DNA of 64,000 nucleotides from a virus (Duplodnaviria > Caudoviricetes). This document shows positions 1 to 64,000 of the stretch, piece after piece (positions within the stretch are counted from its first letter, which is position 1; each line of letters begins with the position of its first letter). The stretch spans positions 732 to 64,731 of IMG/VR virus record IMGVR_UViG_3300030330_003867. One strand, 5' to 3'. The notes under the pieces were generated by a model. It saw nothing but the letters and a program-made list of their open reading frames with translations. It did not search any database and was not told where the DNA came from. Made by a program: the position numbers and the translations under genes.

Positions 1-3000
1 CCCATTAAAGTCATTTTAGCACTTGCTTGTGCATCGGGTTCTAACTGCATTACTTCTGTTTGTGTTCCGTTAGAAAATATCCTAAATTCAAGCGAACCGT
101 CATTTGAACCGCTTGTTACATCATCTGCTACTGCTTGGATTCTCGCATAGGTTCTTTCACCACCTACTGAATCTTCACCTGCAAACCCAATAGCACCTAA
201 AGCGTCATCATCAGCAGGGGAGTCTGTATTTCTATACATTTTGATAACAGGTCCGTTATTAGCATCACTATCACCATCAACCAACATTAGAGTTGGGCCT
301 GTATCTGAGCCTTCTGTTTCATCTCTTGTTACTGTTAATTGTCCTGTTGTTACACTACCGGGATTATATGTGCTATCTCCAATTTGCACTTTCTGAGAAG
401 AATCAATTTCAAATGCTAATGTTCCGCCTGTTGATATACCTATATTGTCTGTTCCAATTCTGAAAATACCTGTGTTGGTATCGGATGAGAAATTGTAGCC
501 GGGAGTTGATGCGCTACCATCAGAAGCCGGAGATGCGGCAGGTCCGGTAGGTCCGGTTGGACCCGTAGGTCCTGTTGCCCCATCCGAGCCATCTGAACCA
601 GCAGGGCCGGAGGGTCCTGTTGGCCCCGTTGGTCCTGTAGGACCCGTTGGTCCGGTAGGTCCTGCGGGTCCTGATGGCCCCGTTGCACCTGCCGGTATAG
701 AGAAAGCAAATACTTTTGCGGTGTCTGGACCGGAAGCAGTAACTCCTATCGGCCCTGTGCTGGCGGTCGGCGTTCCGAATCCTGCCGCCGCACCATCGCT
801 ACCGTCTGAACCGTCATCACCTGCTGGTCCTGTAGGTCCGGTAGGGCCGGTTGGCCCCGTAGGGCCGGTTGGTCCTGTAGGACCTGCTGGTCCTGTAGGA
901 CCTGCTGGTCCTGTTGCACCAATTAAATCATTAGCAGTTAAGTCTTTTATGTTTATTTGACCCCCCATACCTGAATGATATGCACATCTATAGTAAAGAG
1001 TGTCCGGCGCATCAGAAGGCACTATAAATGTTATAGACCCGCTTTGCGCTCCGGCATTAGTAACGCCGGAAGTATATAGGTTGCCTGAATCATAAGCACC
1101 ACCATTGTCTGTAGTCTGCAAATGGAAAGGATGACCGCTTACTGTACCTCCTAATGAGAATATATATTTCTGATTTCTTAATAGATGTATAGTATCTTGT
1201 GTTACACCATCTATAGCATATTTATTACCACCGGAACTAACAACTGTAACCGCATAAGTTTTTGCAGTTACCTGTGCGCCTGTCGGTCCTGTAGGACCTG
1301 TAGGTCCTGTAGAGCCTGTAGGCCCTGTTGGTCCTGTTGGTCCTGTCGAACCGTCAGAACCGTCACTTCCTGCTGGTCCGGTCGGTCCATTAGGACCCGT
1401 AGGTCCTGTAGGGCCGGTAGGACCTGCTGGTCCTGTTGGGCCGGTATTTCCTGTATCTCCCTTTGAAGCCAAAACATTCCAATAAGAAGCATTAGGTGGG
1501 GCTTGGTCGCTATGACCTGCCGTTGCGATATATGATGTTCCATCCTTTATCACCGCATCATCAATAGCATAGGTTTTACTACTATTCCATGTGCCTTCCC
1601 ATTTTAAGCCTTCCGGCCCTGTAGGACCGGTAGGTCCGGTTGGTCCAGCAGGACCGGTTGAACCCGTAGGACCGGCAGGTCCGGTTGAACCGTCAGAACC
1701 GTCACTACCAGCAGGGCCGGTTGGACCTGTGGGTCCTGTGGGTCCTGTAGGACCTGTGGGTCCTGTCGCACCCGCCGGAATACTAAACGCGAATACTTTA
1801 GCGGTATCGGGGCCGGATGCAGTAACACCGATAGGTCCGGTGCTTGCAGAAGGAGTGCCGAATCCAGCCGCCGCGCCCGCAGGACCGGTAGGACCGGTTG
1901 GTCCTGTTGCACCAGCAGGGCCGGTGGGTCCTGTAGCACCATCTGAACCGTCAGACCCGTCTGAACCAGCAGGACCACTTGGCCCTGTCGGACCTGTCGG
2001 ACCCGTAGGGCCAGCAGGACCGGTAGGTCCGGTAGGCCCTGTTGAACCGGTATCTCCTTTATCACCGGTTCGGGCAAAGGTTACGGCAATATCTTCACCG
2101 TCTGAAAACGGCGAAGAAGCCGATGAATCAACGGCACTTACTGTAATATCAAAGTAGCCGCTTTCTTCTGTAAGAGAAGATATAGTGAATAAAATAAATT
2201 GGCTTGAGTCGGTTAAATTGCTTATTTTTACATGACCTTTAATAGTCGAAGTCGAATCGTCAATCGTGCGAAGGAATGATTGAATATCTGTGCCGTCTAA
2301 ATCAGAATCGTCAATGTAAATACCTGTTGCAGTATTTTGTGTGGAGTTATCAAGCCTTAGTTTTCCTGCGGTTGGGTCAGCCTTACTTGTAGTAGTGCTA
2401 AAATCATATTTGAAAGTAGCACCACCAAAAGAACCTTGAGGTCCTGTAGGTCCTGTAGGTCCTGTAGGTCCTGTTGAACCGGTTGGTCCTGCTGGTCCTG
2501 TCGGGCCTGTAGGTCCGGTTGAGCCATCTGAGCCATCTGAACCATCACTTCCTGCCGGACCACTTGGCCCTGTGGGTCCTGTTGGACCGGCTGGTCCTGT
2601 TGGTCCTGTTGAACCTGCCGGACCACTTGGTCCTGTAGGACCGGTAGGTCCTGTTGCTCCTGCGGGTATAGTAAAAGCAAACACTTTTGCCGTGTCTGGG
2701 CCGGATGCGGTTACGCCAATAGGCCCTGTTGAAGCAGTAGGCGTATCAAACCCTGCCGCCGCACCTGTTGAACCCGTAGGTCCGGTAGGACCTGTAGGAC
2801 CCGTAGGGCCTGTTGAGCCATCACTTCCGTCACTACCGGCTGGACCACTTGGTCCTGTAGGCCCTGCTGGTCCGGTTGGACCCGTTGGTCCTGTATTACC
2901 TGTGTTTCCTTTGGAAGCAAGTATATTCCAATAAGAAGCGTTTGGCGGCTCTTGGTCGCTATGTGAAGCGGTTGCGATATATGATGTGCCGTTGTGTATA

Positions 3001-4691
3001 ACTGCATCATCAATAGAATAAGTAGTCGAAGAAGACCATGAGCCTTCCCATATAAGACCTTCCGGTCCTGTGGGTCCTGTCGAACCCGCCGGACCTGTTG
3101 GACCCGTTGGTCCTGTTGGGCCAGCCGGTCCTGTGCTACCATCCGAACCATCACTTCCAGCCGGTCCTGTAGGACCACTTGGTCCTGTTGGTCCTGTAGG
3201 CCCTGTTGGGCCTGTAGCCCCCGCAGGTATAGAGAATGCGAAAACCTTTGCGGTGTCCGGCCCGCTTGCCGTTATGCCTATTGGTCCTGTGCTTGCTGAT
3301 GGTGTTCCAAACCCTGCGGCTGGTCCTGTAGGACCTGTAGGGCCTGTTGAACCATCCGCCCCATCCGACCCATCTGAACCTGCTGGTCCTGTTGGGCCTG
3401 TAGGACCTGTTGGTCCTGTTGGCCCACTTGGTCCTGTAGGACCACTTGGTCCTGTTGGTCCGGTTGCACCAGCAGGAATGCTAAATGCGAATACTTTAGC
3501 CGTGTCCGGCCCACTTGCTGTTACACCTATTGGACCTGTGGATGCAGTAGGTGTATCAAAACCTGCCGCCGCGCCGGTAGGTCCTGTGCTTCCCGTAGGT
3601 CCTTGAGGACCGGTTGGGCCTGTTGCGCCCGTATCTCCTGTAGGTCCTTGAGGACCGGTTGGACCACTTGGACCTGTAGGTCCTGTTGGTCCTGTAGCAC
3701 CGGCTGGAATTGTAAAAGCGAAGATTTTTGCAGTATCGGGGCCGCTTGATGTAATACCTATTGGGCCTGTTGAAGCGGTTGGCGTTCCGAATCCGGCGGC
3801 ACTTCCTGTTGGACCTGTTGGACCTGTCGGGCCTGTAGGACCTGTTGAGCCATCAGCACCAGCAGGGCCGGTCGGCCCTGTCGGTCCGGTTGGTCCGGTT
3901 GGTCCGGTTGCGCCGGTATCACCCTTAGCAGATAATACCGCCCAATAAGACGCATTAGGTGGTTCTTGGCCGGAATGCGCCGCCGTAGCAATATATGAAT
4001 TTCCATTGTGAGTAACTGCATCATCAATAGAATAAGATGTTCCGCTACTCCATGCACCCCTAAAGACTAATCCTTCCGGCCCTACTGCACCCGCCGGACC
4101 TGTAGGTCCTGTTGGGCCGCTTGGTCCTGTTGGACCTGTGGGTCCTGTCGGACCGGTGCTTCCTGTGGCTCCTGTTGGACCTGTATTACCTTGTGGTCCG
4201 GTTGGGCCTGTCGGACCGGTTGGTCCTGCTGGACCCGTAACACCAACAGAAGAAAAAACTACCCATGCGTCAGAACCTACTTTACGAATAGTAGCAAGCG
4301 AATACTGAGCGATACTTGTTGTTCCGCTAACTGTAACACCACTACCTGCGGCAAGTGTTAGTGTTCCAGCCCCTTTATTCATAACCTTTAATTCGGTTTT
4401 ATCAACAGGAAATGGAACACTACTATTTGGTGGAACGGTAAAAGAAATAGCCGAGCCTTTGTTAGCCATTACTACTCGGCCTTCGTCTGTGCGTGTAAAG
4501 GTGTAATCATCGGTTTTATCAACAACGGGTCTTACATCAGCCGATTGTCCGGCGGTGGTGCTACCATCACCGAAGAAAACGAATCCGCTATCAGCATCCT
4601 TGAATAACTGTGCGGCGTGTGGTGTAACCGTAATTCTATCGGCTTCGGTAGTAAAAAGAAGGTTTTTGTTATCTGTTAGAACATCAACCAT
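1..4691 (-). CDS. Collagen-like tail fibre/adhesin, >1,560 aa, runs off the left edge (absent from the ORF track)
   Basis: ATG at 4691 ([13 protein letters not shown]...). The same frame is open at every block I translated, down to ...[14 protein letters not shown] at position 1. Long Gly-Pro-Thr/Ala/Ser runs are interrupted by repeated globular modules, and the C-terminal part has a tail-fibre-type motif ([27 protein letters not shown]). Confidence 0.9.
690..3790 (-). repeat. Six copies of a ~35-aa linker module (AAGF[GD]TP[TS]ASTGPIG[VI]T[AS]SGPDTAK[VI]FAF[ST]IPAG) within the collagen fibre
   Basis: Copies read at about 3705-3790, 3470-3585, 3215-3320, 2655-2765, 1770-1880 and 690-795. Confidence 0.85.
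1455..4080 (-). repeat. Three copies of a Trp/Tyr-rich ~55-aa module resembling CBM5/12-type carbohydrate-binding domains
   Basis: GL..[RE]G.W.SS..Y.IDDAV...G.SYIATA.HS.Q.PPNASYW..L..KG at about 3915-4080, 2905-3065 and 1455-1620. Confidence 0.7.
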
Positions 4692-4740
4692 GCTATCCGC
4701 ACCTTACCCCTATTGTATTCCGTGTGTCGTATTAACCTTT

Positions 4741-6264
4741 TTAATCAAATTGAACCCATATTGTTGCTTCCGCATCATTTAAGTCAGTAGCGCCGCTTTT
4801 TCTTCTAAGAGATAATGTATCGCCAGCAACAAAAGTAGGGGTTGCAGTAGCGACAATTTTTGAATTATTACTGTTTAATGTGTTTGCCGCGAAAGAAAAA
4901 TCAACATCTGATGTGCTACCATCTGCCGCAAGGGTTTTTCTTATTGTAAATGTATTACTTGCAGACCCACTTATTGTTCCCGAAAAATGAAGACTTACTG
5001 CGTTTAACTTTCCAGCATACGGCATAACAATTTCTGCTGGTGAAAAAGCAACACCCGTATTAGTATCTAAACTACTTTTTGTGTAATGTAAAGGGTGAAG
5101 TAAAAAATAATTGTCTATTAATCTTGCGCCCGTTCCACCATACGCAGTAGGTAATAATTCTTGTGTTCCACGCACACGATAAACACCATCTGATATTTGT
5201 TGAAAATTCCAATCACCATTTACAATTACCCTATTTACAGTATGTATTTCTGCACTTGAAGATGAATGGTAATCAATGTTACCATAAAACCTACCGTTAA
5301 TAATTAAGGTGTTACAATATAACCTTGTGTTTTCACCAATAGTAAAATAACGATTATTACTTTTTGCTTCGTCAATAATTATTTTATGGTATCTTGCAGT
5401 AAATAATTCAGATGAAGAACCAAAGGTTGTATCTCCTGTTGTTGGTAATACATGGTTTCCGCTTGTGCTTGGTTCTAATTCAAGTGTTGTGTAGCCCCAA
5501 TCAAAGGTGCTACCACCTACTCCGGTTATACCATTTTTAATCCTAAACACTTTTAATTTATCTTCTAAATTTCTTGTTAGCGGTGTAGTTGTAACGGATG
5601 ATGAAGACACATCAAACGCAAGCATAGATACTTTAGGATAACTACTTAATTTTGTGCGTTGTGGTATTGCACTTGCAGTATATGTTTGAAAATCATTTGA
5701 TGTGTAAAAGGTGGTAGTGCCGCTTGTAGGCGCAATAGTCACTTTAGGATATACTCCATTCATTAAAGTTATTTTAGAAGTCGCGCTTGGTGTATAATTA
5801 AAAGTAGTTTGCTCTCTATCTGTTTCATTTACAAAAACGCCTAAATCTGATACATCTAATTTGTTATCATTGGTGCTATCAATTTTTATGAAATATTTAG
5901 CGTCATTAACAGAACCGGCGGAATCATAATTATCTCCACTTGCCGTTCCTGTAAAAGTAAAAATGGTTTCGTTACAATCTAATACACCCGATTTATCTAT
6001 TGTTAAACCTATACCATTTGTTAATGTTATAGTTTGAGCAGAAAATTTAACTGTAGGAGTTGTCGCACCACCAAAAATAAAATAATCAGAATGAATATGT
6101 ATTGCTTGGTAGGTTTGGTCTCCTAAATTAGTCATATCGCAAACGCGGGTGCAAGTGCCGTCAAAATGCACTTCATCAGAAGATGTAGGTTTAGAACCGC
6201 CGGTCCAATTTGCGGCTACATTTGCATCTGTTGATGTGCCGCCAGCCCATGTAATTGTAGCCAT
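4741..6264 (-). CDS. Virion structural/tail-associated beta-rich protein (507 aa)
   Basis: N-terminal W..G......AANW.GG..P...D.V.F motif typical of adhesin/tail proteins; T/S-rich; lies in the late operon. Confidence 0.5.
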   Translation of the reverse strand: MATITWAGGTSTDANVAANWTGGSKPTSSDEVHFDGTCTRVCDMTNLGDQTYQAIHIHSDYFIFGGATTPTVKFSAQTITLTNGIGLTIDKSGVLDCNETIFTFTGTASGDNYDSAGSVNDAKYFIKIDSTNDNKLDVSDLGVFVNETDREQTTFNYTPSATSKITLMNGVYPKVTIAPTSGTTTFYTSNDFQTYTASAIPQRTKLSSYPKVSMLAFDVSSSSVTTTPLTRNLEDKLKVFRIKNGITGVGGSTFDWGYTTLELEPSTSGNHVLPTTGDTTFGSSSELFTARYHKIIIDEAKSNNRYFTIGENTRLYCNTLIINGRFYGNIDYHSSSSAEIHTVNRVIVNGDWNFQQISDGVYRVRGTQELLPTAYGGTGARLIDNYFLLHPLHYTKSSLDTNTGVAFSPAEIVMPYAGKLNAVSLHFSGTISGSASNTFTIRKTLAADGSTSDVDFSFAANTLNSNNSKIVATATPTFVAGDTLSLRRKSGATDLNDAEATIWVQFD

Positions 6265-6274
6265 TTTTTATCCC

Positions 6275-6763
6275 TCAGTCCGTTGGATGCAACGAACCGG
6301 ATAATTGACTACTTGTTGTTCCACTTATACGGGAAGCCGTCTTCTTCGCCGAGAATGCCGTTCCGCCTTTTTCTTCAATTAAACTCAATGCTTCTTCCGC
6401 TTGCTTTTCAAACGAAGCCAATTGTTTGTTAAATCTAATATCTGATACTCCTTGTTCTTTTTCCGGCACAACGGCAGGTATAGTATCAATAAGGACACGA
6501 AGACAATCAACACATACGAGAAGTTTGATAGCATTCTCTATGTCTGTTGTCGAAGGCGCATTTGTCGAAGTTACTCCGACATAATTTGCCTGTCGTGTCT
6601 TTTTTTGCACTTGTGAATTACGAAGATTAACATACTCAATAACTGTTCCGCTATTAAGTCCTCTCGGTCTGTTAAGGAGATTGCGAATTGTATTTACTGT
6701 TATTTGTGTATCAAAGAGGGTATCGCCGTCTTCAATCACTAAATCTCCCATTACGAAGCCCAT
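6275..6763 (-). CDS. Putative head-completion/connector protein (162 aa)
   Basis: Helical protein of this size downstream of the capsid genes; positional inference only. Confidence 0.35.
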   Translation of the reverse strand: MGFVMGDLVIEDGDTLFDTQITVNTIRNLLNRPRGLNSGTVIEYVNLRNSQVQKKTRQANYVGVTSTNAPSTTDIENAIKLLVCVDCLRVLIDTIPAVVPEKEQGVSDIRFNKQLASFEKQAEEALSLIEEKGGTAFSAKKTASRISGTTSSQLSGSLHPTD

Positions 6764-7119
6764 TATGCAAACCTCATGTCGTAGTCCAACGGCACATCAA
6801 GAAATGTAGTGTCTGATGAAGGTTTCTCCGTTCTATCCATTACAAAAACAATTTTAGACTCTATAATTCTTTTAGCCATGTCGCTATTAGGAATCCAATA
6901 TACTGCTTTCCTATCAGTTAAAAGACTAACAGGGTGGTCGGGTCTGCCTTGAGAAGATTTAACCAAGCGAACCAAAAAACCTTTTCCGCCAACCCAATGC
7001 TTAAGCCGGTGTTCCATATCAGCCTTGTTTGCTGATTCGGGAATTGGTATCTTATTCTTTTTTAGTTGAGATACTAACTTCGCTTTCGTTGGTGCTTTCT
7101 TTTGGCTTTTCTTCGACAT
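6763..7119 (-). CDS. Hypothetical basic protein with SAP/HeH-like N-terminus
   Basis: KAKLVSQLKKNKIPIPESANKADMEHRL resembles a helix-extended-helix motif; stop overlaps the next start. Confidence 0.4.
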   Translation of the reverse strand: MSKKSQKKAPTKAKLVSQLKKNKIPIPESANKADMEHRLKHWVGGKGFLVRLVKSSQGRPDHPVSLLTDRKAVYWIPNSDMAKRIIESKIVFVMDRTEKPSSDTTFLDVPLDYDMRFA

Positions 7120-7306
7120 TCACTTTCACTTCCTTTGTCTTGCGACTCTTTGTCTTTACTTCGGCTACCGCACAATTGCGAATAACCCAACGCTTAATCT
7201 TGAAATCAGATTTAACATTCACCAATACATCGGGTAATTCATCGGGGCATTCACGCCCTAATTCCTTGCAGATTTCTTTAAGCAAATCCATGTCCTTCAC
7301 CTTCAC
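7052..7306 (-). CDS. Hypothetical protein (84 aa), overlaps the next gene by 68 nt
   Basis: Start overlaps the upstream stop at 7303-7306; same strand as the operon. Confidence 0.5.
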   Translation of the reverse strand: MKVKDMDLLKEICKELGRECPDELPDVLVNVKSDFKIKRWVIRNCAVAEVKTKSRKTKEVKVNVEEKPKESTNESEVSISTKKE

Positions 7307-7725
7307 GCGATAGCGTAGGCGAGAACATATACAACCAAAGCAGGAACATCAGATGAACCGCCATCAGTAGCAGTTACCTTGAGTGTTCCACCTGCGGCGA
7401 CTTCGTGTCTTGCGTCATCAATCTCGCCAATTCTAACAACGTCTTTATCACCAGCAGATGCAATAGATACTGCATCACTAATAGCGTTTGACCCGTTGAA
7501 TACTTGGTATGTATCGCTTGTTGTTCCTGCACCCTTCAATACTGCGTGTGCATCAACAACACGGATTGCTCTATCAACCACAACAGACTCGCTTTCAGTA
7601 GCCCCGCCATCAGTTGTAAATACATACAAAAGAGGGATTAGGCCACTTGTGCCGCCTGTGTTGGTTCTCTTAGGCATTACTCCTGTTAGGAGATTTTGCA
7701 TTTTACGGTTCTGAGGCATCCTCAA
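7303..7725 (-). CDS. Small beta-sandwich virion protein (capsid decoration/fibre-like)
   Basis: Directly after the major capsid gene, GGTGA Shine-Dalgarno, G/A/T/V-rich beta pattern. Confidence 0.5.
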   Translation of the reverse strand: MRMPQNRKMQNLLTGVMPKRTNTGGTSGLIPLLYVFTTDGGATESESVVVDRAIRVVDAHAVLKGAGTTSDTYQVFNGSNAISDAVSIASAGDKDVVRIGEIDDARHEVAAGGTLKVTATDGGSSDVPALVVYVLAYAIA

Positions 7726-7734
7726 TCACCCCGA

Positions 7735-8643
7735 TTATGCCCTTACGCCTGTTATCTTAACAATCCTGTTTGAAGTGCCGCTTGATGCGCCGTCTTGATG
7801 CTCATGCACTACGCTTCCCATGAAGGAAGTTAGTAGCCAATCAAAACCAACCCCCGGTAGTCGAGTCAATTCTGTTTCTTGGAATCCCGGTCCGTTGTAT
7901 TGGAAGAACTCAGCAGTTTCAGCACCCGGAATTAGTAGTAGTGCATCGTTTCCGATAGCATTTCCGCTTCCGTAATCGCGGGTGTAGTAAATTGTTAGGT
8001 TAGCAACACGGCCCAAGTGGGATTGTAGCGACTCAACAACGTTACCGTATAGTTGAGTGTTCATCATAACACTTCTCTTGTCTGCTGGTAGGATTAGAGC
8101 AAGTGGCTCATCACCGCTAACTCTTGCGTTAGCAAAGATAAGGTCCATAGCCTCTAAGATGTCCTGTTCCTCGTCTGCGGCGGCTGAACCAAAGGTCGAA
8201 GTTGCGGCCTTTGTCTGTCCTGCACCTGCATAGAGTGTGGATAGGATATGGTTATCTATCTTGTCTGCTCTTGCTTGAATAATTCCGAGTTGTTGTCGGT
8301 CAATGTTCTCAAAAGACTCACCGCGTAGTCTTACGGAGTCAAGGAAAGTGCATCGGCCCTGTCCTTTCTCTAACTTAACGGTGTAATTTTCTGTTCCAAT
8401 CTTGGTTGGGTCTGTGGTTGCGTTATCATCCAATGGGTAGGAGAATGAACCTGTTGCACCTGTAAACCACTTAAACTCAAGCCATCCGACTGAGCGTGTT
8501 CCAACAACATTTGTTCCTACTGCAATAGTAGTGGACTGTAGTTGGATAAAATCTCTTAGTGTTTGCTCAAGGACCGAATCTCCGGTGGAGAAAGGTCCTG
8601 CTGCTGCTTCAACATTTAATATATCTTCTAAACTTTGCGCCAT
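7735..8643 (-). CDS. Major capsid protein (HK97 fold, inferred)
   Basis: 302 aa in the canonical portal-protease-decoration-MCP order; strong GGAGATGATG ribosome-binding site. Confidence 0.8.
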   Translation of the reverse strand: MAQSLEDILNVEAAAGPFSTGDSVLEQTLRDFIQLQSTTIAVGTNVVGTRSVGWLEFKWFTGATGSFSYPLDDNATTDPTKIGTENYTVKLEKGQGRCTFLDSVRLRGESFENIDRQQLGIIQARADKIDNHILSTLYAGAGQTKAATSTFGSAAADEEQDILEAMDLIFANARVSGDEPLALILPADKRSVMMNTQLYGNVVESLQSHLGRVANLTIYYTRDYGSGNAIGNDALLLIPGAETAEFFQYNGPGFQETELTRLPGVGFDWLLTSFMGSVVHEHQDGASSGTSNRIVKITGVRA

Positions 8644-8659
8644 TTCATCATCTCCTTAA

Positions 8660-9082
8660 TCAAGCAATCTCCGCACCTGCGGTCATAACGGGGATTAAAT
8701 CACCGTTAGCAGAAGATGTGGTTTGACCCTCTCCTACGTATAGTCCGAGTTTCTTTGCGGAAGAACCGCTTGAAGTTGTAGCAAGACCGCTTGATGCAAT
8801 ATAGACTGTTGCACCTGTGGTCCATGTTTGTGAAGCAGTAGCCGCTACCATCAACATTCCGCCCAATGGGTAGTATGCTACTGTAGCACCTGTTGTTTCG
8901 TAATCAAGGTTTGCATCTCGGCTGGATTCACCAGCAGATACACCGATTGCGACTTCGCTAACTGCGGTTAGGTCTAACTTGTTGTTAGTGCTATCGTTAG
9001 TCAAAAGGTAGCCCGGACCACTAACTGTGGTGGAATCCTTTAGTGTTGCATTTCGTGGGTCTGCGCCTTCTCCATAAGCCAT
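8660..9082 (-). CDS. Capsid cement/decoration protein (DUF2190-like)
   Basis: 140 aa, G/A/T/S-rich with AIGV...G.TV...LGG...V.A......G..VY....G pattern; lies between protease and MCP. Confidence 0.65.
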   Translation of the reverse strand: MAYGEGADPRNATLKDSTTVSGPGYLLTNDSTNNKLDLTAVSEVAIGVSAGESSRDANLDYETTGATVAYYPLGGMLMVAATASQTWTTGATVYIASSGLATTSSGSSAKKLGLYVGEGQTTSSANGDLIPVMTAGAEIA

Positions 9083-9083
9083 C

Positions 9084-11282
9084 TTAAATCATCTCCTTTA
9101 TTTCTGAGTATTTTGCCGCTCGCATATCATCCTTTTCGTTGCGGGCGAGTGTGTTGTTCCATGCGGAAGCCCATGCGTTCCATGCCTTCTCGTATAGGTT
9201 TTCATCGGTTTCAACCAATTTTCCGTTTAGGTAGTTTGCTACTACTGCGGTTGGGGCTGGTTCTGATGCTTCCACTACTGTCTCAGAAGCAACGGCTTCT
9301 TCAACAGGCTTCATTTCAACAGGTTCGGGGGTTGGGTGTGCCTCAACCCACGAAGCAATCAAACCTCTTAGCGTTTCAGTTGAAAGGTCTTCGTGGCCCT
9401 TCATACCCATTTCGCTTGCCTCAGTTACGAGAACCTGTCGCTCATCTTCTGCTCTTGCTTCGTCTGCTGCTTCAAATTCAGCAACACGACTGTTAGCAAG
9501 AACGACTTGAGCCTTCAAGTCTTCGATTTGAGAAGCGAGGGCTTCCATTTCGTTTGTATCTTCAATAATCTCATCAGTCATAATCTTCACCGATTGTTGT
9601 TCTTCGTCAGAAGCCGAGTGATATTTAATGGTTGTCTGTGCTTCAACCCTTTTTACGCTTTCTATGTTGGCTTCATTGTATGCCGGTTTATGCACGATAG
9701 CCAAATGGTCGAAGGTAAAATCTTCCCCAAAGACTAAACCATCATCGTCTGCCTTTACAGGCACACCCGACCCACCAATACTTACGCCATACCCTGCTCT
9801 TAACCAAAGGCCGGATTCTAATGCTTCAAATAATTCTGTTCTCACAACATGAGCGGCGTATCTAACAATGTAACCTTTTTCTCTTTCTTCAAAGGTTGCT
9901 TCTGTAATATATCCTATAACGGCTTCATCAATGTCGCCTTTCATGTTGCGAGTAAAGCCACCACGCGATGTAGCCTTTGGGTGATTTAGTGTTAAATCAG
10001 AATCAACCATTTGCTCGGCAACAAATTGCGCTCCTTCTTTTGTTAAGGACCATTTGTTTTTGTTCATGCCTTCATGGAATGCTATTCCTGTAATTTCAAT
10101 AACAGTTTTTCCTGTGGTGGCCTCAAGTATTGCTTCTGCCTTTGAAAACTCTAAATCAAGGGTTACTGCGACCTTTCGACACTCACCATCAATCAATTCT
10201 TCATCAACATTACAAATTTGAGAAGCATAACGCCCTTTCTTTTTTTCTTCGTCCTCATCGTAAGCATATCTTTTATATCTGCTAAAAGATGCGTTATGGT
10301 CGTCTTCATCGTGGGGTTCATCTTGGTCTTTAAATTTATGGCCTTCGTGTGCTTTCATACATTCTTCTTTTGTATAATTCATAGCCATACATCGAGTCAT
10401 ATATTCTTCATGTGTTTCATCACTTTTAGGAGTAGGTTCTGCCGCCACCACACTATCTTCGCAGCCACAACCGCACGAATCTTCGGATGCTTTTTTGCTT
10501 TTTCTTGGGTGGCCGCTTGGTAGTAAATCGTTGTCTTGTGTGTATTTAGAATTAGACGGACTACCGCTTCTTACTAATTTCAAAAAGGCATTTACTCTCG
10601 CCATAGACCATGCGGCTCTTGATACTCCGGGTCGGTGGGATGTGGAATATGCGCCAGCACCCCTACGATATACTGCTTTTAACATACCCAAAGTTACCTT
10701 TCTCTTAGATTTTTTGTTATGTTCTGCTACCTTTTTCTTTAGGGAGTTAGTTACAGACTCTCCAAACGTAACTTTTCCGCCGGGTTTTGCTGAACCGGGT
10801 TTATTTTTCTTTGAGCCTTTTCTTCGGTCTTTTGGTGGGGCTGGTGTTGAGCGCGGGTCTTCTGCCGCAGATTTTTCTTGTATCATACAATGTTCTCCTT
10901 TTACGCAATATTCTTCATCTTCACATTCTGAGCATACTGAGTATGCCGCCTCAACCTTTTTACCGCCGCGCCATTGTCTGCAAGACCAATAACGAGCCTT
11001 GTATTTAGGTCCGGGATTGTCGCAGTTATGTCTGTCGCGAAAAGCCTTTCTCCTTTTTGGGTCATCTCTCTTTATTTCCATGTTAGGGTCGCCAAATCTT
11101 ACAAGAACGACATTACCTTTTTCATTTTTCGTATAGACACCAAATTTCTTAGGACCGCCCTGTGTTCGGAACGGTTTGTTTAATGTTACTGAACGGCCTT
11201 GATATTCTGCCGCTTCAACATCTATTTCTTCCCAATCTTCATAGGCGACTACTTCTCCGCCACAACCACAACCGCAAGACAT
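9084..11282 (-). CDS. Multi-domain prohead protease/scaffold polyprotein (732 aa)
   Basis: HK97-type protease region (ITGIAFHEG.NKN.W, LTLNHP, GVSIGG, FDHLAIVHKPAY), C-terminal acidic coiled-coil scaffold, and N-terminal basic modules (RFGDPNMEIKRDDPKRRKAFRDRHNC; LKAVYRRGAGAYSTSHRPG). Confidence 0.8.
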   Translation of the reverse strand: MSCGCGCGGEVVAYEDWEEIDVEAAEYQGRSVTLNKPFRTQGGPKKFGVYTKNEKGNVVLVRFGDPNMEIKRDDPKRRKAFRDRHNCDNPGPKYKARYWSCRQWRGGKKVEAAYSVCSECEDEEYCVKGEHCMIQEKSAAEDPRSTPAPPKDRRKGSKKNKPGSAKPGGKVTFGESVTNSLKKKVAEHNKKSKRKVTLGMLKAVYRRGAGAYSTSHRPGVSRAAWSMARVNAFLKLVRSGSPSNSKYTQDNDLLPSGHPRKSKKASEDSCGCGCEDSVVAAEPTPKSDETHEEYMTRCMAMNYTKEECMKAHEGHKFKDQDEPHDEDDHNASFSRYKRYAYDEDEEKKKGRYASQICNVDEELIDGECRKVAVTLDLEFSKAEAILEATTGKTVIEITGIAFHEGMNKNKWSLTKEGAQFVAEQMVDSDLTLNHPKATSRGGFTRNMKGDIDEAVIGYITEATFEEREKGYIVRYAAHVVRTELFEALESGLWLRAGYGVSIGGSGVPVKADDDGLVFGEDFTFDHLAIVHKPAYNEANIESVKRVEAQTTIKYHSASDEEQQSVKIMTDEIIEDTNEMEALASQIEDLKAQVVLANSRVAEFEAADEARAEDERQVLVTEASEMGMKGHEDLSTETLRGLIASWVEAHPTPEPVEMKPVEEAVASETVVEASEPAPTAVVANYLNGKLVETDENLYEKAWNAWASAWNNTLARNEKDDMRAAKYSEIKEMI

Positions 11283-11314
11283 TGGCCTCGCCTTAAAAAT
11301 AGTGATTTATTAAA

Positions 11315-11452
11315 TTATTCCGGCTTATCTGCGTATCTGTTGCATACAGCATAACGCTGACTTGAATTAGGAAACTCTTTATTCATTTTACCATCAGACA
11401 TACAACGGCTCATAAAGTCCGAGCGTTTTTCAGTCATTTTTCTTGTCGGCAG
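11315..11452 (-). CDS. 45-aa microprotein (CTG start, or ATG at 11437), not in the ORF track
   Basis: [L/M]PTRKMTEKRSDFMSRCMSDGKMNKEFPNSSQRYAVCNRYADKPE; GGTGA 4 nt upstream of the CTG; resembles an internal module of the protease gene. Confidence 0.6.
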   Translation of the reverse strand: MPTRKMTEKRSDFMSRCMSDGKMNKEFPNSSQRYAVCNRYADKPE

Positions 11453-11456
11453 TTAC

Positions 11457-11543
11457 TCACCATCCTTTTGAGGATAAATAACGCTCGATAAAGTATGAGA
11501 TGAATCCAACGATAGTAAGAAATAAGAGGTGTTCATACATCAT
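11457..11543 (-). CDS. 28-aa single-TM peptide, not in the ORF track
   Basis: MMYEHLLFLTIVGFISYFIERYLSSKGW; start overlaps the upstream stop. Confidence 0.5.
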   Translation of the reverse strand: MMYEHLLFLTIVGFISYFIERYLSSKGW

Positions 11544-11959
11544 TCGCCCTTCTTTGCGCCTTTCTTACCGTTAGTAATTTGGAAGGCTTCCATGTCGAGG
11601 CTGTGTTGCTTTTGCATCTTCTCCATGTCGAGGTCGTGCTTTAGTTTAAGTTCTTCAAGCATTCGTGTGTGTGTTTCAAGTGCTTCTGTTGCCGCTACAT
11701 TACTTGCGAGTTGTTCCGGCAAAACATTGATTTTAGCAGATTCTTTGCCCTTAAACAAATCAAGAACAGATGTAATGATTAGTAGTGCCGGACCACCAAG
11801 AAGACCGATAACCGTTAGTTGTGAGTCTGTGATGTCGCGTTCTTCAACGATAGAGAAATACGAAGCAGTAGCCGCGATAACTACCCATGCTAAAACTACG
11901 CCCATACCGAAAGTTAGCATTAGTGCCTCGTTAGGATTGCTCATTTTCATTGGCTTCAT
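11540..11959 (-). CDS. Two-TM membrane protein with C-terminal coiled coil (holin-like candidate)
   Basis: Two hydrophobic helices and a basic C-terminus. Start moved to MKPMK at 11959 because GGTGA lies 6-7 nt upstream; the ORF track extends to 12103. Confidence 0.55.
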   Translation of the reverse strand: MKPMKMSNPNEALMLTFGMGVVLAWVVIAATASYFSIVEERDITDSQLTVIGLLGGPALLIITSVLDLFKGKESAKINVLPEQLASNVAATEALETHTRMLEELKLKHDLDMEKMQKQHSLDMEAFQITNGKKGAKKGE

Positions 11960-12050
11960 ATTTTTCTCACCCATCAGTTGTTTTATCAATGTTTCAACAA
12001 TAATCACTAAAATTAACCCGTAAAGAAAGGGTATTAACGGTAGGAGAAAA

Positions 12051-13445
12051 TTATTCGATAACATCAGAAGGTCCTTGTTGTGAATTTTCTCTCGGTAATT
12101 CACCTGTGCCTACTGAACCATCTTTTCTTTGCTCACCACTTCGCCCTGCGCTTGGTAGGTTAAGAATTTCTAACGATTGATTTAGTGTGAGAATGCCGGA
12201 CTGATAACCCAACGATACTCTTTGCATTGTGTTTAGTGGGGTTTCGGTATCCATAGCGTCAAAGATAATTGTTGGTAAGTCTTGCTTGCGGTGTTCAATT
12301 CCTAACAATTCAAGATGTAGCGAGAATAGCCCCATAACTGCATCTGAAAGTATGCGGTGCATACGGGATATAGCACCGACCGCCCATAGGTTTGCGTTGT
12401 ATGTTGCGGCAAAGGTTGAACCCCGCTCTTGACCTGCGGCTACTCTCGGCACTTGAAGAACGGCGGCAATATCGCCATTTACTGCATCGAGAAATTCATT
12501 ACTGTTTGGTATGGTGTTTTCCAAATCAACATGGTGCAATTGAACATAATGCGGTAGGACAGGTATTTGGTCGCCACGCAAACCCTCAAACAATGAGATA
12601 ACTTCATCCATAATATGAACGAGTCTTTCTTGTTGCTCGGCAGGGTCTTGTATATGCTCAATAGCAGATTTGTCTATTGTTACATACTGCTTAGTCATAG
12701 CGTCTTCAAGAGATAGCCTGTTATTCATCGTGTTATACTTCATGCGTATTGCTTGTTTTAGAGAAGTAAATCGGGATGCGCCCCATATACCATAGGTTTT
12801 ACGGCCTTTGTTATCAACAAACCAATTACTGCGATAATCAATTCGTATGTGCATGATTTCGTTTGCCGGAAATTCTGCTTCGGTTAATTTTGTTTCGCGT
12901 AGCATATATGTTACCGGCCTTGTTATCGGCGTATCTTCATCGGCTACGAAGTAAGAACCAAGCCCGCCGCGCTCATCAACAATTGTGATTTGCTTTACGG
13001 GTAGGCTTTGTAGGTTTGTGATACCGACTCCGGCTTTACCAACAATTTTATTTATGTCGTTACCATACACCATCAGGCCACGCATAGCGTTGATTAGGAA
13101 ATCGTCAAAGTCTAATTCGCTTTCTTCGACTAATTCTCTAATCGCATTTCGGATGCGAGCGTTTTTGCCGCGTGAATAATTAATTTCGTAATTGTTTGCA
13201 GTTAGTGATACTGCACGAACCGCACCGTTCAATTCGGGGTCTAACTTTAACATCGAATCATACAAGTCAAATTCGTTATCAAAATTGCTATCGGTTCTTA
13301 TCTTCTCAGTATCACGGACAATATCGGGTATTCCTGCCGCTACTGAAAACGATTTGTTAGTGGGTAATCTCTTTGTTTGCGCTACCACCGGCTCTTTCTT
13401 TTGAAAAGACCGGAAGAAGGGAAAACGCCTTCGCTCATCAGCCAT
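12051..13445 (-). CDS. Portal protein
   Basis: 464 aa, first gene of the head operon; DPELNGAVR, IMHIR, YG.WG.S, I.AVLQVP and ILTLNQSLEIL motifs of HK97-type portals. Confidence 0.85.
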   Translation of the reverse strand: MADERRRFPFFRSFQKKEPVVAQTKRLPTNKSFSVAAGIPDIVRDTEKIRTDSNFDNEFDLYDSMLKLDPELNGAVRAVSLTANNYEINYSRGKNARIRNAIRELVEESELDFDDFLINAMRGLMVYGNDINKIVGKAGVGITNLQSLPVKQITIVDERGGLGSYFVADEDTPITRPVTYMLRETKLTEAEFPANEIMHIRIDYRSNWFVDNKGRKTYGIWGASRFTSLKQAIRMKYNTMNNRLSLEDAMTKQYVTIDKSAIEHIQDPAEQQERLVHIMDEVISLFEGLRGDQIPVLPHYVQLHHVDLENTIPNSNEFLDAVNGDIAAVLQVPRVAAGQERGSTFAATYNANLWAVGAISRMHRILSDAVMGLFSLHLELLGIEHRKQDLPTIIFDAMDTETPLNTMQRVSLGYQSGILTLNQSLEILNLPSAGRSGEQRKDGSVGTGELPRENSQQGPSDVIE

Positions 13446-13735
13446 ATTTACAAGGTGTGTCGCCTATCGTATAAAGGTTGGTTTTATTTATTTTTATGTT
13501 TTTGCGACTTTTAGAAAGAATAAAACGCTTTACTGCGGATTTATTGGTTATTTATTTTATTTCTTCAAAGGCAGTTATAGGGGTTAGAGGGAATCATCTA
13601 TCTCTTTGAAGAAAAAAAAGAATAACGATAATCGTTTTACTGCGCCCCGTTTATTTTTTCTGACGGCTAAAAAAACATTAAATTAAATTATAATATAACC
13701 TAACCTTTAATAAATACCCGAACATCGTTAGTTTC
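13446..13735. promoter_or_regulatory. Divergent late promoter region (portal <- -> phosphoesterase/terminase)
   Basis: AT-rich; TTTATA about 30 nt before the portal ATG on the minus strand and TTTAATAA about 30 nt before 13736 on the plus strand; two copies of TTTACTGCG at about 13529 and 13636. Confidence 0.6.
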
Positions 13736-15145
13736 ATGGGGAAACGCTATCACGGTGGAGAAGACCTTATCGCCCAACACATAAACAAAGGATTCGCAAA
13801 TGATAAAGAATTTGCAGTATTTCTGAACGAATTAGAACCAAGACGTTCTATTGACTCTTGGCGTATCAAAGTCGGCAGGTATCGCAAGGCTAACCCATAC
13901 AAACAATCTTCTGATGAAACAATACATACATACTATGACGAAGGTAAAGACTGTTATTTGACTTTCTTATCACATATTGATAACATATTAGTCATTAGTG
14001 GTGAAGACCATAGAAATATGCGCCGCTCTTATTCTAATGAAGGCGGCGGTTTAACCATTGATGAAATGTGCGCTGAGTATGAAATGGATAGCATTACAAT
14101 GTCTGCCTATATACGCGCATACAATTGGAAACACACCATGAATCCTTTGACCGATGAAGAAATCACTTTGAAGGAAACATCAAGACTTGTTCAAGACTAC
14201 CTAACAATCAAGCGTCAAGAAGTAGTCCTAAAGGCACAGAAGCAATTGAAAAAAGACTTAGAGGCTGACGCAACGGCATGGAGAGAGTTTAGACATACTA
14301 TCTATGACGATTTCCAAACCATTGTGCCGAAGATTAAATCAACGGCTAAAAAACCTAAGACTAAGGCCGCACACGAATATGCTCTTGTCTTATCCCCCAC
14401 CGACCTTCACTTTGGGAAATACGGTTGGAAGGATGAAGTCGGCGAAGAATACGACATGAATATTGCTAAAGAGCGACTTATCGCAAGCACCGAAGCACTA
14501 CTAACTCGACTACCACACCTGCCGGAAAAGATAATCCTAACTGCTGGTAGCGATTGGTTTCATGTTGATAACGACAACGGCACTACAACCAAAGGCACAC
14601 CGCAAGATACCGATGCGACACCTGCTGAAATCTTGATGAAGGGTTGCTCTTTGGCTCGTCAACATATTGATATGCTAAGAAAGGTAGCACCCGTTGATGT
14701 AGTCCTAATGGCCGGTAATCACGACAGGCATACTTCTCTTATGCTTATGATGTATCTTGAAGCGGCATACGAACAATGCGAAGATGTATCAGTAGTAATC
14801 AGCCCTCAATCACGACAATATGTGCAGTATGGCAACAACCTGCTCGGATTTACTCACGGTGATAAGGTTCGACTTAATACGCTACCTGCTATTATGTCTA
14901 ACGAGCAAAGACAGGCATGGGGCGAATGTCGTAATCATGTATGGTTTCACGGACATTTACATCATCTCAAGATTGCCGACACAAACGGTGCTACCGTAAT
15001 TCAATTGCCGAGTCTTAGCGGCCACGATAGATACCACGCTCGTTCCGGCTATGTTATGGAACGCAAAGGTCTGTGCGGCCACATGATAGACAAGACTCTC
15101 GGTGTAGTGGGTAACTTCTTCATACCGGTGGTAAAGGATGAGTAA
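13736..15145 (+). CDS. Calcineurin-like metallophosphoesterase with N-terminal HTH region
   Basis: DLHFG, GSDWFH, AGNHD, FTHGD and FHGHLH motifs. Confidence 0.85.
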   Translation: MGKRYHGGEDLIAQHINKGFANDKEFAVFLNELEPRRSIDSWRIKVGRYRKANPYKQSSDETIHTYYDEGKDCYLTFLSHIDNILVISGEDHRNMRRSYSNEGGGLTIDEMCAEYEMDSITMSAYIRAYNWKHTMNPLTDEEITLKETSRLVQDYLTIKRQEVVLKAQKQLKKDLEADATAWREFRHTIYDDFQTIVPKIKSTAKKPKTKAAHEYALVLSPTDLHFGKYGWKDEVGEEYDMNIAKERLIASTEALLTRLPHLPEKIILTAGSDWFHVDNDNGTTTKGTPQDTDATPAEILMKGCSLARQHIDMLRKVAPVDVVLMAGNHDRHTSLMLMMYLEAAYEQCEDVSVVISPQSRQYVQYGNNLLGFTHGDKVRLNTLPAIMSNEQRQAWGECRNHVWFHGHLHHLKIADTNGATVIQLPSLSGHDRYHARSGYVMERKGLCGHMIDKTLGVVGNFFIPVVKDE

Positions 15146-16634
15146 TACTAATTTTTCTATGGAGAGAAGTAGGAAAGATATTGCCTATTTCTATAAGTGG
15201 CTCGGCTACACATGGGGTAAGCACATTGGAGAATGGATGGACCTATATTCTGATAGAAAGGGCGCATCCGTTCATCGTGTCTGTATTATTGCACCACGCG
15301 ACCATTCCAAATCAACAACCCTTCGTGTTAAATTGTTGCATCAATGCCTTTTTGAAAAAAAGGGTGATGGCTCACCTTTTACCTGTTGGCTTATCTCAGC
15401 GAGTAAAGATACTGCCGCTCAAAGGCTTGAGGAAATACGAGCCGACCTAAAGAAGCACCCACAGTTAAGAAAATACATTAGCCCCTCTAAGGGCAACAAA
15501 TTAGAATTGCATTTTACCAACGGCGCATGGATTCGTGCTACATCTGTTGGTTCTGCAATTCGTGGGGCGCATCCTGCTTGTGTAGCATTTGACGATGTGT
15601 TGGTTGATTCAGACGATACGAACCCTAAAGCCCTGCAATCATGGTATAAGAAAGCAATTATCCCTATGTTAAGCCCCGATTCGTGGTTTTACTGCGTAGG
15701 AACCCCAATGAGTATGGTTGATTTATACCACACGGAAATGTTAGACAACCCCGTTTGGAAATCAGCCGTGTATTCCGCTATCACTAACTATGACGAATGG
15801 CGAGCAAGCGATGGCGAAATAAAACCCGAAGTCCTTTGGGAAGAATATCGAAGTGCTGATTATCTCCTTGAGCAACGAGAAGGCATGGGTGAATTGGCTT
15901 TTGTGCAGGAGTATTTGTGCAGGGTTATTGATGACGAAGCCGCAGTATATCCGAGAGAGTTAGTTAGAAAACATCTCAACATGGATGATGTATTTCAAAC
16001 AGAAAAAGATGATAACTGCAAGTATAGCATTGGGTTTGACCCCGCACACGGTTTAGGAAAGGACTTTTCAGTTATGGTTGTCCTCAAGCAAGACCAAGAG
16101 GGCTTCATCCACTTTGTAAATATGTGGCGGCGTAATGATTTCCCACCCGACAGACAAGCAGACATGATTATCGAATGGAATAAGAGATATGGTTATCCTG
16201 CCTTCGCATCCGAAGATGTAGGATTCCAACAATTATACAAGAGCCTTATTGAGCAAAAGAATGCAAATGTGGATTATCGCGGTAGCAAAGTTAGCAACCG
16301 CACACTAAAGCAGGGAATACTCAATAGACTTCGTGTTTGGTTTGAGCGCGAGTTAATTATATTCCCATACGGCGACCATAATACACGAATGCAAGTGAAT
16401 ACTCTCTTTGACGAATTAGAAACACACGCATGGAAAAACGGTCTTATTGAAGACTTAGGAAAACATAACGATTGTGTAATGGCTTTTGCACACGCAATAG
16501 ACCAATTTACTGCTAAGGGATTTGAAATGCCCGTTATTATGAAAAAGGCAGAAGCCGGAGAATGGCTCGGTGGTAGTGGGTCTAAAATAAATCGAAACTC
16601 AAAAGGTATAGGCGGAAAGGTGATTAACAGATGA
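15138..16634 (+). CDS. terL: Terminase large subunit
   Basis: Walker A APRDHSKST, Walker B VAFDDV, coupling motif VGTP, RNase H-like IGFDPAHG..DFS and HNDCVMA. Confidence 0.93.
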   Translation: MSNTNFSMERSRKDIAYFYKWLGYTWGKHIGEWMDLYSDRKGASVHRVCIIAPRDHSKSTTLRVKLLHQCLFEKKGDGSPFTCWLISASKDTAAQRLEEIRADLKKHPQLRKYISPSKGNKLELHFTNGAWIRATSVGSAIRGAHPACVAFDDVLVDSDDTNPKALQSWYKKAIIPMLSPDSWFYCVGTPMSMVDLYHTEMLDNPVWKSAVYSAITNYDEWRASDGEIKPEVLWEEYRSADYLLEQREGMGELAFVQEYLCRVIDDEAAVYPRELVRKHLNMDDVFQTEKDDNCKYSIGFDPAHGLGKDFSVMVVLKQDQEGFIHFVNMWRRNDFPPDRQADMIIEWNKRYGYPAFASEDVGFQQLYKSLIEQKNANVDYRGSKVSNRTLKQGILNRLRVWFERELIIFPYGDHNTRMQVNTLFDELETHAWKNGLIEDLGKHNDCVMAFAHAIDQFTAKGFEMPVIMKKAEAGEWLGGSGSKINRNSKGIGGKVINR

Positions 16635-16918
16635 GAACAAAATTCGGACCGAAGACAAGAAAACAATTAGCAAACGAAGCAGTAAGAAGACTCTTTGACG
16701 AGGGCTACTTTGACGAATGGCGATTAGCGCGAGAAATCTCCGCCGAAATCAGCAAAAACATTCCGAAGTATTGGGGGCAATTCCGACCCGAAGCCGTGAG
16801 ATTCGCATTATTACGAAGTAAATTACCACTTGAAACACGCAACAAGCACCAAAGACTTCAATGGCGAGCCAACGAGGGGAATGAGGGAGTCGGCCCAAAC
16901 ATAGATGAGCAAAAGTGA
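16631..16918 (+). CDS. Hypothetical protein, possible wHTH
   Basis: Start overlaps the terL stop; 95 aa, basic. Confidence 0.5.
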   Translation: MRTKFGPKTRKQLANEAVRRLFDEGYFDEWRLAREISAEISKNIPKYWGQFRPEAVRFALLRSKLPLETRNKHQRLQWRANEGNEGVGPNIDEQK

Positions 16919-17228
16919 TTTTTAAAAATTTTGTAAAAAATTTCGCGTGAGGGTAGCCAACACATCGGCACTCACCGCTCTAATATTTGGCGGCTAATAT
17001 GGCCCTGTCTAAGAGGCGGCGGCTTCTTGTGGTGCTTTGCATCCTGTGAGGGGTTTTCTTGCCCTACGCTTGACGCTACGGTATCAGAAACGGCAAGAGC
17101 GACCGCAACCACCGACCGCCAAATCAAGGTCAAATCAGAATCCTTGAATCTATTGTGAAATCGTAAGTCGTGAATTGAATCAGCAGATGTTAACTTTCAC
17201 ATTTGATTCTGAATTAAGAATCAATGGT

Positions 17229-17261
17229 GGGTGGCCGCAGGTTATCCGCCTACGGCCACCC
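17229..17261 (-). terminator. GC-rich stem-loop just downstream of the 466-aa gene
   Basis: Minus strand GGGTGGCCG-T-AGG/CGGATAA/CCT-G-CGGCCACCC; the U.G wobble works only on the minus strand. Confidence 0.7.
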
Positions 17262-17273
17262 GAAATTTGAGCC

Positions 17274-18674
17274 TCAGTAATCGGTTAGATTTCTGATAGC
17301 GTCAAGCAGGTTAGAACCCGCTTGAGCCTTTTCGTTTCCAGCATCTAAGTGATGACGGATTGTGTTCATTACAATAGCCACATAATCAAGGCCTGTCGAA
17401 TCAATGCCGCGAGCCAATCCGTTGATGTCGTGAACCGCTACCCAACCGAGCATATAGCACATACCCGAAGGTGTCTGAATTGGTATGACCCTTCGCTGAA
17501 TTGACGCTGGTAGGTGAACCGTCTTTGGGATTCCCTTTCTTCTTCCCTTGTGGTCTATGGTGAAAGCATCCGGTTGCGGCTTGTAGCCTTCTCGCTGATT
17601 CACACCCTGTCCGAATTTACCATAGGCAGGATAACCGAGCATTCGGTCAAATGTGGTTGATATTCTCGGAGAGCCGTCGTTCATCTCACAATTGACTAAG
17701 CGGTTTGACTCAATGCCTTTCTCAACCACTTGATAACCTGCATCCTTTGTCTTCTGAATCATCTTGATTGAAGGCAATTTCACAACCGAACCCCAACCAC
17801 CAACAGGTTGAGAATTTGAGCGACCCGAACCAGCGATTCGGAAATCCCAAACGACCGGACCGCCACAGGTCGGACACCTGCAATTCTTTTTGATTTCTTG
17901 AGTATCTTCAACCACAGGTAAGCCCGCATCATCATACAGGGTCTTTGGTGGGTGAAGTCTGTCTCTTGATGCTCGGTTGAAATCTTCTGAGCCTCTTTCA
18001 ACAGGTGGATTCAATGCGACTGACGCACCCATGCCAACACCTCTTACGAATGATTGCACACCCGAAGCGGTTGAGCATAGGTGATGGTAGCACCTTAACC
18101 TGTATTCGTGGCGCATTTGCTGACCTTCGCCGGACTTGTCCGTTTTGCTCCTAACTGTCGAAGTATCATACATCCCCGCCGCATTACTTCGGCGGTCAAT
18201 TGCTGACCTTGTGGTTCTTACAACCTTCAACGGTGAATCAAGGACTTCATAGAGTGCTTCAAGTGTCTTTGATGACTTGACGAACCGAGCCGCCTCATTC
18301 CATCTCTCGTCACTGTCTGTCGAATCCCAATGATGGAGTTTCACAACCTCTCCAACCCTGTCGCCAAATACACCATTCGCCGCCCACTTGTTAGCCGTCT
18401 TAACATCTATCGGGCTACCCCAAATCGGGATGAGGTTCGCATGGTCCTTGATTCGTTGAACAATGGCTTCAACCGTGTTTTTCTTTGTCGTGGTTTTGGG
18501 GTGGTTGTGTAGTAGGCTTTGGCCCAACTCCTTCACCGTCTTTGCTGGTAGGGCCAGCAAGGACTTAACGAAGGTAGGCAACAACGCCCCCAACACCACA
18601 ACCGCAGACGGCGCGTTAAGCGCATCTGCGGCAGTCGTTCTTTCTGCTTCACTTTCTCGTATGACTTCCGTCAT
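17274..18674 (-). CDS. Orphan 466-aa protein with Cys/His motifs
   Basis: Long ORF, TATA-like TCATATAC 28 nt upstream, own terminator; RCYHHLC and CRCPTCGG motifs. Confidence 0.75.
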   Translation of the reverse strand: MTEVIRESEAERTTAADALNAPSAVVVLGALLPTFVKSLLALPAKTVKELGQSLLHNHPKTTTKKNTVEAIVQRIKDHANLIPIWGSPIDVKTANKWAANGVFGDRVGEVVKLHHWDSTDSDERWNEAARFVKSSKTLEALYEVLDSPLKVVRTTRSAIDRRSNAAGMYDTSTVRSKTDKSGEGQQMRHEYRLRCYHHLCSTASGVQSFVRGVGMGASVALNPPVERGSEDFNRASRDRLHPPKTLYDDAGLPVVEDTQEIKKNCRCPTCGGPVVWDFRIAGSGRSNSQPVGGWGSVVKLPSIKMIQKTKDAGYQVVEKGIESNRLVNCEMNDGSPRISTTFDRMLGYPAYGKFGQGVNQREGYKPQPDAFTIDHKGRRKGIPKTVHLPASIQRRVIPIQTPSGMCYMLGWVAVHDINGLARGIDSTGLDYVAIVMNTIRHHLDAGNEKAQAGSNLLDAIRNLTDY

Positions 18675-18993
18675 GCCCCGCCGTTCCTATAGTAGTATAT
18701 GAATACTGAGTTTTGTTACATAAGCCCCGTTTCCGAATTTCCGGCTCGCAGTGCATCGTTTATACCCCTTGAGTCGTTACATAATCGCAATTTTTCTGAA
18801 CGGACTTTTTGCACAACGCGACCCATTTTTTCGGCCCGTTGCTTATATACTCCCTTAGTTACATAATTTCTTGACCTTGAAATTTGGGCTAATTTCGCAG
18901 GTTTCTGATGTTACATAATATCGGTTTCTTAAAAAAGAGCGAAGTTACATAATAGTGATTAATAAAAAAAGGACAAAGTTACATAACTTGGTT

Positions 18994-19024
18994 GGGGGGC
19001 AGGGATGAAGCGACCCTACCCCCC
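18994..19024 (-). terminator. Stem-loop after the 129-aa gene
   Basis: Minus strand GGGGGGTAGGG/TCGCTTCAT/CCCTGCCCCCC with a U.G wobble. Confidence 0.7.
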
Positions 19025-19038
19025 ATTAAGTTACATAA

Positions 19039-19428
19039 TCAGAACAGGTTAGAATTCACTATTACCTCAAGGTCTGTGCAACCTTGATGAGAGCCTGTGA
19101 TTTCTTCGCCAGCATATAGGTGCGTGGCCGGAATCTCATAGTTACCTAATGCGTGGTGGTGGATTTGGAATCCTTCGATTGCGTTTTGTATATCTGCGAT
19201 GTCTTCATCCGCCATCCTCATTGTTACATAATCTGTTCGTGTCCTGCCCGAAGGTGTTAACTTCTCAATCCACATTTCCATGAAGTGTTTTCCATCGGGG
19301 CTCATTACCAGCCGCCATGATGCGCGGTTCGTGTCTGTTGAATCCACCCCCGCCCTGTGTGCTTCGTTATCTCTTGAGGCACTTGCGCCCCTTGTAGTGA
19401 TTCGGAAGGTCATTTCAATACAACTCAC
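19039..19428 (-). CDS. Hypothetical protein (possible PC4-like ssDNA-binding fold)
   Basis: Beta-beta-beta-alpha pattern RLVMSPDGKHFMEMWIEK...DEDIADIQNAI; the fold call is weak. Confidence 0.45.
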   Translation of the reverse strand: MSCIEMTFRITTRGASASRDNEAHRAGVDSTDTNRASWRLVMSPDGKHFMEMWIEKLTPSGRTRTDYVTMRMADEDIADIQNAIEGFQIHHHALGNYEIPATHLYAGEEITGSHQGCTDLEVIVNSNLF

Positions 19429-19624
19429 AATTCATGTTTACATCTTCTGAGATGTGGGCTATGACTACCGCCTCAATATCGGGGTCATCTTGTAGGTCTG
19501 TGGACCATGCTGACTCCGGCTGAGTCCTTCGCATATTAGGGCCAATCATCTTAACGATGATTAGCGCGTTAATGAGCGATTGCTTTCGTTCTTCGTGCTT
19601 CTTTTCTCCTGCCTCGTTGGACAT
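19415..19624 (-). CDS. Hypothetical 69-aa protein (true start MSNEAG...)
   Basis: The longer track ORF (to 19777) only adds repeat-derived YVT motifs; a TATA-like site lies about 28 nt before 19624. Confidence 0.55.
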   Translation of the reverse strand: MSNEAGEKKHEERKQSLINALIIVKMIGPNMRRTQPESAWSTDLQDDPDIEAVVIAHISEDVNMNCELY

Positions 19625-20493
19625 ATTGAAGGCTAACAGGCCCTCGCTTAAGAACCTGCCTGTTACATAATATGTTACATAATTTCTATGATTTAGCGAA
19701 GTTACATAATATTTTAGTGGAATCGAGAATGTTACATAATTTTTTGCGAGTCCGGCCCGCTTCTGAGAGGAAGTCATAGTATATAATATGCACGATTGAG
19801 CAATCTCGATTTAGAGTTACATAATGCGCCAAAATAAAGTTACATAATTTCGGGGTGTTTTTCGTGGTTTAGGGCGACCTAAACACCACACAAAACCGCT
19901 ATACTGCGAGCCTGTTCACCACAATTCAGCCAATTTTCGGATTTCTATTATGTAACTAATGAAACTCGTTATCGTTATACCCCCTAATCGAGACATAGCC
20001 ATTTCGTTAGTTACATAATAGCCAAAAACCTCAAAAAAAGGACCTAAAACCCCAATAGTATTATGTAACTTTTTTTTCGGGCATTATGTAACTCATTGTA
20101 ACATCCAATCCAATATTATGTAACCCTATCAAAAAATTATGTAACCATATTATGTAACAAAAAAAATCCGCGCGCGTGTGTGTGTGGGCGGCGTTACATA
20201 ATAAAAGTTACATAAGAAAAAAGTTACATAAAAAAGGTTACATAATAAGGCAGATAAAATTAGTTACATAAAAAAACGTTACATAATTCACGATTATAGT
20301 TACATTTAGTTACATAAAAAAAGGGTGCAGAAAAAAAGAAGGTTACATAATTTTTTAAATCAGAAAAAAAAGTTACATAAACTTTTGAATTAAACTAAAG
20401 TTACATAATGCGTAAAAAAGTTACATAATAATGTTACATAACAGGAGAATTGCACTAAGATACTATTATATACTATGAAAAAAATGGTATATT

Positions 20494-20844
20494 ATGGACA
20501 GACACACACCCACCCGCGAACAAAAAATAAACAGCCTATTTGGTTTGAAAGATTCAAAACCGACCTGTATAGAAGAAGGATTTGAAACCATCATTGATGG
20601 ACATATCATGTCCGAATCAGACCTACGCCTAATCAGAAGGGCCTTGATTCATTACTACACCCGAATTGATATTCAGACAGCCACACAGAAGGCCGAAGAA
20701 AAAAGGCGGGTTGCATATTTAGGCCAAACAATCGGCGCGCACCTTGACCTCAACGAATATTTCCGATGCAAGAACACGATGACTGAAGAAGAAATGGAAG
20801 AACATTACAGGAGAAAAAACAATGCCTCAGAAGAAAAAAATTAG
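20494..20844 (+). CDS. Hypothetical early protein
   Basis: TTATATAC at 20466, exactly 28 nt before the ATG (leaderless). Confidence 0.65.
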   Translation: MDRHTPTREQKINSLFGLKDSKPTCIEEGFETIIDGHIMSESDLRLIRRALIHYYTRIDIQTATQKAEEKRRVAYLGQTIGAHLDLNEYFRCKNTMTEEEMEEHYRRKNNASEEKN

Positions 20845-21346
20845 GATTAGATATTTTACCTGCCGCCGATGCGGTAAAGAATTTGAGCAGAATCTCAAGG
20901 GTCGCCCGCGCGTCATGTGTGAGCCATGCAAAAAATTGCCCGCTAAAAATCCTCGACACGGTATCAAGAGAAAAAACGGTCAGCACATGGGCGGTCGCGG
21001 TAAAGTAAAACTGCGCGCCTGTGGTTGTCCTTCTCGCAAGCACCGCCCATCGTGTCCGAAGTCAAGGTCATTCACCCCACCAAAAGAAGACGACATCAAC
21101 GAGCGTATCGCGTGGGTCAATAAAAATAAGGCCGAGAAAAGAGAAGCCGCCCGACTCAAGCGAGCGGCAAAAATCGCCGCGCAGATGCGCGACTACACGC
21201 GCACGATGCAACCAACAAACGGGCTTGATATTCCCGTCTATCTTTCCTGCTCATCATGTAATGCTCGCGCACCTGTGCGCGACTTCGTGATGTGGAACGC
21301 CGCCGAGAAAGTCGGCATCTGTAAAAACTGCAAGGAGAAAAAATAA
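20822..21346 (+). CDS. Basic multi-Zn-finger protein
   Basis: CRRC...CEPC, CGC...HRPSC and CSSC...CKNC motifs; K/R-rich. Confidence 0.65.
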   Translation: MPQKKKIRIRYFTCRRCGKEFEQNLKGRPRVMCEPCKKLPAKNPRHGIKRKNGQHMGGRGKVKLRACGCPSRKHRPSCPKSRSFTPPKEDDINERIAWVNKNKAEKREAARLKRAAKIAAQMRDYTRTMQPTNGLDIPVYLSCSSCNARAPVRDFVMWNAAEKVGICKNCKEKK

Positions 21347-21558
21347 TGACTAAAAATATTGAGTATTGGAAAAAGCCCTGTCCTAAATGTAAAGAAATCC
21401 GTATTTTACAAACCGGATTTATCCGAGAGGAATTTATTTGCTGTGAATGTAAAATCATTTTCAGTTATCACCCGTATGATGAAGACAACAAAAGACAGGT
21501 CATAGAATGGCGAAAAATCAAGGGTTATGATTTGGGAAAAAAAGTAATGTGGAATTGA
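21346..21558 (+). CDS. Small Zn-ribbon protein
   Basis: CPKC...CCEC; AAGGAG ribosome-binding site. Confidence 0.6.
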   Translation: MTKNIEYWKKPCPKCKEIRILQTGFIREEFICCECKIIFSYHPYDEDNKRQVIEWRKIKGYDLGKKVMWN

Positions 21559-21663
21559 AAAAGGAGAGAAAAAATAATGACTAAAAAATTATTTGAAATA
21601 GACATACCGACAGAAAAAATGTGGGCGCGATTTGAGCGCAGATTGAAGGAAATGTGTGAAGAA

Positions 21664-21700
21664 ATAGTGGGGGAGTAAATCTCCCCCCTATTTTTTTTTT
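21664..21700 (+). terminator. Stem-loop plus T-tract
   Basis: ATAG(T)GGGGGAG/TAAAT/CTCCCCCCTAT followed by about 10 T. Confidence 0.75.
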
Positions 21701-21841
21701 GCGATTCATATTATGTAACTTAACATTATGTAACTTCGTGCGCTCGCGCCCGCGCCCGCGAGCGTTACATAAAAAAATAGGGCTGAAAAAAAATATAAAG
21801 TTACATAATAAATCCGTAGCACAGATAAGAAGTTACATAAT

Positions 21842-21880
21842 AACTCACGATAAAAAAAATTAAATACTATCACTATATAC
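21842..21880 (+). promoter_or_regulatory. Early promoter: AACTCACGAT-N8-TATA
   Basis: AACTCACGAT AAAAAAAA TTAAATAC, with a second CTATATAC 29 nt before the ATG at 21902. Confidence 0.7.
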
Positions 21881-21901
21881 TTCATATCGAGGTGAAAAAT
21901 C

Positions 21902-22174
21902 ATGGTATCTGTAAGAGCAATAGCAAATAATCAATTTATTATTTCGGCGGATGATAGGAAAGTGTTTCAGTCCTATAACTCCAAAGTCGCAGAAAAAAAA
22001 GACGGGCAAATTTATTTGATTGAGCCATATTGGAATATGTATAGCGCAACCACAAATAAATACTTGTTGAAATTTTTGGGCGAATCGAGTATCAAAGATG
22101 TTCGGGCTAAAGTCGAATCGGGCGAATACAAAGTGCTAACCAAAAAGCATCTGTATCATCCGAGCAACCGTTGA
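21902..22174 (+). CDS. Small conserved phage-type protein (VFQSYNSKVA motif)
   Basis: GAGGTGA ribosome-binding site; FQSY.S..A...YS.TT.KYL..FL pattern. Confidence 0.6.
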   Translation: MVSVRAIANNQFIISADDRKVFQSYNSKVAEKKDGQIYLIEPYWNMYSATTNKYLLKFLGESSIKDVRAKVESGEYKVLTKKHLYHPSNR

Positions 22175-22213
22175 GTAAAAAAAACAACGGCTGAAAAAAT
22201 CTGAGTAACGTAA

Positions 22214-22256
22214 GCCGACTCGTTCCCTTCGGGGGGCGGGTCGGTGAATTTTTTTT
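22214..22256 (+). terminator. 14-bp stem with UUCG tetraloop plus T-tract
   Basis: GCCGACTCGTTCCC/TTCG/GGGGGCGGGTCGGT (four G.U pairs), then a T run. Confidence 0.8.
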
Positions 22257-22280
22257 GCAGAAAAAAAGAAGTTACATAAT

Positions 22281-22310
22281 AACTCACGATAAAAAAACTT
22301 ATATACTATT
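22281..22310 (+). promoter_or_regulatory. Early promoter: AACTCACGAT-N8-TTATATAC
   Basis: Exact match, directly preceded by a GTTACATAA copy. Confidence 0.8.
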
Positions 22311-22426
22311 AATTATTAGTATATATTGTGGGAGAACTGAAAAATCTCCCGACCAACCTATTGAGCCTTTGAAGTCAAGGGCGATGATAGCGGTTGAGTG
22401 TTTGAAAAAAAACGAGGTGAAAAAAT

Positions 22427-23446
22427 TTGGATTATTTTAGACAAAGAATCGGTAATACGATTCCTGCTCACATACTAATGGGGGAGGAAGCCGTTGGCCG
22501 AACAAATGAAGAAGTAATGAAGAACGCAGGTTTGGACTTTACCGTTGAGAAGCGGCGAATCCCACACCCAGACACAGGGGAATTGCTACCCGAAAGGTAT
22601 AGCGTAAATTTCCGGTCCGACACAGGGCAACCGTTAGGTGCGGTTGGTAAAAATTATACCAACCTTCAACCAACAGAAATGTTTTCGGTTGCTGATGGAT
22701 TAGTCGGCGCAGGTCAAGCGGAGTGGGAAAGAGTCGGGCAAACAGATAACGGCGCGAGAATTTTCGCGCAGTTAGCACTACCCGAACATATCACCATTGG
22801 TGATAACGACCGTTCCAACGCTAAAATCTATCTATCGAATGCCTATGATGGTTCGCAAGCCTTTAGAGTCCTTCCGACTCTTGAGCGTCTGTTTTGTAGT
22901 AATCAGACCAGCGCGGTCCTTCACAACATGAAGGAAATGGGAATCAAACCATCTGATTTAGTTATTCGTCATTCGTCAAGAATGCACGACAAAATCAAGC
23001 ACCTTAGCAGGGCTTTGAAATTGACTAACACCCTAAATCAGCGTTGGGCCGAGCAAGCCAACGGTTTGCTTGAAGTCCACATGGACATGGATGATAGGAT
23101 TAAGTTCTATATAGACACAGGTTATCTCGGAAAGGTTGATGCGGAACGCACTAAAAAAGATACGACTAATATTTATGGTCTATCAGCACAGGGCAACCGT
23201 AAACTTGACGAATTGCTTGAGTTAGAAACTGCACCAACGAACACCACAGGCGGAATGAGCGACACTGCATGGGCGGCGTATAACACGCTGACCGAACACG
23301 TAACGCATCATTCATTCCAAAAGGCTAACGCCGTCTTTGGTTCCGAAGGAAGCATCAAACAAAAGACCGCAGAAAACGCGGTCTTTGGTGCTGGCGACAA
23401 GATGATGACTAAGGCTTGGGGCAGACTCGTTGATGCACACCTATAA
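22427..23446 (+). CDS. DUF932-family protein (phage/plasmid-like)
   Basis: AGLDFTVEK, VGKNYTNLQ, GQTDNGARIF, LSNAYDGS, RLFCSNQ and AWAAYNTLTE motifs; TTG start after GAGGTGA. Confidence 0.85.
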   Translation: MDYFRQRIGNTIPAHILMGEEAVGRTNEEVMKNAGLDFTVEKRRIPHPDTGELLPERYSVNFRSDTGQPLGAVGKNYTNLQPTEMFSVADGLVGAGQAEWERVGQTDNGARIFAQLALPEHITIGDNDRSNAKIYLSNAYDGSQAFRVLPTLERLFCSNQTSAVLHNMKEMGIKPSDLVIRHSSRMHDKIKHLSRALKLTNTLNQRWAEQANGLLEVHMDMDDRIKFYIDTGYLGKVDAERTKKDTTNIYGLSAQGNRKLDELLELETAPTNTTGGMSDTAWAAYNTLTEHVTHHSFQKANAVFGSEGSIKQKTAENAVFGAGDKMMTKAWGRLVDAHL

Positions 23447-23449
23447 TCT

Positions 23450-23870
23450 TCATGCTATCTTTATAGCGGCAACCGGATGAGCGACCGTGAATCTCACAGG
23501 TCGTAAAAATATAACCCCAATAAAAAACGGGGTATGCTTTGAGAATCAGCCAATCGTGAGCCATAGCGACAGTCGAGCAGACTCGCCCACCCTGCCTTCG
23601 GGTAATTTGGGCTTGAGTCGCCTTCATAGATTCGCGGCTACGAATAAATGATACTCCGCTTCGGGGGGTGCGACAACCCCCCGCCCTCTTTTTTTCAAAC
23701 ACTATTTTTTTATTATCACATTCACCCTTCAAAAAAAACAGGCATGGTTTTTCCGTGAACCTGCCCGAAGACTCTTGGTGGTGCTTGAGTCGTTCTCGCG
23801 TGGCGTTAAATTCTGAAAGACCACGCGGGCGGGCGCACGATAGAAAAAATCGTGCCTAAAAAAAGGGCTG
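23450..23870 (+). ncRNA. Putative structured non-coding RNA region
   Basis: Gene-free stretch with at least 7 stem-loops (one with a UUCG loop) and a hairpin-T terminator at 23663-23695. Confidence 0.4.
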
Positions 23871-23900
23871 AAAAAAACAAAAAAACAAGGAGAAAAAATA

Positions 23901-24122
23901 ATGAGTAAAAAAATATGCAAATGCGGAGAAGAAATGAAACAAAACATCATAACGAATTACACGGTTATTTACTGTGAAGCGATTTACAAAGACGCAAAAG
24001 AATGCTTTGAAAAAAATGACTGTTGGGCTTGTGGTGATTATTACAATTTAGGTAGTAGCGATTGTTGCGCTGATGTGCGAGCGCGACACACGCGGGGCGA
24101 AGCAACCGGACCGAGATGGTGA
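23901..24122 (+). CDS. Small Cys-rich protein
   Basis: AAGGAG ribosome-binding site; CKC, CWAC and CC motifs. Confidence 0.55.
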   Translation: MSKKICKCGEEMKQNIITNYTVIYCEAIYKDAKECFEKNDCWACGDYYNLGSSDCCADVRARHTRGEATGPRW

Positions 24123-24382
24123 AAAAAATGCTGACTAAAAAAATAGACTTAACTGAATTTTGGAACTTGCTAAAGATAGCCGACCGGATTAGTGAGGGTG
24201 ATTGGATTGCTGCAATATCATGCGGTGGGCTTGGTCGCTCATGTGGTTATCTTCGTGATAGCCGAATGTATCTTGATGAAGACGACCTACCGCCGCTTTA
24301 TGGTGATGATATGTATGCTGACGCTTTCGACAACGGATTCAACCAACGCGCATACAATGAGCGCGGTTGGTTCAGAATGTAA
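24116..24382 (+). CDS. Hypothetical protein
   Basis: Overlaps the upstream stop; plus-strand operon. Confidence 0.5.
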   Translation: MVKKMLTKKIDLTEFWNLLKIADRISEGDWIAAISCGGLGRSCGYLRDSRMYLDEDDLPPLYGDDMYADAFDNGFNQRAYNERGWFRM

Positions 24383-24410
24383 AACTCACGATAAAAAAGA
24401 CTATAAACTA
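24383..24410 (+). promoter_or_regulatory. Early promoter: AACTCACGAT-N8-CTATAAAC
   Basis: TATA lies 29 nt before the ATG at 24430. Confidence 0.8.
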
Positions 24411-24429
24411 TGAACGGAGAGAATATATT

Positions 24430-24642
24430 ATGACTAAAAAAGAATCATACAACGAAGAATGGATTGAATACTACCAATACCTTGAGGAATTGAGGGCATC
24501 CGGCGAAACTAATATGTTTGGTGCAACACCTTATCTCCAAAGGGATTTCGACCTTGAAAAAGACGAAGCCCGCGAAGTGCTATCTTCATGGATGGAGAAT
24601 TACTCTCGTTTGGTATATCATGGAATAATAAATAGGAAGTAA
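24430..24642 (+). CDS. Small phage protein (LRASGETNMFGA motif)
   Basis: Motif familiar from small phage proteins; leaderless start at 24430. Confidence 0.65.
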   Translation: MTKKESYNEEWIEYYQYLEELRASGETNMFGATPYLQRDFDLEKDEAREVLSSWMENYSRLVYHGIINRK

Positions 24643-24664
24643 AAAAAAACGGAGAGTAAAAATT

Positions 24665-24982
24665 ATGAATAGAAAAGATTGGAGAAATTTGACGAATGAA
24701 TTACTTGCTGATTATCAAAGCCGTTCTTTTGAACAAATGCAAGAGATAGAAACGGTGGTAAGAAATTTAATGCCGCGAGAAACGCACCCTTCGCCTGTCG
24801 GCCTATTGATTGCTGAAATCAAGCGATTGAGAACTGAAATCAAGCGATTGAGAAAAGATGAGGATTTGCTTTTTGATGCTTACACACAGATGAGAAAAGA
24901 AAGGGATTCACTTTTGGATAAAATGAGAAACGATTTAATCGCCCAAGCACTACTTGATAGTAGCAAAAGAAATGGAGAGTAA
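24665..24982 (+). CDS. Coiled-coil hypothetical protein
   Basis: Internal repeat EIKRLRTEIKRLRK; GGAG ribosome-binding site. Confidence 0.55.
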   Translation: MNRKDWRNLTNELLADYQSRSFEQMQEIETVVRNLMPRETHPSPVGLLIAEIKRLRTEIKRLRKDEDLLFDAYTQMRKERDSLLDKMRNDLIAQALLDSSKRNGE

Positions 24983-25118
24983 AAATTATGAATCAGACTA
25001 AGATATTTTACACAGACATGACGAAAAAAACAGACGCTAAAAATTGTAAGACGCACCACCCAAAAATAAGCGGTGAAAATTATTGTCGGATATGCAAAAA
25101 AAGTAGGAGTGAGGAAGA

Positions 25119-25418
25119 ATGAATATGTTAATAGGAAAAATAAAGACAGTAAAAATAAATTGTAATGAGATGGGTCAATTTCTAAATATACAGATTGAGG
25201 GTACATTTTTTGATGGCCCATTCAACGATACAGAAATACATGAGTATGATATTGACGAAACCAAAAATATTCAACATCAGATAAGAAAAGCAATCCACGA
25301 TTGTAGACAAATGGTTCTCAAAAGAATGAGTCCAAAATATGAGATGAAGCCCTATGATGGATATAGAACCGTTGAGCGGTCGGCCTTATGGTGTTCGATG
25401 AAATGGGGAATAAAATAA
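25119..25418 (+). CDS. Hypothetical protein
   Basis: GGAGTGAGG ribosome-binding site. Confidence 0.55.
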   Translation: MNMLIGKIKTVKINCNEMGQFLNIQIEGTFFDGPFNDTEIHEYDIDETKNIQHQIRKAIHDCRQMVLKRMSPKYEMKPYDGYRTVERSALWCSMKWGIK

Positions 25419-25446
25419 AACTCACGATAAAAAAAGTTATATAGTA
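25419..25446 (+). promoter_or_regulatory. Early promoter: AACTCACGAT-N8-TTATATAG
   Basis: TATA lies 28 nt before the ATG at 25465. Confidence 0.8.
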
Positions 25447-25464
25447 TTACTACGAGGAATAAAC

Positions 25465-25581
25465 ATGGCTAAGACCTATAAGAAAGAAGACCTGCCCGCG
25501 ACTGACCTAAACGAATGGGGCTACCCTAACGATGACTATATGCACATCGGCAACGGCCTATTCAAAAAGAGGGGTGATTGA
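25465..25581 (+). CDS. 38-aa microprotein, not in the ORF track
   Basis: MAKTYKKEDLPATDLNEWGYPNDDYMHIGNGLFKKRGD; leaderless start at the expected promoter distance. Confidence 0.55.
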   Translation: MAKTYKKEDLPATDLNEWGYPNDDYMHIGNGLFKKRGD

Positions 25582-25905
25582 TTGTCCACCCGATGTAATG
25601 TTATCGTTGAAGATAAAAAATTCGGTAATAGGATATTCATGTATCGTCATTGTGATGGCTACCCCGAATCCGTATTACCTGCGCTTGAGCCTATCATTAG
25701 TGAAATAAAACGCCACCCAAATTACAATGCTCTTTGTTCTTATATTGCAGAAAAAATAGAGAGTATAGAAGAAACCTATTTCATTATGGGTAATCAAAAA
25801 TCATACAAACCATTTCAATATACAACAGATATTCACGGCGACATTGAATGGTTATACACATTGAATGTTCATAACGGCGAATTAGAATACGAAAAGGTTA
25901 GGTGA
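25582..25905 (+). CDS. Conserved phage protein (MSTR...YRHCDGYP motif)
   Basis: H.DGYP motif; TTG start after GGTGA. Confidence 0.65.
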   Translation: MSTRCNVIVEDKKFGNRIFMYRHCDGYPESVLPALEPIISEIKRHPNYNALCSYIAEKIESIEETYFIMGNQKSYKPFQYTTDIHGDIEWLYTLNVHNGELEYEKVR

Positions 25906-25909
25906 AAAA

Positions 25910-26203
25910 ATGGAGAGTATAATTTGTGAAAAATGCGGAGAAGAAACGGATGTTTCCGAAGAAGGCGAACAATTGATAATGGTTGTTTGTTCCTGTGGGA
26001 ATAGAATCAAAGGGCCGAAATACCCTAAATTCAGCAGATTCCAACCACACAAAGCGGAATTAAATGCCTATGAAATAAAAATGCTTTTGGCTTTAGACCG
26101 CATACTACCTAAAGATGTATCAGAATTTATGGAGATAGAATATGAGGGTGAATACGGCGATTTCATCAGAAAATTATCGAGAGGATATAGGGGCTACGAT
26201 TAA
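25910..26203 (+). CDS. Zn-ribbon hypothetical protein
   Basis: CEKC...CSC; AGGTGA ribosome-binding site. Confidence 0.55.
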   Translation: MESIICEKCGEETDVSEEGEQLIMVVCSCGNRIKGPKYPKFSRFQPHKAELNAYEIKMLLALDRILPKDVSEFMEIEYEGEYGDFIRKLSRGYRGYD

Positions 26204-26214
26204 AAAAATAAGGA

Positions 26215-26523
26215 GTGAAAAAAATGAGTGAAGTAAAAGCAACACAAGTAAAAACATGGTTAAAGAAAAAAGGAATTGAAGCGAAGTATGCGCGAAGCAT
26301 TACGGGAAAAAGAAGCGGTAAAAAAGTCGTTCATTGGATTGAGGTTCGTAGCGGCTCTTTAGACGGTATTTTCCCGACCGATATGAGAAAGCGAATGCTG
26401 AAAATTATTTACGGAGAAGATTTTGAATCCACGAATGATAGGTGGGTAGGTGGTAATGTGCAACCGCACATGGTCGCCCTGCGACCCCGCGAGTGGGAAG
26501 AAATAATGGGTGATGCTGAATGA
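26215..26523 (+). CDS. Hypothetical basic protein
   Basis: Probable start MSEVK at 26224 after GGAGTG. Confidence 0.55.
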   Translation: MKKMSEVKATQVKTWLKKKGIEAKYARSITGKRSGKKVVHWIEVRSGSLDGIFPTDMRKRMLKIIYGEDFESTNDRWVGGNVQPHMVALRPREWEEIMGDAE

Positions 26524-26864
26524 GAAAGTATAGCCCACCACCGGATTTCAAGAGGCACGATTACTGCGAATGTGATGAAGGCACATTGTATGTGTCGCAC
26601 CAATATTTCCTACCGTTATATGTTTGTTCAACCTGCGGCTTTGCAGGACACGAACCTAATGTGAGAACCATAGATGCGGATATGGGCGACTACCCCGAAA
26701 GAGAAGCACACCTAACGCTTATCGAGCGTATGTATTCGTGGATAGGTGTTGCCGCACCGAAGGCACAAAGAGTGTCGGGTCAAGCCAACGAATATTTACA
26801 GGTTATGAAAGATTCAGCGTTGGTGCTTCGCAATTGGAGAGCGGAAAAGGAAAGAGAAGAATAG
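26520..26864 (+). CDS. Zn-ribbon hypothetical protein
   Basis: CEC...CSTC motif. Confidence 0.55.
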   Translation: MRKYSPPPDFKRHDYCECDEGTLYVSHQYFLPLYVCSTCGFAGHEPNVRTIDADMGDYPEREAHLTLIERMYSWIGVAAPKAQRVSGQANEYLQVMKDSALVLRNWRAEKEREE

Positions 26865-27023
26865 ACACGGTTATATACCGGAGTTATTAGCATTAATTTG
26901 TAGGGGGTAAGGCGAGGTTATCGAATGCAAGGTGATAGCCCACAAAACCTAAACCATGTTCGCTTCGGCGTATAAAAGCAGGATAAGCCGCCCACTACAC
27001 CAAAAAAACAAGGAGAAAAAAAT

Positions 27024-27269
27024 ATGATAGAAGAAAAAGAAATGAACGAGAACGAACACGCATTAGAGCGATTTTCAATGATGCTCAATGTGATAGATGC
27101 CGGAGATTGTGTCGAAGATTTTAGCGACCCTAAAATCATAGCAAATATACACACATTAACTAATTTGCTAAGACACTACATACGCGACCAATTGGATGCG
27201 ATAGCAGGGGGAACATTAGGTCAGCCGTTGATGAAGAACGATGAAGGCGAATGGGTAGTGGTAAAGTGA
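27024..27269 (+). CDS. Hypothetical protein
   Basis: ACAAGGAG ribosome-binding cassette. Confidence 0.55.
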   Translation: MIEEKEMNENEHALERFSMMLNVIDAGDCVEDFSDPKIIANIHTLTNLLRHYIRDQLDAIAGGTLGQPLMKNDEGEWVVVK

Positions 27270-27335
27270 GCCGTTGTCCGGTTGAACACGCAATCAGAAA
27301 GAAATGGGAAGAAGACATGAAGGAGATGGAAAAAA

Positions 27336-27704
27336 ATGACGATAACTAATTTTGTAAGAGAAACAGGCTTTTGGGTTTATGAAAATAAGACAGATGAAGA
27401 AACGATGGAGAGTCTATACCAATTTCTATTCAATACGAAATGGGGTTTGGTGGAAAACATATACTTCGACCAAATATCTACCTTTGAGTCCTTTGAAGAT
27501 TTCATAAAAAATAATGCCCTCTTTTCTTTTAGATTGAAGGTGTGGGGCTTGCAGGACCACATCACGATTAGAGTTCAAACAGAACCGCAATCAACGTATC
27601 AACAGGCCTTTATGCACAATATCGCTCTCGCATGGTGGAAAGCGAATATTAATTCATACATCAACCCATACCACTTAGATTTCAGCAAAGGTGAGGAAGA
27701 ATGA
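27336..27704 (+). CDS. Hypothetical protein
   Basis: AAGGAG ribosome-binding site. Confidence 0.55.
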   Translation: MTITNFVRETGFWVYENKTDEETMESLYQFLFNTKWGLVENIYFDQISTFESFEDFIKNNALFSFRLKVWGLQDHITIRVQTEPQSTYQQAFMHNIALAWWKANINSYINPYHLDFSKGEEE

Positions 27705-28101
27705 TGATTACACCGGACACAATTTATTTATTAGACCATGAAGGAGAGGATGAATAGTGCCGACCCGAAGACAGAAGGCCGCTCGCCGTTGGCTATACAG
27801 GCAGAAATTCAAGGCACGAATAGCACATGAGATGATGGGGGAAGAAGAATAATGACTAAAAATTTTGAACCTAATTGCGAAGTCTATTTCAAAAAGAATT
27901 ACAAAGAATTAGCACGATTAGTTAGGGGCGAACACCCAAAAAAAGTTACGGTTAAAATAGTCTTGGAAGACGGAACAGAATACACAGGCAAGGTGGAACG
28001 ATGAGCGACAAGGTGGAAATACTCGGCGGGGATGGAAAAGATTTACTCGTTAAAATAACATTTGATGACGGAGATATTTACGAAGGTTGGGTGGATAAAC
28101 A

Positions 28102-28407
28102 ATGAGCATAATTGATAGATTCAAAGAAGGCAAATTAACATTGACCGATGCTATGTATGATGTATTCCTGCCTATCGTCAGCCACGAAAATAAGAATGTT
28201 GTTTTATTCCAGCATTTACACATGACCGAAGAATTGGTATTCCGAGCATTGAATGGATTACCATTGAAGGACTACGAGAGATTCGATAAACTCCGAAAGA
28301 TGAACACAGGATGGATTCTCGCCAACGGCGGGCAGGTCCTAATCGTCAAGAGCGGAGAAGATACACAATTCATTTCCACCTTTAAATCAACAGGTGGATT
28401 AGTCTAA
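28102..28407 (+). CDS. Hypothetical protein
   Basis: Start overlaps the upstream microgene stop. Confidence 0.55.
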   Translation: MSIIDRFKEGKLTLTDAMYDVFLPIVSHENKNVVLFQHLHMTEELVFRALNGLPLKDYERFDKLRKMNTGWILANGGQVLIVKSGEDTQFISTFKSTGGLV

Positions 28408-28495
28408 CCCTTTGGGGTGAAGTCGCTATAAAAAACGAAGGGTAAATTTCTTCTTTCTTCTTGTGTTATTGCCTCAACACAAGCGGCCCACCCAA

Positions 28496-28523
28496 AACTC
28501 ACGATGAAAAAGGCTATATACTA
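28496..28523 (+). promoter_or_regulatory. Early promoter: AACTCACGAT-N8-CTATATAC
   Basis: TATA lies 28 nt before the ATG at 28542. Confidence 0.8.
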
Positions 28524-28541
28524 TTGATGCGAGGATTATTT

Positions 28542-28811
28542 ATGGGAAGACAAAAGATACTACTAAGACGCGAGGTAGGCGAAGTGTTGGCGGAAGCCAA
28601 CGAGCCACTATTCGCAGGACAGATTGCAGACCGCATAGGCTTTAGACCAAGCAAGAAACAGGTAAATTATAGTGTTAATATAATTGCTGGAATATTACGA
28701 GGCGCACATGGCGTTGTTACCTGCTATCCATCCGGTGCGAGGATTGGTGCGGCACGACAATATGTAATGACTAATAAAAAAGCATTCGATGAGTGGGTGA
28801 ATAAGAAATGA
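28542..28811 (+). CDS. Winged-HTH protein (DUF3860-like)
   Basis: VLAEANEPLFAGQIADRI...SVNIIAGILR pattern; start corrected to MGRQK by promoter spacing. Confidence 0.6.
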   Translation: MGRQKILLRREVGEVLAEANEPLFAGQIADRIGFRPSKKQVNYSVNIIAGILRGAHGVVTCYPSGARIGAARQYVMTNKKAFDEWVNKK

Positions 28812-28936
28812 GTAAAAACCAGCCACATTGTATTCCATGTATGAAAAAACACGGTAAAAGATACAAAATTAAGGGTTGCACTTGTGATGAGGCCGCCCCT
28901 ATGTTTAATTTGAGATTTTGAAGGAGATGAAGAAAA

Positions 28937-29509
28937 ATGAACATATTTGTTTTAGACGAAGACCCGATAGCGGCGGCTAAGATGTATTGCGATAAACACA
29001 TACCTAAGATGTGTGTTGAGTTGCTTCAACAGTTAGGGAGTGCCGCCATACGACACGGTGCTACGCCCGACATCATGCCCCTCACTAAGAAGGGAACTCC
29101 GCTCAAGGGCGGCTATCACAATCACCCTTGCACCCGTTGGTGTGGCGACTCAAGAGATAACTACCTATGGGCGGCACATCACGGCGCGGCTCTATGCGAA
29201 GAATACACAAAGCGGTTCGGCAAAGAACATTTCTGTTCTCGCGGCATCGAGATTCTGTATGGCCTATCACATCTCATACCCGAAGGCGACCTAACGCCGT
29301 TTGCTATCGCTATGCCCGATGAGTATAGGCCGCTAACATGGACTTCAAGGACTACACAAAGACTTGCGAGTCATGCAAGCGGTGATAATGCGGTTCAAGC
29401 ATACCGCCGCTACTACCACGCTAAGGCATTCGCTAAGTGGGAGAAGGGGCGACCTATGCCTAATTGGTTCGATGTGATAAAACAGGCGGCGATTGCGAAT
29501 GATTCGTGA
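28937..29509 (+). CDS. Pyrimidine-dimer DNA glycosylase-like protein (DenV/Pyr_excise family)
   Basis: MNIFVLDEDP...A...CDKH..KM..E..Q.L, Y.NHPCT.W, TPF..AMP and AYR.YY..K motifs. Confidence 0.75.
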   Translation: MNIFVLDEDPIAAAKMYCDKHIPKMCVELLQQLGSAAIRHGATPDIMPLTKKGTPLKGGYHNHPCTRWCGDSRDNYLWAAHHGAALCEEYTKRFGKEHFCSRGIEILYGLSHLIPEGDLTPFAIAMPDEYRPLTWTSRTTQRLASHASGDNAVQAYRRYYHAKAFAKWEKGRPMPNWFDVIKQAAIANDS

Positions 29510-29590
29510 ATCGTTTGAAGAATTGTTTGAGGATGAAAAAGAAACAGTCGTTGATTATTTACAGACAATCTCTTTAATTATACTCGCAAT

Positions 29591-30139
29591 ATGTTCTATT
29601 GTTGTAGGAACGATGCTATGATGCACCACAAGTCATTTTTTTACACCCTAAAAAATATCTGTGAAGAAATAAATCAGTCGCTTTTGAGCGTTGATAATCG
29701 CTTAGAAGTCGAATACGATTCGCAAGCATCAAAAGAAACAGCCATTAAAATTCTTGTGCATGATTATCCTTTGACCCATCAGATACAATTTACAATTACT
29801 AAGAAGCAAATGCTTGTGCGTGGTCGCCGCTTCATGGCGATATGGTCTGACGACAAGCAAATGCGAATGCCCCTTCAACCCTTGAAGGCACAGGCATACA
29901 AACCACCACACCTGCTGACTAAAGAGCAGGTAAAAGGAATAATCACTAATTATTTCTTAGCCCTAATCGAAGAATGGTATATCAAGACAGAAAATCAACC
30001 GTTAGTATTTCGTATGAATCGGGATTGGGCTATCAAGTCAAGAGATGCAAAACGCACATCTCAAGAGCAAAATCAATTTGAATATGATTTATTTCAGCAC
30101 TTTGCAGAACCGCGAGAAAAAATAAATGCCTCGCAGTAA
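29591..30139 (+). CDS. Hypothetical protein
   Basis: 182-aa ORF; likely start at 29620. Confidence 0.5.
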   Translation: MFYCCRNDAMMHHKSFFYTLKNICEEINQSLLSVDNRLEVEYDSQASKETAIKILVHDYPLTHQIQFTITKKQMLVRGRRFMAIWSDDKQMRMPLQPLKAQAYKPPHLLTKEQVKGIITNYFLALIEEWYIKTENQPLVFRMNRDWAIKSRDAKRTSQEQNQFEYDLFQHFAEPREKINASQ

Positions 30140-30315
30140 TGCGGTTTCGTTAATTCTTTTTTTACTTCAAAGGTAGTTAGGAATACCTACCTATCTTTAC
30201 ATCTCTTTGAAGGAATAAAATAAATACACAACAGGCTCGCAGTAGCACGATTATTTCTTTTTCTATTTTTTCAACACATTGAAACAATTAAGAAGGGGAG
30301 AATGCACGATAAAAT

Positions 30316-30681
30316 ATGACGAGAAGGCGAACAATGAACGAGGCGTATAGATTCCTCAAAAGAAACGGTGGAGAAGCAACGACACCGGAAGTGCATGAAT
30401 GGTTAAGAAAAACTGCGACATTCCATTTACCCGACCTAAACACATTGGGTTCGTTGTTATCGAGATGTCCTCTATTTGAGAAGGTCGAGAGAATCCCTAT
30501 CAAGATAGAAGGCGGTAGCCGTTCCACGACTACCATTTGGCGAGCGAGGTCGCTACGAGAGATTGTTGATAGAGCCATGATAACAAATTCAAGCGGTAAA
30601 AATTTACCAGACTTTTTCCGACAGGCCATTGAAGAAGAAAGGGGGAGATTAAATGCAGAAAATAGTATGGTTGAAGAATGA
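30316..30681 (+). CDS. Winged-HTH protein (DUF3860-like)
   Basis: FLKRNGGEATTPEVHEWL...PDLNTLGSLLSR..LFEKV. Confidence 0.65.
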   Translation: MTRRRTMNEAYRFLKRNGGEATTPEVHEWLRKTATFHLPDLNTLGSLLSRCPLFEKVERIPIKIEGGSRSTTTIWRARSLREIVDRAMITNSSGKNLPDFFRQAIEEERGRLNAENSMVEE

Positions 30682-31396
30682 TGTATTGTCTGAATCCACG
30701 CATCTAATTATTGTGCAGGAGAACGAGCATCCGAGTCATTCGGCATTCATGGCAGGTATGGCTATCTTGAAAAAAACAGGCATAGAAAATCCTATTGCCG
30801 AAATCTATTCATCGGATTTAGAAATAGATGACGACAATATTTTTCCCGACCCCATCCCTGTTTGTTGGTTGATGTATGAAACATACAACGAATTAGATGA
30901 GCGTTGTTGGGTTCTAAGGATGACCGGACAACCACAGAAGCCTAATGTTCTATTCAAGGTGATGGATTGGTTGTTGCCGGAATTAGAAGATAAAGGACTT
31001 GAGATTATCACTTGTCTATCGTATGCGTGTGAAACAGAAAAATTAGGCATGGGGGATTTGTATGTTTATGATTGGGCTATCGAAGCCCGTAAAGGCGTGA
31101 TAATGACTACCAACAAAGGACTAATCACAGACACGATACCTGTTGATGGTTTCTCATGGTCTATCCCTATGGCGGCAAAGGCGATACTGCCGGACATAGA
31201 GGGATTATTCACAATAAATATCAAAGCCGACACTTTAATAGACCGCAAGGCGGCGAATACACTTTGCCGCTTCTTGTCTGATACTCACGACTTGACGCAT
31301 GAGCAATTGATAATAGATGAATTGTATGATATATTAAACAATCAGTATAAAATTGATGAGCCATTTTTAGGGGGAATGTTCGATGAAGATATTTGA
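30653..31396 (+). CDS. PAC2/proteasome-assembly-chaperone-like protein
   Basis: Order of motifs matches the PAC2 family: IAEIYS, MYE, VL.M.GQPQ, D.LL.EL...G..IIT and IDRKAA..L..FL. Confidence 0.55.
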   Translation: MQKIVWLKNDVLSESTHLIIVQENEHPSHSAFMAGMAILKKTGIENPIAEIYSSDLEIDDDNIFPDPIPVCWLMYETYNELDERCWVLRMTGQPQKPNVLFKVMDWLLPELEDKGLEIITCLSYACETEKLGMGDLYVYDWAIEARKGVIMTTNKGLITDTIPVDGFSWSIPMAAKAILPDIEGLFTINIKADTLIDRKAANTLCRFLSDTHDLTHEQLIIDELYDILNNQYKIDEPFLGGMFDEDI

Positions 31397-32720
31397 TACG
31401 CTACACAAATTCGTTCAAGACAACCATTATGTTGATGTTGAAGATAAGTTAGACATATTCATCTGTTCTATTGGCGCACACATTTTCAATGCGCTTAACA
31501 AGTGTAGCCGATGCGACTTCGACCCCGATAGCCCGTTGATAAATTATGAAGAAGGGGATTACGCAATCGAGGCTTGTCCTTTGCGTCATCCGAATATGCC
31601 CTTTTACACACCTATGGCTCAATTGCCGGACACGCGCATACACATACTAATTAGAGGCAACAAGGGTTCGGGTAAATCCGTTCTAATCAATCTGTTCTTA
31701 GCAGAAAGAACAGGGCTTCTTTATTATCAAAATGCAGACTTCGGAGAGGGATTTAGAACCATGCTTGCGCCTAACTCTATCACAGAAGCAGGTATGTTTG
31801 GTTCTGTTGATGAAGAAGGAGAAATTGTGGGTCGGCCTTTGGCGAGGGAGATGTGCGGCGGATTTTTAGGCTTTGAAGAATTTTCATCAATGTCTGACGC
31901 GGCTAAGAAGGACCATAGCCTCGACATGAAGAATCAATTGCTCACTTCTCTTGATAACGGCAGGGTGCAGAAGGCCATGCGTAGCGGTTGGGTTCGATAC
32001 ACTACACGCTACACAGTATGGGCTGGAACACAACCAGCACGATTTGAATTAGATTCGGGGCTTGACCGAAGATTCTTCATCATAGACATACAGATGACTC
32101 CCGAAAAAGAAAGGTTATTCAAACAGGCTCAACACCGACAGGCGAACACTTCGCCGGAGATGCGATTAGACATAGCCAATAGAACCATAGCGATTCGCAC
32201 ATGGTTTAGGCAACGCATGGAACAGGCGGTAGCAAAACCACCAACGGGTATTATTTTTGATGACGACTTAGCGGAATGGATTGACCGACCCGATGTTCGT
32301 TCTTTTGAGGCAGACCTATTCCGAAGGCTCGCTATTGGCTACGCTATGATGCAGGAAAATTACGAAGGCGGCGGCCCATTGATTGTTAAACTTGATGAAA
32401 AATTAAGGGCTATTCTTAATCAATCGTTGGATATGAGGCGTAGGGTTATGGATGCAGACCTTGAATTAATACGCTCGACCTTTTGGATGAAAGACCTACC
32501 AAAGTCGCAGTTAGTCAAGGAGATTAGCAGAATGATTACAAATGGCGACTATCAAATGGCTAAGGTGTGGATAGAGGAAAACCTTGAGGGTCGAGCATGG
32601 TATTCAGAATACACCCCAACAAAAACAGGTCGGGGTAGGAAAGGTGTTACTTGCAGATTCGGTAATCCTGCTGAACCTGTTAAGACGCAAAAGTGGGGTG
32701 AAAATAATGAGCAAAACTAA
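31383..32720 (+). CDS. mcm: MCM-like AAA+ replicative helicase (short form)
   Basis: Walker A IRGNKGSGKS, Walker B LGFEEFSSM, LLTSLDNGRV, WAGTQP, arginine finger LDRRF, sensor-2-like FRRLAIGYA. Confidence 0.8.
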   Translation: MKIFDTLHKFVQDNHYVDVEDKLDIFICSIGAHIFNALNKCSRCDFDPDSPLINYEEGDYAIEACPLRHPNMPFYTPMAQLPDTRIHILIRGNKGSGKSVLINLFLAERTGLLYYQNADFGEGFRTMLAPNSITEAGMFGSVDEEGEIVGRPLAREMCGGFLGFEEFSSMSDAAKKDHSLDMKNQLLTSLDNGRVQKAMRSGWVRYTTRYTVWAGTQPARFELDSGLDRRFFIIDIQMTPEKERLFKQAQHRQANTSPEMRLDIANRTIAIRTWFRQRMEQAVAKPPTGIIFDDDLAEWIDRPDVRSFEADLFRRLAIGYAMMQENYEGGGPLIVKLDEKLRAILNQSLDMRRRVMDADLELIRSTFWMKDLPKSQLVKEISRMITNGDYQMAKVWIEENLEGRAWYSEYTPTKTGRGRKGVTCRFGNPAEPVKTQKWGENNEQN

Positions 32721-33036
32721 GAGGGCGAAATGGAGTAGGAGTAAAGCCCTTGAGTGTGCGGCTCGATACCTTGTGCAAGAGGGAATACCATTGACCGCCG
32801 CTACTGTGTATGATAACATGAGATACAAAAACGATTTACGGTCGGGTGAAATTGGAAATTTATACAGGGTAAATAGAAGCGCACAAAGTTATATGCAGGT
32901 TTGTATGAGAATGTTGCGGTGTCCTGCTTTCAAGAAACAAAGGACAAGTCCGAGAGAGCCGTATGTATTCTCCTGCGACAAGAAAACCTATGATAAGTGG
33001 TGGCCCGAAGACCCACTAAAGGGGATGAGTAAATGA
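32707..33036 (+). CDS. Basic wHTH-like protein
   Basis: YLVQEGIPLTAATVYDNM; start corrected to MSKTK after GGGGTGA. Confidence 0.5.
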   Translation: MSKTKRAKWSRSKALECAARYLVQEGIPLTAATVYDNMRYKNDLRSGEIGNLYRVNRSAQSYMQVCMRMLRCPAFKKQRTSPREPYVFSCDKKTYDKWWPEDPLKGMSK

Positions 33037-33659
33037 GAACAAGACGAGAGATAGAAGACCGGATGGTGCGTGAGGATGACCCATTTACCGTTGAGGTTCT
33101 AAGGTGGGTTCTCGATGGTGGTTGTCCGATGTGCAAACACAATGACCGAAAGGAATACGAGATACAGATTCACACAGAAGAAATAGGCCCTCATTTTTTA
33201 GAAGTGAAGCATGGATGGGCCGAAGGAACAATCATGGAACACATGGAGAATCATATTGATTACGACCCGTCTGAGGCCGAACACATAGAGGATGCACGAA
33301 GACAATCTATCAACACATTAGATGCCGCAGAAGACATTGTATTCCGTATTCGTGGCTATCTTGATGAGTTGGAAGAAGAAAAGGAAGCAAGCGGTGATGG
33401 TATCACATCAGAATTTGTAGCCGATGCCGCCCGTCTGATTGCACAGGCCAATTCAAGTCTAAAATTGGTGGGTCAATTGAAGAAAGAAATAGGCGTTGAT
33501 TCTCAATTGCTTCTCGCGGAAGCACGACTCAATCAGATGAATAGAATACTCGTTGATACTTTGATTGAACAACCCGAATTATTAGACCGTATAGAAAATA
33601 AAATGCGGTTGTTGAATGAACCAAATATAATAGACGCTAAATTTAAGGTGGTTGAATGA
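33033..33659 (+). CDS. Zn/HTH plus coiled-coil protein; terminase small subunit candidate
   Basis: CPMCKH...H...H followed by long helices and a C-terminal IIDAKFKVVE. Confidence 0.45.
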   Translation: MRTRREIEDRMVREDDPFTVEVLRWVLDGGCPMCKHNDRKEYEIQIHTEEIGPHFLEVKHGWAEGTIMEHMENHIDYDPSEAEHIEDARRQSINTLDAAEDIVFRIRGYLDELEEEKEASGDGITSEFVADAARLIAQANSSLKLVGQLKKEIGVDSQLLLAEARLNQMNRILVDTLIEQPELLDRIENKMRLLNEPNIIDAKFKVVE

Positions 33660-33913
33660 AGACATGGCGTAGTGGTTCTCGCAGAAGCCTATGGGCGAGG
33701 CCGATTTACGAACACGAATGGCCTAAGTTAATCCAAGCCATGAAGGATGATGGCCTTCTCGCCGTCATACAATCCGATGGCGTTAGGTGGTATGTGGGCG
33801 GCTACAAACTAACCGATGTTTCCGTGTGTGAAGCATGGAACATTAACCGAAAACAGATGGATAGGCTCAAGGATTACATCTTAGTCAATGACCCGTTTAT
33901 GAGGGATGAATAA
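33656..33913 (+). CDS. Hypothetical protein
   Basis: Translationally coupled at both ends. Confidence 0.6.
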   Translation: MKTWRSGSRRSLWARPIYEHEWPKLIQAMKDDGLLAVIQSDGVRWYVGGYKLTDVSVCEAWNINRKQMDRLKDYILVNDPFMRDE

Positions 33914-34572
33914 TGATTATATTTTCTTCCGACCCCGAACCATTCAGAACGGAAAACTGTATTGAGATGTATGGGGAGATAGACACACTACCAACGACAC
34001 CAAATATAACCTTTATTTTACACGCAGATAATTTCACCGAGAAGAAGGCAAACGAATGGTTGCCGATTATCTCACACCGATTAGTGATAATCACAGACAA
34101 ATACCCGAAGTTATCTAAGAATCACGATGAGAGAATCGCAATCCATCCGAGTCTAAAGAAAAATAACGATAATTATTCTCGCAGAATAGAATGGTTATTC
34201 GGTTGGACTGATAGAAGACGGGTGCTACATCAGATTGCTGATGTTCCTATACCCCTTATTTTTTCTTTCCTAAAGGAGAACAACAAGGATATTCGGTTGC
34301 ATCGTCTTGTTGCCGCTACTAATTTAGTCCTCGATGATAAAAAGACAAGGGCTATTCTTTCTTATGGGGTTGAACCGACTAATGGTAAAATGAATTGGCC
34401 TAAGAGAAAAAAGAAGGTTGATAAAACACCAAAGCCGTTTAGGTCGGATGATTTGTATTGGGATTTGATTATCCAAAATCAACCAGCCGTAGCCAATCAA
34501 GTTAGAGCCGTTAATAAAGACATACCAACCGTGATTAAAAAGCGGAAGGAGAGGGTGCATAGGTGGGTATGA
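33913..34572 (+). CDS. Possible degenerate clamp-loader large subunit (RFC-L-like)
   Basis: FILHADNF and LVIITDKYP resemble a decayed Walker B and sensor 1; LKENN...ILSYGV...NWP resembles the RFC-L collar. Confidence 0.35.
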   Translation: MIIFSSDPEPFRTENCIEMYGEIDTLPTTPNITFILHADNFTEKKANEWLPIISHRLVIITDKYPKLSKNHDERIAIHPSLKKNNDNYSRRIEWLFGWTDRRRVLHQIADVPIPLIFSFLKENNKDIRLHRLVAATNLVLDDKKTRAILSYGVEPTNGKMNWPKRKKKVDKTPKPFRSDDLYWDLIIQNQPAVANQVRAVNKDIPTVIKKRKERVHRWV

Positions 34573-34748
34573 GTCTAACAACCTGTTTTATTTTACTTCT
34601 AATTCCGTTATTAGGACCGATTCTTCAATTATTTATAGTGCTTATTTTTGGTGCGCCTAAATACATTGTAAATCTTAAATCTCCCTCTAATGTGGATTCA
34701 GATGCTACACTTGAGGGCATGATGTGGTTTGATTTGGGAACTGATTAA
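34563..34748 (+). CDS. Small membrane protein
   Basis: N-terminal hydrophobic stretch of about 25 aa. Confidence 0.5.
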   Translation: MGMSLTTCFILLLIPLLGPILQLFIVLIFGAPKYIVNLKSPSNVDSDATLEGMMWFDLGTD

Positions 34749-34774
34749 ATACCCATCATTGATTCTTAAATGTT

Positions 34775-35182
34775 ATGAGCGCGAACAATCGGCGCATACG
34801 CCGAATTGTTGTTGATTTGTTGTGGGAACATGGCGAAAGCACAAAAGAGCGCATGGCTAAACTTTTGGCTAAACATAAATCGGTTAGGAACATTCCATCT
34901 CCCCATTCTCTCTCGTCTATCTTGAGAAAAAATACACAGGTTATTGTTGTTGGAACGGAGAAGGTCGAGAATGCCGTAGGTGTGTCGGCTAAACATCTCG
35001 TCTATGATATTGACCGATACCTTGTGCGTGAGAAAGAGGATTTAATCTATACAAGAAGTCCGACTGTAATGACTCCTAAGCAACGAGCGGCGGCTCAGAA
35101 GTGTTCATGTGGTAAATTGCGTGTATTTCCGCCGTATTCCCCCGATATGTGCCTACATTGTTATCGTGAACCGGAAATGTAA
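34775..35182 (+). CDS. DUF3860-like wHTH with C-terminal Zn ribbon
   Basis: LLWEHGEST...PSPHSLSSILRKNTQVIVVG; CSC...CLHC. Confidence 0.65.
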   Translation: MSANNRRIRRIVVDLLWEHGESTKERMAKLLAKHKSVRNIPSPHSLSSILRKNTQVIVVGTEKVENAVGVSAKHLVYDIDRYLVREKEDLIYTRSPTVMTPKQRAAAQKCSCGKLRVFPPYSPDMCLHCYREPEM

Positions 35183-35210
35183 AACTCACGATAAAAAAAC
35201 TTATATACTA
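35183..35210 (+). promoter_or_regulatory. Early promoter: AACTCACGAT-N8-TTATATAC
   Basis: TATA lies 28 nt before the ATG at 35229. Confidence 0.8.
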
Positions 35211-35228
35211 TGGGTATGATGTAAATAT

Positions 35229-35459
35229 ATGAGAGCGAAGACGATACCCCATGTTGAGTATGAAATATTTAACCACCTTTTAGATACGGTGGATATTGAA
35301 CCACTACGCCATCGTTTATGTCCTGTTGGAGATAAGGTGGCTAAGGAACGATTTGAGAAAGGTTTTGAGTCGGCGGCTAACTTGATTAACAACCTATGTG
35401 AGCGAAGACTACACCGATTGCCGGAACAACACCCCGATTACAAGGAGAAGGTTGAATGA
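35229..35459 (+). CDS. Hypothetical protein
   Basis: Leaderless start at the expected promoter distance. Confidence 0.6.
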   Translation: MRAKTIPHVEYEIFNHLLDTVDIEPLRHRLCPVGDKVAKERFEKGFESAANLINNLCERRLHRLPEQHPDYKEKVE

Positions 35460-35680
35460 GGCAACACATCATAGACGGTAAGACAATGAAGCGAATATGC
35501 GGAGATAATACACAGTATGGTTATGTGTCTGATGAAGTATATCAGACATGGGAGAAATGCCCTGTATGTTTTTCCGAAGGAAGGATAGTATCACCCGCAA
35601 GGCGTGTTAAACCACATACTGATATACCGGAGAACGAACCACAGGTCAAGCGAGCATTATATTTGAGGTCGGCACTATGA
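35456..35680 (+). CDS. Small Cys-containing protein
   Basis: CPVC motif; coupled start and stop. Confidence 0.55.
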   Translation: MRQHIIDGKTMKRICGDNTQYGYVSDEVYQTWEKCPVCFSEGRIVSPARRVKPHTDIPENEPQVKRALYLRSAL

Positions 35681-35961
35681 GAAGCGAAGATGTATGGTAT
35701 GGTTCAGACCCCTGCATTGACTACGACTCGTTGCCTTCAAGGGTTCACGACCACGACAAATGCCCTGTATGCGACAAGGCCATGCCCGACCAAGATTTAG
35801 CAGAATTTGGTATTGAGGAATGCGATTGTGTCGAATGCGAATCCTGCGGCGATTGGAAGATGTTTGAAGACTTCTGTAATGTAGCCGAAATATGCGACTC
35901 ATGTTATGAAAAAGATATAGAACGAGTTAGGAATATAGAAAGACAAAGGGGGATTAAATAA
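35677..35961 (+). CDS. Acidic Cys-rich (Zn-finger) protein
   Basis: CPVC, CDCVECESC and CNV..ICDSC motifs. Confidence 0.55.
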   Translation: MRSEDVWYGSDPCIDYDSLPSRVHDHDKCPVCDKAMPDQDLAEFGIEECDCVECESCGDWKMFEDFCNVAEICDSCYEKDIERVRNIERQRGIK

Positions 35962-35962
35962 A

Positions 35963-36166
35963 ATGGGAAGTAATTGGAATAGCAGACAACCTGCGAGAGA
36001 TAAACACGCATTGAAAAGAATAACGAGAAGATATAATAATTGGAAATCTAAGTATGCCGATTCAGACGGCAAATGGAGTGAGGCGAGAGTCAAGAAGTGG
36101 TTTGAATCGTTGCCTCGCACTATCGCCGCCCGCGAGAAGGCATTTGTAAAGGAGATGAAAGAATGA
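35963..36166 (+). CDS. Small basic protein
   Basis: Operon context. Confidence 0.5.
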   Translation: MGSNWNSRQPARDKHALKRITRRYNNWKSKYADSDGKWSEARVKKWFESLPRTIAAREKAFVKEMKE

Positions 36167-36236
36167 TTCCGATTTGTACTAAGTGCAACCAATCAATCGG
36201 CTATTGTTCTACGTATTCTTGTAAGAAGGTGGAGAG

Positions 36237-36503
36237 ATGAGCGGTATGAGAAAAGATTATCAAATACAATCTATTGTGCAATATCTAAAATATAATGGCC
36301 CTAAAACTCTTAGACAAATTATCCAAAATGTTCGCACTAACACGATGTATGTTGAAGGGGGAAAAACCATTGTTAAGGACAAATACAAATTTTGTAATCC
36401 GATTCAATTTACTTTATTTCAATTAGCCAACCATGCGGCACAAAACAAGAATATGGAGAAAGTGCCTAACACAAGCCCGACCGAATGGAGATATGTCGAA
36501 TGA
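36237..36503 (+). CDS. wHTH-like protein
   Basis: IVQYLKYNGPKTLRQII...TEWRY wing. Confidence 0.55.
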   Translation: MSGMRKDYQIQSIVQYLKYNGPKTLRQIIQNVRTNTMYVEGGKTIVKDKYKFCNPIQFTLFQLANHAAQNKNMEKVPNTSPTEWRYVE

Positions 36504-36576
36504 TTATTTATAGAGATTATTTTCCTTTCAGCATTACGCCCGAATCCTTAATTATCGGTGCGAGTAATGTAGTGTC

Positions 36577-36930
36577 GTGCGCGATGAATGGGGGTATTTC
36601 ATGGGGTTGTTAAACGGTGCAACCTATGGGGATAGACTGTCGGGTAAAGCCGGACAGATTTTGACCGATGATAACCGCCTTTACTTGACGGTTGTTATGG
36701 AAGCAATCAAGCATAAGATTGACCCCGACTCGGATGACCCCGAATTTGAAGCAGACATTACTGCGGTCATTGACGAGTTATCGGGTGATTACATTCAAGG
36801 CATGATGCTATCATTGGCTATGATGCTACACAGATTCCATTCGGATAGTATTCTAAGTAAAGAAATAACGAATATTTATTCTGCATTAGAAGTTATCTTA
36901 ATGGAAAAGAAAATCGGGGGAGAATTATGA
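36577..36930 (+). CDS. Hypothetical helical protein
   Basis: Operon context, directly upstream of RFC. Confidence 0.5.
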   Translation: MRDEWGYFMGLLNGATYGDRLSGKAGQILTDDNRLYLTVVMEAIKHKIDPDSDDPEFEADITAVIDELSGDYIQGMMLSLAMMLHRFHSDSILSKEITNIYSALEVILMEKKIGGEL

Positions 36931-36942
36931 GGGGGGTTTGGA

Positions 36943-37902
36943 ATGACCGAAGTATGGTCGCAAAAATATAGGCCGAACAAATTAGAAGATATGGTGGGGC
37001 AACATCAGTTATTGAGTGAATTTGATTCACTTTTAGATGACGACCATAATATGCAACACTACTTGTTCTATTCTCCCGAAGCGGGAGTCGGTAAAACCAC
37101 ATTGGCGAGAATCATAGCCGAGCAATTGGGAATGCAATTGTTCTCATACAATGCCTCAACAAAGCATGAGCGGGGTATTGACTTCGTGGAGAATGAATTA
37201 CTCCCTATGAGTAGGAATGGTAATTATCGCCAAATCTATTTGCTTGACGAAGCAGACCAATTAACCCCTGCCGCACAGTCGGCACTAAAGGGTGTTATAG
37301 AAAACGCTCAAGGTTATTTTATTCTGACCTGTAATGATTTGTCTAAGGTATCTCGTTGGCTACAATCCCGATGTAGGACACTTAGGTTTGAGCCGATACC
37401 CGAAGATGAGATGGTTGAGAGATTATCCTATATCGCGGCACATGAAAATGTTGATGTTAGATTAGCAGACCTGCATACAATTGCTAAGGCTCACAAGGGC
37501 GACTTACGCAATTCCATAAACGCGCTTCAAGCATTCGCGGGTCTTACTCCCCGCGATGGCGACAGATTTTTGCTATCTCTCAAACCACAAGAAATAGACG
37601 CTAATTCTTTTCTCAAGTCCTGCGTAGCCGAAGGCGACTACGAGAAGGCCATGACCTATATTGGCGACAGGCCAATACGACAAACAATAAACTCCATATT
37701 TTCTTATGCGGTGAATAGCAAGGCTAAACCTGCGGCCAAAATGAGAGTCATTGAGGCGGCGGTTCAGTCGGAACGAGATTTGCTTATCGGTGTTGATGAA
37801 GACATTGTGAAGCATAACTTTGTAGTGATGTGTTGCGATACATCACAGTTATATACCGGAGAAAATGCGGAGAGGATAACCAAACAAGGTGTATTGTTAT
37901 GA
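36943..37902 (+). CDS. rfcS: Replication factor C small subunit (clamp loader)
   Basis: W.QKYRP, Walker A SPEAGVGKTT, NAS, LLDEAD, SRC motif (QSRC), GDLR.SIN.LQ. Confidence 0.93.
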   Translation: MTEVWSQKYRPNKLEDMVGQHQLLSEFDSLLDDDHNMQHYLFYSPEAGVGKTTLARIIAEQLGMQLFSYNASTKHERGIDFVENELLPMSRNGNYRQIYLLDEADQLTPAAQSALKGVIENAQGYFILTCNDLSKVSRWLQSRCRTLRFEPIPEDEMVERLSYIAAHENVDVRLADLHTIAKAHKGDLRNSINALQAFAGLTPRDGDRFLLSLKPQEIDANSFLKSCVAEGDYEKAMTYIGDRPIRQTINSIFSYAVNSKAKPAAKMRVIEAAVQSERDLLIGVDEDIVKHNFVVMCCDTSQLYTGENAERITKQGVLL

Positions 37903-39080
37903 CCGAAGATATGTTAGAGAAAGTAGCGAAGACTGTTGGTGTGTCGCCCGACACACTTAGAGAGAGGGCCGCAGAAGTGTTTGAAGCACAAAGCGCGGCT
38001 TGGCTTAATGCAGGTAAAACAGGAGAGGAAGCATCGGTGCTTGCTCTCCGTGTTGCCGCCCGCCAAATAGCCAACGAACAAGCCAAACTGCGAAGAAGCG
38101 GTGCGACCTTATACGAAGGAATGTTCGTTCACGTTCCAAAGGCTAAGGAATGGGGTAAGATTCTATACAATAAGATGCAGGGCCAATTGGCTAATGCGAC
38201 TGATGAAGTAAAGAATACTTTGATTGAGAATGGTTCTGTTGTTATCTTTGAGGATAACCACGATGGTTCTTTTACTCGATATGCGCGTGAAGATTTCTTC
38301 GGTGCATCCGAGTCCGAAGTATCAGACCTGCCGAGAAACACACAGAAGTTAGATGAAAGCACACACTATTACATTGTGTGGGATTCAAACAACCCAACCT
38401 TCCCATCCGGCGATAAGAATTTCAAGTATGGTGCGGCTCGACCACACGATGAGCGAGAGCGCACTTCACTATTCTTTGGTCGCCCTCAAGGTTCTAATGG
38501 TGAATGGTCGCCTATCGTAATCAAGGGTAGCGGCAATTCAGCCGATGTGCAATTCCCAACCTTTACCACAGGAACAATCGGTGTGCGCCCATCAAGAGAT
38601 GGCGCAACAGGTTATCTAACGAGAGTGTCGGAATTTACAGAAGATGAAAACTTAACCTCTATGTTTTCTTCTCCACCATTGGAATTGATGCAGGAATTTT
38701 TACCCGATGATTTCTTGCCCGCTTTGAGTAATCTCGGAGAATACTACGACAATTACTACGGTAAAGATGGTTGGTGGGATAGAATCTGTGGTGTAGTCGC
38801 AGAAGTAATCCACATTGACCCGCGAGATAATGGCGGATTTATCATGGTCTGTTCAGACCCCGATATTATGTCTATGGCTGAACCGCTCGATGTGTATGTT
38901 CCGGCCTCACAATCTCATTTGGTTGATTTCGCGGTCGGCACTAAGGTTCTATTGACCGGACAGGCATGGAGAACCCGCGAGGGTGATGACCGCATGAGCG
39001 TCAATGGTTGGTGGGCTTTCGATAAGATAGCACCTATCGTTGCATCGCCCGATGTTGAAGACGAGGGGTGGGATGCGTGA
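37899..39080 (+). CDS. RPA-like single-stranded DNA-binding protein
   Basis: Helical N-terminus, OB-fold-like beta segments (VVAEVIHIDPR, KVLLTGQAW) and an acidic C-terminal tail; sits between RFC and the recombinase. Confidence 0.55.
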   Translation: MTEDMLEKVAKTVGVSPDTLRERAAEVFEAQSAAWLNAGKTGEEASVLALRVAARQIANEQAKLRRSGATLYEGMFVHVPKAKEWGKILYNKMQGQLANATDEVKNTLIENGSVVIFEDNHDGSFTRYAREDFFGASESEVSDLPRNTQKLDESTHYYIVWDSNNPTFPSGDKNFKYGAARPHDERERTSLFFGRPQGSNGEWSPIVIKGSGNSADVQFPTFTTGTIGVRPSRDGATGYLTRVSEFTEDENLTSMFSSPPLELMQEFLPDDFLPALSNLGEYYDNYYGKDGWWDRICGVVAEVIHIDPRDNGGFIMVCSDPDIMSMAEPLDVYVPASQSHLVDFAVGTKVLLTGQAWRTREGDDRMSVNGWWAFDKIAPIVASPDVEDEGWDA

Positions 39081-40024
39081 GTGGTTGGGGTCAAGCGGCC
39101 TCAACCGCCGCACCTGCTAAGTCCGAAGCGACTTCTGCGAAACCTATCTATGGCGAAGACTACTACCGCCAAAGGTTCGCTAATGTGCGCTCTCAATCTG
39201 TGCCTGTGAGAATGGCTCTCGTTGGTGCGGAGAACACCGTAAAGACGGGTTCGGCGTTGTCCTTCTGTGATACAAATAAGAAGGTTGTTATTTTTGATAT
39301 AGACAATTCCGCTAAGGCGACAATAGACCATATCTATCCCGACAACGAAAATATAATCTGTATTCCTTTGCACGATGAAACCGATGATTCAATCTTCAAT
39401 GAGGATAACACAGTAAATTATACTGCGCTTCTCGACAAATTGAATTTTTACATCAACATTCTCGCTGATGATATTAAGGCCAACCCCGATGACTACGATG
39501 CAGTAATCCTCGATGGTGGTTCAACATATCTAAAGTGGTGCGAACACGCCATGACTGATTGGTTGATGACTCGCTCTAAGAATCCTGTAAATGTTGAAGA
39601 CGGAGAGAAATTCAATCAAGCCGAATGGCGAGTGCGAAACAAACTGTTCCGAGACACGATTAGCCGAATCCACAGTCTGCCTGTCGCTAAGGCATTCTTT
39701 ACCTTTCATCTAAAGAAGATTCAAGAATATATGGATGACGGCACAGGCAAGAAGGTTCTAATGACCGTTGGTGAAAGACCGGAATGGGATAAAGGAACAA
39801 TGAGATATTTTAGTCAGCAAATTTTCTTGACTCGATACATGAAGAAAGCCGACCCTGCCGCCGGAGTCAAGGGCGATAAGAAACTTGCAGAAGGCCAATG
39901 GGTCGTCAAGGGAACAGTCGAAGAAATGAAGGGTCAGAACATGGAGTATGTTGGCTCAACACACACTATCCTATCTGTTAATGACGGCAAGGTTGAGTGG
40001 AAGGGCTATCCGTTTGCGTGGTGA
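39077..40024 (+). CDS. Sak4/RecA-fold ATPase (AAA_24-like single-strand annealing protein)
   Basis: Variant Walker A LVGAENTVKT, IFDID, Walker B AVILDGGS. Confidence 0.7.
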   Translation: MSGWGQAASTAAPAKSEATSAKPIYGEDYYRQRFANVRSQSVPVRMALVGAENTVKTGSALSFCDTNKKVVIFDIDNSAKATIDHIYPDNENIICIPLHDETDDSIFNEDNTVNYTALLDKLNFYINILADDIKANPDDYDAVILDGGSTYLKWCEHAMTDWLMTRSKNPVNVEDGEKFNQAEWRVRNKLFRDTISRIHSLPVAKAFFTFHLKKIQEYMDDGTGKKVLMTVGERPEWDKGTMRYFSQQIFLTRYMKKADPAAGVKGDKKLAEGQWVVKGTVEEMKGQNMEYVGSTHTILSVNDGKVEWKGYPFAW

Positions 40025-40028
40025 TTAC

Positions 40029-40217
40029 ATGGCTGATTATTTCGTTTGTGCTACTGATAGCGGCTTAAGCACGATTGCTTATGCCGAAGTAGCGGCTATC
40101 ACCAGCCGAAGTGTTGGTTCTTCTGTGAGATACGACATTCACATGAAGTCCGGCACTATCTTTACCACATCAGACATAACCCAAAGACTCAAGGAGATGA
40201 TGGAAGGTGCAGATTAA
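40029..40217 (+). CDS. Small beta-rich protein
   Basis: MADYFVC... after GGTGA; track ORF starts at 39948. Confidence 0.5.
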   Translation: MADYFVCATDSGLSTIAYAEVAAITSRSVGSSVRYDIHMKSGTIFTTSDITQRLKEMMEGAD

Positions 40218-41100
40218 AATAGACCGTAATAATTTAATCCGTCTTCTCAAGAAGACTCAACGCCCACAAACCGTTGCGGGTAAGAGTATGGAACAAGTCT
40301 ATGGTTGTATGATTGAAATATCGTCAGAACCAAATCACGAAGACTTGAGCCAACCCGAACATATCATATACACCTGCTCATTGGTGAAGGATGGTGTTAC
40401 TTCTGTTTCGACCTTTAGGGAATACGCAGAAGAAATAGACGGAGAAGGGCAAATCCCTGTACCTAACATCAACGATTTGTTGGGTGTGTTGTCTATGCAC
40501 AACACCCCTGTTAATCTAACATATACAGACGGCAAACTTCGTATCAAGTCGGGCGGCAAACAGACTACTTTAGCGGTGTCTGAGAATGCTTTAGCGTTCC
40601 CGCATTCACCGGACTTGATGAAGGAATGGAACGAGAAGTCCAAAAGGATAGCGGGTAAATTTTTTCACAACGATAGAGATTTAGAATATCCTTGCCCCAC
40701 TTACACTAAGAATGACGGTGAAATTTTAACTCCTATTTACCACATTACTATTTCCGCCAATGTTCTCTATGAAGCATTGAGATGTGATGGTATCAACGGA
40801 CAGAAGTTAAATAATTACACATTAAATTTTAAGGAAGATGATGGATTGTATGTGCAGGTCGGCAACGAATTGAAAGGACAGACAGAATCTTTAATCTATG
40901 AGTATTCGGGATTCTCTAATACGAAGACTACTGTTAATGGTGGTCTTGAGAATGTCTTGAAGCACATAGACGGCGAGATTGGTCTATCGGTGTTTGACTT
41001 CACAGAAGCGAACATGGGCTACCCTGTGGTGATTACTACACCCACACACGAATTAATCTATCAAGCGGCTAATTTGGGGGAATTAAATTATGTCCGTTAA
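40207..41100 (+). CDS. DNA sliding clamp-like protein (PCNA/beta-clamp fold)
   Basis: Repeating beta-alpha-beta pattern (IKIDRNNLIRLLKK; VNLTYTDGKLRIKSG; ITISANVLYEAL) between RFC and PolB; fold inferred from pattern and context. Confidence 0.6.
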   Translation: MQIKIDRNNLIRLLKKTQRPQTVAGKSMEQVYGCMIEISSEPNHEDLSQPEHIIYTCSLVKDGVTSVSTFREYAEEIDGEGQIPVPNINDLLGVLSMHNTPVNLTYTDGKLRIKSGGKQTTLAVSENALAFPHSPDLMKEWNEKSKRIAGKFFHNDRDLEYPCPTYTKNDGEILTPIYHITISANVLYEALRCDGINGQKLNNYTLNFKEDDGLYVQVGNELKGQTESLIYEYSGFSNTKTTVNGGLENVLKHIDGEIGLSVFDFTEANMGYPVVITTPTHELIYQAANLGELNYVR

Positions 41101-41425
41101 GATGAGTAAGTTAGCGGCAAATGTAAATTTGCAGAATAAAACAATAGTGCGGCTTAAAGTCGAGATTGAAGACATTGGTTCGGATGAAATCTCATGGATT
41201 GACCCCGATACAGAATACGAATACAGGGCGAAGTTGGTTGTCGTTAAGCGAGAACAAGACCCGTTGTATAAGGACAAGGATTGGCTACATGAGAAGTATG
41301 TAGTCGAAGGTTTGCCTTGTTCAGCCATAGGAAATATGTTTGGCTTATCTCCTATGACGATATACAAGTGGCTTAAGAAATACAACATACCGACCCGCCC
41401 GCGTGGTGGGGGAAAAAGGGTATGA
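41090..41425 (+). CDS. HTH DNA-binding protein
   Basis: YKDKDWLHEKY...AIGNMFGLSPMTIYKWLKKYNIPTR. Confidence 0.7.
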   Translation: MSVKMSKLAANVNLQNKTIVRLKVEIEDIGSDEISWIDPDTEYEYRAKLVVVKREQDPLYKDKDWLHEKYVVEGLPCSAIGNMFGLSPMTIYKWLKKYNIPTRPRGGGKRV

Positions 41426-43671
41426 TAATTGAAAACATAAACGGAAGAAATGTTGTCGTAAGGCACAGGGATGAAGACGGGAAAAGAATAACCACTAAAT
41501 TAAGTGCCTATCCTTATTGCTTTGTGCGAGAGGAAGATGCGGCGCAATTGACGGACAATCTCCCTTCCGACATAGTAGGCATAGAACATGGTTTTATGGG
41601 TCTTTACGGTGAAGCACTAAGCAAAGTATCTGTGTATCACCCGAAAGATATACGGGTTATTAGAAATATGTTCGACCACACATGGGAAGCAAACATACCC
41701 TTTGTTAATCGAGTCCTTGCAGACAGAATAAACAGGGGTGAATCTCCTATCAAGAATTACGAACACCGTAAATGGTATCTCGATGCCGAGTGGTGTCCGG
41801 CCACAGGAAGATTAAGGGTTATTGTTGTTTATGATTCCTTCACCGGAAATGAATATGTGTGGGCGGTTGTTCCGGCGACTCAACAGACTCAATGGCCTGT
41901 TAGTTATACTAACAACATAGGTGAATATGAGTATAAAATACCCGCTAAATTATTCTTATCCGAGTCGGCTATGCTAAAGGACTTCGTGCAACACATGAAG
42001 AAACAAGACCCCGACATAATTACAGGATGGTTCGTTGTCGGTGCAGACATTAAGCAATTTATTACTCGCTTAGATGCTAACGGTATTGATGCTCGCTCGC
42101 TATCCCCTATGAATCGGCTACGCTATTCATACAAGGATTGGGCGCAACCGATTGTCGGCGTGAATTGTATTGACTTGATGATTGGGTTCTCTAAACTGTG
42201 GGAATTGAAGAACGGTAAATTGCCTTCGTATGGGTTAGGTGATGTGGCGCAAGAAGTCTTAGGTGAAGCGAAGGTCGAATTACCCGATGGGCACAACACA
42301 TACCATACCGATTTCCCGCTCTATGTGCATTACTGCCGACAAGATGTGAGGCTTTTGCCCCGCCTTGACCGTAAAGTAAATGCCCTTGATTATTACACGG
42401 CATTACAACACTTAGTCCAATGCGATATACGCTCAACACCATTTATCACGAAGATGTTTTCTTCGTTAGTGCTGGCTGACCCCCTGTTCGACAGGAGAAT
42501 ACCAACAAGCCCGCAATTTGAGAAGGTGGATTATGAGGGCGCAGATGTAATGGAAGTAAATGCTGGTCTGTATGAGGGTGTGGGTATTCTCGATGTAAAG
42601 GCCATGTATCACAGTAATGCTTCGATGCACAATATATCGTGGGATTCTCTCGATGAGAACGGCGTTGATTGCGGCAACGGAACGAAATTCTCAAGAAAAG
42701 ATAAGGGGCTTTTAATTAGACAGATGGATTACATGACTAATCTTCGCAATAAATTCAAGCAATTGATGAAGGATGACCCGCAAAATTATTTCCGTTGGGA
42801 TTGTATGCAATTTGCCTGTAAATCTTTAGTGGCCTCTATGTATGGTGTGTGTGGTGATTCTAAGTATGGAATGTATCACCCCGAAGTGGCGGCGGCTATC
42901 ACATTTACATCAAGACAGACGCTATACAAATTAAGAAAGGTTGCAGAAAAACAGGGCTTAGAAACTATTTACGGACACACCGACAGTATTTTTGTGCGGG
43001 GTCAGATTTTTTGCCCGCATGATTCGGGTTATAACGGTAAAATACGCGAGATAAACGAAATGATGCACCCAATAGAGGTCGAATTTGAAAGATACTGCGA
43101 CCGTATGGTCCTCATGGCTAAGAACCGTTATGCGGGTAATGTATCGTGGGAGAACGGTAAATGGCTTGACGAACCTAAACTTTATGTTAAGGGTATTGAA
43201 TTGAAGCAATCAAGGATGCCGGAGATTATGAAGGAGTCAATGAAGACTGTTCTTCAAGTATTGGGTGGCGCAGGAGAAGGGTATGTGTCCGGTAATTTAC
43301 AGGTTCTAATTGAAGATGTATTGGATGGTGAAGAACCGATTGAGAACCTGTGCATGAAAGGGAAACTTGAGCGTGAATTGCACGAATACAAGGTGCTATC
43401 CGGCTCGTCTGCCGCCGCTAAGTGGGCTAACGAAACCATAGGTAAGAATTATCGTAAGGGTTCTTTCTTTTCTGTTGCCTTAGATAATTCGGGTAAATAC
43501 ATAGCATTCGATGACCCCGATGATTTACAAGGTGTAGCCGAAATCGGCAGAAGATATACTGCTCAGAAATTTATCTTCGATAAGGTATCTCCTTATTATG
43601 AGGTATTAGGCTGGAATAAACAACCGTTAGAAAACGCGTTGAATGGGGTTAGTGAGGTATCATGGATATAG
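41422..43671 (+). CDS. polB: Family B DNA polymerase
   Basis: Exonuclease motifs LDAEW, IITGW and YCRQDV; polymerase motifs LDVKAMY, KSLVASMYG, YGHTDS and KNRY; KGIE. Confidence 0.96.
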   Translation: MIIENINGRNVVVRHRDEDGKRITTKLSAYPYCFVREEDAAQLTDNLPSDIVGIEHGFMGLYGEALSKVSVYHPKDIRVIRNMFDHTWEANIPFVNRVLADRINRGESPIKNYEHRKWYLDAEWCPATGRLRVIVVYDSFTGNEYVWAVVPATQQTQWPVSYTNNIGEYEYKIPAKLFLSESAMLKDFVQHMKKQDPDIITGWFVVGADIKQFITRLDANGIDARSLSPMNRLRYSYKDWAQPIVGVNCIDLMIGFSKLWELKNGKLPSYGLGDVAQEVLGEAKVELPDGHNTYHTDFPLYVHYCRQDVRLLPRLDRKVNALDYYTALQHLVQCDIRSTPFITKMFSSLVLADPLFDRRIPTSPQFEKVDYEGADVMEVNAGLYEGVGILDVKAMYHSNASMHNISWDSLDENGVDCGNGTKFSRKDKGLLIRQMDYMTNLRNKFKQLMKDDPQNYFRWDCMQFACKSLVASMYGVCGDSKYGMYHPEVAAAITFTSRQTLYKLRKVAEKQGLETIYGHTDSIFVRGQIFCPHDSGYNGKIREINEMMHPIEVEFERYCDRMVLMAKNRYAGNVSWENGKWLDEPKLYVKGIELKQSRMPEIMKESMKTVLQVLGGAGEGYVSGNLQVLIEDVLDGEEPIENLCMKGKLERELHEYKVLSGSSAAAKWANETIGKNYRKGSFFSVALDNSGKYIAFDDPDDLQGVAEIGRRYTAQKFIFDKVSPYYEVLGWNKQPLENALNGVSEVSWI

Positions 43672-44603
43672 ATTTGAGATTAGGTAATTGTCTTCGTGTC
43701 CTCAAGGAGATGGATGATAACTCCATTGATTCTATCGTCTGCGACCCACCATACGGATTACTTTTTATGCAATCCAAATGGGATTACGATGTGCCGTCTG
43801 TTGAGATATGGCGAGAATGTCTGCGTGTGTTGAAGCATGGCGGTCATCTGTTGGCTTTCTCCGGCACACGAACCTATCATCGAGTAGTAGTCAATATAGA
43901 GGATGCGGGATTTGAAATACGCGACCAAATCCAATGGATTTACGGCGAAGGATTCCCTAAGTCGCTCAATGTGGGTGGTGGTTGGGGAACGCAATTAAAA
44001 CCCGCCAATGAACCTATTTGTCTTGCTCGCAAACCATTGATAGGTAAAGTGGTTGATAACATGGATGAATACGGAACAGGGGCTATGAATATAGATGGTT
44101 GCAGAATAGAAGAAGAAAGCCGTTGGCCCGCTAATGTAATCTTTGATGAAGAAGCGGCAGGTGGGTTAGAACAATCTCGTTATTTTTACTGTATCAAGGC
44201 TAACCAAAATGAGAGAAACGCAGGGTGCGATAATTTACCCCTTAAATTAAATGAAAACTCGACCTATGGTATGCAAACAGATGAAGGGCTGAGGAACAAT
44301 AACCGCAACCCCGAAAACAGAACAAGAGAACAAAGGAACAATCACCCGACAGTAAAGCCCATTGATTTGATGCGGTATCTATGCCGCCTAATCACGCCGC
44401 CCGAAGGTATAGTCCTTGACCCATTCATGGGTAGCGGCACGACAGGCATAGCGGCTTGTCTTGAAGGGTTTAACTTCGTGGGTATTGAATTGGATGAGGA
44501 TTATTTAGAAATAGCCCGTCATCGAATAGCACATTGGGGTGATTATGAAATAACAGAATCAGATACATTGATTCCCCAAAAGCGGATAACGGAATGGTTA
44601 TAA
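43662..44603 (+). CDS. Orphan DNA N4-C/N6-A methyltransferase (beta class)
   Basis: DPPY near the N-terminus; HPTVKP and LDPFMGSGTTG near the C-terminus; no cognate restriction gene seen. Confidence 0.92.
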   Translation: MDIDLRLGNCLRVLKEMDDNSIDSIVCDPPYGLLFMQSKWDYDVPSVEIWRECLRVLKHGGHLLAFSGTRTYHRVVVNIEDAGFEIRDQIQWIYGEGFPKSLNVGGGWGTQLKPANEPICLARKPLIGKVVDNMDEYGTGAMNIDGCRIEEESRWPANVIFDEEAAGGLEQSRYFYCIKANQNERNAGCDNLPLKLNENSTYGMQTDEGLRNNNRNPENRTREQRNNHPTVKPIDLMRYLCRLITPPEGIVLDPFMGSGTTGIAACLEGFNFVGIELDEDYLEIARHRIAHWGDYEITESDTLIPQKRITEWL

Positions 44604-44625
44604 ACCAAAGAAAGGAGAGAGATTT

Positions 44626-45477
44626 ATGGAGTCGAGTTATATTCCACATACTGCGCCATACTTACGGGTGGCTAAGTCATCATACATGACTTATGTAAAA
44701 TGTCCTCGTCAGTATTATTGGCGATACTGTGCCGAATTACCGAGCATACCGCCGACCGATGAAATGATTAGAGGAACACATATCCACACGGTCATGGAAG
44801 AAGGACTAACTGATGGTGTCGAAGCACTATGGAACAAGGCCGCAGAATTAGGTTACGATGACGACAACGGCGTTATGGCTATGTCCGAATTACTCCATGC
44901 TATCGCCAACGAATTAGGCGGATTAGAAGTGGTTGAATGTGAAGTCAAGCACGAAATCGCAGAAGAATATAACGGGCAAAATATTATGTGGGTTGCTATT
45001 ATTGACGGTGTGCTTCGGCATCCCGATGGTGGTTTGATTCTCGTTGAATTGAAGACAGGCAACATGAACACGGGCAAACTCGGTAGGACACGAAAGGAGT
45101 TAGCCTTCTATCGCAGGGTTCTCTCCCTGCACCCCGAATACAAGAACGAGGAAATAACTCATTTCCTTTATATTACACCGGACTACATCGTGCCGGACAT
45201 ATATGCGTCAGATAAACTCCTTGATGAGATTAACAAGCGTGGTAAGACTGTGTGGTTGGGTTCTGAATATGGCGTTGCTATCATGGAACAGGTGTCCTCA
45301 AGGACAGTTAATGCGTTTGATAAATCACTTGCTACTATAATTGAAAAACTCCTTAGTGAAGACTATACTATGAAATGGAATGACTACTTCTGCACGACAT
45401 GGTGCGATTTCCACCTATCGTGCGAAGAAGAAATGTTATTTGGGGATAAATTATTTGGAGATGAAAACAATGGATGA
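44626..45477 (+). CDS. Cas4-like PD-(D/E)XK exonuclease with Fe-S cysteines
   Basis: CPRQY, GT.IH, IDGV, ELKTG and C...C.F...C motifs. Confidence 0.85.
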   Translation: MESSYIPHTAPYLRVAKSSYMTYVKCPRQYYWRYCAELPSIPPTDEMIRGTHIHTVMEEGLTDGVEALWNKAAELGYDDDNGVMAMSELLHAIANELGGLEVVECEVKHEIAEEYNGQNIMWVAIIDGVLRHPDGGLILVELKTGNMNTGKLGRTRKELAFYRRVLSLHPEYKNEEITHFLYITPDYIVPDIYASDKLLDEINKRGKTVWLGSEYGVAIMEQVSSRTVNAFDKSLATIIEKLLSEDYTMKWNDYFCTTWCDFHLSCEEEMLFGDKLFGDENNG

Positions 45478-45625
45478 TGAAAGAATAACTGTATGTGCTG
45501 GTTGTGAAAGTGCGGGTGTATGGGTTGATGAGCGCGTTGTGTATCGCGTTACCGGAGAAGAAGGTTCGATACCCGAACAAATACTGCTTATCACTTGTGA
45601 ATGCGGCCACGAACAAGAAGCATAG
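45470..45625 (+). CDS. Zn-ribbon microprotein
   Basis: CAGC...CECG motif. Confidence 0.5.
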   Translation: MDDERITVCAGCESAGVWVDERVVYRVTGEEGSIPEQILLITCECGHEQEA

Positions 45626-45633
45626 GTGGTGAT

Positions 45634-46635
45634 ATGTTGTTCCCGCGAGAGATAGGTCTTAGGCGTAGCCTTTGCACCAACCGTAGTGATTTTAACCGTT
45701 ATATTTCTTCGGTCAATGGTAAATCATCTTGCTATACATCTCTCTATTTCTATGAGAAGGTTGACCCTCGCCGCTCATGGCGGGCTGATACCGAGTCGGT
45801 AGTGATAGATAAAGCGTGGTGGGATTTCGACATTACAGACGATACTACCTTTGACGATGTGCGCTCAGATGTGGGCGAGTTAGTTAATCGTCTTGAAGGC
45901 GACATTAGAATTGTAGCCACAGGGCGAGGATTCCATGTCTATCAATTCTTTGACCGACCTGTTCACGGAACAGGGATGGTAAAACATCTCGATAGATACC
46001 AACGAGAAATCTCTAAGGGTTTGAAGACCTTAGACGGTGTAGGTAATCCATCTAAACTCACACGCATACCGGACACATACAATCCAAAGCGGGGTAGGTG
46101 GGCGGTAAATATAGACCCTATATTATTCAAGCAAGACCCGATGGGATATGCTATCCCAAAACAACCGATTCCCTCTCTTTCTAAGCATGACCCATTTAGG
46201 GGTTCTGAACCAAACGGAACATTCAGTCTTGTTAGGTGGGCGGCTTCTAATCCTTTGCCTGTTTTACCCGTTTTAACGGCGTTTGAGGGCGACATTGGGG
46301 GTTCGGGGGATATACCCCTGCCCCCATGCTTAGAACGCGCTATACACGAAGAAAATCCACGCCATTTTACACGCATATTTTTGGCTACCCACCTTGCAGA
46401 AAACCTGCGTTGGTTTGCTAATCCCGAATCTCTAACCGCCGAGCAAATAGAGCAAATGACTTCGGAGATTCTTTCATTCATAAGTAAATTAGGTTGGCGC
46501 GATTTCAACGAGGGTGTGAGCCGAAAACATATTAAATCAGTCATTGGCTACGACAACACCCCCACTTGCGCCAAAATACAATCCAACGGTTTGTGCATGG
46601 GGTCTTGTTGGCGCGATGATGGAACATTGAGATGA
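45634..46635 (+). CDS. priS: Archaeo-eukaryotic primase, PriS-PriL fusion
   Basis: WDFD and TGRGFH catalytic motifs; C-terminal LPPCL...H..R...C.KI...GLC...C resembles the PriL Fe-S domain. Confidence 0.85.
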   Translation: MLFPREIGLRRSLCTNRSDFNRYISSVNGKSSCYTSLYFYEKVDPRRSWRADTESVVIDKAWWDFDITDDTTFDDVRSDVGELVNRLEGDIRIVATGRGFHVYQFFDRPVHGTGMVKHLDRYQREISKGLKTLDGVGNPSKLTRIPDTYNPKRGRWAVNIDPILFKQDPMGYAIPKQPIPSLSKHDPFRGSEPNGTFSLVRWAASNPLPVLPVLTAFEGDIGGSGDIPLPPCLERAIHEENPRHFTRIFLATHLAENLRWFANPESLTAEQIEQMTSEILSFISKLGWRDFNEGVSRKHIKSVIGYDNTPTCAKIQSNGLCMGSCWRDDGTLR

Positions 46636-46815
46636 TTAGAATGCAGATATTAGGAACGATTAAGACTTGCTTTTGTGGATGGACCGGAGAGGTTGGCGTA
46701 TTGATACAACACGGAAAACCAATATGCCCCGCTTGTTTTAGAGAATTAAGTATGATGAGATGCGAGGGTTGTTCAGACTAACCCTTCATATATTCACCTT
46801 TATTTTTTTAGTGAT

Positions 46816-47514
46816 ATGTTGATAGTGGATGACCGAGAAAATGAGGTCGTCATAAATAAAATAATGGCTAAATTAGGTGATGCTGATGCTAAAGGCGGTA
46901 AAGCCAAAGTCAGAAGATTAAGTGCGGCGGATTACATCATAGGTAATCGTGGTATAGAGGCGAAGGAAATAAATGACCTTTACCGTTCTATTCTCGGCAT
47001 GGGAAGGACACGGACAATCTTAGACCAATTGAGAGATTTAGACGAGGAATTTGATGAGCCTATGCTTGTCGTCTATGGAACAACCCTCAAGCCCTATGTG
47101 CGAGGCAAAATGACTAAGCGGGATTACGCTATCGAAACCGCTAAGATGAAGAAGACCATCCTATCATTCAAACAAACTTTCTATCAACGATTCCCGCGAA
47201 TAAAATATATGGAATTTGCTACGATGGAAGAATTTGTTGATTTCTTGGCGGTGTCGCACACACAGATGGAGATAGTCAAGAAGGCAAAGCAACCGCGCCC
47301 TGTTGTCGGTAAGCCTCTCGACCCGCGAGTAGCGGCACTATCACACATACATGGAGTAACGCCCGAAAGGGCAGAAGCCGTCTTGAAGAAATTTGGTTCG
47401 ATACCTAACCTTCTTCTCAAGAAAACTACACAGAAGCAATTGATGGAGATAGACGGGATAACCCGCACGATGGCGAGAAAAATATTAGCCCTTAGAAAAG
47501 ATTACTCAAATTGA
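46816..47514 (+). CDS. ERCC4/XPF-family structure-specific nuclease with HhH domains
   Basis: IVDDRE, ADYII and GIEAK..NDL motifs; C-terminal IHGV.P..A..VL..FGS and IDGI helix-hairpin-helix. Confidence 0.88.
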   Translation: MLIVDDRENEVVINKIMAKLGDADAKGGKAKVRRLSAADYIIGNRGIEAKEINDLYRSILGMGRTRTILDQLRDLDEEFDEPMLVVYGTTLKPYVRGKMTKRDYAIETAKMKKTILSFKQTFYQRFPRIKYMEFATMEEFVDFLAVSHTQMEIVKKAKQPRPVVGKPLDPRVAALSHIHGVTPERAEAVLKKFGSIPNLLLKKTTQKQLMEIDGITRTMARKILALRKDYSN

Positions 47515-50500
47515 GAGAATTTTCTGGTTTGTGATTCTGTCGGGAATGCCGCCCTCTTGAAATTGACCTTTATGTTCCCTAACTTAATTGCCGAATTTGA
47601 ATCATCTCCACTTTCTCCACGCCTTCTTGTTATATTTACTAAAATTGTGTTGCCCGCTACTCCACAACCACTTATGCTTGTTTTACTTAGTAAATCAATT
47701 GCCCTTATATTCGGAGAAGAAATAATGCTTTTTTTATTTGTGATACTCGCACCGGTTTCTTCGCAGATAACTTGTATGTTAAGTGCGGCTTTAGTATTAT
47801 ATTGAGAAGTATCACCATGAGATACTTTAGCAGATATTGATATTTCATCAGACACCACATCAGAAGGCACAATAATTTTAGCCGTTATAGAAGATTCGTT
47901 AATTGCATCTGATTCTATGGAGAAGTTAGAAGCGGGTAATGAGTAGCCTTCTGCGTCTAATACGGTCGCACCGTCTGATGCGGTGAAATTTACCATATCA
48001 TCTGATTGGTTACCCATATATGATGGGATTTTATCGGGTTGTTCTTGACCGAGTATAGACCATTCCCCATAAGGACTAAATTTATCCGCCTTTAACGCCA
48101 TTCTTCCTTTGAGCATAGATAAGGTAGCAGGGCTAAATTGTTGAGCGGTTATTTTATCTTCAAAGTGATGACCCGCGCCGCCTTCTCTATCGCCGTCATC
48201 AATCCCGCCCCCGCCTGTGTGGTTTCCTTCGTTTGGGTCGCTACCTTCTCCTACGGGGTCGTCTTCGGGTTCATGCACATTTCCTGTATTAGAACCCTCG
48301 CCGTCAATAATACTGCCTTCCTCAACATTGTTAATACCAGCAGTAGTATATTGTGGGAATAAGTAAGATATTATACCACCAGCAGAAAGTGATTCATTTC
48401 TTTCTAACTCTAATGTTAATTCTTCAACATCAGCCCCTTTTACCGCCCATTGTATTTTTTGAATAACCATTGTTTCATTGTTAAGACCCAAACCTGCATC
48501 TGTTAATTTAACAAAGGTGGCTGGTGTGTATGCGTAGTCATGGGTAATATGGACTCTTGGTGCATACCATTCCGTTCTATGGTCTGCGAATGAAGACATT
48601 TCTATGTGCTTCAACATACCGAGAGGAAATATGCTATTTGTATTGGTGGGAGAACCAAACGAAGTTATGTCTGTAATATCGTGTGCGTTTTTTAGAATGT
48701 TAGCATTGGTTGGGTCGCCGCATCTGTGGCGCAACAAAGCCCTGCAATAGTCGGCGTTGAATGAGATAACAATAGAGCCGTCATTTAGTATTCCGTCAGC
48801 ATCATAACTGTCCGGCACTTTAATTTCATAGAATCCGCTTTGAACCGCATCAACCTTCTCGTATCCACCGGTAGCAAGACTCGCAATCATTGTAGGGCCA
48901 CCGCCACCATGACCGCTATTACTTGTTGAATAACTATAATCGTAAAGCCCGATTGTGAATTGTGCATCGTCAATTGTTGTGCCGCCCGAAAGATGCACCG
49001 CTACTCTCAATTCCTCTCCTGTTGTGCCGCTAACCAAAGGACACTTAGGGGGAACATGGACTATTTGCACCGCATAAGCCAATGAGTTAGACCCATAGAA
49101 ATAATAATTATCATCATAATTTATTGTGCTACTAAGAGCCGCACCTGTGGGCGGTTCGGATTCACCATATCTGTTGTATATGTCTGTTGAGGTTTTCATA
49201 TTGCCGTCAAGAGCATTAGTCATACCTGCGAAGGGCGCACCACCAGCCGCAAGGGAGGTCCATGACGAACCACCGGCTATGGCGTTATTATAGCCCTGTA
49301 TGGCCCTGTATGGGTCTGCTATGTAGCCATACCTACCATGTGTTAGCATTTTGTCGTCAGTAGTAGCATCTCTTATTGGTTCAACGCTTACAGATAACCT
49401 ACTTTCTTTCAAGGCTATGTATTCTTTTTTAGCCAAAGCCAATGCTTCTAAATCTCCTATAACCTTTGGGTGTTGAACGACTTTCCATTTTGTTGTGTCT
49501 GTGAGAGCGGGTTCGGGAAAATCAACAAACGATTGACCTTTATTGTAATAAACCCTAACATTAGTAATTTTACCTGCTACATTTGTTGATAATTTATTAA
49601 ACATTATATTATTTCTCGATAAATCCCAACCGGAATTATACTTAGGTCGGTAATCTATTCTTCCATCTTTTCCAGCCAAATATGAAAATGTAGTGTTTAG
49701 CGAATTAGTGTTGCCTATACCCGAACTCTCTTGGATTTTTCTAACTGTGTTCCATAAGGTTTTACCCCTGCTATCAACAATTGACCCGTATGAATCGTTA
49801 CTTGTCTTGTCGTTGTATGTAGTCATATTTGTTGTAATTGGAACATTGTTAATATCAAAAATGGTGCTTAATCTTGTTTGAGGCAACCATGTTTGCATTA
49901 GTCCAGCATTCCATAACACACGGTATTTATCGCTATCCCAAAATGTTCCGTTGTTCCCGCTTCTTACGCCACCCTTTAATTCCATCATTAGTCTATTGTT
50001 ATAGGCCGTTGCTATGGCGGTTGAGACGAAAACACCACCATTATAATTGGCGTTGATAAACGAAGAATGGATTGATGGAATAGTATTTGTGCTTACTGAA
50101 TTAAGGTAATTGTCGAATAAATATTTTAAGTTATCCGATATAGTATCAAAGGCTTCGGCTGGCGCAGGATGAGCGAACACATTTCCTAATTGAATAGGTA
50201 TTTTATATCCCTCACCGTTAGCCCACTTCCCTTGTTCTAATGCCGCGTCAGCAACCGAGAGATTTTTTAGTGTTGATGTTTCCGCGTCTGCGTCATATCT
50301 TGTATATCCTAAAGCCTGTGTCTGTAAGTAATCTGCTCTATTATGATAAGCAATTGAAACTTTTATTTGTGTGTTTGAAGTAACTTCTTCCACCCTAAAG
50401 AATCTTCTTAGGTTCATTCCATCAGTAGTAACATGAGTTATTGGTGTTGTTGTGTTTTCAATCAGCATACCTGCTTTTATTCCCTTTGTTTTGAATATTG

Positions 50501-53500
50501 CGCTTGAATCAGTTAATGTGAAAAGACCCGTAGTAGCATCAAAACTTGGTGCTGATGTTAAAGTGCCTGTAACTTCTTCGGTGTTAGCACAAGAATAAGA
50601 CATATACCAATCGGTTATTTCTTGTTCTCTTGAACCATCGTCATTTATACCTATAATCCTACCAACGCCACCATCCGGCTCAAAGTCGCTTGCATCAGCC
50701 ATTTTAATAAAGAAATCACCTATATTTATATCTTCATCTATCTCAATAAATTCACTCTTTATGTATTTTGCATTAGGGTGTGGGGTATAAGGCAAACCTA
50801 CATTACTCCTACTTGCTATGGCTTCCGCCCAATAATTATCTATTAGTGTAGGGTAGCCTTTGATGGTGGCTACGAAATCACCTAATGATGTTTTACCCCC
50901 TGCATCTTGTCCGGTCTTACCACCGTTTGCTAATGTATTCAAATTGAAAAACTTAGATGAATCCACAACAATAAACGCCCCGCCTTTGTCTTCCCAATCT
51001 TGATACTGTGATAAGTCTTGGTCGCTTCCTGTGGTGGCGCAGTAAAACGCGCCGCCGGTATTGGTAGTGGTGCTAACGAAAGTTGTATCTAAGTCAAAAT
51101 GTGTATTGCTCGATACCGCCGTTACCTTGTGTATTCCATCGTGATTAAAGGTGTTAATTAAATGAATAAACTCATTAGCCACCACACTTCCTGTATTGCT
51201 TGTTGTAATTCTTAATTTACCGCTATTATCTTGAAGGGCTGATACGGCCACAGAATTAGTGTAATCTGCGGGCTTTGAAAATGCACCGTCAGCAGAACCA
51301 CTTGAAGTAGTGGATGGGTCTTTCTTTGCATTTATGTTCCATATATCCACATCTTCTCCTACTTTTAAGGAAGTGAATTTATCGGGTATTCCGTCTGCAT
51401 TTGCATCTTGTTCTGTGTAATTTAATGATATTTCATAATTAGAAGATATTGGGTATAACAAACCAAAATCTTCTTTTCTGTATGCGCCGTCTGCATCTGC
51501 ATTACCGTTGTTTCTCATATCAGCCCAAAGTAAATACAAGTGTTTGTAATCATCACTTATGTTGCAGATATGAACCTTAGTATTGATTGTTGTTCCCAAT
51601 TCACTATAACTCGTTGCGTGGGTTTTTGAAATGTATTCGCAACCAATAAGATAATAATTTCCGCCGCTTTGAACCTTCCCTTTGTAAATAAATTTATCCC
51701 TAACTCTATTTTTTTCTAATCTCCCCAAGTCTTCTATTTCCGCTATACCTGCCGTTGGTATATTATTAAATTGGGTCGAAGTAAAAGACACCCTAACTGT
51801 TGTCGCACCGGAAGTATTTATGTTTGAGCCTAAGTCGGCTGATTCTTTAGGGCTTCTAAGTATCTGTCCGAAGTGATATTGAAACCACAAAGACTTAGGT
51901 AAATCACGCATCCAAACTGCGTGAATAGCCTTGTTTTCTATCCCTTTATCAAGAGAAGCGGGTATTGGTGTAGCCGTTCCTACATCACTACTCCATGACG
52001 CTCTATCGTTACCTAATTTTAGATTTTCATATCCGGTGCTGGAATTAAAATACTCTCCAAAATCTGTTCCGTTGTAGGGGGTGTGTGTATCAACAACATA
52101 CAAATGAGGGGTAGTGTTGAAATCTATTGTGTCGTTAAAATAATTTATGACTACTGATACATTCTTAACTAAATGCCCGCCCGCTATTCCTTGCATAGCC
52201 GATGAAGTATTACCGTTTTCATTTTCTTCAAAGACATGAAATTTTTGCCCGACAACCAAATTTGGGTCGGCATCAAAAATAAATATTGTGTGTTCGCGTG
52301 TTGGGTCGGTCGCTTGGGGAAAAGCATTTATCGTTCCATCAAACGTCCTCCACAATGCGGGCGCGGTATCGCTGTAATTCGGTGTTGGTGAAAGGTTTGT
52401 GCCGGAGTATTGGTTAGAAAGATGATTAAACACTGTTGCATCATTTACAGTCCTTATATTTTTTACCGCGTCTTCTCCTTGCGTTGAATGTCTCCAAACC
52501 ATGTGCTCACCAGCATAAATAATTCTTGCAGAAGTATCAGCAGAAGCAAAATCGGGAGTAACAGCAACAAATTGATTTCCCGCGTCATCTGTGCCGCTAA
52601 GAGAACCATTCACAGTTACCGCAGAAGAAGTGTTATGGCTTTGGCTTCCTATCACATTAAATGTATCACCGTTAGAAAAACTTGGGTTTCCGTCAAAATA
52701 AACAATCGTATATTGTGTGCCGCTATCTTCCTTTCTCCCAAACCCAACAATACCTACACCCTCATATTGGGTTTCTATGTTATCCGGCCCATAATCTGTA
52801 TCTTCATTGTTATACATTTGGATAGGGTGTGCAGAATTTATTTGCATTCTTTGATTTTTCAATTCTTTGTAATCGTCATCAACGTCAAAACCTACGCTAC
52901 CGTCTAATCTTTTCAATGGTGAAGCACCGAGATTCATTATATTTTTGAACCCTTGTGCGTCATACAACCAATAAGGAGTCGTTGCTTCATCTTTATTCAA
53001 TGACTTTTGCCCGACTTCCCAAAGGGGGATTTGTCTATCAAGAATTGATAGCATATCTGTTGCCCTTAATTGTATTATTCTTTCCTTTATGGTTTGGTTT
53101 ATCTTCATTGATTCAATAACACCCATCCATGTCGGTCTATCAATAGTATGGCTTTCGTTTGTTAAAGCCCTTGTGGGATTTGTAAATAATAGAAGGTAAA
53201 AATCATTAGCATTTGAGTTATTAAACAACCCTAATAAATTATGCGAGTAATCATTTGAATTGACTCCTATATTTGAACCGCCTTCCGGTGCAGGTTCGTC
53301 TTCTATTTTCATAGATAACGAAGAAAAACCATTTACTGTTTGAGTCATCTTCATTTCATTCAAAGGCGGTAACTCCCTACCGTCTGGGTGGTCTGTTAGT
53401 GGCCTATACATAGCGGCTCGGTCGAGCATTAACACACAATTTACATTTGTTTGTGATGATGCGGGTTTGACTTCCATTTCCCAACCATACATATCAGCCG

Positions 53501-54671
53501 GTGTTGCGCTCGTCAAAGCGTAGCCGGATGAATAAGAGCCACCGAGAGAATTTGTTGAAGTTATTTCTGTTCCGTCTTGATACACCTTAAATTTACTGTT
53601 GGTATAATCAAGGACAAAATCAAGGTCAATCCAATGCGTTACTTCATCTATTTCCGTTGTGTTAGTGCTATATTTGAACGGGTGTGTGTTATAAGAAGAA
53701 AGGTCAATTTCCCATGCTACTTTAGGAGAGCCGGTTAATCCATCTTCAAGGTCTGTTCCTACACCACTACCTGTATATCCAAATTTAACTGTAGCAGTAG
53801 GTGTTAATTTACCTTCGTTTGATGTAGCCCCGCTATATGCTCGCACCGCAAATCTAACTGTAAATACATCGTCATCACCAACGCTATTCAATGAACCGTC
53901 ATAAGCAATAGAAGGAATGGTTGAACCCTTAGATGAATCGCTGGCGTGAAATGATTGCACTACAAGGAATGGTTGCCCCGATGGTGATTTAACGGGCTGA
54001 AATAGATTTCGTGGGCTTTCACCATTTGAATCAAGCGTTCCGTGTGCATATTCCACAGTCTCTCCCATCCAAACACCAGCAAGATGCGCTCGCTGAACAA
54101 ACCCTGCCGTCTGCGTATGCACACCTGCGTTTTTGTTTGTTTGGTAATTAGTCGTTGTGTAATAATTCATCGTGGCTCGGCCAAAGGTTGCATCATCATC
54201 ACCGAGAGGAACAATGTATCTCCCTAAAGAATCATGCCCGTTAGAAAAAAGAAGGTAAGCATCACTACCGCTTGCGTCAAATCGCCATTTGTTTCCGACA
54301 TTTCCATCGGGATATTGTAATTGCGCTCGCCCTTCGTATTCGCTGGATTTTTGCCTTATTGTATCAAGCGTTAGCCATTCAAACGAACCGGAGTTTGATA
54401 ACTCTTTGGTTTCATCACTTGAACCAATTAGAGCAGTATTATAATTATTATTTTTATTCATCTCATTGTTAGACCAACGGTAGCGGGGATTAAGGATAGC
54501 CTCGCCGTTCATCGGGTTTCCATAGTGTGTTTTATTTTTGTCGTATGAGTCGGTAGCAGAAGGTGAATTGTCGTCATTGGCTATGGCTCTCGCACCGTTA
54601 AAATCATCGTAATAGGTCGCTATCCAAGCACCGTATTTACTATTGACTGTTCTTACCATATCATCACACAC
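47502..54671 (-). CDS. Giant minor tail/tail-tip protein (2,389 aa)
   Basis: Directly downstream of the tape measure gene; beta-rich; hub-like segments (RIIQLRATD, GRIDYRP, ITNVRVYY). Confidence 0.7.
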   Translation of the reverse strand: MCDDMVRTVNSKYGAWIATYYDDFNGARAIANDDNSPSATDSYDKNKTHYGNPMNGEAILNPRYRWSNNEMNKNNNYNTALIGSSDETKELSNSGSFEWLTLDTIRQKSSEYEGRAQLQYPDGNVGNKWRFDASGSDAYLLFSNGHDSLGRYIVPLGDDDATFGRATMNYYTTTNYQTNKNAGVHTQTAGFVQRAHLAGVWMGETVEYAHGTLDSNGESPRNLFQPVKSPSGQPFLVVQSFHASDSSKGSTIPSIAYDGSLNSVGDDDVFTVRFAVRAYSGATSNEGKLTPTATVKFGYTGSGVGTDLEDGLTGSPKVAWEIDLSSYNTHPFKYSTNTTEIDEVTHWIDLDFVLDYTNSKFKVYQDGTEITSTNSLGGSYSSGYALTSATPADMYGWEMEVKPASSQTNVNCVLMLDRAAMYRPLTDHPDGRELPPLNEMKMTQTVNGFSSLSMKIEDEPAPEGGSNIGVNSNDYSHNLLGLFNNSNANDFYLLLFTNPTRALTNESHTIDRPTWMGVIESMKINQTIKERIIQLRATDMLSILDRQIPLWEVGQKSLNKDEATTPYWLYDAQGFKNIMNLGASPLKRLDGSVGFDVDDDYKELKNQRMQINSAHPIQMYNNEDTDYGPDNIETQYEGVGIVGFGRKEDSGTQYTIVYFDGNPSFSNGDTFNVIGSQSHNTSSAVTVNGSLSGTDDAGNQFVAVTPDFASADTSARIIYAGEHMVWRHSTQGEDAVKNIRTVNDATVFNHLSNQYSGTNLSPTPNYSDTAPALWRTFDGTINAFPQATDPTREHTIFIFDADPNLVVGQKFHVFEENENGNTSSAMQGIAGGHLVKNVSVVINYFNDTIDFNTTPHLYVVDTHTPYNGTDFGEYFNSSTGYENLKLGNDRASWSSDVGTATPIPASLDKGIENKAIHAVWMRDLPKSLWFQYHFGQILRSPKESADLGSNINTSGATTVRVSFTSTQFNNIPTAGIAEIEDLGRLEKNRVRDKFIYKGKVQSGGNYYLIGCEYISKTHATSYSELGTTINTKVHICNISDDYKHLYLLWADMRNNGNADADGAYRKEDFGLLYPISSNYEISLNYTEQDANADGIPDKFTSLKVGEDVDIWNINAKKDPSTTSSGSADGAFSKPADYTNSVAVSALQDNSGKLRITTSNTGSVVANEFIHLINTFNHDGIHKVTAVSSNTHFDLDTTFVSTTTNTGGAFYCATTGSDQDLSQYQDWEDKGGAFIVVDSSKFFNLNTLANGGKTGQDAGGKTSLGDFVATIKGYPTLIDNYWAEAIASRSNVGLPYTPHPNAKYIKSEFIEIDEDINIGDFFIKMADASDFEPDGGVGRIIGINDDGSREQEITDWYMSYSCANTEEVTGTLTSAPSFDATTGLFTLTDSSAIFKTKGIKAGMLIENTTTPITHVTTDGMNLRRFFRVEEVTSNTQIKVSIAYHNRADYLQTQALGYTRYDADAETSTLKNLSVADAALEQGKWANGEGYKIPIQLGNVFAHPAPAEAFDTISDNLKYLFDNYLNSVSTNTIPSIHSSFINANYNGGVFVSTAIATAYNNRLMMELKGGVRSGNNGTFWDSDKYRVLWNAGLMQTWLPQTRLSTIFDINNVPITTNMTTYNDKTSNDSYGSIVDSRGKTLWNTVRKIQESSGIGNTNSLNTTFSYLAGKDGRIDYRPKYNSGWDLSRNNIMFNKLSTNVAGKITNVRVYYNKGQSFVDFPEPALTDTTKWKVVQHPKVIGDLEALALAKKEYIALKESRLSVSVEPIRDATTDDKMLTHGRYGYIADPYRAIQGYNNAIAGGSSWTSLAAGGAPFAGMTNALDGNMKTSTDIYNRYGESEPPTGAALSSTINYDDNYYFYGSNSLAYAVQIVHVPPKCPLVSGTTGEELRVAVHLSGGTTIDDAQFTIGLYDYSYSTSNSGHGGGGPTMIASLATGGYEKVDAVQSGFYEIKVPDSYDADGILNDGSIVISFNADYCRALLRHRCGDPTNANILKNAHDITDITSFGSPTNTNSIFPLGMLKHIEMSSFADHRTEWYAPRVHITHDYAYTPATFVKLTDAGLGLNNETMVIQKIQWAVKGADVEELTLELERNESLSAGGIISYLFPQYTTAGINNVEEGSIIDGEGSNTGNVHEPEDDPVGEGSDPNEGNHTGGGGIDDGDREGGAGHHFEDKITAQQFSPATLSMLKGRMALKADKFSPYGEWSILGQEQPDKIPSYMGNQSDDMVNFTASDGATVLDAEGYSLPASNFSIESDAINESSITAKIIVPSDVVSDEISISAKVSHGDTSQYNTKAALNIQVICEETGASITNKKSIISSPNIRAIDLLSKTSISGCGVAGNTILVNITRRRGESGDDSNSAIKLGNIKVNFKRAAFPTESQTRKFSQFE

Positions 54672-57600
54672 TTACACCGGAGAGGTTGATTCCTCTTGCG
54701 CCCGCTTCGCTCTCTATCGCATCAAGAACGATGTTAGCCATCTCTCTTGTAGTCATGCCGTTAAAATTATTAGTCTGTATAACTTCTGTGTTGGCTATGA
54801 ATGTTTCAACGCCTTGTTGTTGAATCTGTTTTACTAATGCACCTTGCACATTACCTGCTTTAAATCCAAAGAACATTTCTTCTCGACTGTTGTTGAATTT
54901 TTCTTGTGCGTCAGTCGCTTGATTTAGCCCATCGGCATAAGTGTCTAAAAACCCTGTATCGAAAGTAGGCACATCCATATCTGCGAAATCTTCCATGTTA
55001 GTCATAGTATCTTGCATCTCTAAATTAAAAGGCAATAATTTTTTTGCCGCCGCCATAGCCGCACCCGCTAATAAAACAAGAGCGAGACCTATACCTGTTA
55101 AACCAAGAATACCAATCATTGTTAAGAATACGGCCTGTAATGCCGCCGCTAATGCCGTTGCACCTGTGGTGGCGGCAAATTCACTTGCCGTCAAAGTTAA
55201 GTTAGAAAGGGCTAAACCAGCCGCCGCTACAATAGCCGACCCCATAACCTTCAATTTTGCACCTAAAGCAAAAATAGAAGCCCTAAGAGAATTTAAAAAG
55301 CCACCTTCGCTTACCGCCACCGCAAAATTAGAAGCGGCGAGATAAGTATTTTTAATAATGTTACCAACAACCAAACCTGCTTTTGCAGTTAATAAACCGA
55401 TACTTATTATCATTTGACCTATCATCGGTGCAAAGGAAGCCGCTAACATTACCATAGCCACAGCCATAATTTCTGAGTTGTTCGCAAATTCTATTTGTTT
55501 AGGAAGTATTTTATTTATGTTTTCTCCAACAACCATCAATATCATAGACATAATCATAGCCACACCACTAAAGGCCATCGCACCCGATACCCCGCCGCTC
55601 AAAGCGTGTTGGTTTCCGGTTAAGATTGCGCCTTGTTCTTTTAACTCGGCATTCATTTGGTTTATTTCGGCGGTGAGTCTTTCCTGTAATAAAACTAAAT
55701 CTTTAGTGTGGTGGGCTATCATATCAACCAATACCAAATGCTCTTTTTCTAAAGCGTTTATTTTTTTCATTGTTCCGGCTTCTGCATTCTTTGTATTGAG
55801 TATTTGTTTCTCTATTTCTTTTTCAAGATTTTTAATTTCTTTATTTATCTGAGTTAATTTAAGCATTGATTTTTGCCCTTTTTGTTTTTTCAATGCTACT
55901 AAAGCGGTTTGTCGGTCTATTAGTAAGACTAATTGTTTTTGTTTTACTTCAACACCATTTTTCTTTAGTCTATCGTCTAATAATTTATTTCTTAACACAC
56001 TTGTTCTTGCGTTTATTTGTGCTAACTTTGCAGAAGCCTGTTGCTTCAAATTATTTATCGTTAATTTTTTCGCTCTCAAATCTTCTTGAGCGAGAGTAAC
56101 TGCATTGTTTGTTTGTTGCCCCATAATAAACGCTATTTGTTCTCCGTTAATGGCCCTCATAACCTGTCTGAAACCGGATAGTGCGATTTGTGCGGCATAG
56201 ATGTTTAGGTATAATTGAACAAACGGCGCAAAGATATTCATTAACACAAGTCTTGCTTCGTATAATTCTTCTAAGAATGCACCTAAACCTGTTCCTTCAA
56301 ATGCACCTATCATAGCCTCTATGGTGATAAGCATATCCTCTTGTGCTTCAAGGGCGGCTAACTGTGCAGGTAGCAAACGCTCACCGATTGCGGCTTGTAA
56401 GTTTGAAATTCTTGCTTCTGTCTGTTCTATTTGGAAAGCGGTATTTGCGAATAGGTCAGCAAGATAACCTGCGGCCTCTCCGTTTTCTTCCATTACTTTT
56501 CCGGTTTGTTGTTGAGCCTCATTGAAAAGCATATTTGCTCTTTCAAGGTCTTGCATCAAAAGAAGCAAACGAGCATAATGTCTGTTACCAGCCATAGTCT
56601 GTGCGAGAGCCTGTTGTTGTTGGTCGCTCATCTGATTAAATGCTGGTGCTAACTCGTTGAGAATCTGTTGCATCGGTCTTAATTCGCCGTTTGCGTCGTG
56701 TGTCGCCACGCCTAAATCCCTTAACGCTTGACCCGCACCGTTAATATCACCACCGACTCTTGCGTAAGTAAATCTAAGAGCCGTTCCCGCAGTTTCCGCG
56801 CGAATACCACGCTCAATCAATGTCGCCGTCATAGCGGCCATAAACCCTATGTCTTCTCCGGCTAATCTTGCTACACCACCAAAATGATTCATGGCTTCAA
56901 TAATTTCCGGCATACGAGCCGCCGACCTATCTTCAACGCTGTTTAGTTTGTTTAGTGTGTCGGCTACAGATGCAGTAACCACATCTCTTTGTTCGTATGA
57001 GGATAAGAGAGCGAATTGAGCCTGTGTTAAATCTCCTGTTACAAGAGCATTCTGTTGCATTAGAGAAATTAAAGCCTGTTGTGCTTCTGCACCGCCCATA
57101 TCACCAACGAATCCGAGAGCCAAACCACCCCTTGTTAGTGGCTCGACAACACCCGGACCGTAAAGAGCCTGTAATTGCGCCGCCCTACCACCTGCGGCTA
57201 ATGCTTCATCACCTACGAAACCAAATTCAGCACCAATAGCCCTAACGCTTCGGGCCATTTCGTCTAATTGATTTGTGGTAATAACGGTAGTATCAAAGAA
57301 TTTCTCAAATTCAATGGTCGCAATCTCGACTTCTCTCGCAATAGGAATAACCGCTTGTTCGATTTCAACGATTTGTTGGTTTAACTCTTGTGCGCTTTCT
57401 ATCACACCGGAAAGGGCATCAACAAAAAGACCTTGAAGTGCTATGGATGCGGCTTCCGCATCGTGAATAAGTCTGCTGGCTTGAAATGTTCCTACGAGGT
57501 TAAAGAATAACCGAGAGACACCACCACGAAGGACTATCATGGCTACTGCGGCAGTAGCCATAACCCAAATTGGAGAAAAGAAAAGGACCGGTTCTATCAT
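54664..57600 (-). CDS. Tail tape measure protein
   Basis: 978 aa, helical; TP901-type core (AGTALR...LG....D..G.LRP...IL.EL), coiled coil and hydrophobic C-terminal half. Confidence 0.9.
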   Translation of the reverse strand: MIEPVLFFSPIWVMATAAVAMIVLRGGVSRLFFNLVGTFQASRLIHDAEAASIALQGLFVDALSGVIESAQELNQQIVEIEQAVIPIAREVEIATIEFEKFFDTTVITTNQLDEMARSVRAIGAEFGFVGDEALAAGGRAAQLQALYGPGVVEPLTRGGLALGFVGDMGGAEAQQALISLMQQNALVTGDLTQAQFALLSSYEQRDVVTASVADTLNKLNSVEDRSAARMPEIIEAMNHFGGVARLAGEDIGFMAAMTATLIERGIRAETAGTALRFTYARVGGDINGAGQALRDLGVATHDANGELRPMQQILNELAPAFNQMSDQQQQALAQTMAGNRHYARLLLLMQDLERANMLFNEAQQQTGKVMEENGEAAGYLADLFANTAFQIEQTEARISNLQAAIGERLLPAQLAALEAQEDMLITIEAMIGAFEGTGLGAFLEELYEARLVLMNIFAPFVQLYLNIYAAQIALSGFRQVMRAINGEQIAFIMGQQTNNAVTLAQEDLRAKKLTINNLKQQASAKLAQINARTSVLRNKLLDDRLKKNGVEVKQKQLVLLIDRQTALVALKKQKGQKSMLKLTQINKEIKNLEKEIEKQILNTKNAEAGTMKKINALEKEHLVLVDMIAHHTKDLVLLQERLTAEINQMNAELKEQGAILTGNQHALSGGVSGAMAFSGVAMIMSMILMVVGENINKILPKQIEFANNSEIMAVAMVMLAASFAPMIGQMIISIGLLTAKAGLVVGNIIKNTYLAASNFAVAVSEGGFLNSLRASIFALGAKLKVMGSAIVAAAGLALSNLTLTASEFAATTGATALAAALQAVFLTMIGILGLTGIGLALVLLAGAAMAAAKKLLPFNLEMQDTMTNMEDFADMDVPTFDTGFLDTYADGLNQATDAQEKFNNSREEMFFGFKAGNVQGALVKQIQQQGVETFIANTEVIQTNNFNGMTTREMANIVLDAIESEAGARGINLSGVSV

Positions 57601-57923
57601 TCACCCACGCTCTCACTATCTGCGGCTTGAATCGGAACGCCGCTATCGCTCATCATCTGAAATAAATCACGGTTGTTATTTATGCGTTTGCGTTGCTCTC
57701 TCCTACGGTCGCGCCTTGCTACGGCTTTCTTAGCCGCCGCAGAACCTTTTGCGCTTTCTGAGGCTTCGCTTATTCTTTCGCCCATTTCAGCCGCTACGAG
57801 TAAGTCTAAATTGAGGCTTTGCATACCGCCTTCTTCTTGGTATCTCCAAAAAAAATCTGAGGCCGTTTGGCCCTTAAACGCCATACACAAAGTCGGGGCG
57901 GCGTGGGCCACTACTCCAAAGGG
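57597..57923 (-). CDS. Tail assembly chaperone, frameshift extension (gpGT-like)
   Basis: In the -1 frame relative to 57911-58270 and open through the slippery site; stop overlaps the tape measure start. Confidence 0.75.
   Translation of the reverse strand, partial: PFGVVAHAAPTLCMAFKGQTASDFFWRYQEEGGMQSLNLDLLVAAEMGERISEASESAKGSAAAKKAVARRDRRREQRKRINNNRDLFQMMSDSGVPIQAADSESVGE
57868..57923 (-). other. Programmed -1 ribosomal frameshift signal
   Basis: C CCT TTG heptamer at 57923-57917, 6-nt spacer, then stem-loop TGGCCC-ACGCC...GGCGT-TTAA-GGGCCA. Confidence 0.8.
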
Positions 57924-58270
57924 GGCGCACCTTCCGGTGCTATGGTTTCATCCCCTCTAACAAAGGTTAAAACGCGCAGTAATTCTTCTGTGTTTAGGTC
58001 ATTGATTGTAATATCTTCTGATAGAATACAGTTAGGAAGCCACGCATCTATTTGGTCGGCTATCCCGCATCCTTCTTCATCGAGGGCATCCGAGAACTCC
58101 ATTTGTTGTTCTTCGGACCATGAGGTAGGTTCACCAAAGTGTCTAAATTTTCTTAGCACTTTTGCTTGCTTACTCTCAAGCCTAATCTTTTCAACACCCG
58201 ATGCTTGACGCACAAGTATTTTTCTTTCATCGTTCAATTCAATTTCCTTTTGCAGAACCGGCACTTTCAC
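57911..58270 (-). CDS. Tail assembly chaperone (gpG-like)
   Basis: 119 aa, acidic, between tail tube and tape measure; ends at the slippery site. Confidence 0.8.
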   Translation of the reverse strand: MKVPVLQKEIELNDERKILVRQASGVEKIRLESKQAKVLRKFRHFGEPTSWSEEQQMEFSDALDEEGCGIADQIDAWLPNCILSEDITINDLNTEELLRVLTFVRGDETIAPEGAPPLE

Positions 58271-58412
58271 TCACCTTCGCTTTCTTTTTCTTTGGTGCGG
58301 CTTTCTTAGCCGCCTTTTTCACTACTTTTGGTTCAACCAAAACATCTTTGACTCGGCCTTCGATAACTCTCTTTTCCCAAACGCCGTGTTCGTCTTCATA
58401 TCTTTCAGTCAT
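58239..58412 (-). CDS. 57-aa Lys/Ala-rich microprotein, not in the ORF track
   Basis: MTERYEDEHGVWEKRVIEGRVKDVLVEPKVVKKAAKKAAPKKKKAKVSESAGSAKGN; GGTGA upstream. Confidence 0.6.
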   Translation of the reverse strand: MTERYEDEHGVWEKRVIEGRVKDVLVEPKVVKKAAKKAAPKKKKAKVSESAGSAKGN

Positions 58413-58423
58413 TTATCTCACCA

Positions 58424-58615
58424 TCATTGGTCTTCGTATGTTACATTAATAACGATACGATTTGAATTTTTGTTTTGCATATAATTGATGCTTACTACAT
58501 CATCACTTGCCGCGAGGGTTCTTAAGAAAGTCTGTAGGTCTGTGTTTGCAGACTCCATAGTAGTCTTAATCTCATGGACAGTCATTTTTGTCGGGTCAGC
58601 AATTGTATGACTCAT
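58424..58615 (-). CDS. Hypothetical small protein
   Basis: GGTGA ribosome-binding site; tail operon. Confidence 0.55.
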   Translation of the reverse strand: MSHTIADPTKMTVHEIKTTMESANTDLQTFLRTLAASDDVVSINYMQNKNSNRIVINVTYEDQ

Positions 58616-58625
58616 TTAATCACCA

Positions 58626-59639
58626 TCAGTATGCGCCGGATTGCAGACTGTTTCCTGTTAGAACACAAGTCATAGCCTTAGCCGCACCGCCGCTTGTTGA
58701 ATCATATAGTCCTCTAAAATTGACGGTCATTGTGTTTGTATCTCGGCCACTTACTGATGCTTCCGGTGCTTCAAAGAAAACCTTTTTGAAATCAAAGGTT
58801 ATGCTTTCTGTGCCGCCCTCATCCTTTAATACAAGAGTCATAGCCGCATCTGCGCCGCTTGGATTATCCACATCACCATCAGCCGCAATTAGTGTGCTAT
58901 ATGTTGGCTCACCATCTGTTGCGGTGTATAGGACTTGGTTAAACTCGATTGTTCCTGTGATTTCCCTGCGTTGCTTAGGTATCTTTCTTTGTGGTCCTGC
59001 GCCACCGAGAGCGTAAGCGTTGTCGGGGTCTTGGTTTAGGTTAATATCAAAAGAAAATGACTTAACGGTTGCTACTGCGCTACCGCTTCCAAACTTGACT
59101 TCACCGTTTGCGAAGTAAAGTGCGTCAAGAGCCGCACCATCATAAGTAGGTGTAGTGAGAGCGGCTACGGCAGATTCTCCCTTACCGTAAAAACCAACGC
59201 TCATCATAACATATTCGCCTACATTTGCGGCGACATTTAGTGTGTTAGCGCACATACCGGTGAAGGTGTGTTGCTTTTGCTCACGACCAACCTTAATAGT
59301 ATAAGAAGGGTATTCATCGGATGCAGAAGACGGTTCAAGTAATGTGTGTGTGTATGGACCGCTACCCGATACGCTATCGGTTGGGAAAAAGCCCAAAAGA
59401 CAAGTCGCTACGAAGTCATCCACTTGCATAGCGAGGCTAATATCTCCTTCGCTGTATTCCTTACCGGTTACTGCTTTTGAAGAAATTGCCCTGCTCATAT
59501 CCTCACGAACCATCAAGTCAAACTTGTGTCCGAGAGATTCTTCATCCACTTCCCCATAGATATAACCCGATGTAGGGTCTGTTCCATAGGAAGATTCTTT
59601 TACTATTCCAACATAGCGATTTAGAAAGTCATCAGCCAT
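58626..59639 (-). CDS. Major tail tube protein
   Basis: YVGIVKESSYG, EYSEGDISL, SYTIKVG, REITGTI and TMTVNFRG motifs; start MADDF after AGGTGG. Confidence 0.85.
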   Translation of the reverse strand: MADDFLNRYVGIVKESSYGTDPTSGYIYGEVDEESLGHKFDLMVREDMSRAISSKAVTGKEYSEGDISLAMQVDDFVATCLLGFFPTDSVSGSGPYTHTLLEPSSASDEYPSYTIKVGREQKQHTFTGMCANTLNVAANVGEYVMMSVGFYGKGESAVAALTTPTYDGAALDALYFANGEVKFGSGSAVATVKSFSFDINLNQDPDNAYALGGAGPQRKIPKQRREITGTIEFNQVLYTATDGEPTYSTLIAADGDVDNPSGADAAMTLVLKDEGGTESITFDFKKVFFEAPEASVSGRDTNTMTVNFRGLYDSTSGGAAKAMTCVLTGNSLQSGAY

Positions 59640-59691
59640 ATTACCACCTATTATTGTATAGACGCACGAATCATGCGTCATTTAAAGGTTA

Positions 59692-60765
59692 TCAACGATG
59701 CCTCATGTCTATGAGCCTTTGATAAGTAAATACCATTTGGTGTGTGCAAACCGTATCGTCATCGTCTATCTTAACATCTAATTCAGCATTATAAGAAATG
59801 ATGCTATCTGTTGTCGCCAAAACCCCTGTATTTGTATAAATTTCATCAAAAACTTCACCGATTATATTTAATCCTTCTCGGTATGCGTCTTCGTAGTTAG
59901 TGCCTCTCGTAGTTACCATAACCCTAACATCATATTCTTGTCTAACTTTTGTGCCGCCCAATGTATCAAATGACGGAGAATCTATACCCTCTATCACCAC
60001 ATGAATAACAGGCGGCATCATTTTTGTTAATCTGTTCATTGAAAGGTCATACCCATACACGATAGAATCAGTATCAACCTGTGTTTTCAAATACATTCTT
60101 TTGCTATTTTTTAATTGATTTACAATTGCTATACCCATACGCGATAGTGTGTCCTGTGCAAAATCAGAAGTCATCAATTCTTCGGGCGTAAATGCGCCAA
60201 ATTTACTGTAATACACAGAAGCCCATTTTACCGTTCCATCAGTATTACCCCATGATGCAGTAGCACTTGATGAAGCCGAACCTGTTACTGAATAAAACAT
60301 AGTATTTGCATCGTCATCAAAAATCATTTCTCTTGTGTATAATTTACCATTTCCGCTTGAATCAAGAGTTAATCTAAGAATCAAATCAATAGGTTCATCT
60401 TCTTGTTTTGTAATATCTAAATCGCGTGTAATTACTGTTGATGCGCCGACTAAATCTAACTTATCACCATTACCTTTAGACCTTACTTCAACCCTTTTTG
60501 TTCCGTTATCAAGAGCCATAAGCACCGTTCCAGCCGCCGGTATATCTGATGTATTACTAAAAGAAAAAGCGGCTACTAAAGTTAAGTCATTATCGTCTGC
60601 GGCTGGTGTGATAGAATAGGTAGTGGATGATGTAGCCAACCAATAATCACCCGATGCAGAACCACCACTACCGGACCAATTATCATTAAACGAACCGGAT
60701 AGTGAAGTAGGGTCTGTGCCGTTCATACGGCTATTCCAATACTGAGTCTTTGTTGCTACGGCCAT
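59692..60765 (-). CDS. Tail terminator-like protein with an N-terminal beta-sandwich domain
   Basis: The last ~140 aa match a terminator-like pattern (PVIHVVIEG, YDVRVMV); the N-terminal ~200 aa are beta-rich. Confidence 0.6.
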   Translation of the reverse strand: MAVATKTQYWNSRMNGTDPTSLSGSFNDNWSGSGGSASGDYWLATSSTTYSITPAADDNDLTLVAAFSFSNTSDIPAAGTVLMALDNGTKRVEVRSKGNGDKLDLVGASTVITRDLDITKQEDEPIDLILRLTLDSSGNGKLYTREMIFDDDANTMFYSVTGSASSSATASWGNTDGTVKWASVYYSKFGAFTPEELMTSDFAQDTLSRMGIAIVNQLKNSKRMYLKTQVDTDSIVYGYDLSMNRLTKMMPPVIHVVIEGIDSPSFDTLGGTKVRQEYDVRVMVTTRGTNYEDAYREGLNIIGEVFDEIYTNTGVLATTDSIISYNAELDVKIDDDDTVCTHQMVFTYQRLIDMRHR

Positions 60766-61406
60766 TATTTGTTCATCCCCCTAAGCACCCTTTCTCCTTC
60801 TTTTTCAAAGGCTTTTCTTATCTTATTTAAATAACCGTCAAATTGTTCTTTACCGCGATTATCCCAACCCTTGCTCACATAGCCTTCGGGTAGTGGGTAT
60901 TTTCCGCCACCATCTGCCGACTGTAAAAATTTGTTTGAATATGCGCCTTGCGCTTGACCGCGAATTAGACTGTGCATTACAGGGTTTCCTTTAGTGGCCT
61001 TAGCGTAAGTCCTTTTTGATGTAGGTTTAGCCGTTCTTTTACCATAATAATATAACCCTGTTAATTCTTCACCGCGACTTCCGGTTGTAGTAAAAAAACC
61101 TGTATTAACGGAGAATAAAGATTCGGAAGTAGGGCCACCTAAAAAAGAACCTACTGCTACCGGTTCTATATCTTCTGCGTATAATACATCGGCTATTCTT
61201 TTGTAAAACTCGACCCAATCTCCGCGTTTTCGGCCTTTGTATTGGTTCTGTTTGTATCGCCTTAAAAATCGCTCGTATTTATCTTTTTCTTTATGTAGTG
61301 CAGTATTTAAAGCAAGAGTAATGTTGCGAGCAATTTTTGAATTAACATCGTTTATCTCTTTGGTATATGCTTTAAGAGATTGTTCTTCAACCTGTATTTC
61401 AAACAT
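60765..61406 (-). CDS. Neck/tail-completion protein (HK97 gp10-like position)
   Basis: Basic 213-aa protein between adaptor and terminator. Confidence 0.5.
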   Translation of the reverse strand: MFEIQVEEQSLKAYTKEINDVNSKIARNITLALNTALHKEKDKYERFLRRYKQNQYKGRKRGDWVEFYKRIADVLYAEDIEPVAVGSFLGGPTSESLFSVNTGFFTTTGSRGEELTGLYYYGKRTAKPTSKRTYAKATKGNPVMHSLIRGQAQGAYSNKFLQSADGGGKYPLPEGYVSKGWDNRGKEQFDGYLNKIRKAFEKEGERVLRGMNK

Positions 61407-61416
61407 AATACCACCT

Positions 61417-61953
61417 TCAATCCACAGACCCAAGATGGGCCAAACGGCGAAGGTTCATTGTGCTTCTATCACGAAGACTTGAGCCGCGCAAAGAGCCTTC
61501 TGTCGTTCCTGTTTGGAACATAGATTCATCTTCATAATAATACGAAGCCGCTAAATCAGCGCATATTTCTCTAAGCACATGAGCAAACTCCCCTTCTTCA
61601 ACGGTCACACCGTCTGCATGGTCGAATGAAACTCCCGCTACTCCGGTCAAATCGTTAGAAGATTTACCGGTCCATGAGATAGAATCACCGTCAATATTAC
61701 CATTACCGGCAGAAGAAAATGCGCTTGCAGAAGTCAAGGTAATAGTATTAGCACCAGCCGCTACTGCGCCGCTAAGTGTTGTGCTTGCGATTTCTCTTGA
61801 CGGCACATCACGCCCATAATCACGGAAGCATTGGTCTATGTCTATTGTAGCCCTGCGTATAGCGGAAGTTAATCGTGTGTTAGCCTTATCTCTTTGGCCG
61901 CTATTTAAGCCCAATCGAGAGCCAACATCACTTATAGAACAATAATAAGCCAT
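61417..61953 (-). CDS. Head-tail adaptor with inserted beta domain
   Basis: YCSISDV..RLG...I.RA..DID...VLREICADLAASYYY pattern. Confidence 0.7.
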   Translation of the reverse strand: MAYYCSISDVGSRLGLNSGQRDKANTRLTSAIRRATIDIDQCFRDYGRDVPSREIASTTLSGAVAAGANTITLTSASAFSSAGNGNIDGDSISWTGKSSNDLTGVAGVSFDHADGVTVEEGEFAHVLREICADLAASYYYEDESMFQTGTTEGSLRGSSLRDRSTMNLRRLAHLGSVD

Positions 61954-62095
61954 TACACAACACCGCCACAAATCCTATCAATATCACATAAAGCATTCGC
62001 TTCTGTCGTTTGTTTATGATTGTTAGTGTCTTTTCAACATTTGTGAGCCTTTCAGCCACATTACGACACCATGCGTTCCATTGGTTTTGGTCCAT
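61928..62095 (-). CDS. Small coiled-coil protein with C-terminal TM helix
   Basis: RLTNVEKTL...MLYVILIGFVAVLCNGLLLF. Confidence 0.6.
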   Translation of the reverse strand: MDQNQWNAWCRNVAERLTNVEKTLTIINKRQKRMLYVILIGFVAVLCNGLLLFYK

Positions 62096-62099
62096 TTTA

Positions 62100-62345
62100 T
62101 CACATCTGCGTTGAAATACCCATAGCACCTGCTACAATTGCGATAAGGGCTAAGGTAATCTTTTGTGTGTTAGACATATAGGATGCGATAAGACCGTTAG
62201 TAACTTCTAATTCAGTAGCCACTTGAGCCAAACCGGTTTTCATATCCATGTTAGACTGAACCAATTGTTCGATTAGTCTTTCATGTCTTTTTGCCGTTTC
62301 TTCTAAGTTATCAAGTCTTAAATCTATTACTTCGTCAGACACCAT
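62100..62345 (-). CDS. Coiled-coil protein with C-terminal TM helix
   Basis: RLDNLEE...ITLALIAIVAGAMGI. Confidence 0.6.
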   Translation of the reverse strand: MVSDEVIDLRLDNLEETAKRHERLIEQLVQSNMDMKTGLAQVATELEVTNGLIASYMSNTQKITLALIAIVAGAMGISTQM

Positions 62346-62733
62346 CTTCACCCATGCTTGCTTCAAGTCGGGCGATTAGGTCGGCCTTTTTGCCGCTTAC
62401 GGCAAGGCCCTTTTCCTTCAACATAGCCTTCAATTCAGCCACATTTCGTGATTCCAATGTGTCTTCAATAGTTTTCAATTCAGCCTTTGCTTCTGCGGCC
62501 TTTTCTTTTACATCGTCTATTGAATCAACGATTTCGTCAAGTGTAATCTTTCCATCAGCGTTTAATGCTTGATACTTTTTCAAAGCCCATACTGCGATAC
62601 CCAAAAGGGCCGCACCTGCTACCAAAAGCACTTCTATATCATCTAACAAGGATGACGATTCACTTACACAATCTATACAATCTTCAATTATTGTGGTATT
62701 ATTCGCTTGCATCTTAATCTCTCTCATATACAA
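62335..62733 (-). CDS. Membrane protein with EF-hand-like loop and C-terminal SAP domain
   Basis: TM helix VLLVAGAALLGIAVWAL; NADGKITLDE; VAELKAMLKEKGLAVSGKKADLIARL. Confidence 0.75.
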   Translation of the reverse strand: MYMREIKMQANNTTIIEDCIDCVSESSSLLDDIEVLLVAGAALLGIAVWALKKYQALNADGKITLDEIVDSIDDVKEKAAEAKAELKTIEDTLESRNVAELKAMLKEKGLAVSGKKADLIARLEASMGEDGV

Positions 62734-62877
62734 TTTGTTTTACTGCGGAAATAGGAATGACGGCAAAATGTCTGTTATCGCTACCCCGATATAGTTTATA
62801 GCCATGCGGTGTTTCTTCAATGTTTATGTTAGTCCATGACTTTTCGGGTGGGGTATAGACTATTTTTCCTTTTCTTT

Positions 62878-63234
62878 TCACTCATTCACTTCCATAATAC
62901 CTGCGTCTAATAATTCATCAATTATGGTTTTTATCTCATTTAGATAAGCCAATTCGCAGGTTATCCGCTCGTATGTATCTCCTACATCGTGATTCTTATA
63001 TGTTTCTTCTGCAACATACAAAGCATAGCCTTGTTTTTCACCATCTATTTCAGTTATAACATACAAAATATAATCATTATTACTTTCTTCCTTTTCTATT
63101 ACTTCTCCTTTTACAGTATAGCATGGAAGTGTATGGTGTTCTGATTCCGCAAGGTCAAAAGAAACAGGGTAGTTGCTTAAAAAAAAGATTAAAAAAAGAA
63201 TCGCCGCAACGAATTGTTTATCTTCTTTTTCCAT
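62878..63234 (-). CDS. Hypothetical protein with N-terminal hydrophobic segment
   Basis: FVAAILFLIFFL followed by a beta-rich soluble part. Confidence 0.55.
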   Translation of the reverse strand: MEKEDKQFVAAILFLIFFLSNYPVSFDLAESEHHTLPCYTVKGEVIEKEESNNDYILYVITEIDGEKQGYALYVAEETYKNHDVGDTYERITCELAYLNEIKTIIDELLDAGIMEVNE

Positions 63235-63263
63235 GCTCTATGGTCGTAATACCGATAGTTAAA

Positions 63264-63827
63264 TTATCGCCATCTTGGACCTTCAAACCACCCAACAAGG
63301 CTCGTTCTTGAGCCGGAAGTGATAGGCGATACGCCGTGTTCTAAGTATGAAATAAAGCATATAATAGAGCCGCGCTTAATTAGTGCTTCGGGGTCGGGAT
63401 TTTGTGTGTGAGCAAAAGATAAGATTCCGCCTTCGTAATCATCGGGGTCGGTTAATTGCACAACAATACTTAACTTTCTGTGTTTGCCGTCTTGTCTATT
63501 ATAATCAACATCATGGTGCATATCATACTTATGCCCTACATCTGCATATTCAGTAAATTGTAGTGGTGGTAAATCTGTAAGAGTAAGGTTGAATTGTTTG
63601 TTAGCATCCATAGCAACCTTCATTAAAAAGTCGTGCATCTCGGAGTATGGGCCAACATTAGGTAGCCACCTAATGTCTGTTTTGCGGTGAGCGTCAGACT
63701 CACCTTCGCCTGTTCTGAATGTTTTGGCCTCTTGCTTTGGTGCTTGTCGGCCTAATTCAATCCAACGCTCGCAATCTTGTTCGCTAAGGACTCCTTCGTA
63801 TAGTAACCAATTTGGGTGTTCCATCAT
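63264..63827 (-). CDS. 2OG-Fe(II) oxygenase (prolyl-hydroxylase/PKHD-like)
   Basis: HHD...H facial triad (MHHDVD; EHGV), RKLS, YEGG and R.SLV.W motifs. Confidence 0.92.
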   Translation of the reverse strand: MMEHPNWLLYEGVLSEQDCERWIELGRQAPKQEAKTFRTGEGESDAHRKTDIRWLPNVGPYSEMHDFLMKVAMDANKQFNLTLTDLPPLQFTEYADVGHKYDMHHDVDYNRQDGKHRKLSIVVQLTDPDDYEGGILSFAHTQNPDPEALIKRGSIICFISYLEHGVSPITSGSRTSLVGWFEGPRWR

Positions 63828-63862
63828 GTGTTAAGAAAACACCAAGTCTATTTAATGGGTTT

Positions 63863-64000
63863 CTAACCTACTAATGCGTTTGTTAATACCCAATTAGGCA
63901 ATACCGGTAAGTTTTCATACGCTTCATCAGCCGTAGCATAATCAGTAATATCTCTCCATGCCTGTCTGTAATTTTGAATATCAGTCAATTGTGAATCCGT
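63863..64000 (-). CDS. C-terminus of a tail-fibre assembly chaperone-like protein (partial)
   Basis: ...DIQNYRQAWRDITDYATADEAYENLPVLPNW...; YRQA.RDIT is typical of small chaperones encoded after tail fibres. Confidence 0.65.
   Translation of the reverse strand, partial: TDSQLTDIQNYRQAWRDITDYATADEAYENLPVLPNWVLTNALVG

Follow-up and report, generated by a model that had tools for sequence, protein, structure and literature searches.

The stretch of DNA analysed here, which we call the window, is 64,000 nucleotides long and comprises bases 732–64731 of a 64,731-bp virus record. It contains 39 exact copies of the 9-mer GTTACATAA, every one of which lies between positions 18715 and 22279 (31 on the plus strand and 8 on the minus strand). 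There are no further copies outside this interval in the entire 64,731-bp record, and dinucleotide shuffles lead us to expect a mean of only 0.87 copies, with a maximum of 3. Exact counting thus bears out the preliminary description of this DNA, which had reported about 39 such 9-mers within 3.6 kb, mostly in one orientation, and none elsewhere. Between 18500 and 22500, moreover, the 39 exact copies are accompanied by a single variant with one mismatch (GTTACCTAA, at 19141); nine further one-mismatch variants are dispersed over the window outside that interval.

The first gene leftward of the array is p466 (17274–18674, minus strand), whose ATG lies at 18674 and whose TATA-like element, CATATACT, occupies 18693–18700 on the same strand. 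Between this gene start and the end of the p129 open reading frame lies cluster A (18715–19038), with seven exact sites, all on the plus strand. A lone plus-strand site (19223–19231) falls inside the p129 frame, immediately 5' of an internal in-frame ATG, and is conserved in L001, a relative with 83% identity to the window virus. In cluster B (19662–19847, plus strand), six sites flank a leftward TATATACT box (19778–19785, minus strand). The four sites at 19662–19739 fall within the N-terminus of the longer p120 frame, a start that we regard as doubtful because these very sites make its N-terminal ‘YVT’ repeats. If p120 is instead taken from the internal ATG at 19625, then the site at 19223 is the only one within a credible open reading frame. 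Only about 45% of the array region is non-coding, yet nearly all of the sites are.

To the right of cluster B, a reverse arm (19948–20158) holds sites that are mostly on the minus strand (19948−, 20010+, 20061−, 20084−, 20116−, 20137− and 20150−), and a forward arm (20193–20441) holds twelve plus-strand sites spaced 13–33 bp apart, with A-tracts between them. The centre of this inverted layout (20159–20192), where gene direction switches, consists of an A8 run followed by a GC-rich alternating purine–pyrimidine tract, ccgcgcgcgtgtgtgtgtgggcggc. The TATA box TTATATAC (20466–20473, plus strand) starts 24 bp past the last forward-arm site, and the ATG of p116 (20494, plus strand) follows 28 nt from the start of that box. 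Farther to the right, a terminator hairpin (21669–21687) precedes cluster D (21711–21840), in which a GC hairpin at about 21741–21764 stands between a pair of reverse sites (21711 and 21726) and a trio of forward sites (21764, 21800 and 21832). The p90 promoter (21842–21881, plus strand) comes next, as a AACTCACGAT box, 8 nt and a TATA region with TTAAATAC at 21860. The last site (22271–22279, plus strand) is followed by another AACTCACGAT box (22281–22290) and another TTATATAC TATA box (22299–22306), with a DUF932 gene downstream.

The distances between sites are irregular, ranging from 12 to 440 bp, with A-tract spacers and a peak in centre-to-centre spacing at 14 bp. Because of this irregularity the array is not CRISPR-like, in agreement with the preliminary description: CRISPR repeats are 24–48 bp long and recur with a regular period, whereas the word here has 9 bp and occurs in both orientations. 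The extended consensus of the sites is a/aGTTACATAAt, with a T on the 3' side of the word in 30 of the 39 copies, and the symmetric part of GTTACATAA is TTA-CA-TAA. The near-palindrome GTTAC/ATAAC that had been read from the site is present in just two of the 39 copies, those in which a C comes next. Site orientation does not track the strand of nearby genes. The flip in gene direction and strand bias that had been noted at about 20170 is present: gene direction reverses near that point, the AT skew passes from −0.135 at 18–20 kb to +0.24 at 20–22 kb, and the cumulative GC skew reaches its minimum at 19–21 kb. This skew flip is confounded with the flip of the coding strand.

As would be expected of an operator array, the sites stand in a fixed relation to promoters and are more conserved than their flanks. 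They occupy the DNA that separates terminators from TATA-type promoters. The gap from the end of the proximal site to the TATA box downstream of it is 24 bp for the box at 20466 and 19 bp for each of those at 21860 and 22299. The promoters themselves, which consist of TATATACT or of AACTCACGAT-N8-TATA, are separate from the arrayed 9-mer, of which there are 1–12 per spacer. Six of the nine TATATACT boxes in the window fall in the array region, and at two units (p466 and p116) the ATG lies 26–28 nt past the start of the TATA element. At the two leftward promoters, where the sites are antisense and the gaps measure 14 and 30 bp, the relation is less regular than at the rightward ones. No enrichment of sigma-70-like promoters is seen (11 against 13.4 expected). 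The nearest relatives of the PolB are those of haloarchaeal tailed viruses, and the clamp loader belongs to the RFC small-subunit type; the virus is an uncultured marine tailed virus whose hosts are probably archaea.

A comparison with L001 indicates how the sites evolve. In that genome 32 of 33 sites are retained in place, including all seven of cluster A, and identity is 97% in the motif columns as against 82.9% in the flanks. Judging from this alignment, the GTTACATAA sites are under purifying selection. Their total nevertheless differs slightly (39 in the window virus versus 42 in L001), and p116 and p70 are without counterpart in L001, homology breaking at 20428 and 21356, at the edges of clusters.

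The preliminary description had proposed a search for analogous arrays in related viruses, and such arrays exist, with different words. Relatives identified via their terminase carry 10–70 exact copies of another word in the same few kilobases after the terminase gene. These words are 9–12-mers (for example GTTACAATA, ACTACATAAC, ACTACAAAAC, GGTTACAAAAG and AATCCAAAT) with the common pattern YTACA/CCA plus A/T-rich sequence. ACTACAAAAC and GGTTACAAAAG are non-palindromic, and the suggestion of a dimeric protein that binds a palindrome finds no support across the family. The array always starts 1.5–3.3 kb past the large-terminase gene, and in the complete or near-complete relatives G001 and G002 the word is restricted to the 5.5–6 kb directly after that gene. 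There are at least five clusters over 3.6 kb in the window, and about ten over 6–7 kb in L054 and L046. Units in L054 are ordered as terminator, distal copies, proximal copies, TATA and gene, with convergent 11-bp pairs that form palindromic operators 8 bp upstream of the TATA. The layout of reverse and then forward sites recurs in G011, G006, G017 and L054, whereas neither the sequence nor the composition of the array centre is the same in L054, G006 and G011; in G006 there is a gene-free control region of 1.6 kb that is crowded with sites.

The majority orientation of the sites, from the terminase towards the replication genes, is identical across every TACA-type class. It is the same whether the local genes are on the plus strand (the right half of the window) or on the minus strand (L054, L039 and L046).

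The word can change between viruses that are otherwise close. The terminases of the window virus and G003 are 96% identical, yet their words are GTTACATAA and GTTACAATA, and another change between close backbones of the terminase tree separates L046 from L042 and L060. The early region, arrays included, behaves as a swappable cassette, which exists in an array-less version in some close relatives (e.g. L042). In the G012 clade, the arrayed word is TATA-box-like (GGGTATATAAAC, 7 copies in 314 bp). A change of word between near-identical backbones argues for a co-evolving partner that travels with the cassette.

We see a roughly even chance that the GTTACATAA copies constitute a homotypic binding-site array, through which a lineage-specific protein controls the early cassette. 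Among the readings offered in the preliminary description, the multi-site operator or enhancer array is the one that fits best, given proximal sites 19–24 bp upstream of three TATA boxes. We infer both protein binding and transcriptional control from sequence, and the mechanism would run as follows. The array would form part of the early-gene cassette, in a tailed virus whose promoters are of the archaeal (TATA/BRE) type, and a single sequence-specific DNA-binding protein, whose specificity differs by virus lineage, would occupy all 39 sites. This protein would cover the non-coding spacers between small early genes, each of which has its own promoter and terminator; adjacent molecules, 13–16 bp apart, would produce a helical spiral of bound protein, and the inverted groups of sites would flank a divergent control point at about 20170. 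Positioned just upstream of the BRE/TATA, the protein would set the activity of the early promoters, on or off, as one block. Two features sit uneasily with this reading. Operators are normally graded in affinity, and the near-perfect identity of the 39 sites is unusual for them, being more what one sees in iterons, centromere sites or polar signals. Likewise, a purely promoter-centred model does not predict a constant orientation along the genome.

The best candidate for the binder is the gene constantly found at the left edge of the array, which in the window is p466. Its product is an orphan protein of 466 aa, basic (pI 9.3), with a zinc-ribbon-like motif, CPTCGG. Each of the 12 TACA-type array cassettes has a positional analogue of p466, cassettes without an array have none, the p466 subfamily tracks the 5' half of the word, and the analogue in L074 has a Pfam SAP domain. 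The predicted model of p466, at pLDDT 58.6, has no PDB match and no recognisable DNA-binding fold; AATCCAAA-type arrays occur without a p466-like gene in L035, L027 and L030, and the association between array and gene may simply reflect their physical linkage in a cassette that is swapped as one. The putative binder is, in our judgement, more likely to be encoded by the virus than by the host.

We also considered a pair of genes some distance from the array. The protein p121 (30316–30681, plus strand) is basic, and its AF2 model (pLDDT 82.2) has the topology H1-b1-H2-H3-b2-b3; Foldseek matches it to 2od5 (E 1.5e-4, TM 0.73 on target) and, after 2od5, to winged helices of TFE/TFIIE, Cdc6/Orc1, PadR and MarR. 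Although the window copy has no direct match to DUF3860 (PF12976), 7 of 18 p121 orthologues do (best E 2.1e-6); on its predicted structure and these profile matches, p121 is a winged-helix protein of the DUF3860 / PDB 2od5 type. The neighbouring p247 (30653–31396, plus strand) is acidic (pI 4.3) and hypervariable; its likeness to PAC2 comes only from language-model features, and it is unlikely to be a DNA reader. It lies directly upstream of a conserved, helicase-like P-loop NTPase (31383–32720, 445 aa). That NTPase has only a weak AAA_16 P-loop match in Pfam, with no match to MCM there and no match of any kind in PHROGs, NCBIfam or PDB sequences, and so the MCM-based replisome named in the preliminary description is unconfirmed. 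From 26.5 to 37 kb the window virus and G003 are 79–98% identical, and p121 plus p247 form the sole island that lacks homology at the nucleotide level. However, p121 and p247 show no linked variation, either with each other or with the helicase-like gene, and neither tracks the word, which weakens the pair as a reader of the array. For example, G017 and G006 have GGTTACAAAA in common, but their p247 proteins are only 24% identical and G006 is without an adjacent p121.

Depending upon which features of the array are emphasised, other functions may be proposed for it. By analogy with the pentanucleotides of SV40 T antigen, the octamers of P4 ori/crr and the baculovirus hr elements, the array might be a replication origin, or a joint control region for origin and early promoters, its sites acting as the iterons at which a viral initiator would load the P-loop helicase. 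We hold this to be rather unlikely. The repeats are exact and numerous, as iterons are, and the inverted arms around the flip in gene direction and skew (a layout seen also in G011, G006 and G017), the site-filled control region of G006, the p121–p247 island upstream of the helicase-like gene and the resemblance of the p121 fold to, among others, the winged helices of Cdc6/Orc1 would be in keeping with it. Other features fit it less well: a word of 9 bp is atypical for iterons, the clusters spread over 3.6–7 kb and precede up to about ten separate genes, and, since the centre is GC-rich here and unconserved in relatives, an AT-rich unwinding element common to the family is lacking. The array adjoins no replication gene; p121, p247 and the helicase are 8 kb away with no site near them, and the divergence of p247 between G017 and G006 is not that of an adjacent, co-varying initiator. 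Both the array-less L042 and G012 with its TATA-like array exist among close relatives, and G012 retains the p121–p247–helicase triad; the skew flip, as noted above, is confounded. Alternatively, a host protein (a transcription factor, a chromatin protein or a nuclease-modulating factor) might bind the sites, with cassettes tuned to host lineages and no viral binder. A host factor would be present at time zero, when early promoters must fire, and the host protein Sta1 reportedly activates SIRV1 promoters. Furthermore, the early cassette is the part of a phage genome that deals with the host, and such cassettes are exchanged as units; no universal, word-tracking viral protein was found, and the TATA-box-like word of the G012 clade suggests the collection of host TBP/TFB. 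But words differ between viruses with 96% identical terminases, 40–70 exact 9–11-mers exceed the usual look of natural sites for a host factor, and, when 185,579 species genomes were scanned for groups of three neighbouring copies, only scattered, unrelated matches appeared; we consider this reading distinctly unlikely.

We attach still less weight to two further readings. It is highly improbable that the arrays serve mainly as recombination linkers for the swapping of early genes, as in the PeSL cassettes of T4-type phages, or as centromere or tethering sites for a carrier state. The gene content between clusters that differs from L001 and the turnover in site number and position would suit linkers, and in its exactness and its 14-bp direct spacing the array is reminiscent of centromere-type arrays. 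Yet an identity of 9 bp is too short for efficient homologous recombination, the strong site-by-site conservation points to selection for this particular word and not simply for repeats, and family searches found no ParA/ParB-like or integrase genes. There is only a very slim chance that the array is an element for packaging, genome ends or DNA entry (a pac-like terminase array, terminal repeats or an injection pause). Its constant position after the large-terminase gene and its orientation bias, which follows the axis of the genome and not the strand of nearby genes, would fit such a role, and many IMG/VR contigs end within the array, inside which G007 (96% complete) is also broken. Contig breaks are, however, expected assembly artefacts in repeat-dense, strain-variable DNA, and the terminal repeats or injection stop suggested earlier find no support in the near-complete G000, G001 and G006, which are unbroken at the array and for which IMG/VR reports no end repeats. 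Moreover, 40–70 promoter-proximal sites over several kilobases are unlike known pac or cos sites, and packaging is normal in close relatives that lack the array, whose terminase is presumably near-identical.

If the array is indeed a binding-site array for early control, it may be compared with several known systems. The baculovirus hr elements are imperfect palindromes of roughly 30 bp, dispersed round the genome and bound by IE-1, which act on early promoters and have also been discussed as origins. As in the present case, many copies of a short viral site form non-coding clusters near early promoters, and by analogy the binder may be virus-specific; but the word here is 9–12 bp, mostly non-palindromic and confined to one cassette of 3.6–7 kb, there is no IE-1 homologue, and we do not claim membership. 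The Omega protein of pSM19035, a ribbon-helix-helix (RHH) protein, binds cooperatively to abutting 7-bp units upstream of promoters. Its heptads, in runs of 7–10, are likewise short, asymmetric, well conserved and both direct and inverted, whereas our arrays have a 14-bp spacing peak, A-tract spacers and up to 70 sites, and no RHH protein was found. In SV40 and polyomavirus (GAGGC pentamers) and in P4 ori/crr (TGTTCACC octamers), the words are read by a helicase-linked initiator that also regulates early transcription. These systems share with ours short words in inverted or dispersed clusters and a divergent early control region; they have, however, 6–16 sites in one or two clusters with an adjoining AT-rich element, as opposed to 39–70 sites in up to ten clusters with no conserved AT-rich centre, and the helicase-linked proteins here do not track the word. 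The tandem operators of SSV1 F55 and the VP16/TAATGARAT system of herpesviruses also repeat a short word upstream of early or immediate-early promoters, with a known, virus-specific binder, but in two to few copies per promoter, so that copy number here is an order of magnitude higher.

Repeated intergenic elements before early genes are also found in other archaeal viruses. Halovirus HF2 is reported to have 58-bp and 29-bp intergenic repeats, each bearing a promoter and one per intergenic region (PMC8707807), and in Sulfolobus viruses the conserved regulatory motif of early genes is reported to be a promoter consensus (PMC11065993). The transcription machinery of the host reportedly makes use of these elements, which mark early and anti-defence genes (PMC8707807, PMC11065993); the arrayed 9-mer, by contrast, is separate from the promoter. 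Our literature search found no paper that describes arrays of the present kind, and the earlier characterisation of the locus as undescribed is therefore plausible.

A more speculative version of the binding-site reading, and one we think rather improbable as a whole, is that early control in these viruses is ‘programmable’. A fast-evolving viral protein, p466-like or delivered by the virion, would read a 9–12-bp word, of which all 10–70 copies would be rewritten with each change of cassette, and the coated array would act as an archaeal-virus enhancer or super-operator, possibly also as an origin like the baculovirus hr. If this were true, the family would offer a natural series of matched pairs of protein and DNA word, and the array would be the first enhancer-like element on record among archaeal tailed viruses.

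An array of about 39 exact 9-mers, with no copies noticed elsewhere, had been reported in the preliminary description of this DNA, and an exact count bears this out: the window, which comprises bases 732-64731 of a single 64,731-bp record, has 39 copies of the word GTTACATAA (31 on the plus strand and 8 on the minus strand), all of them between 18715 and 22279, and the whole record contains no further copy. Shuffled sequences that preserve dinucleotide content yield 0.87 copies on average and three at most. Against its 39 exact copies the array holds a single variant with one mismatch, and the word with its flanks has the consensus aa-GTTACATAA-t. Just two copies exist of GTTACATAAC, the 10-mer palindrome that had been proposed as the site. 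When the control region is aligned with that of a relative, L001, to which it is about 83% identical, 32 of 33 sites are exact and in place; identity amounts to 97% in the motif columns and to 82.9% in the other columns.

The sites are arranged in groups around the early genes, whose products we name by their length in residues. Cluster A (18715-19038, seven sites) lies upstream of the leftward gene for p466. It is followed by a single site at 19223, by six sites around a leftward TATA box (19662-19847), and by two arms, one reverse (19948-20158) and one forward (20193-20441, 12 sites), which flank a GC-rich centre of alternating purines and pyrimidines. Beyond p116-p174-p70 and the terminator hairpin that follows these genes, 21711-21840 is occupied by a GC hairpin with two reverse sites before it and three forward sites after it, and the last site is found at 22271. 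Each of three TATA boxes has a promoter-proximal site ending upstream of it, at a distance of 24 bp for the box at 20466 and of 19 bp for those at 21860 and 22299. Only the site at 19223 falls within a credible reading frame, provided that p120 is taken from an internal ATG at 19625. The first 40 residues of the p120 frame as annotated (19415-19777, minus strand; 120 residues) are translated array sites, with a repeated YVT, so that its start has probably been mis-called; the true start is probably the ATG at 19625, or else the frame is no gene.

The promoters of the window look archaeal. There are nine TATATACT boxes against 2.15 expected, six of them within the array region, and at two units, those of p466 and p116, an ATG lies 26-28 nt downstream of the start of the TATA element; sigma-70-like promoters are not enriched in the window. 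A six-copy promoter of the form AACTCACGAT-N8-TATA had also been described. All six exact AACTCACGAT boxes are present on the plus strand (21842, 22281, 24383, 25419, 28496 and 35183), while the N8 gap to TATA is read at 21842 and 22281. These first two copies are also the only ones with GTTACATAA upstream, which suggests two classes of promoter. Another short element, GGCTAATTTCGC(A), is common to control regions that differ in their array word: at 18885-18900 in the window, in three copies at 5280-5480 of the relative L054, and at about 4520-4545 of the G006 region. The copy in the window is preceded, at a distance of about 40 nt, by a rightward TATATACT box at 18844 with no reading frame behind it; possible identities for the element are a conserved site for a host factor and the 5' end of a small RNA. 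No Rfam family was found in the window.

By gene content the genome is that of a tailed virus, encoding a portal (12051-13445), large terminase (15138-16634), RFC-type clamp loader (36943-37902), family-B DNA polymerase (41422-43671), tape measure (54664-57600) and a PCNA-like protein. Its polymerase is nearest to those of haloarchaeal tailed viruses, at about 24% identity. The protein at 31383-32720, previously called a 445-residue MCM, matches neither MCM nor any other helicase family by sequence and gives only a weak AAA_16 P-loop match. GenBank phages include no close relative, with terminase identity of at most about 24% and no match to this helicase-like gene. We infer an archaeal host; no terminase relative was found in 185,579 species genomes, and a three-site pattern of the word gave 92 scattered and unrelated matches there.

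Relatives of the terminase in IMG/VR number 187, at 66-98% identity, and they carry what the earlier description had suggested looking for: dense arrays of other words directly downstream of terminase. The word is GTTACAATA in L004 (41 copies), the terminase of which is 96% identical to that of the window, ACTACATAAC in L039 (62 copies), TTACTACAAAT in L046 (59 copies), and AACTACAAAAC in L054, L057, L063 and L064 (up to 63 copies). It is AAGTTACAAAT in L076 and L079, ATGCTACAAAT in L080, AAGGTTACAAAAG in G006 and G010, cGGTTACAAAAA in G017, AAAGTACAAAAA in G007, GGTAACAAATTTG in G008, GCGTAACATAA in G011, AAATCCAAAT in a 15-member clade, CCCTACGAAG in L077, and TCACGGCCAAAA in L074. In two complete relatives the copies are confined in a similar fashion: all 49 within 33181-39302 of G001 (L046), and 23 of 27 within 42507-48033 of G002. 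Each unit of L054, followed along the direction of transcription, opens with a terminator hairpin and 5-12 distal copies; after a gap of some 40 bp come 1-3 inverted proximal copies, then TATA and the gene. In both G011 and G017 a reverse arm stands opposite a forward arm. In the pooled spacings, direct neighbours peak at 14 bp and convergent pairs, which make up true palindromic operators, at 11 bp.

Two further repeats were observed among these viruses. The clade of G012 (L145) has no separate array word; upstream of one early gene it carries a tandem series of TATA-box-like GGGTATATAAAC / cTTATATACC elements, with seven exact 8-mers in 314 bp (L145, 5200-5560), which may represent stacked promoters or a sink for TBP/TFB. 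In the middle region of L104, L103, L042 and L145, ACGCTTGCGA occurs in 8-9 copies, one per gene and in a single orientation, and probably serves as a promoter or terminator element of middle genes.

The arrays reside in a part of the genome that differs sharply between close relatives. In DNA, the window virus and G003 (L004) have about 91% identity up to and including terminase, after which nothing is shared over 16959-24645. Likewise, identity between L046 and L042 is 92% as far as the gene following terminase, after which the former has a 7.7-kb cassette with an array and the latter a 5.3-kb cassette without one; homology returns at the p174 homologue. The class of word switches between near-identical tips (L046, L042, L060) of a quick terminase tree, and between the window virus and L001 single genes, p116 and p70, are exchanged at the edges of clusters. 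The whole early region between the gene after terminase and the p174/F5 homologue acts as a cassette that can be exchanged among viruses with 91-92% DNA identity elsewhere.

Which protein reads the word? The best remaining candidate is p466, whose gene is the nearest one leftward of the array. All 12 array cassettes examined whose words share a TACA core have a positional analogue, of 254-466 residues, and none of the array-less cassettes has one. Those analogues with detectable similarity have the same 5' half of the word, GTTACA in the window virus, L004, L076 and G006, and ACTACA in L039, L046 and L054. Nevertheless, iterative HMM searches did not join the analogues into one family, some AATCCAAA arrays lack a p466-like gene, and simple linkage may account for the co-occurrence. 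A SAP domain is found in the L074 analogue only, with no support for one in p466 itself. The AF2 model of p466 has a pLDDT of 58.6, with no Foldseek match in the PDB at E <= 0.001, and VIA-align reaches a best Z of 7.5 with helical bundles only, which is uninterpretable. The model is predicted to end in a beta-sheet followed by two helices. Residues 233-289 of the L054 analogue (4342-5229, minus strand; ACTACA type) weakly match the coat protein of the levivirus PP7 (PDB 6n4v, E 1.2e-4; Pfam Phage_coat, E 0.043).

Two other candidates lost support and a third was rejected. Within the 26.5-37 kb block compared with G003, the only island without nucleotide homology (30302-31384, amid 79-98% identity) holds the genes for p121 and p247, immediately before a conserved P-loop NTPase gene. 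The model of p121 (pLDDT 82.2) is a predicted winged helix, best matched in Foldseek by 2od5 (DUF3860) and further by TFE/TFIIE, Cdc6/Orc1, PadR and MarR domains; p247 is acidic (pI 4.3), and language-model features alone liken it to PAC2. The pair does not follow the word, as each member varies independently of the other and of the helicase-like gene. In addition, p247 is 24% identical between G017 and G006, which have GGTTACAAAA in common; p121 is not adjacent in G006, is 82% identical between G007 and G017 despite their different words, and, as read from an alignment, differs at most exposed positions of its putative recognition helix between the window virus and L092, which share a word. 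Across the family (window 30302-31396; loci L092-L135) the two form a hypervariable pair, exchanged separately among viruses with 92-99% identity in the helicase-like gene, and in some relatives an unrelated protein of about 310 residues replaces p121. The zinc-ribbon protein p174 was discarded because its homologue is 91% identical in nucleotides between L046, with 59 sites, and the array-less L042. It is encoded at 20822-21346, is very basic (pI 10.4) and has two CxxC pairs at each end; among these viruses, iterative HMM searches place its family at 23 loci, usually in the position of the first gene beyond the arrays.

The array is thus real and forms part of something much broader than the preliminary description envisaged, namely a system of arrays, present across the family, whose word in the early cassette is lineage-specific. 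The most economical mechanism, and one that we hold with moderate confidence, is a predicted protein-coated control region for the early promoters. Its main rival, an origin or a dual origin and enhancer, is unlikely on balance. The flip in AT skew and gene direction near 20170, as described earlier, is confirmed, and the minimum of cumulative GC skew falls at the same place; the flip alone does not point to an origin, because it coincides with the change of coding strand. With words aligned on the TACA core, the majority of sites are always oriented from terminase towards the replication genes, irrespective of the local gene strand, a bias for which none of the explanations considered gives a full account.

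In view of the caveats attached to p466 and of the evidence against p121, p247 and p174, a host-encoded reader is conceivable, though we regard a host factor as an improbable alternative to a viral binder. The arrays might instead serve as recombination linkers or tethering sites, a highly improbable reading in our judgement, and a terminus or packaging role is scarcely probable at all. Among known systems, the predicted control region comes closest to baculovirus hr elements, omega heptad arrays, the control regions of SV40 and P4, and the intergenic promoter repeats of HF2; the array can be assigned to none of these families. Our literature search found no paper on such arrays.

To our knowledge, gene timing and the start of replication are poorly understood in the tailed viruses that infect uncultured archaea of the sea. 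Dozens of naturally occurring variants are available in this family, their short DNA words differing and their layout constant, and so the binder and its recognition code could be identified by simple binding assays and by co-variation. A viral binder would make the family a ready-made collection of proteins and DNA words in orthogonal pairs; were the binder a host protein, its words would serve as a sequence tag for predicting the hosts of uncultured viruses. The arrays also account for the frequent assembly breaks at this place in these viruses, and they flag the early cassette, the expected place of host-takeover and anti-defence genes.
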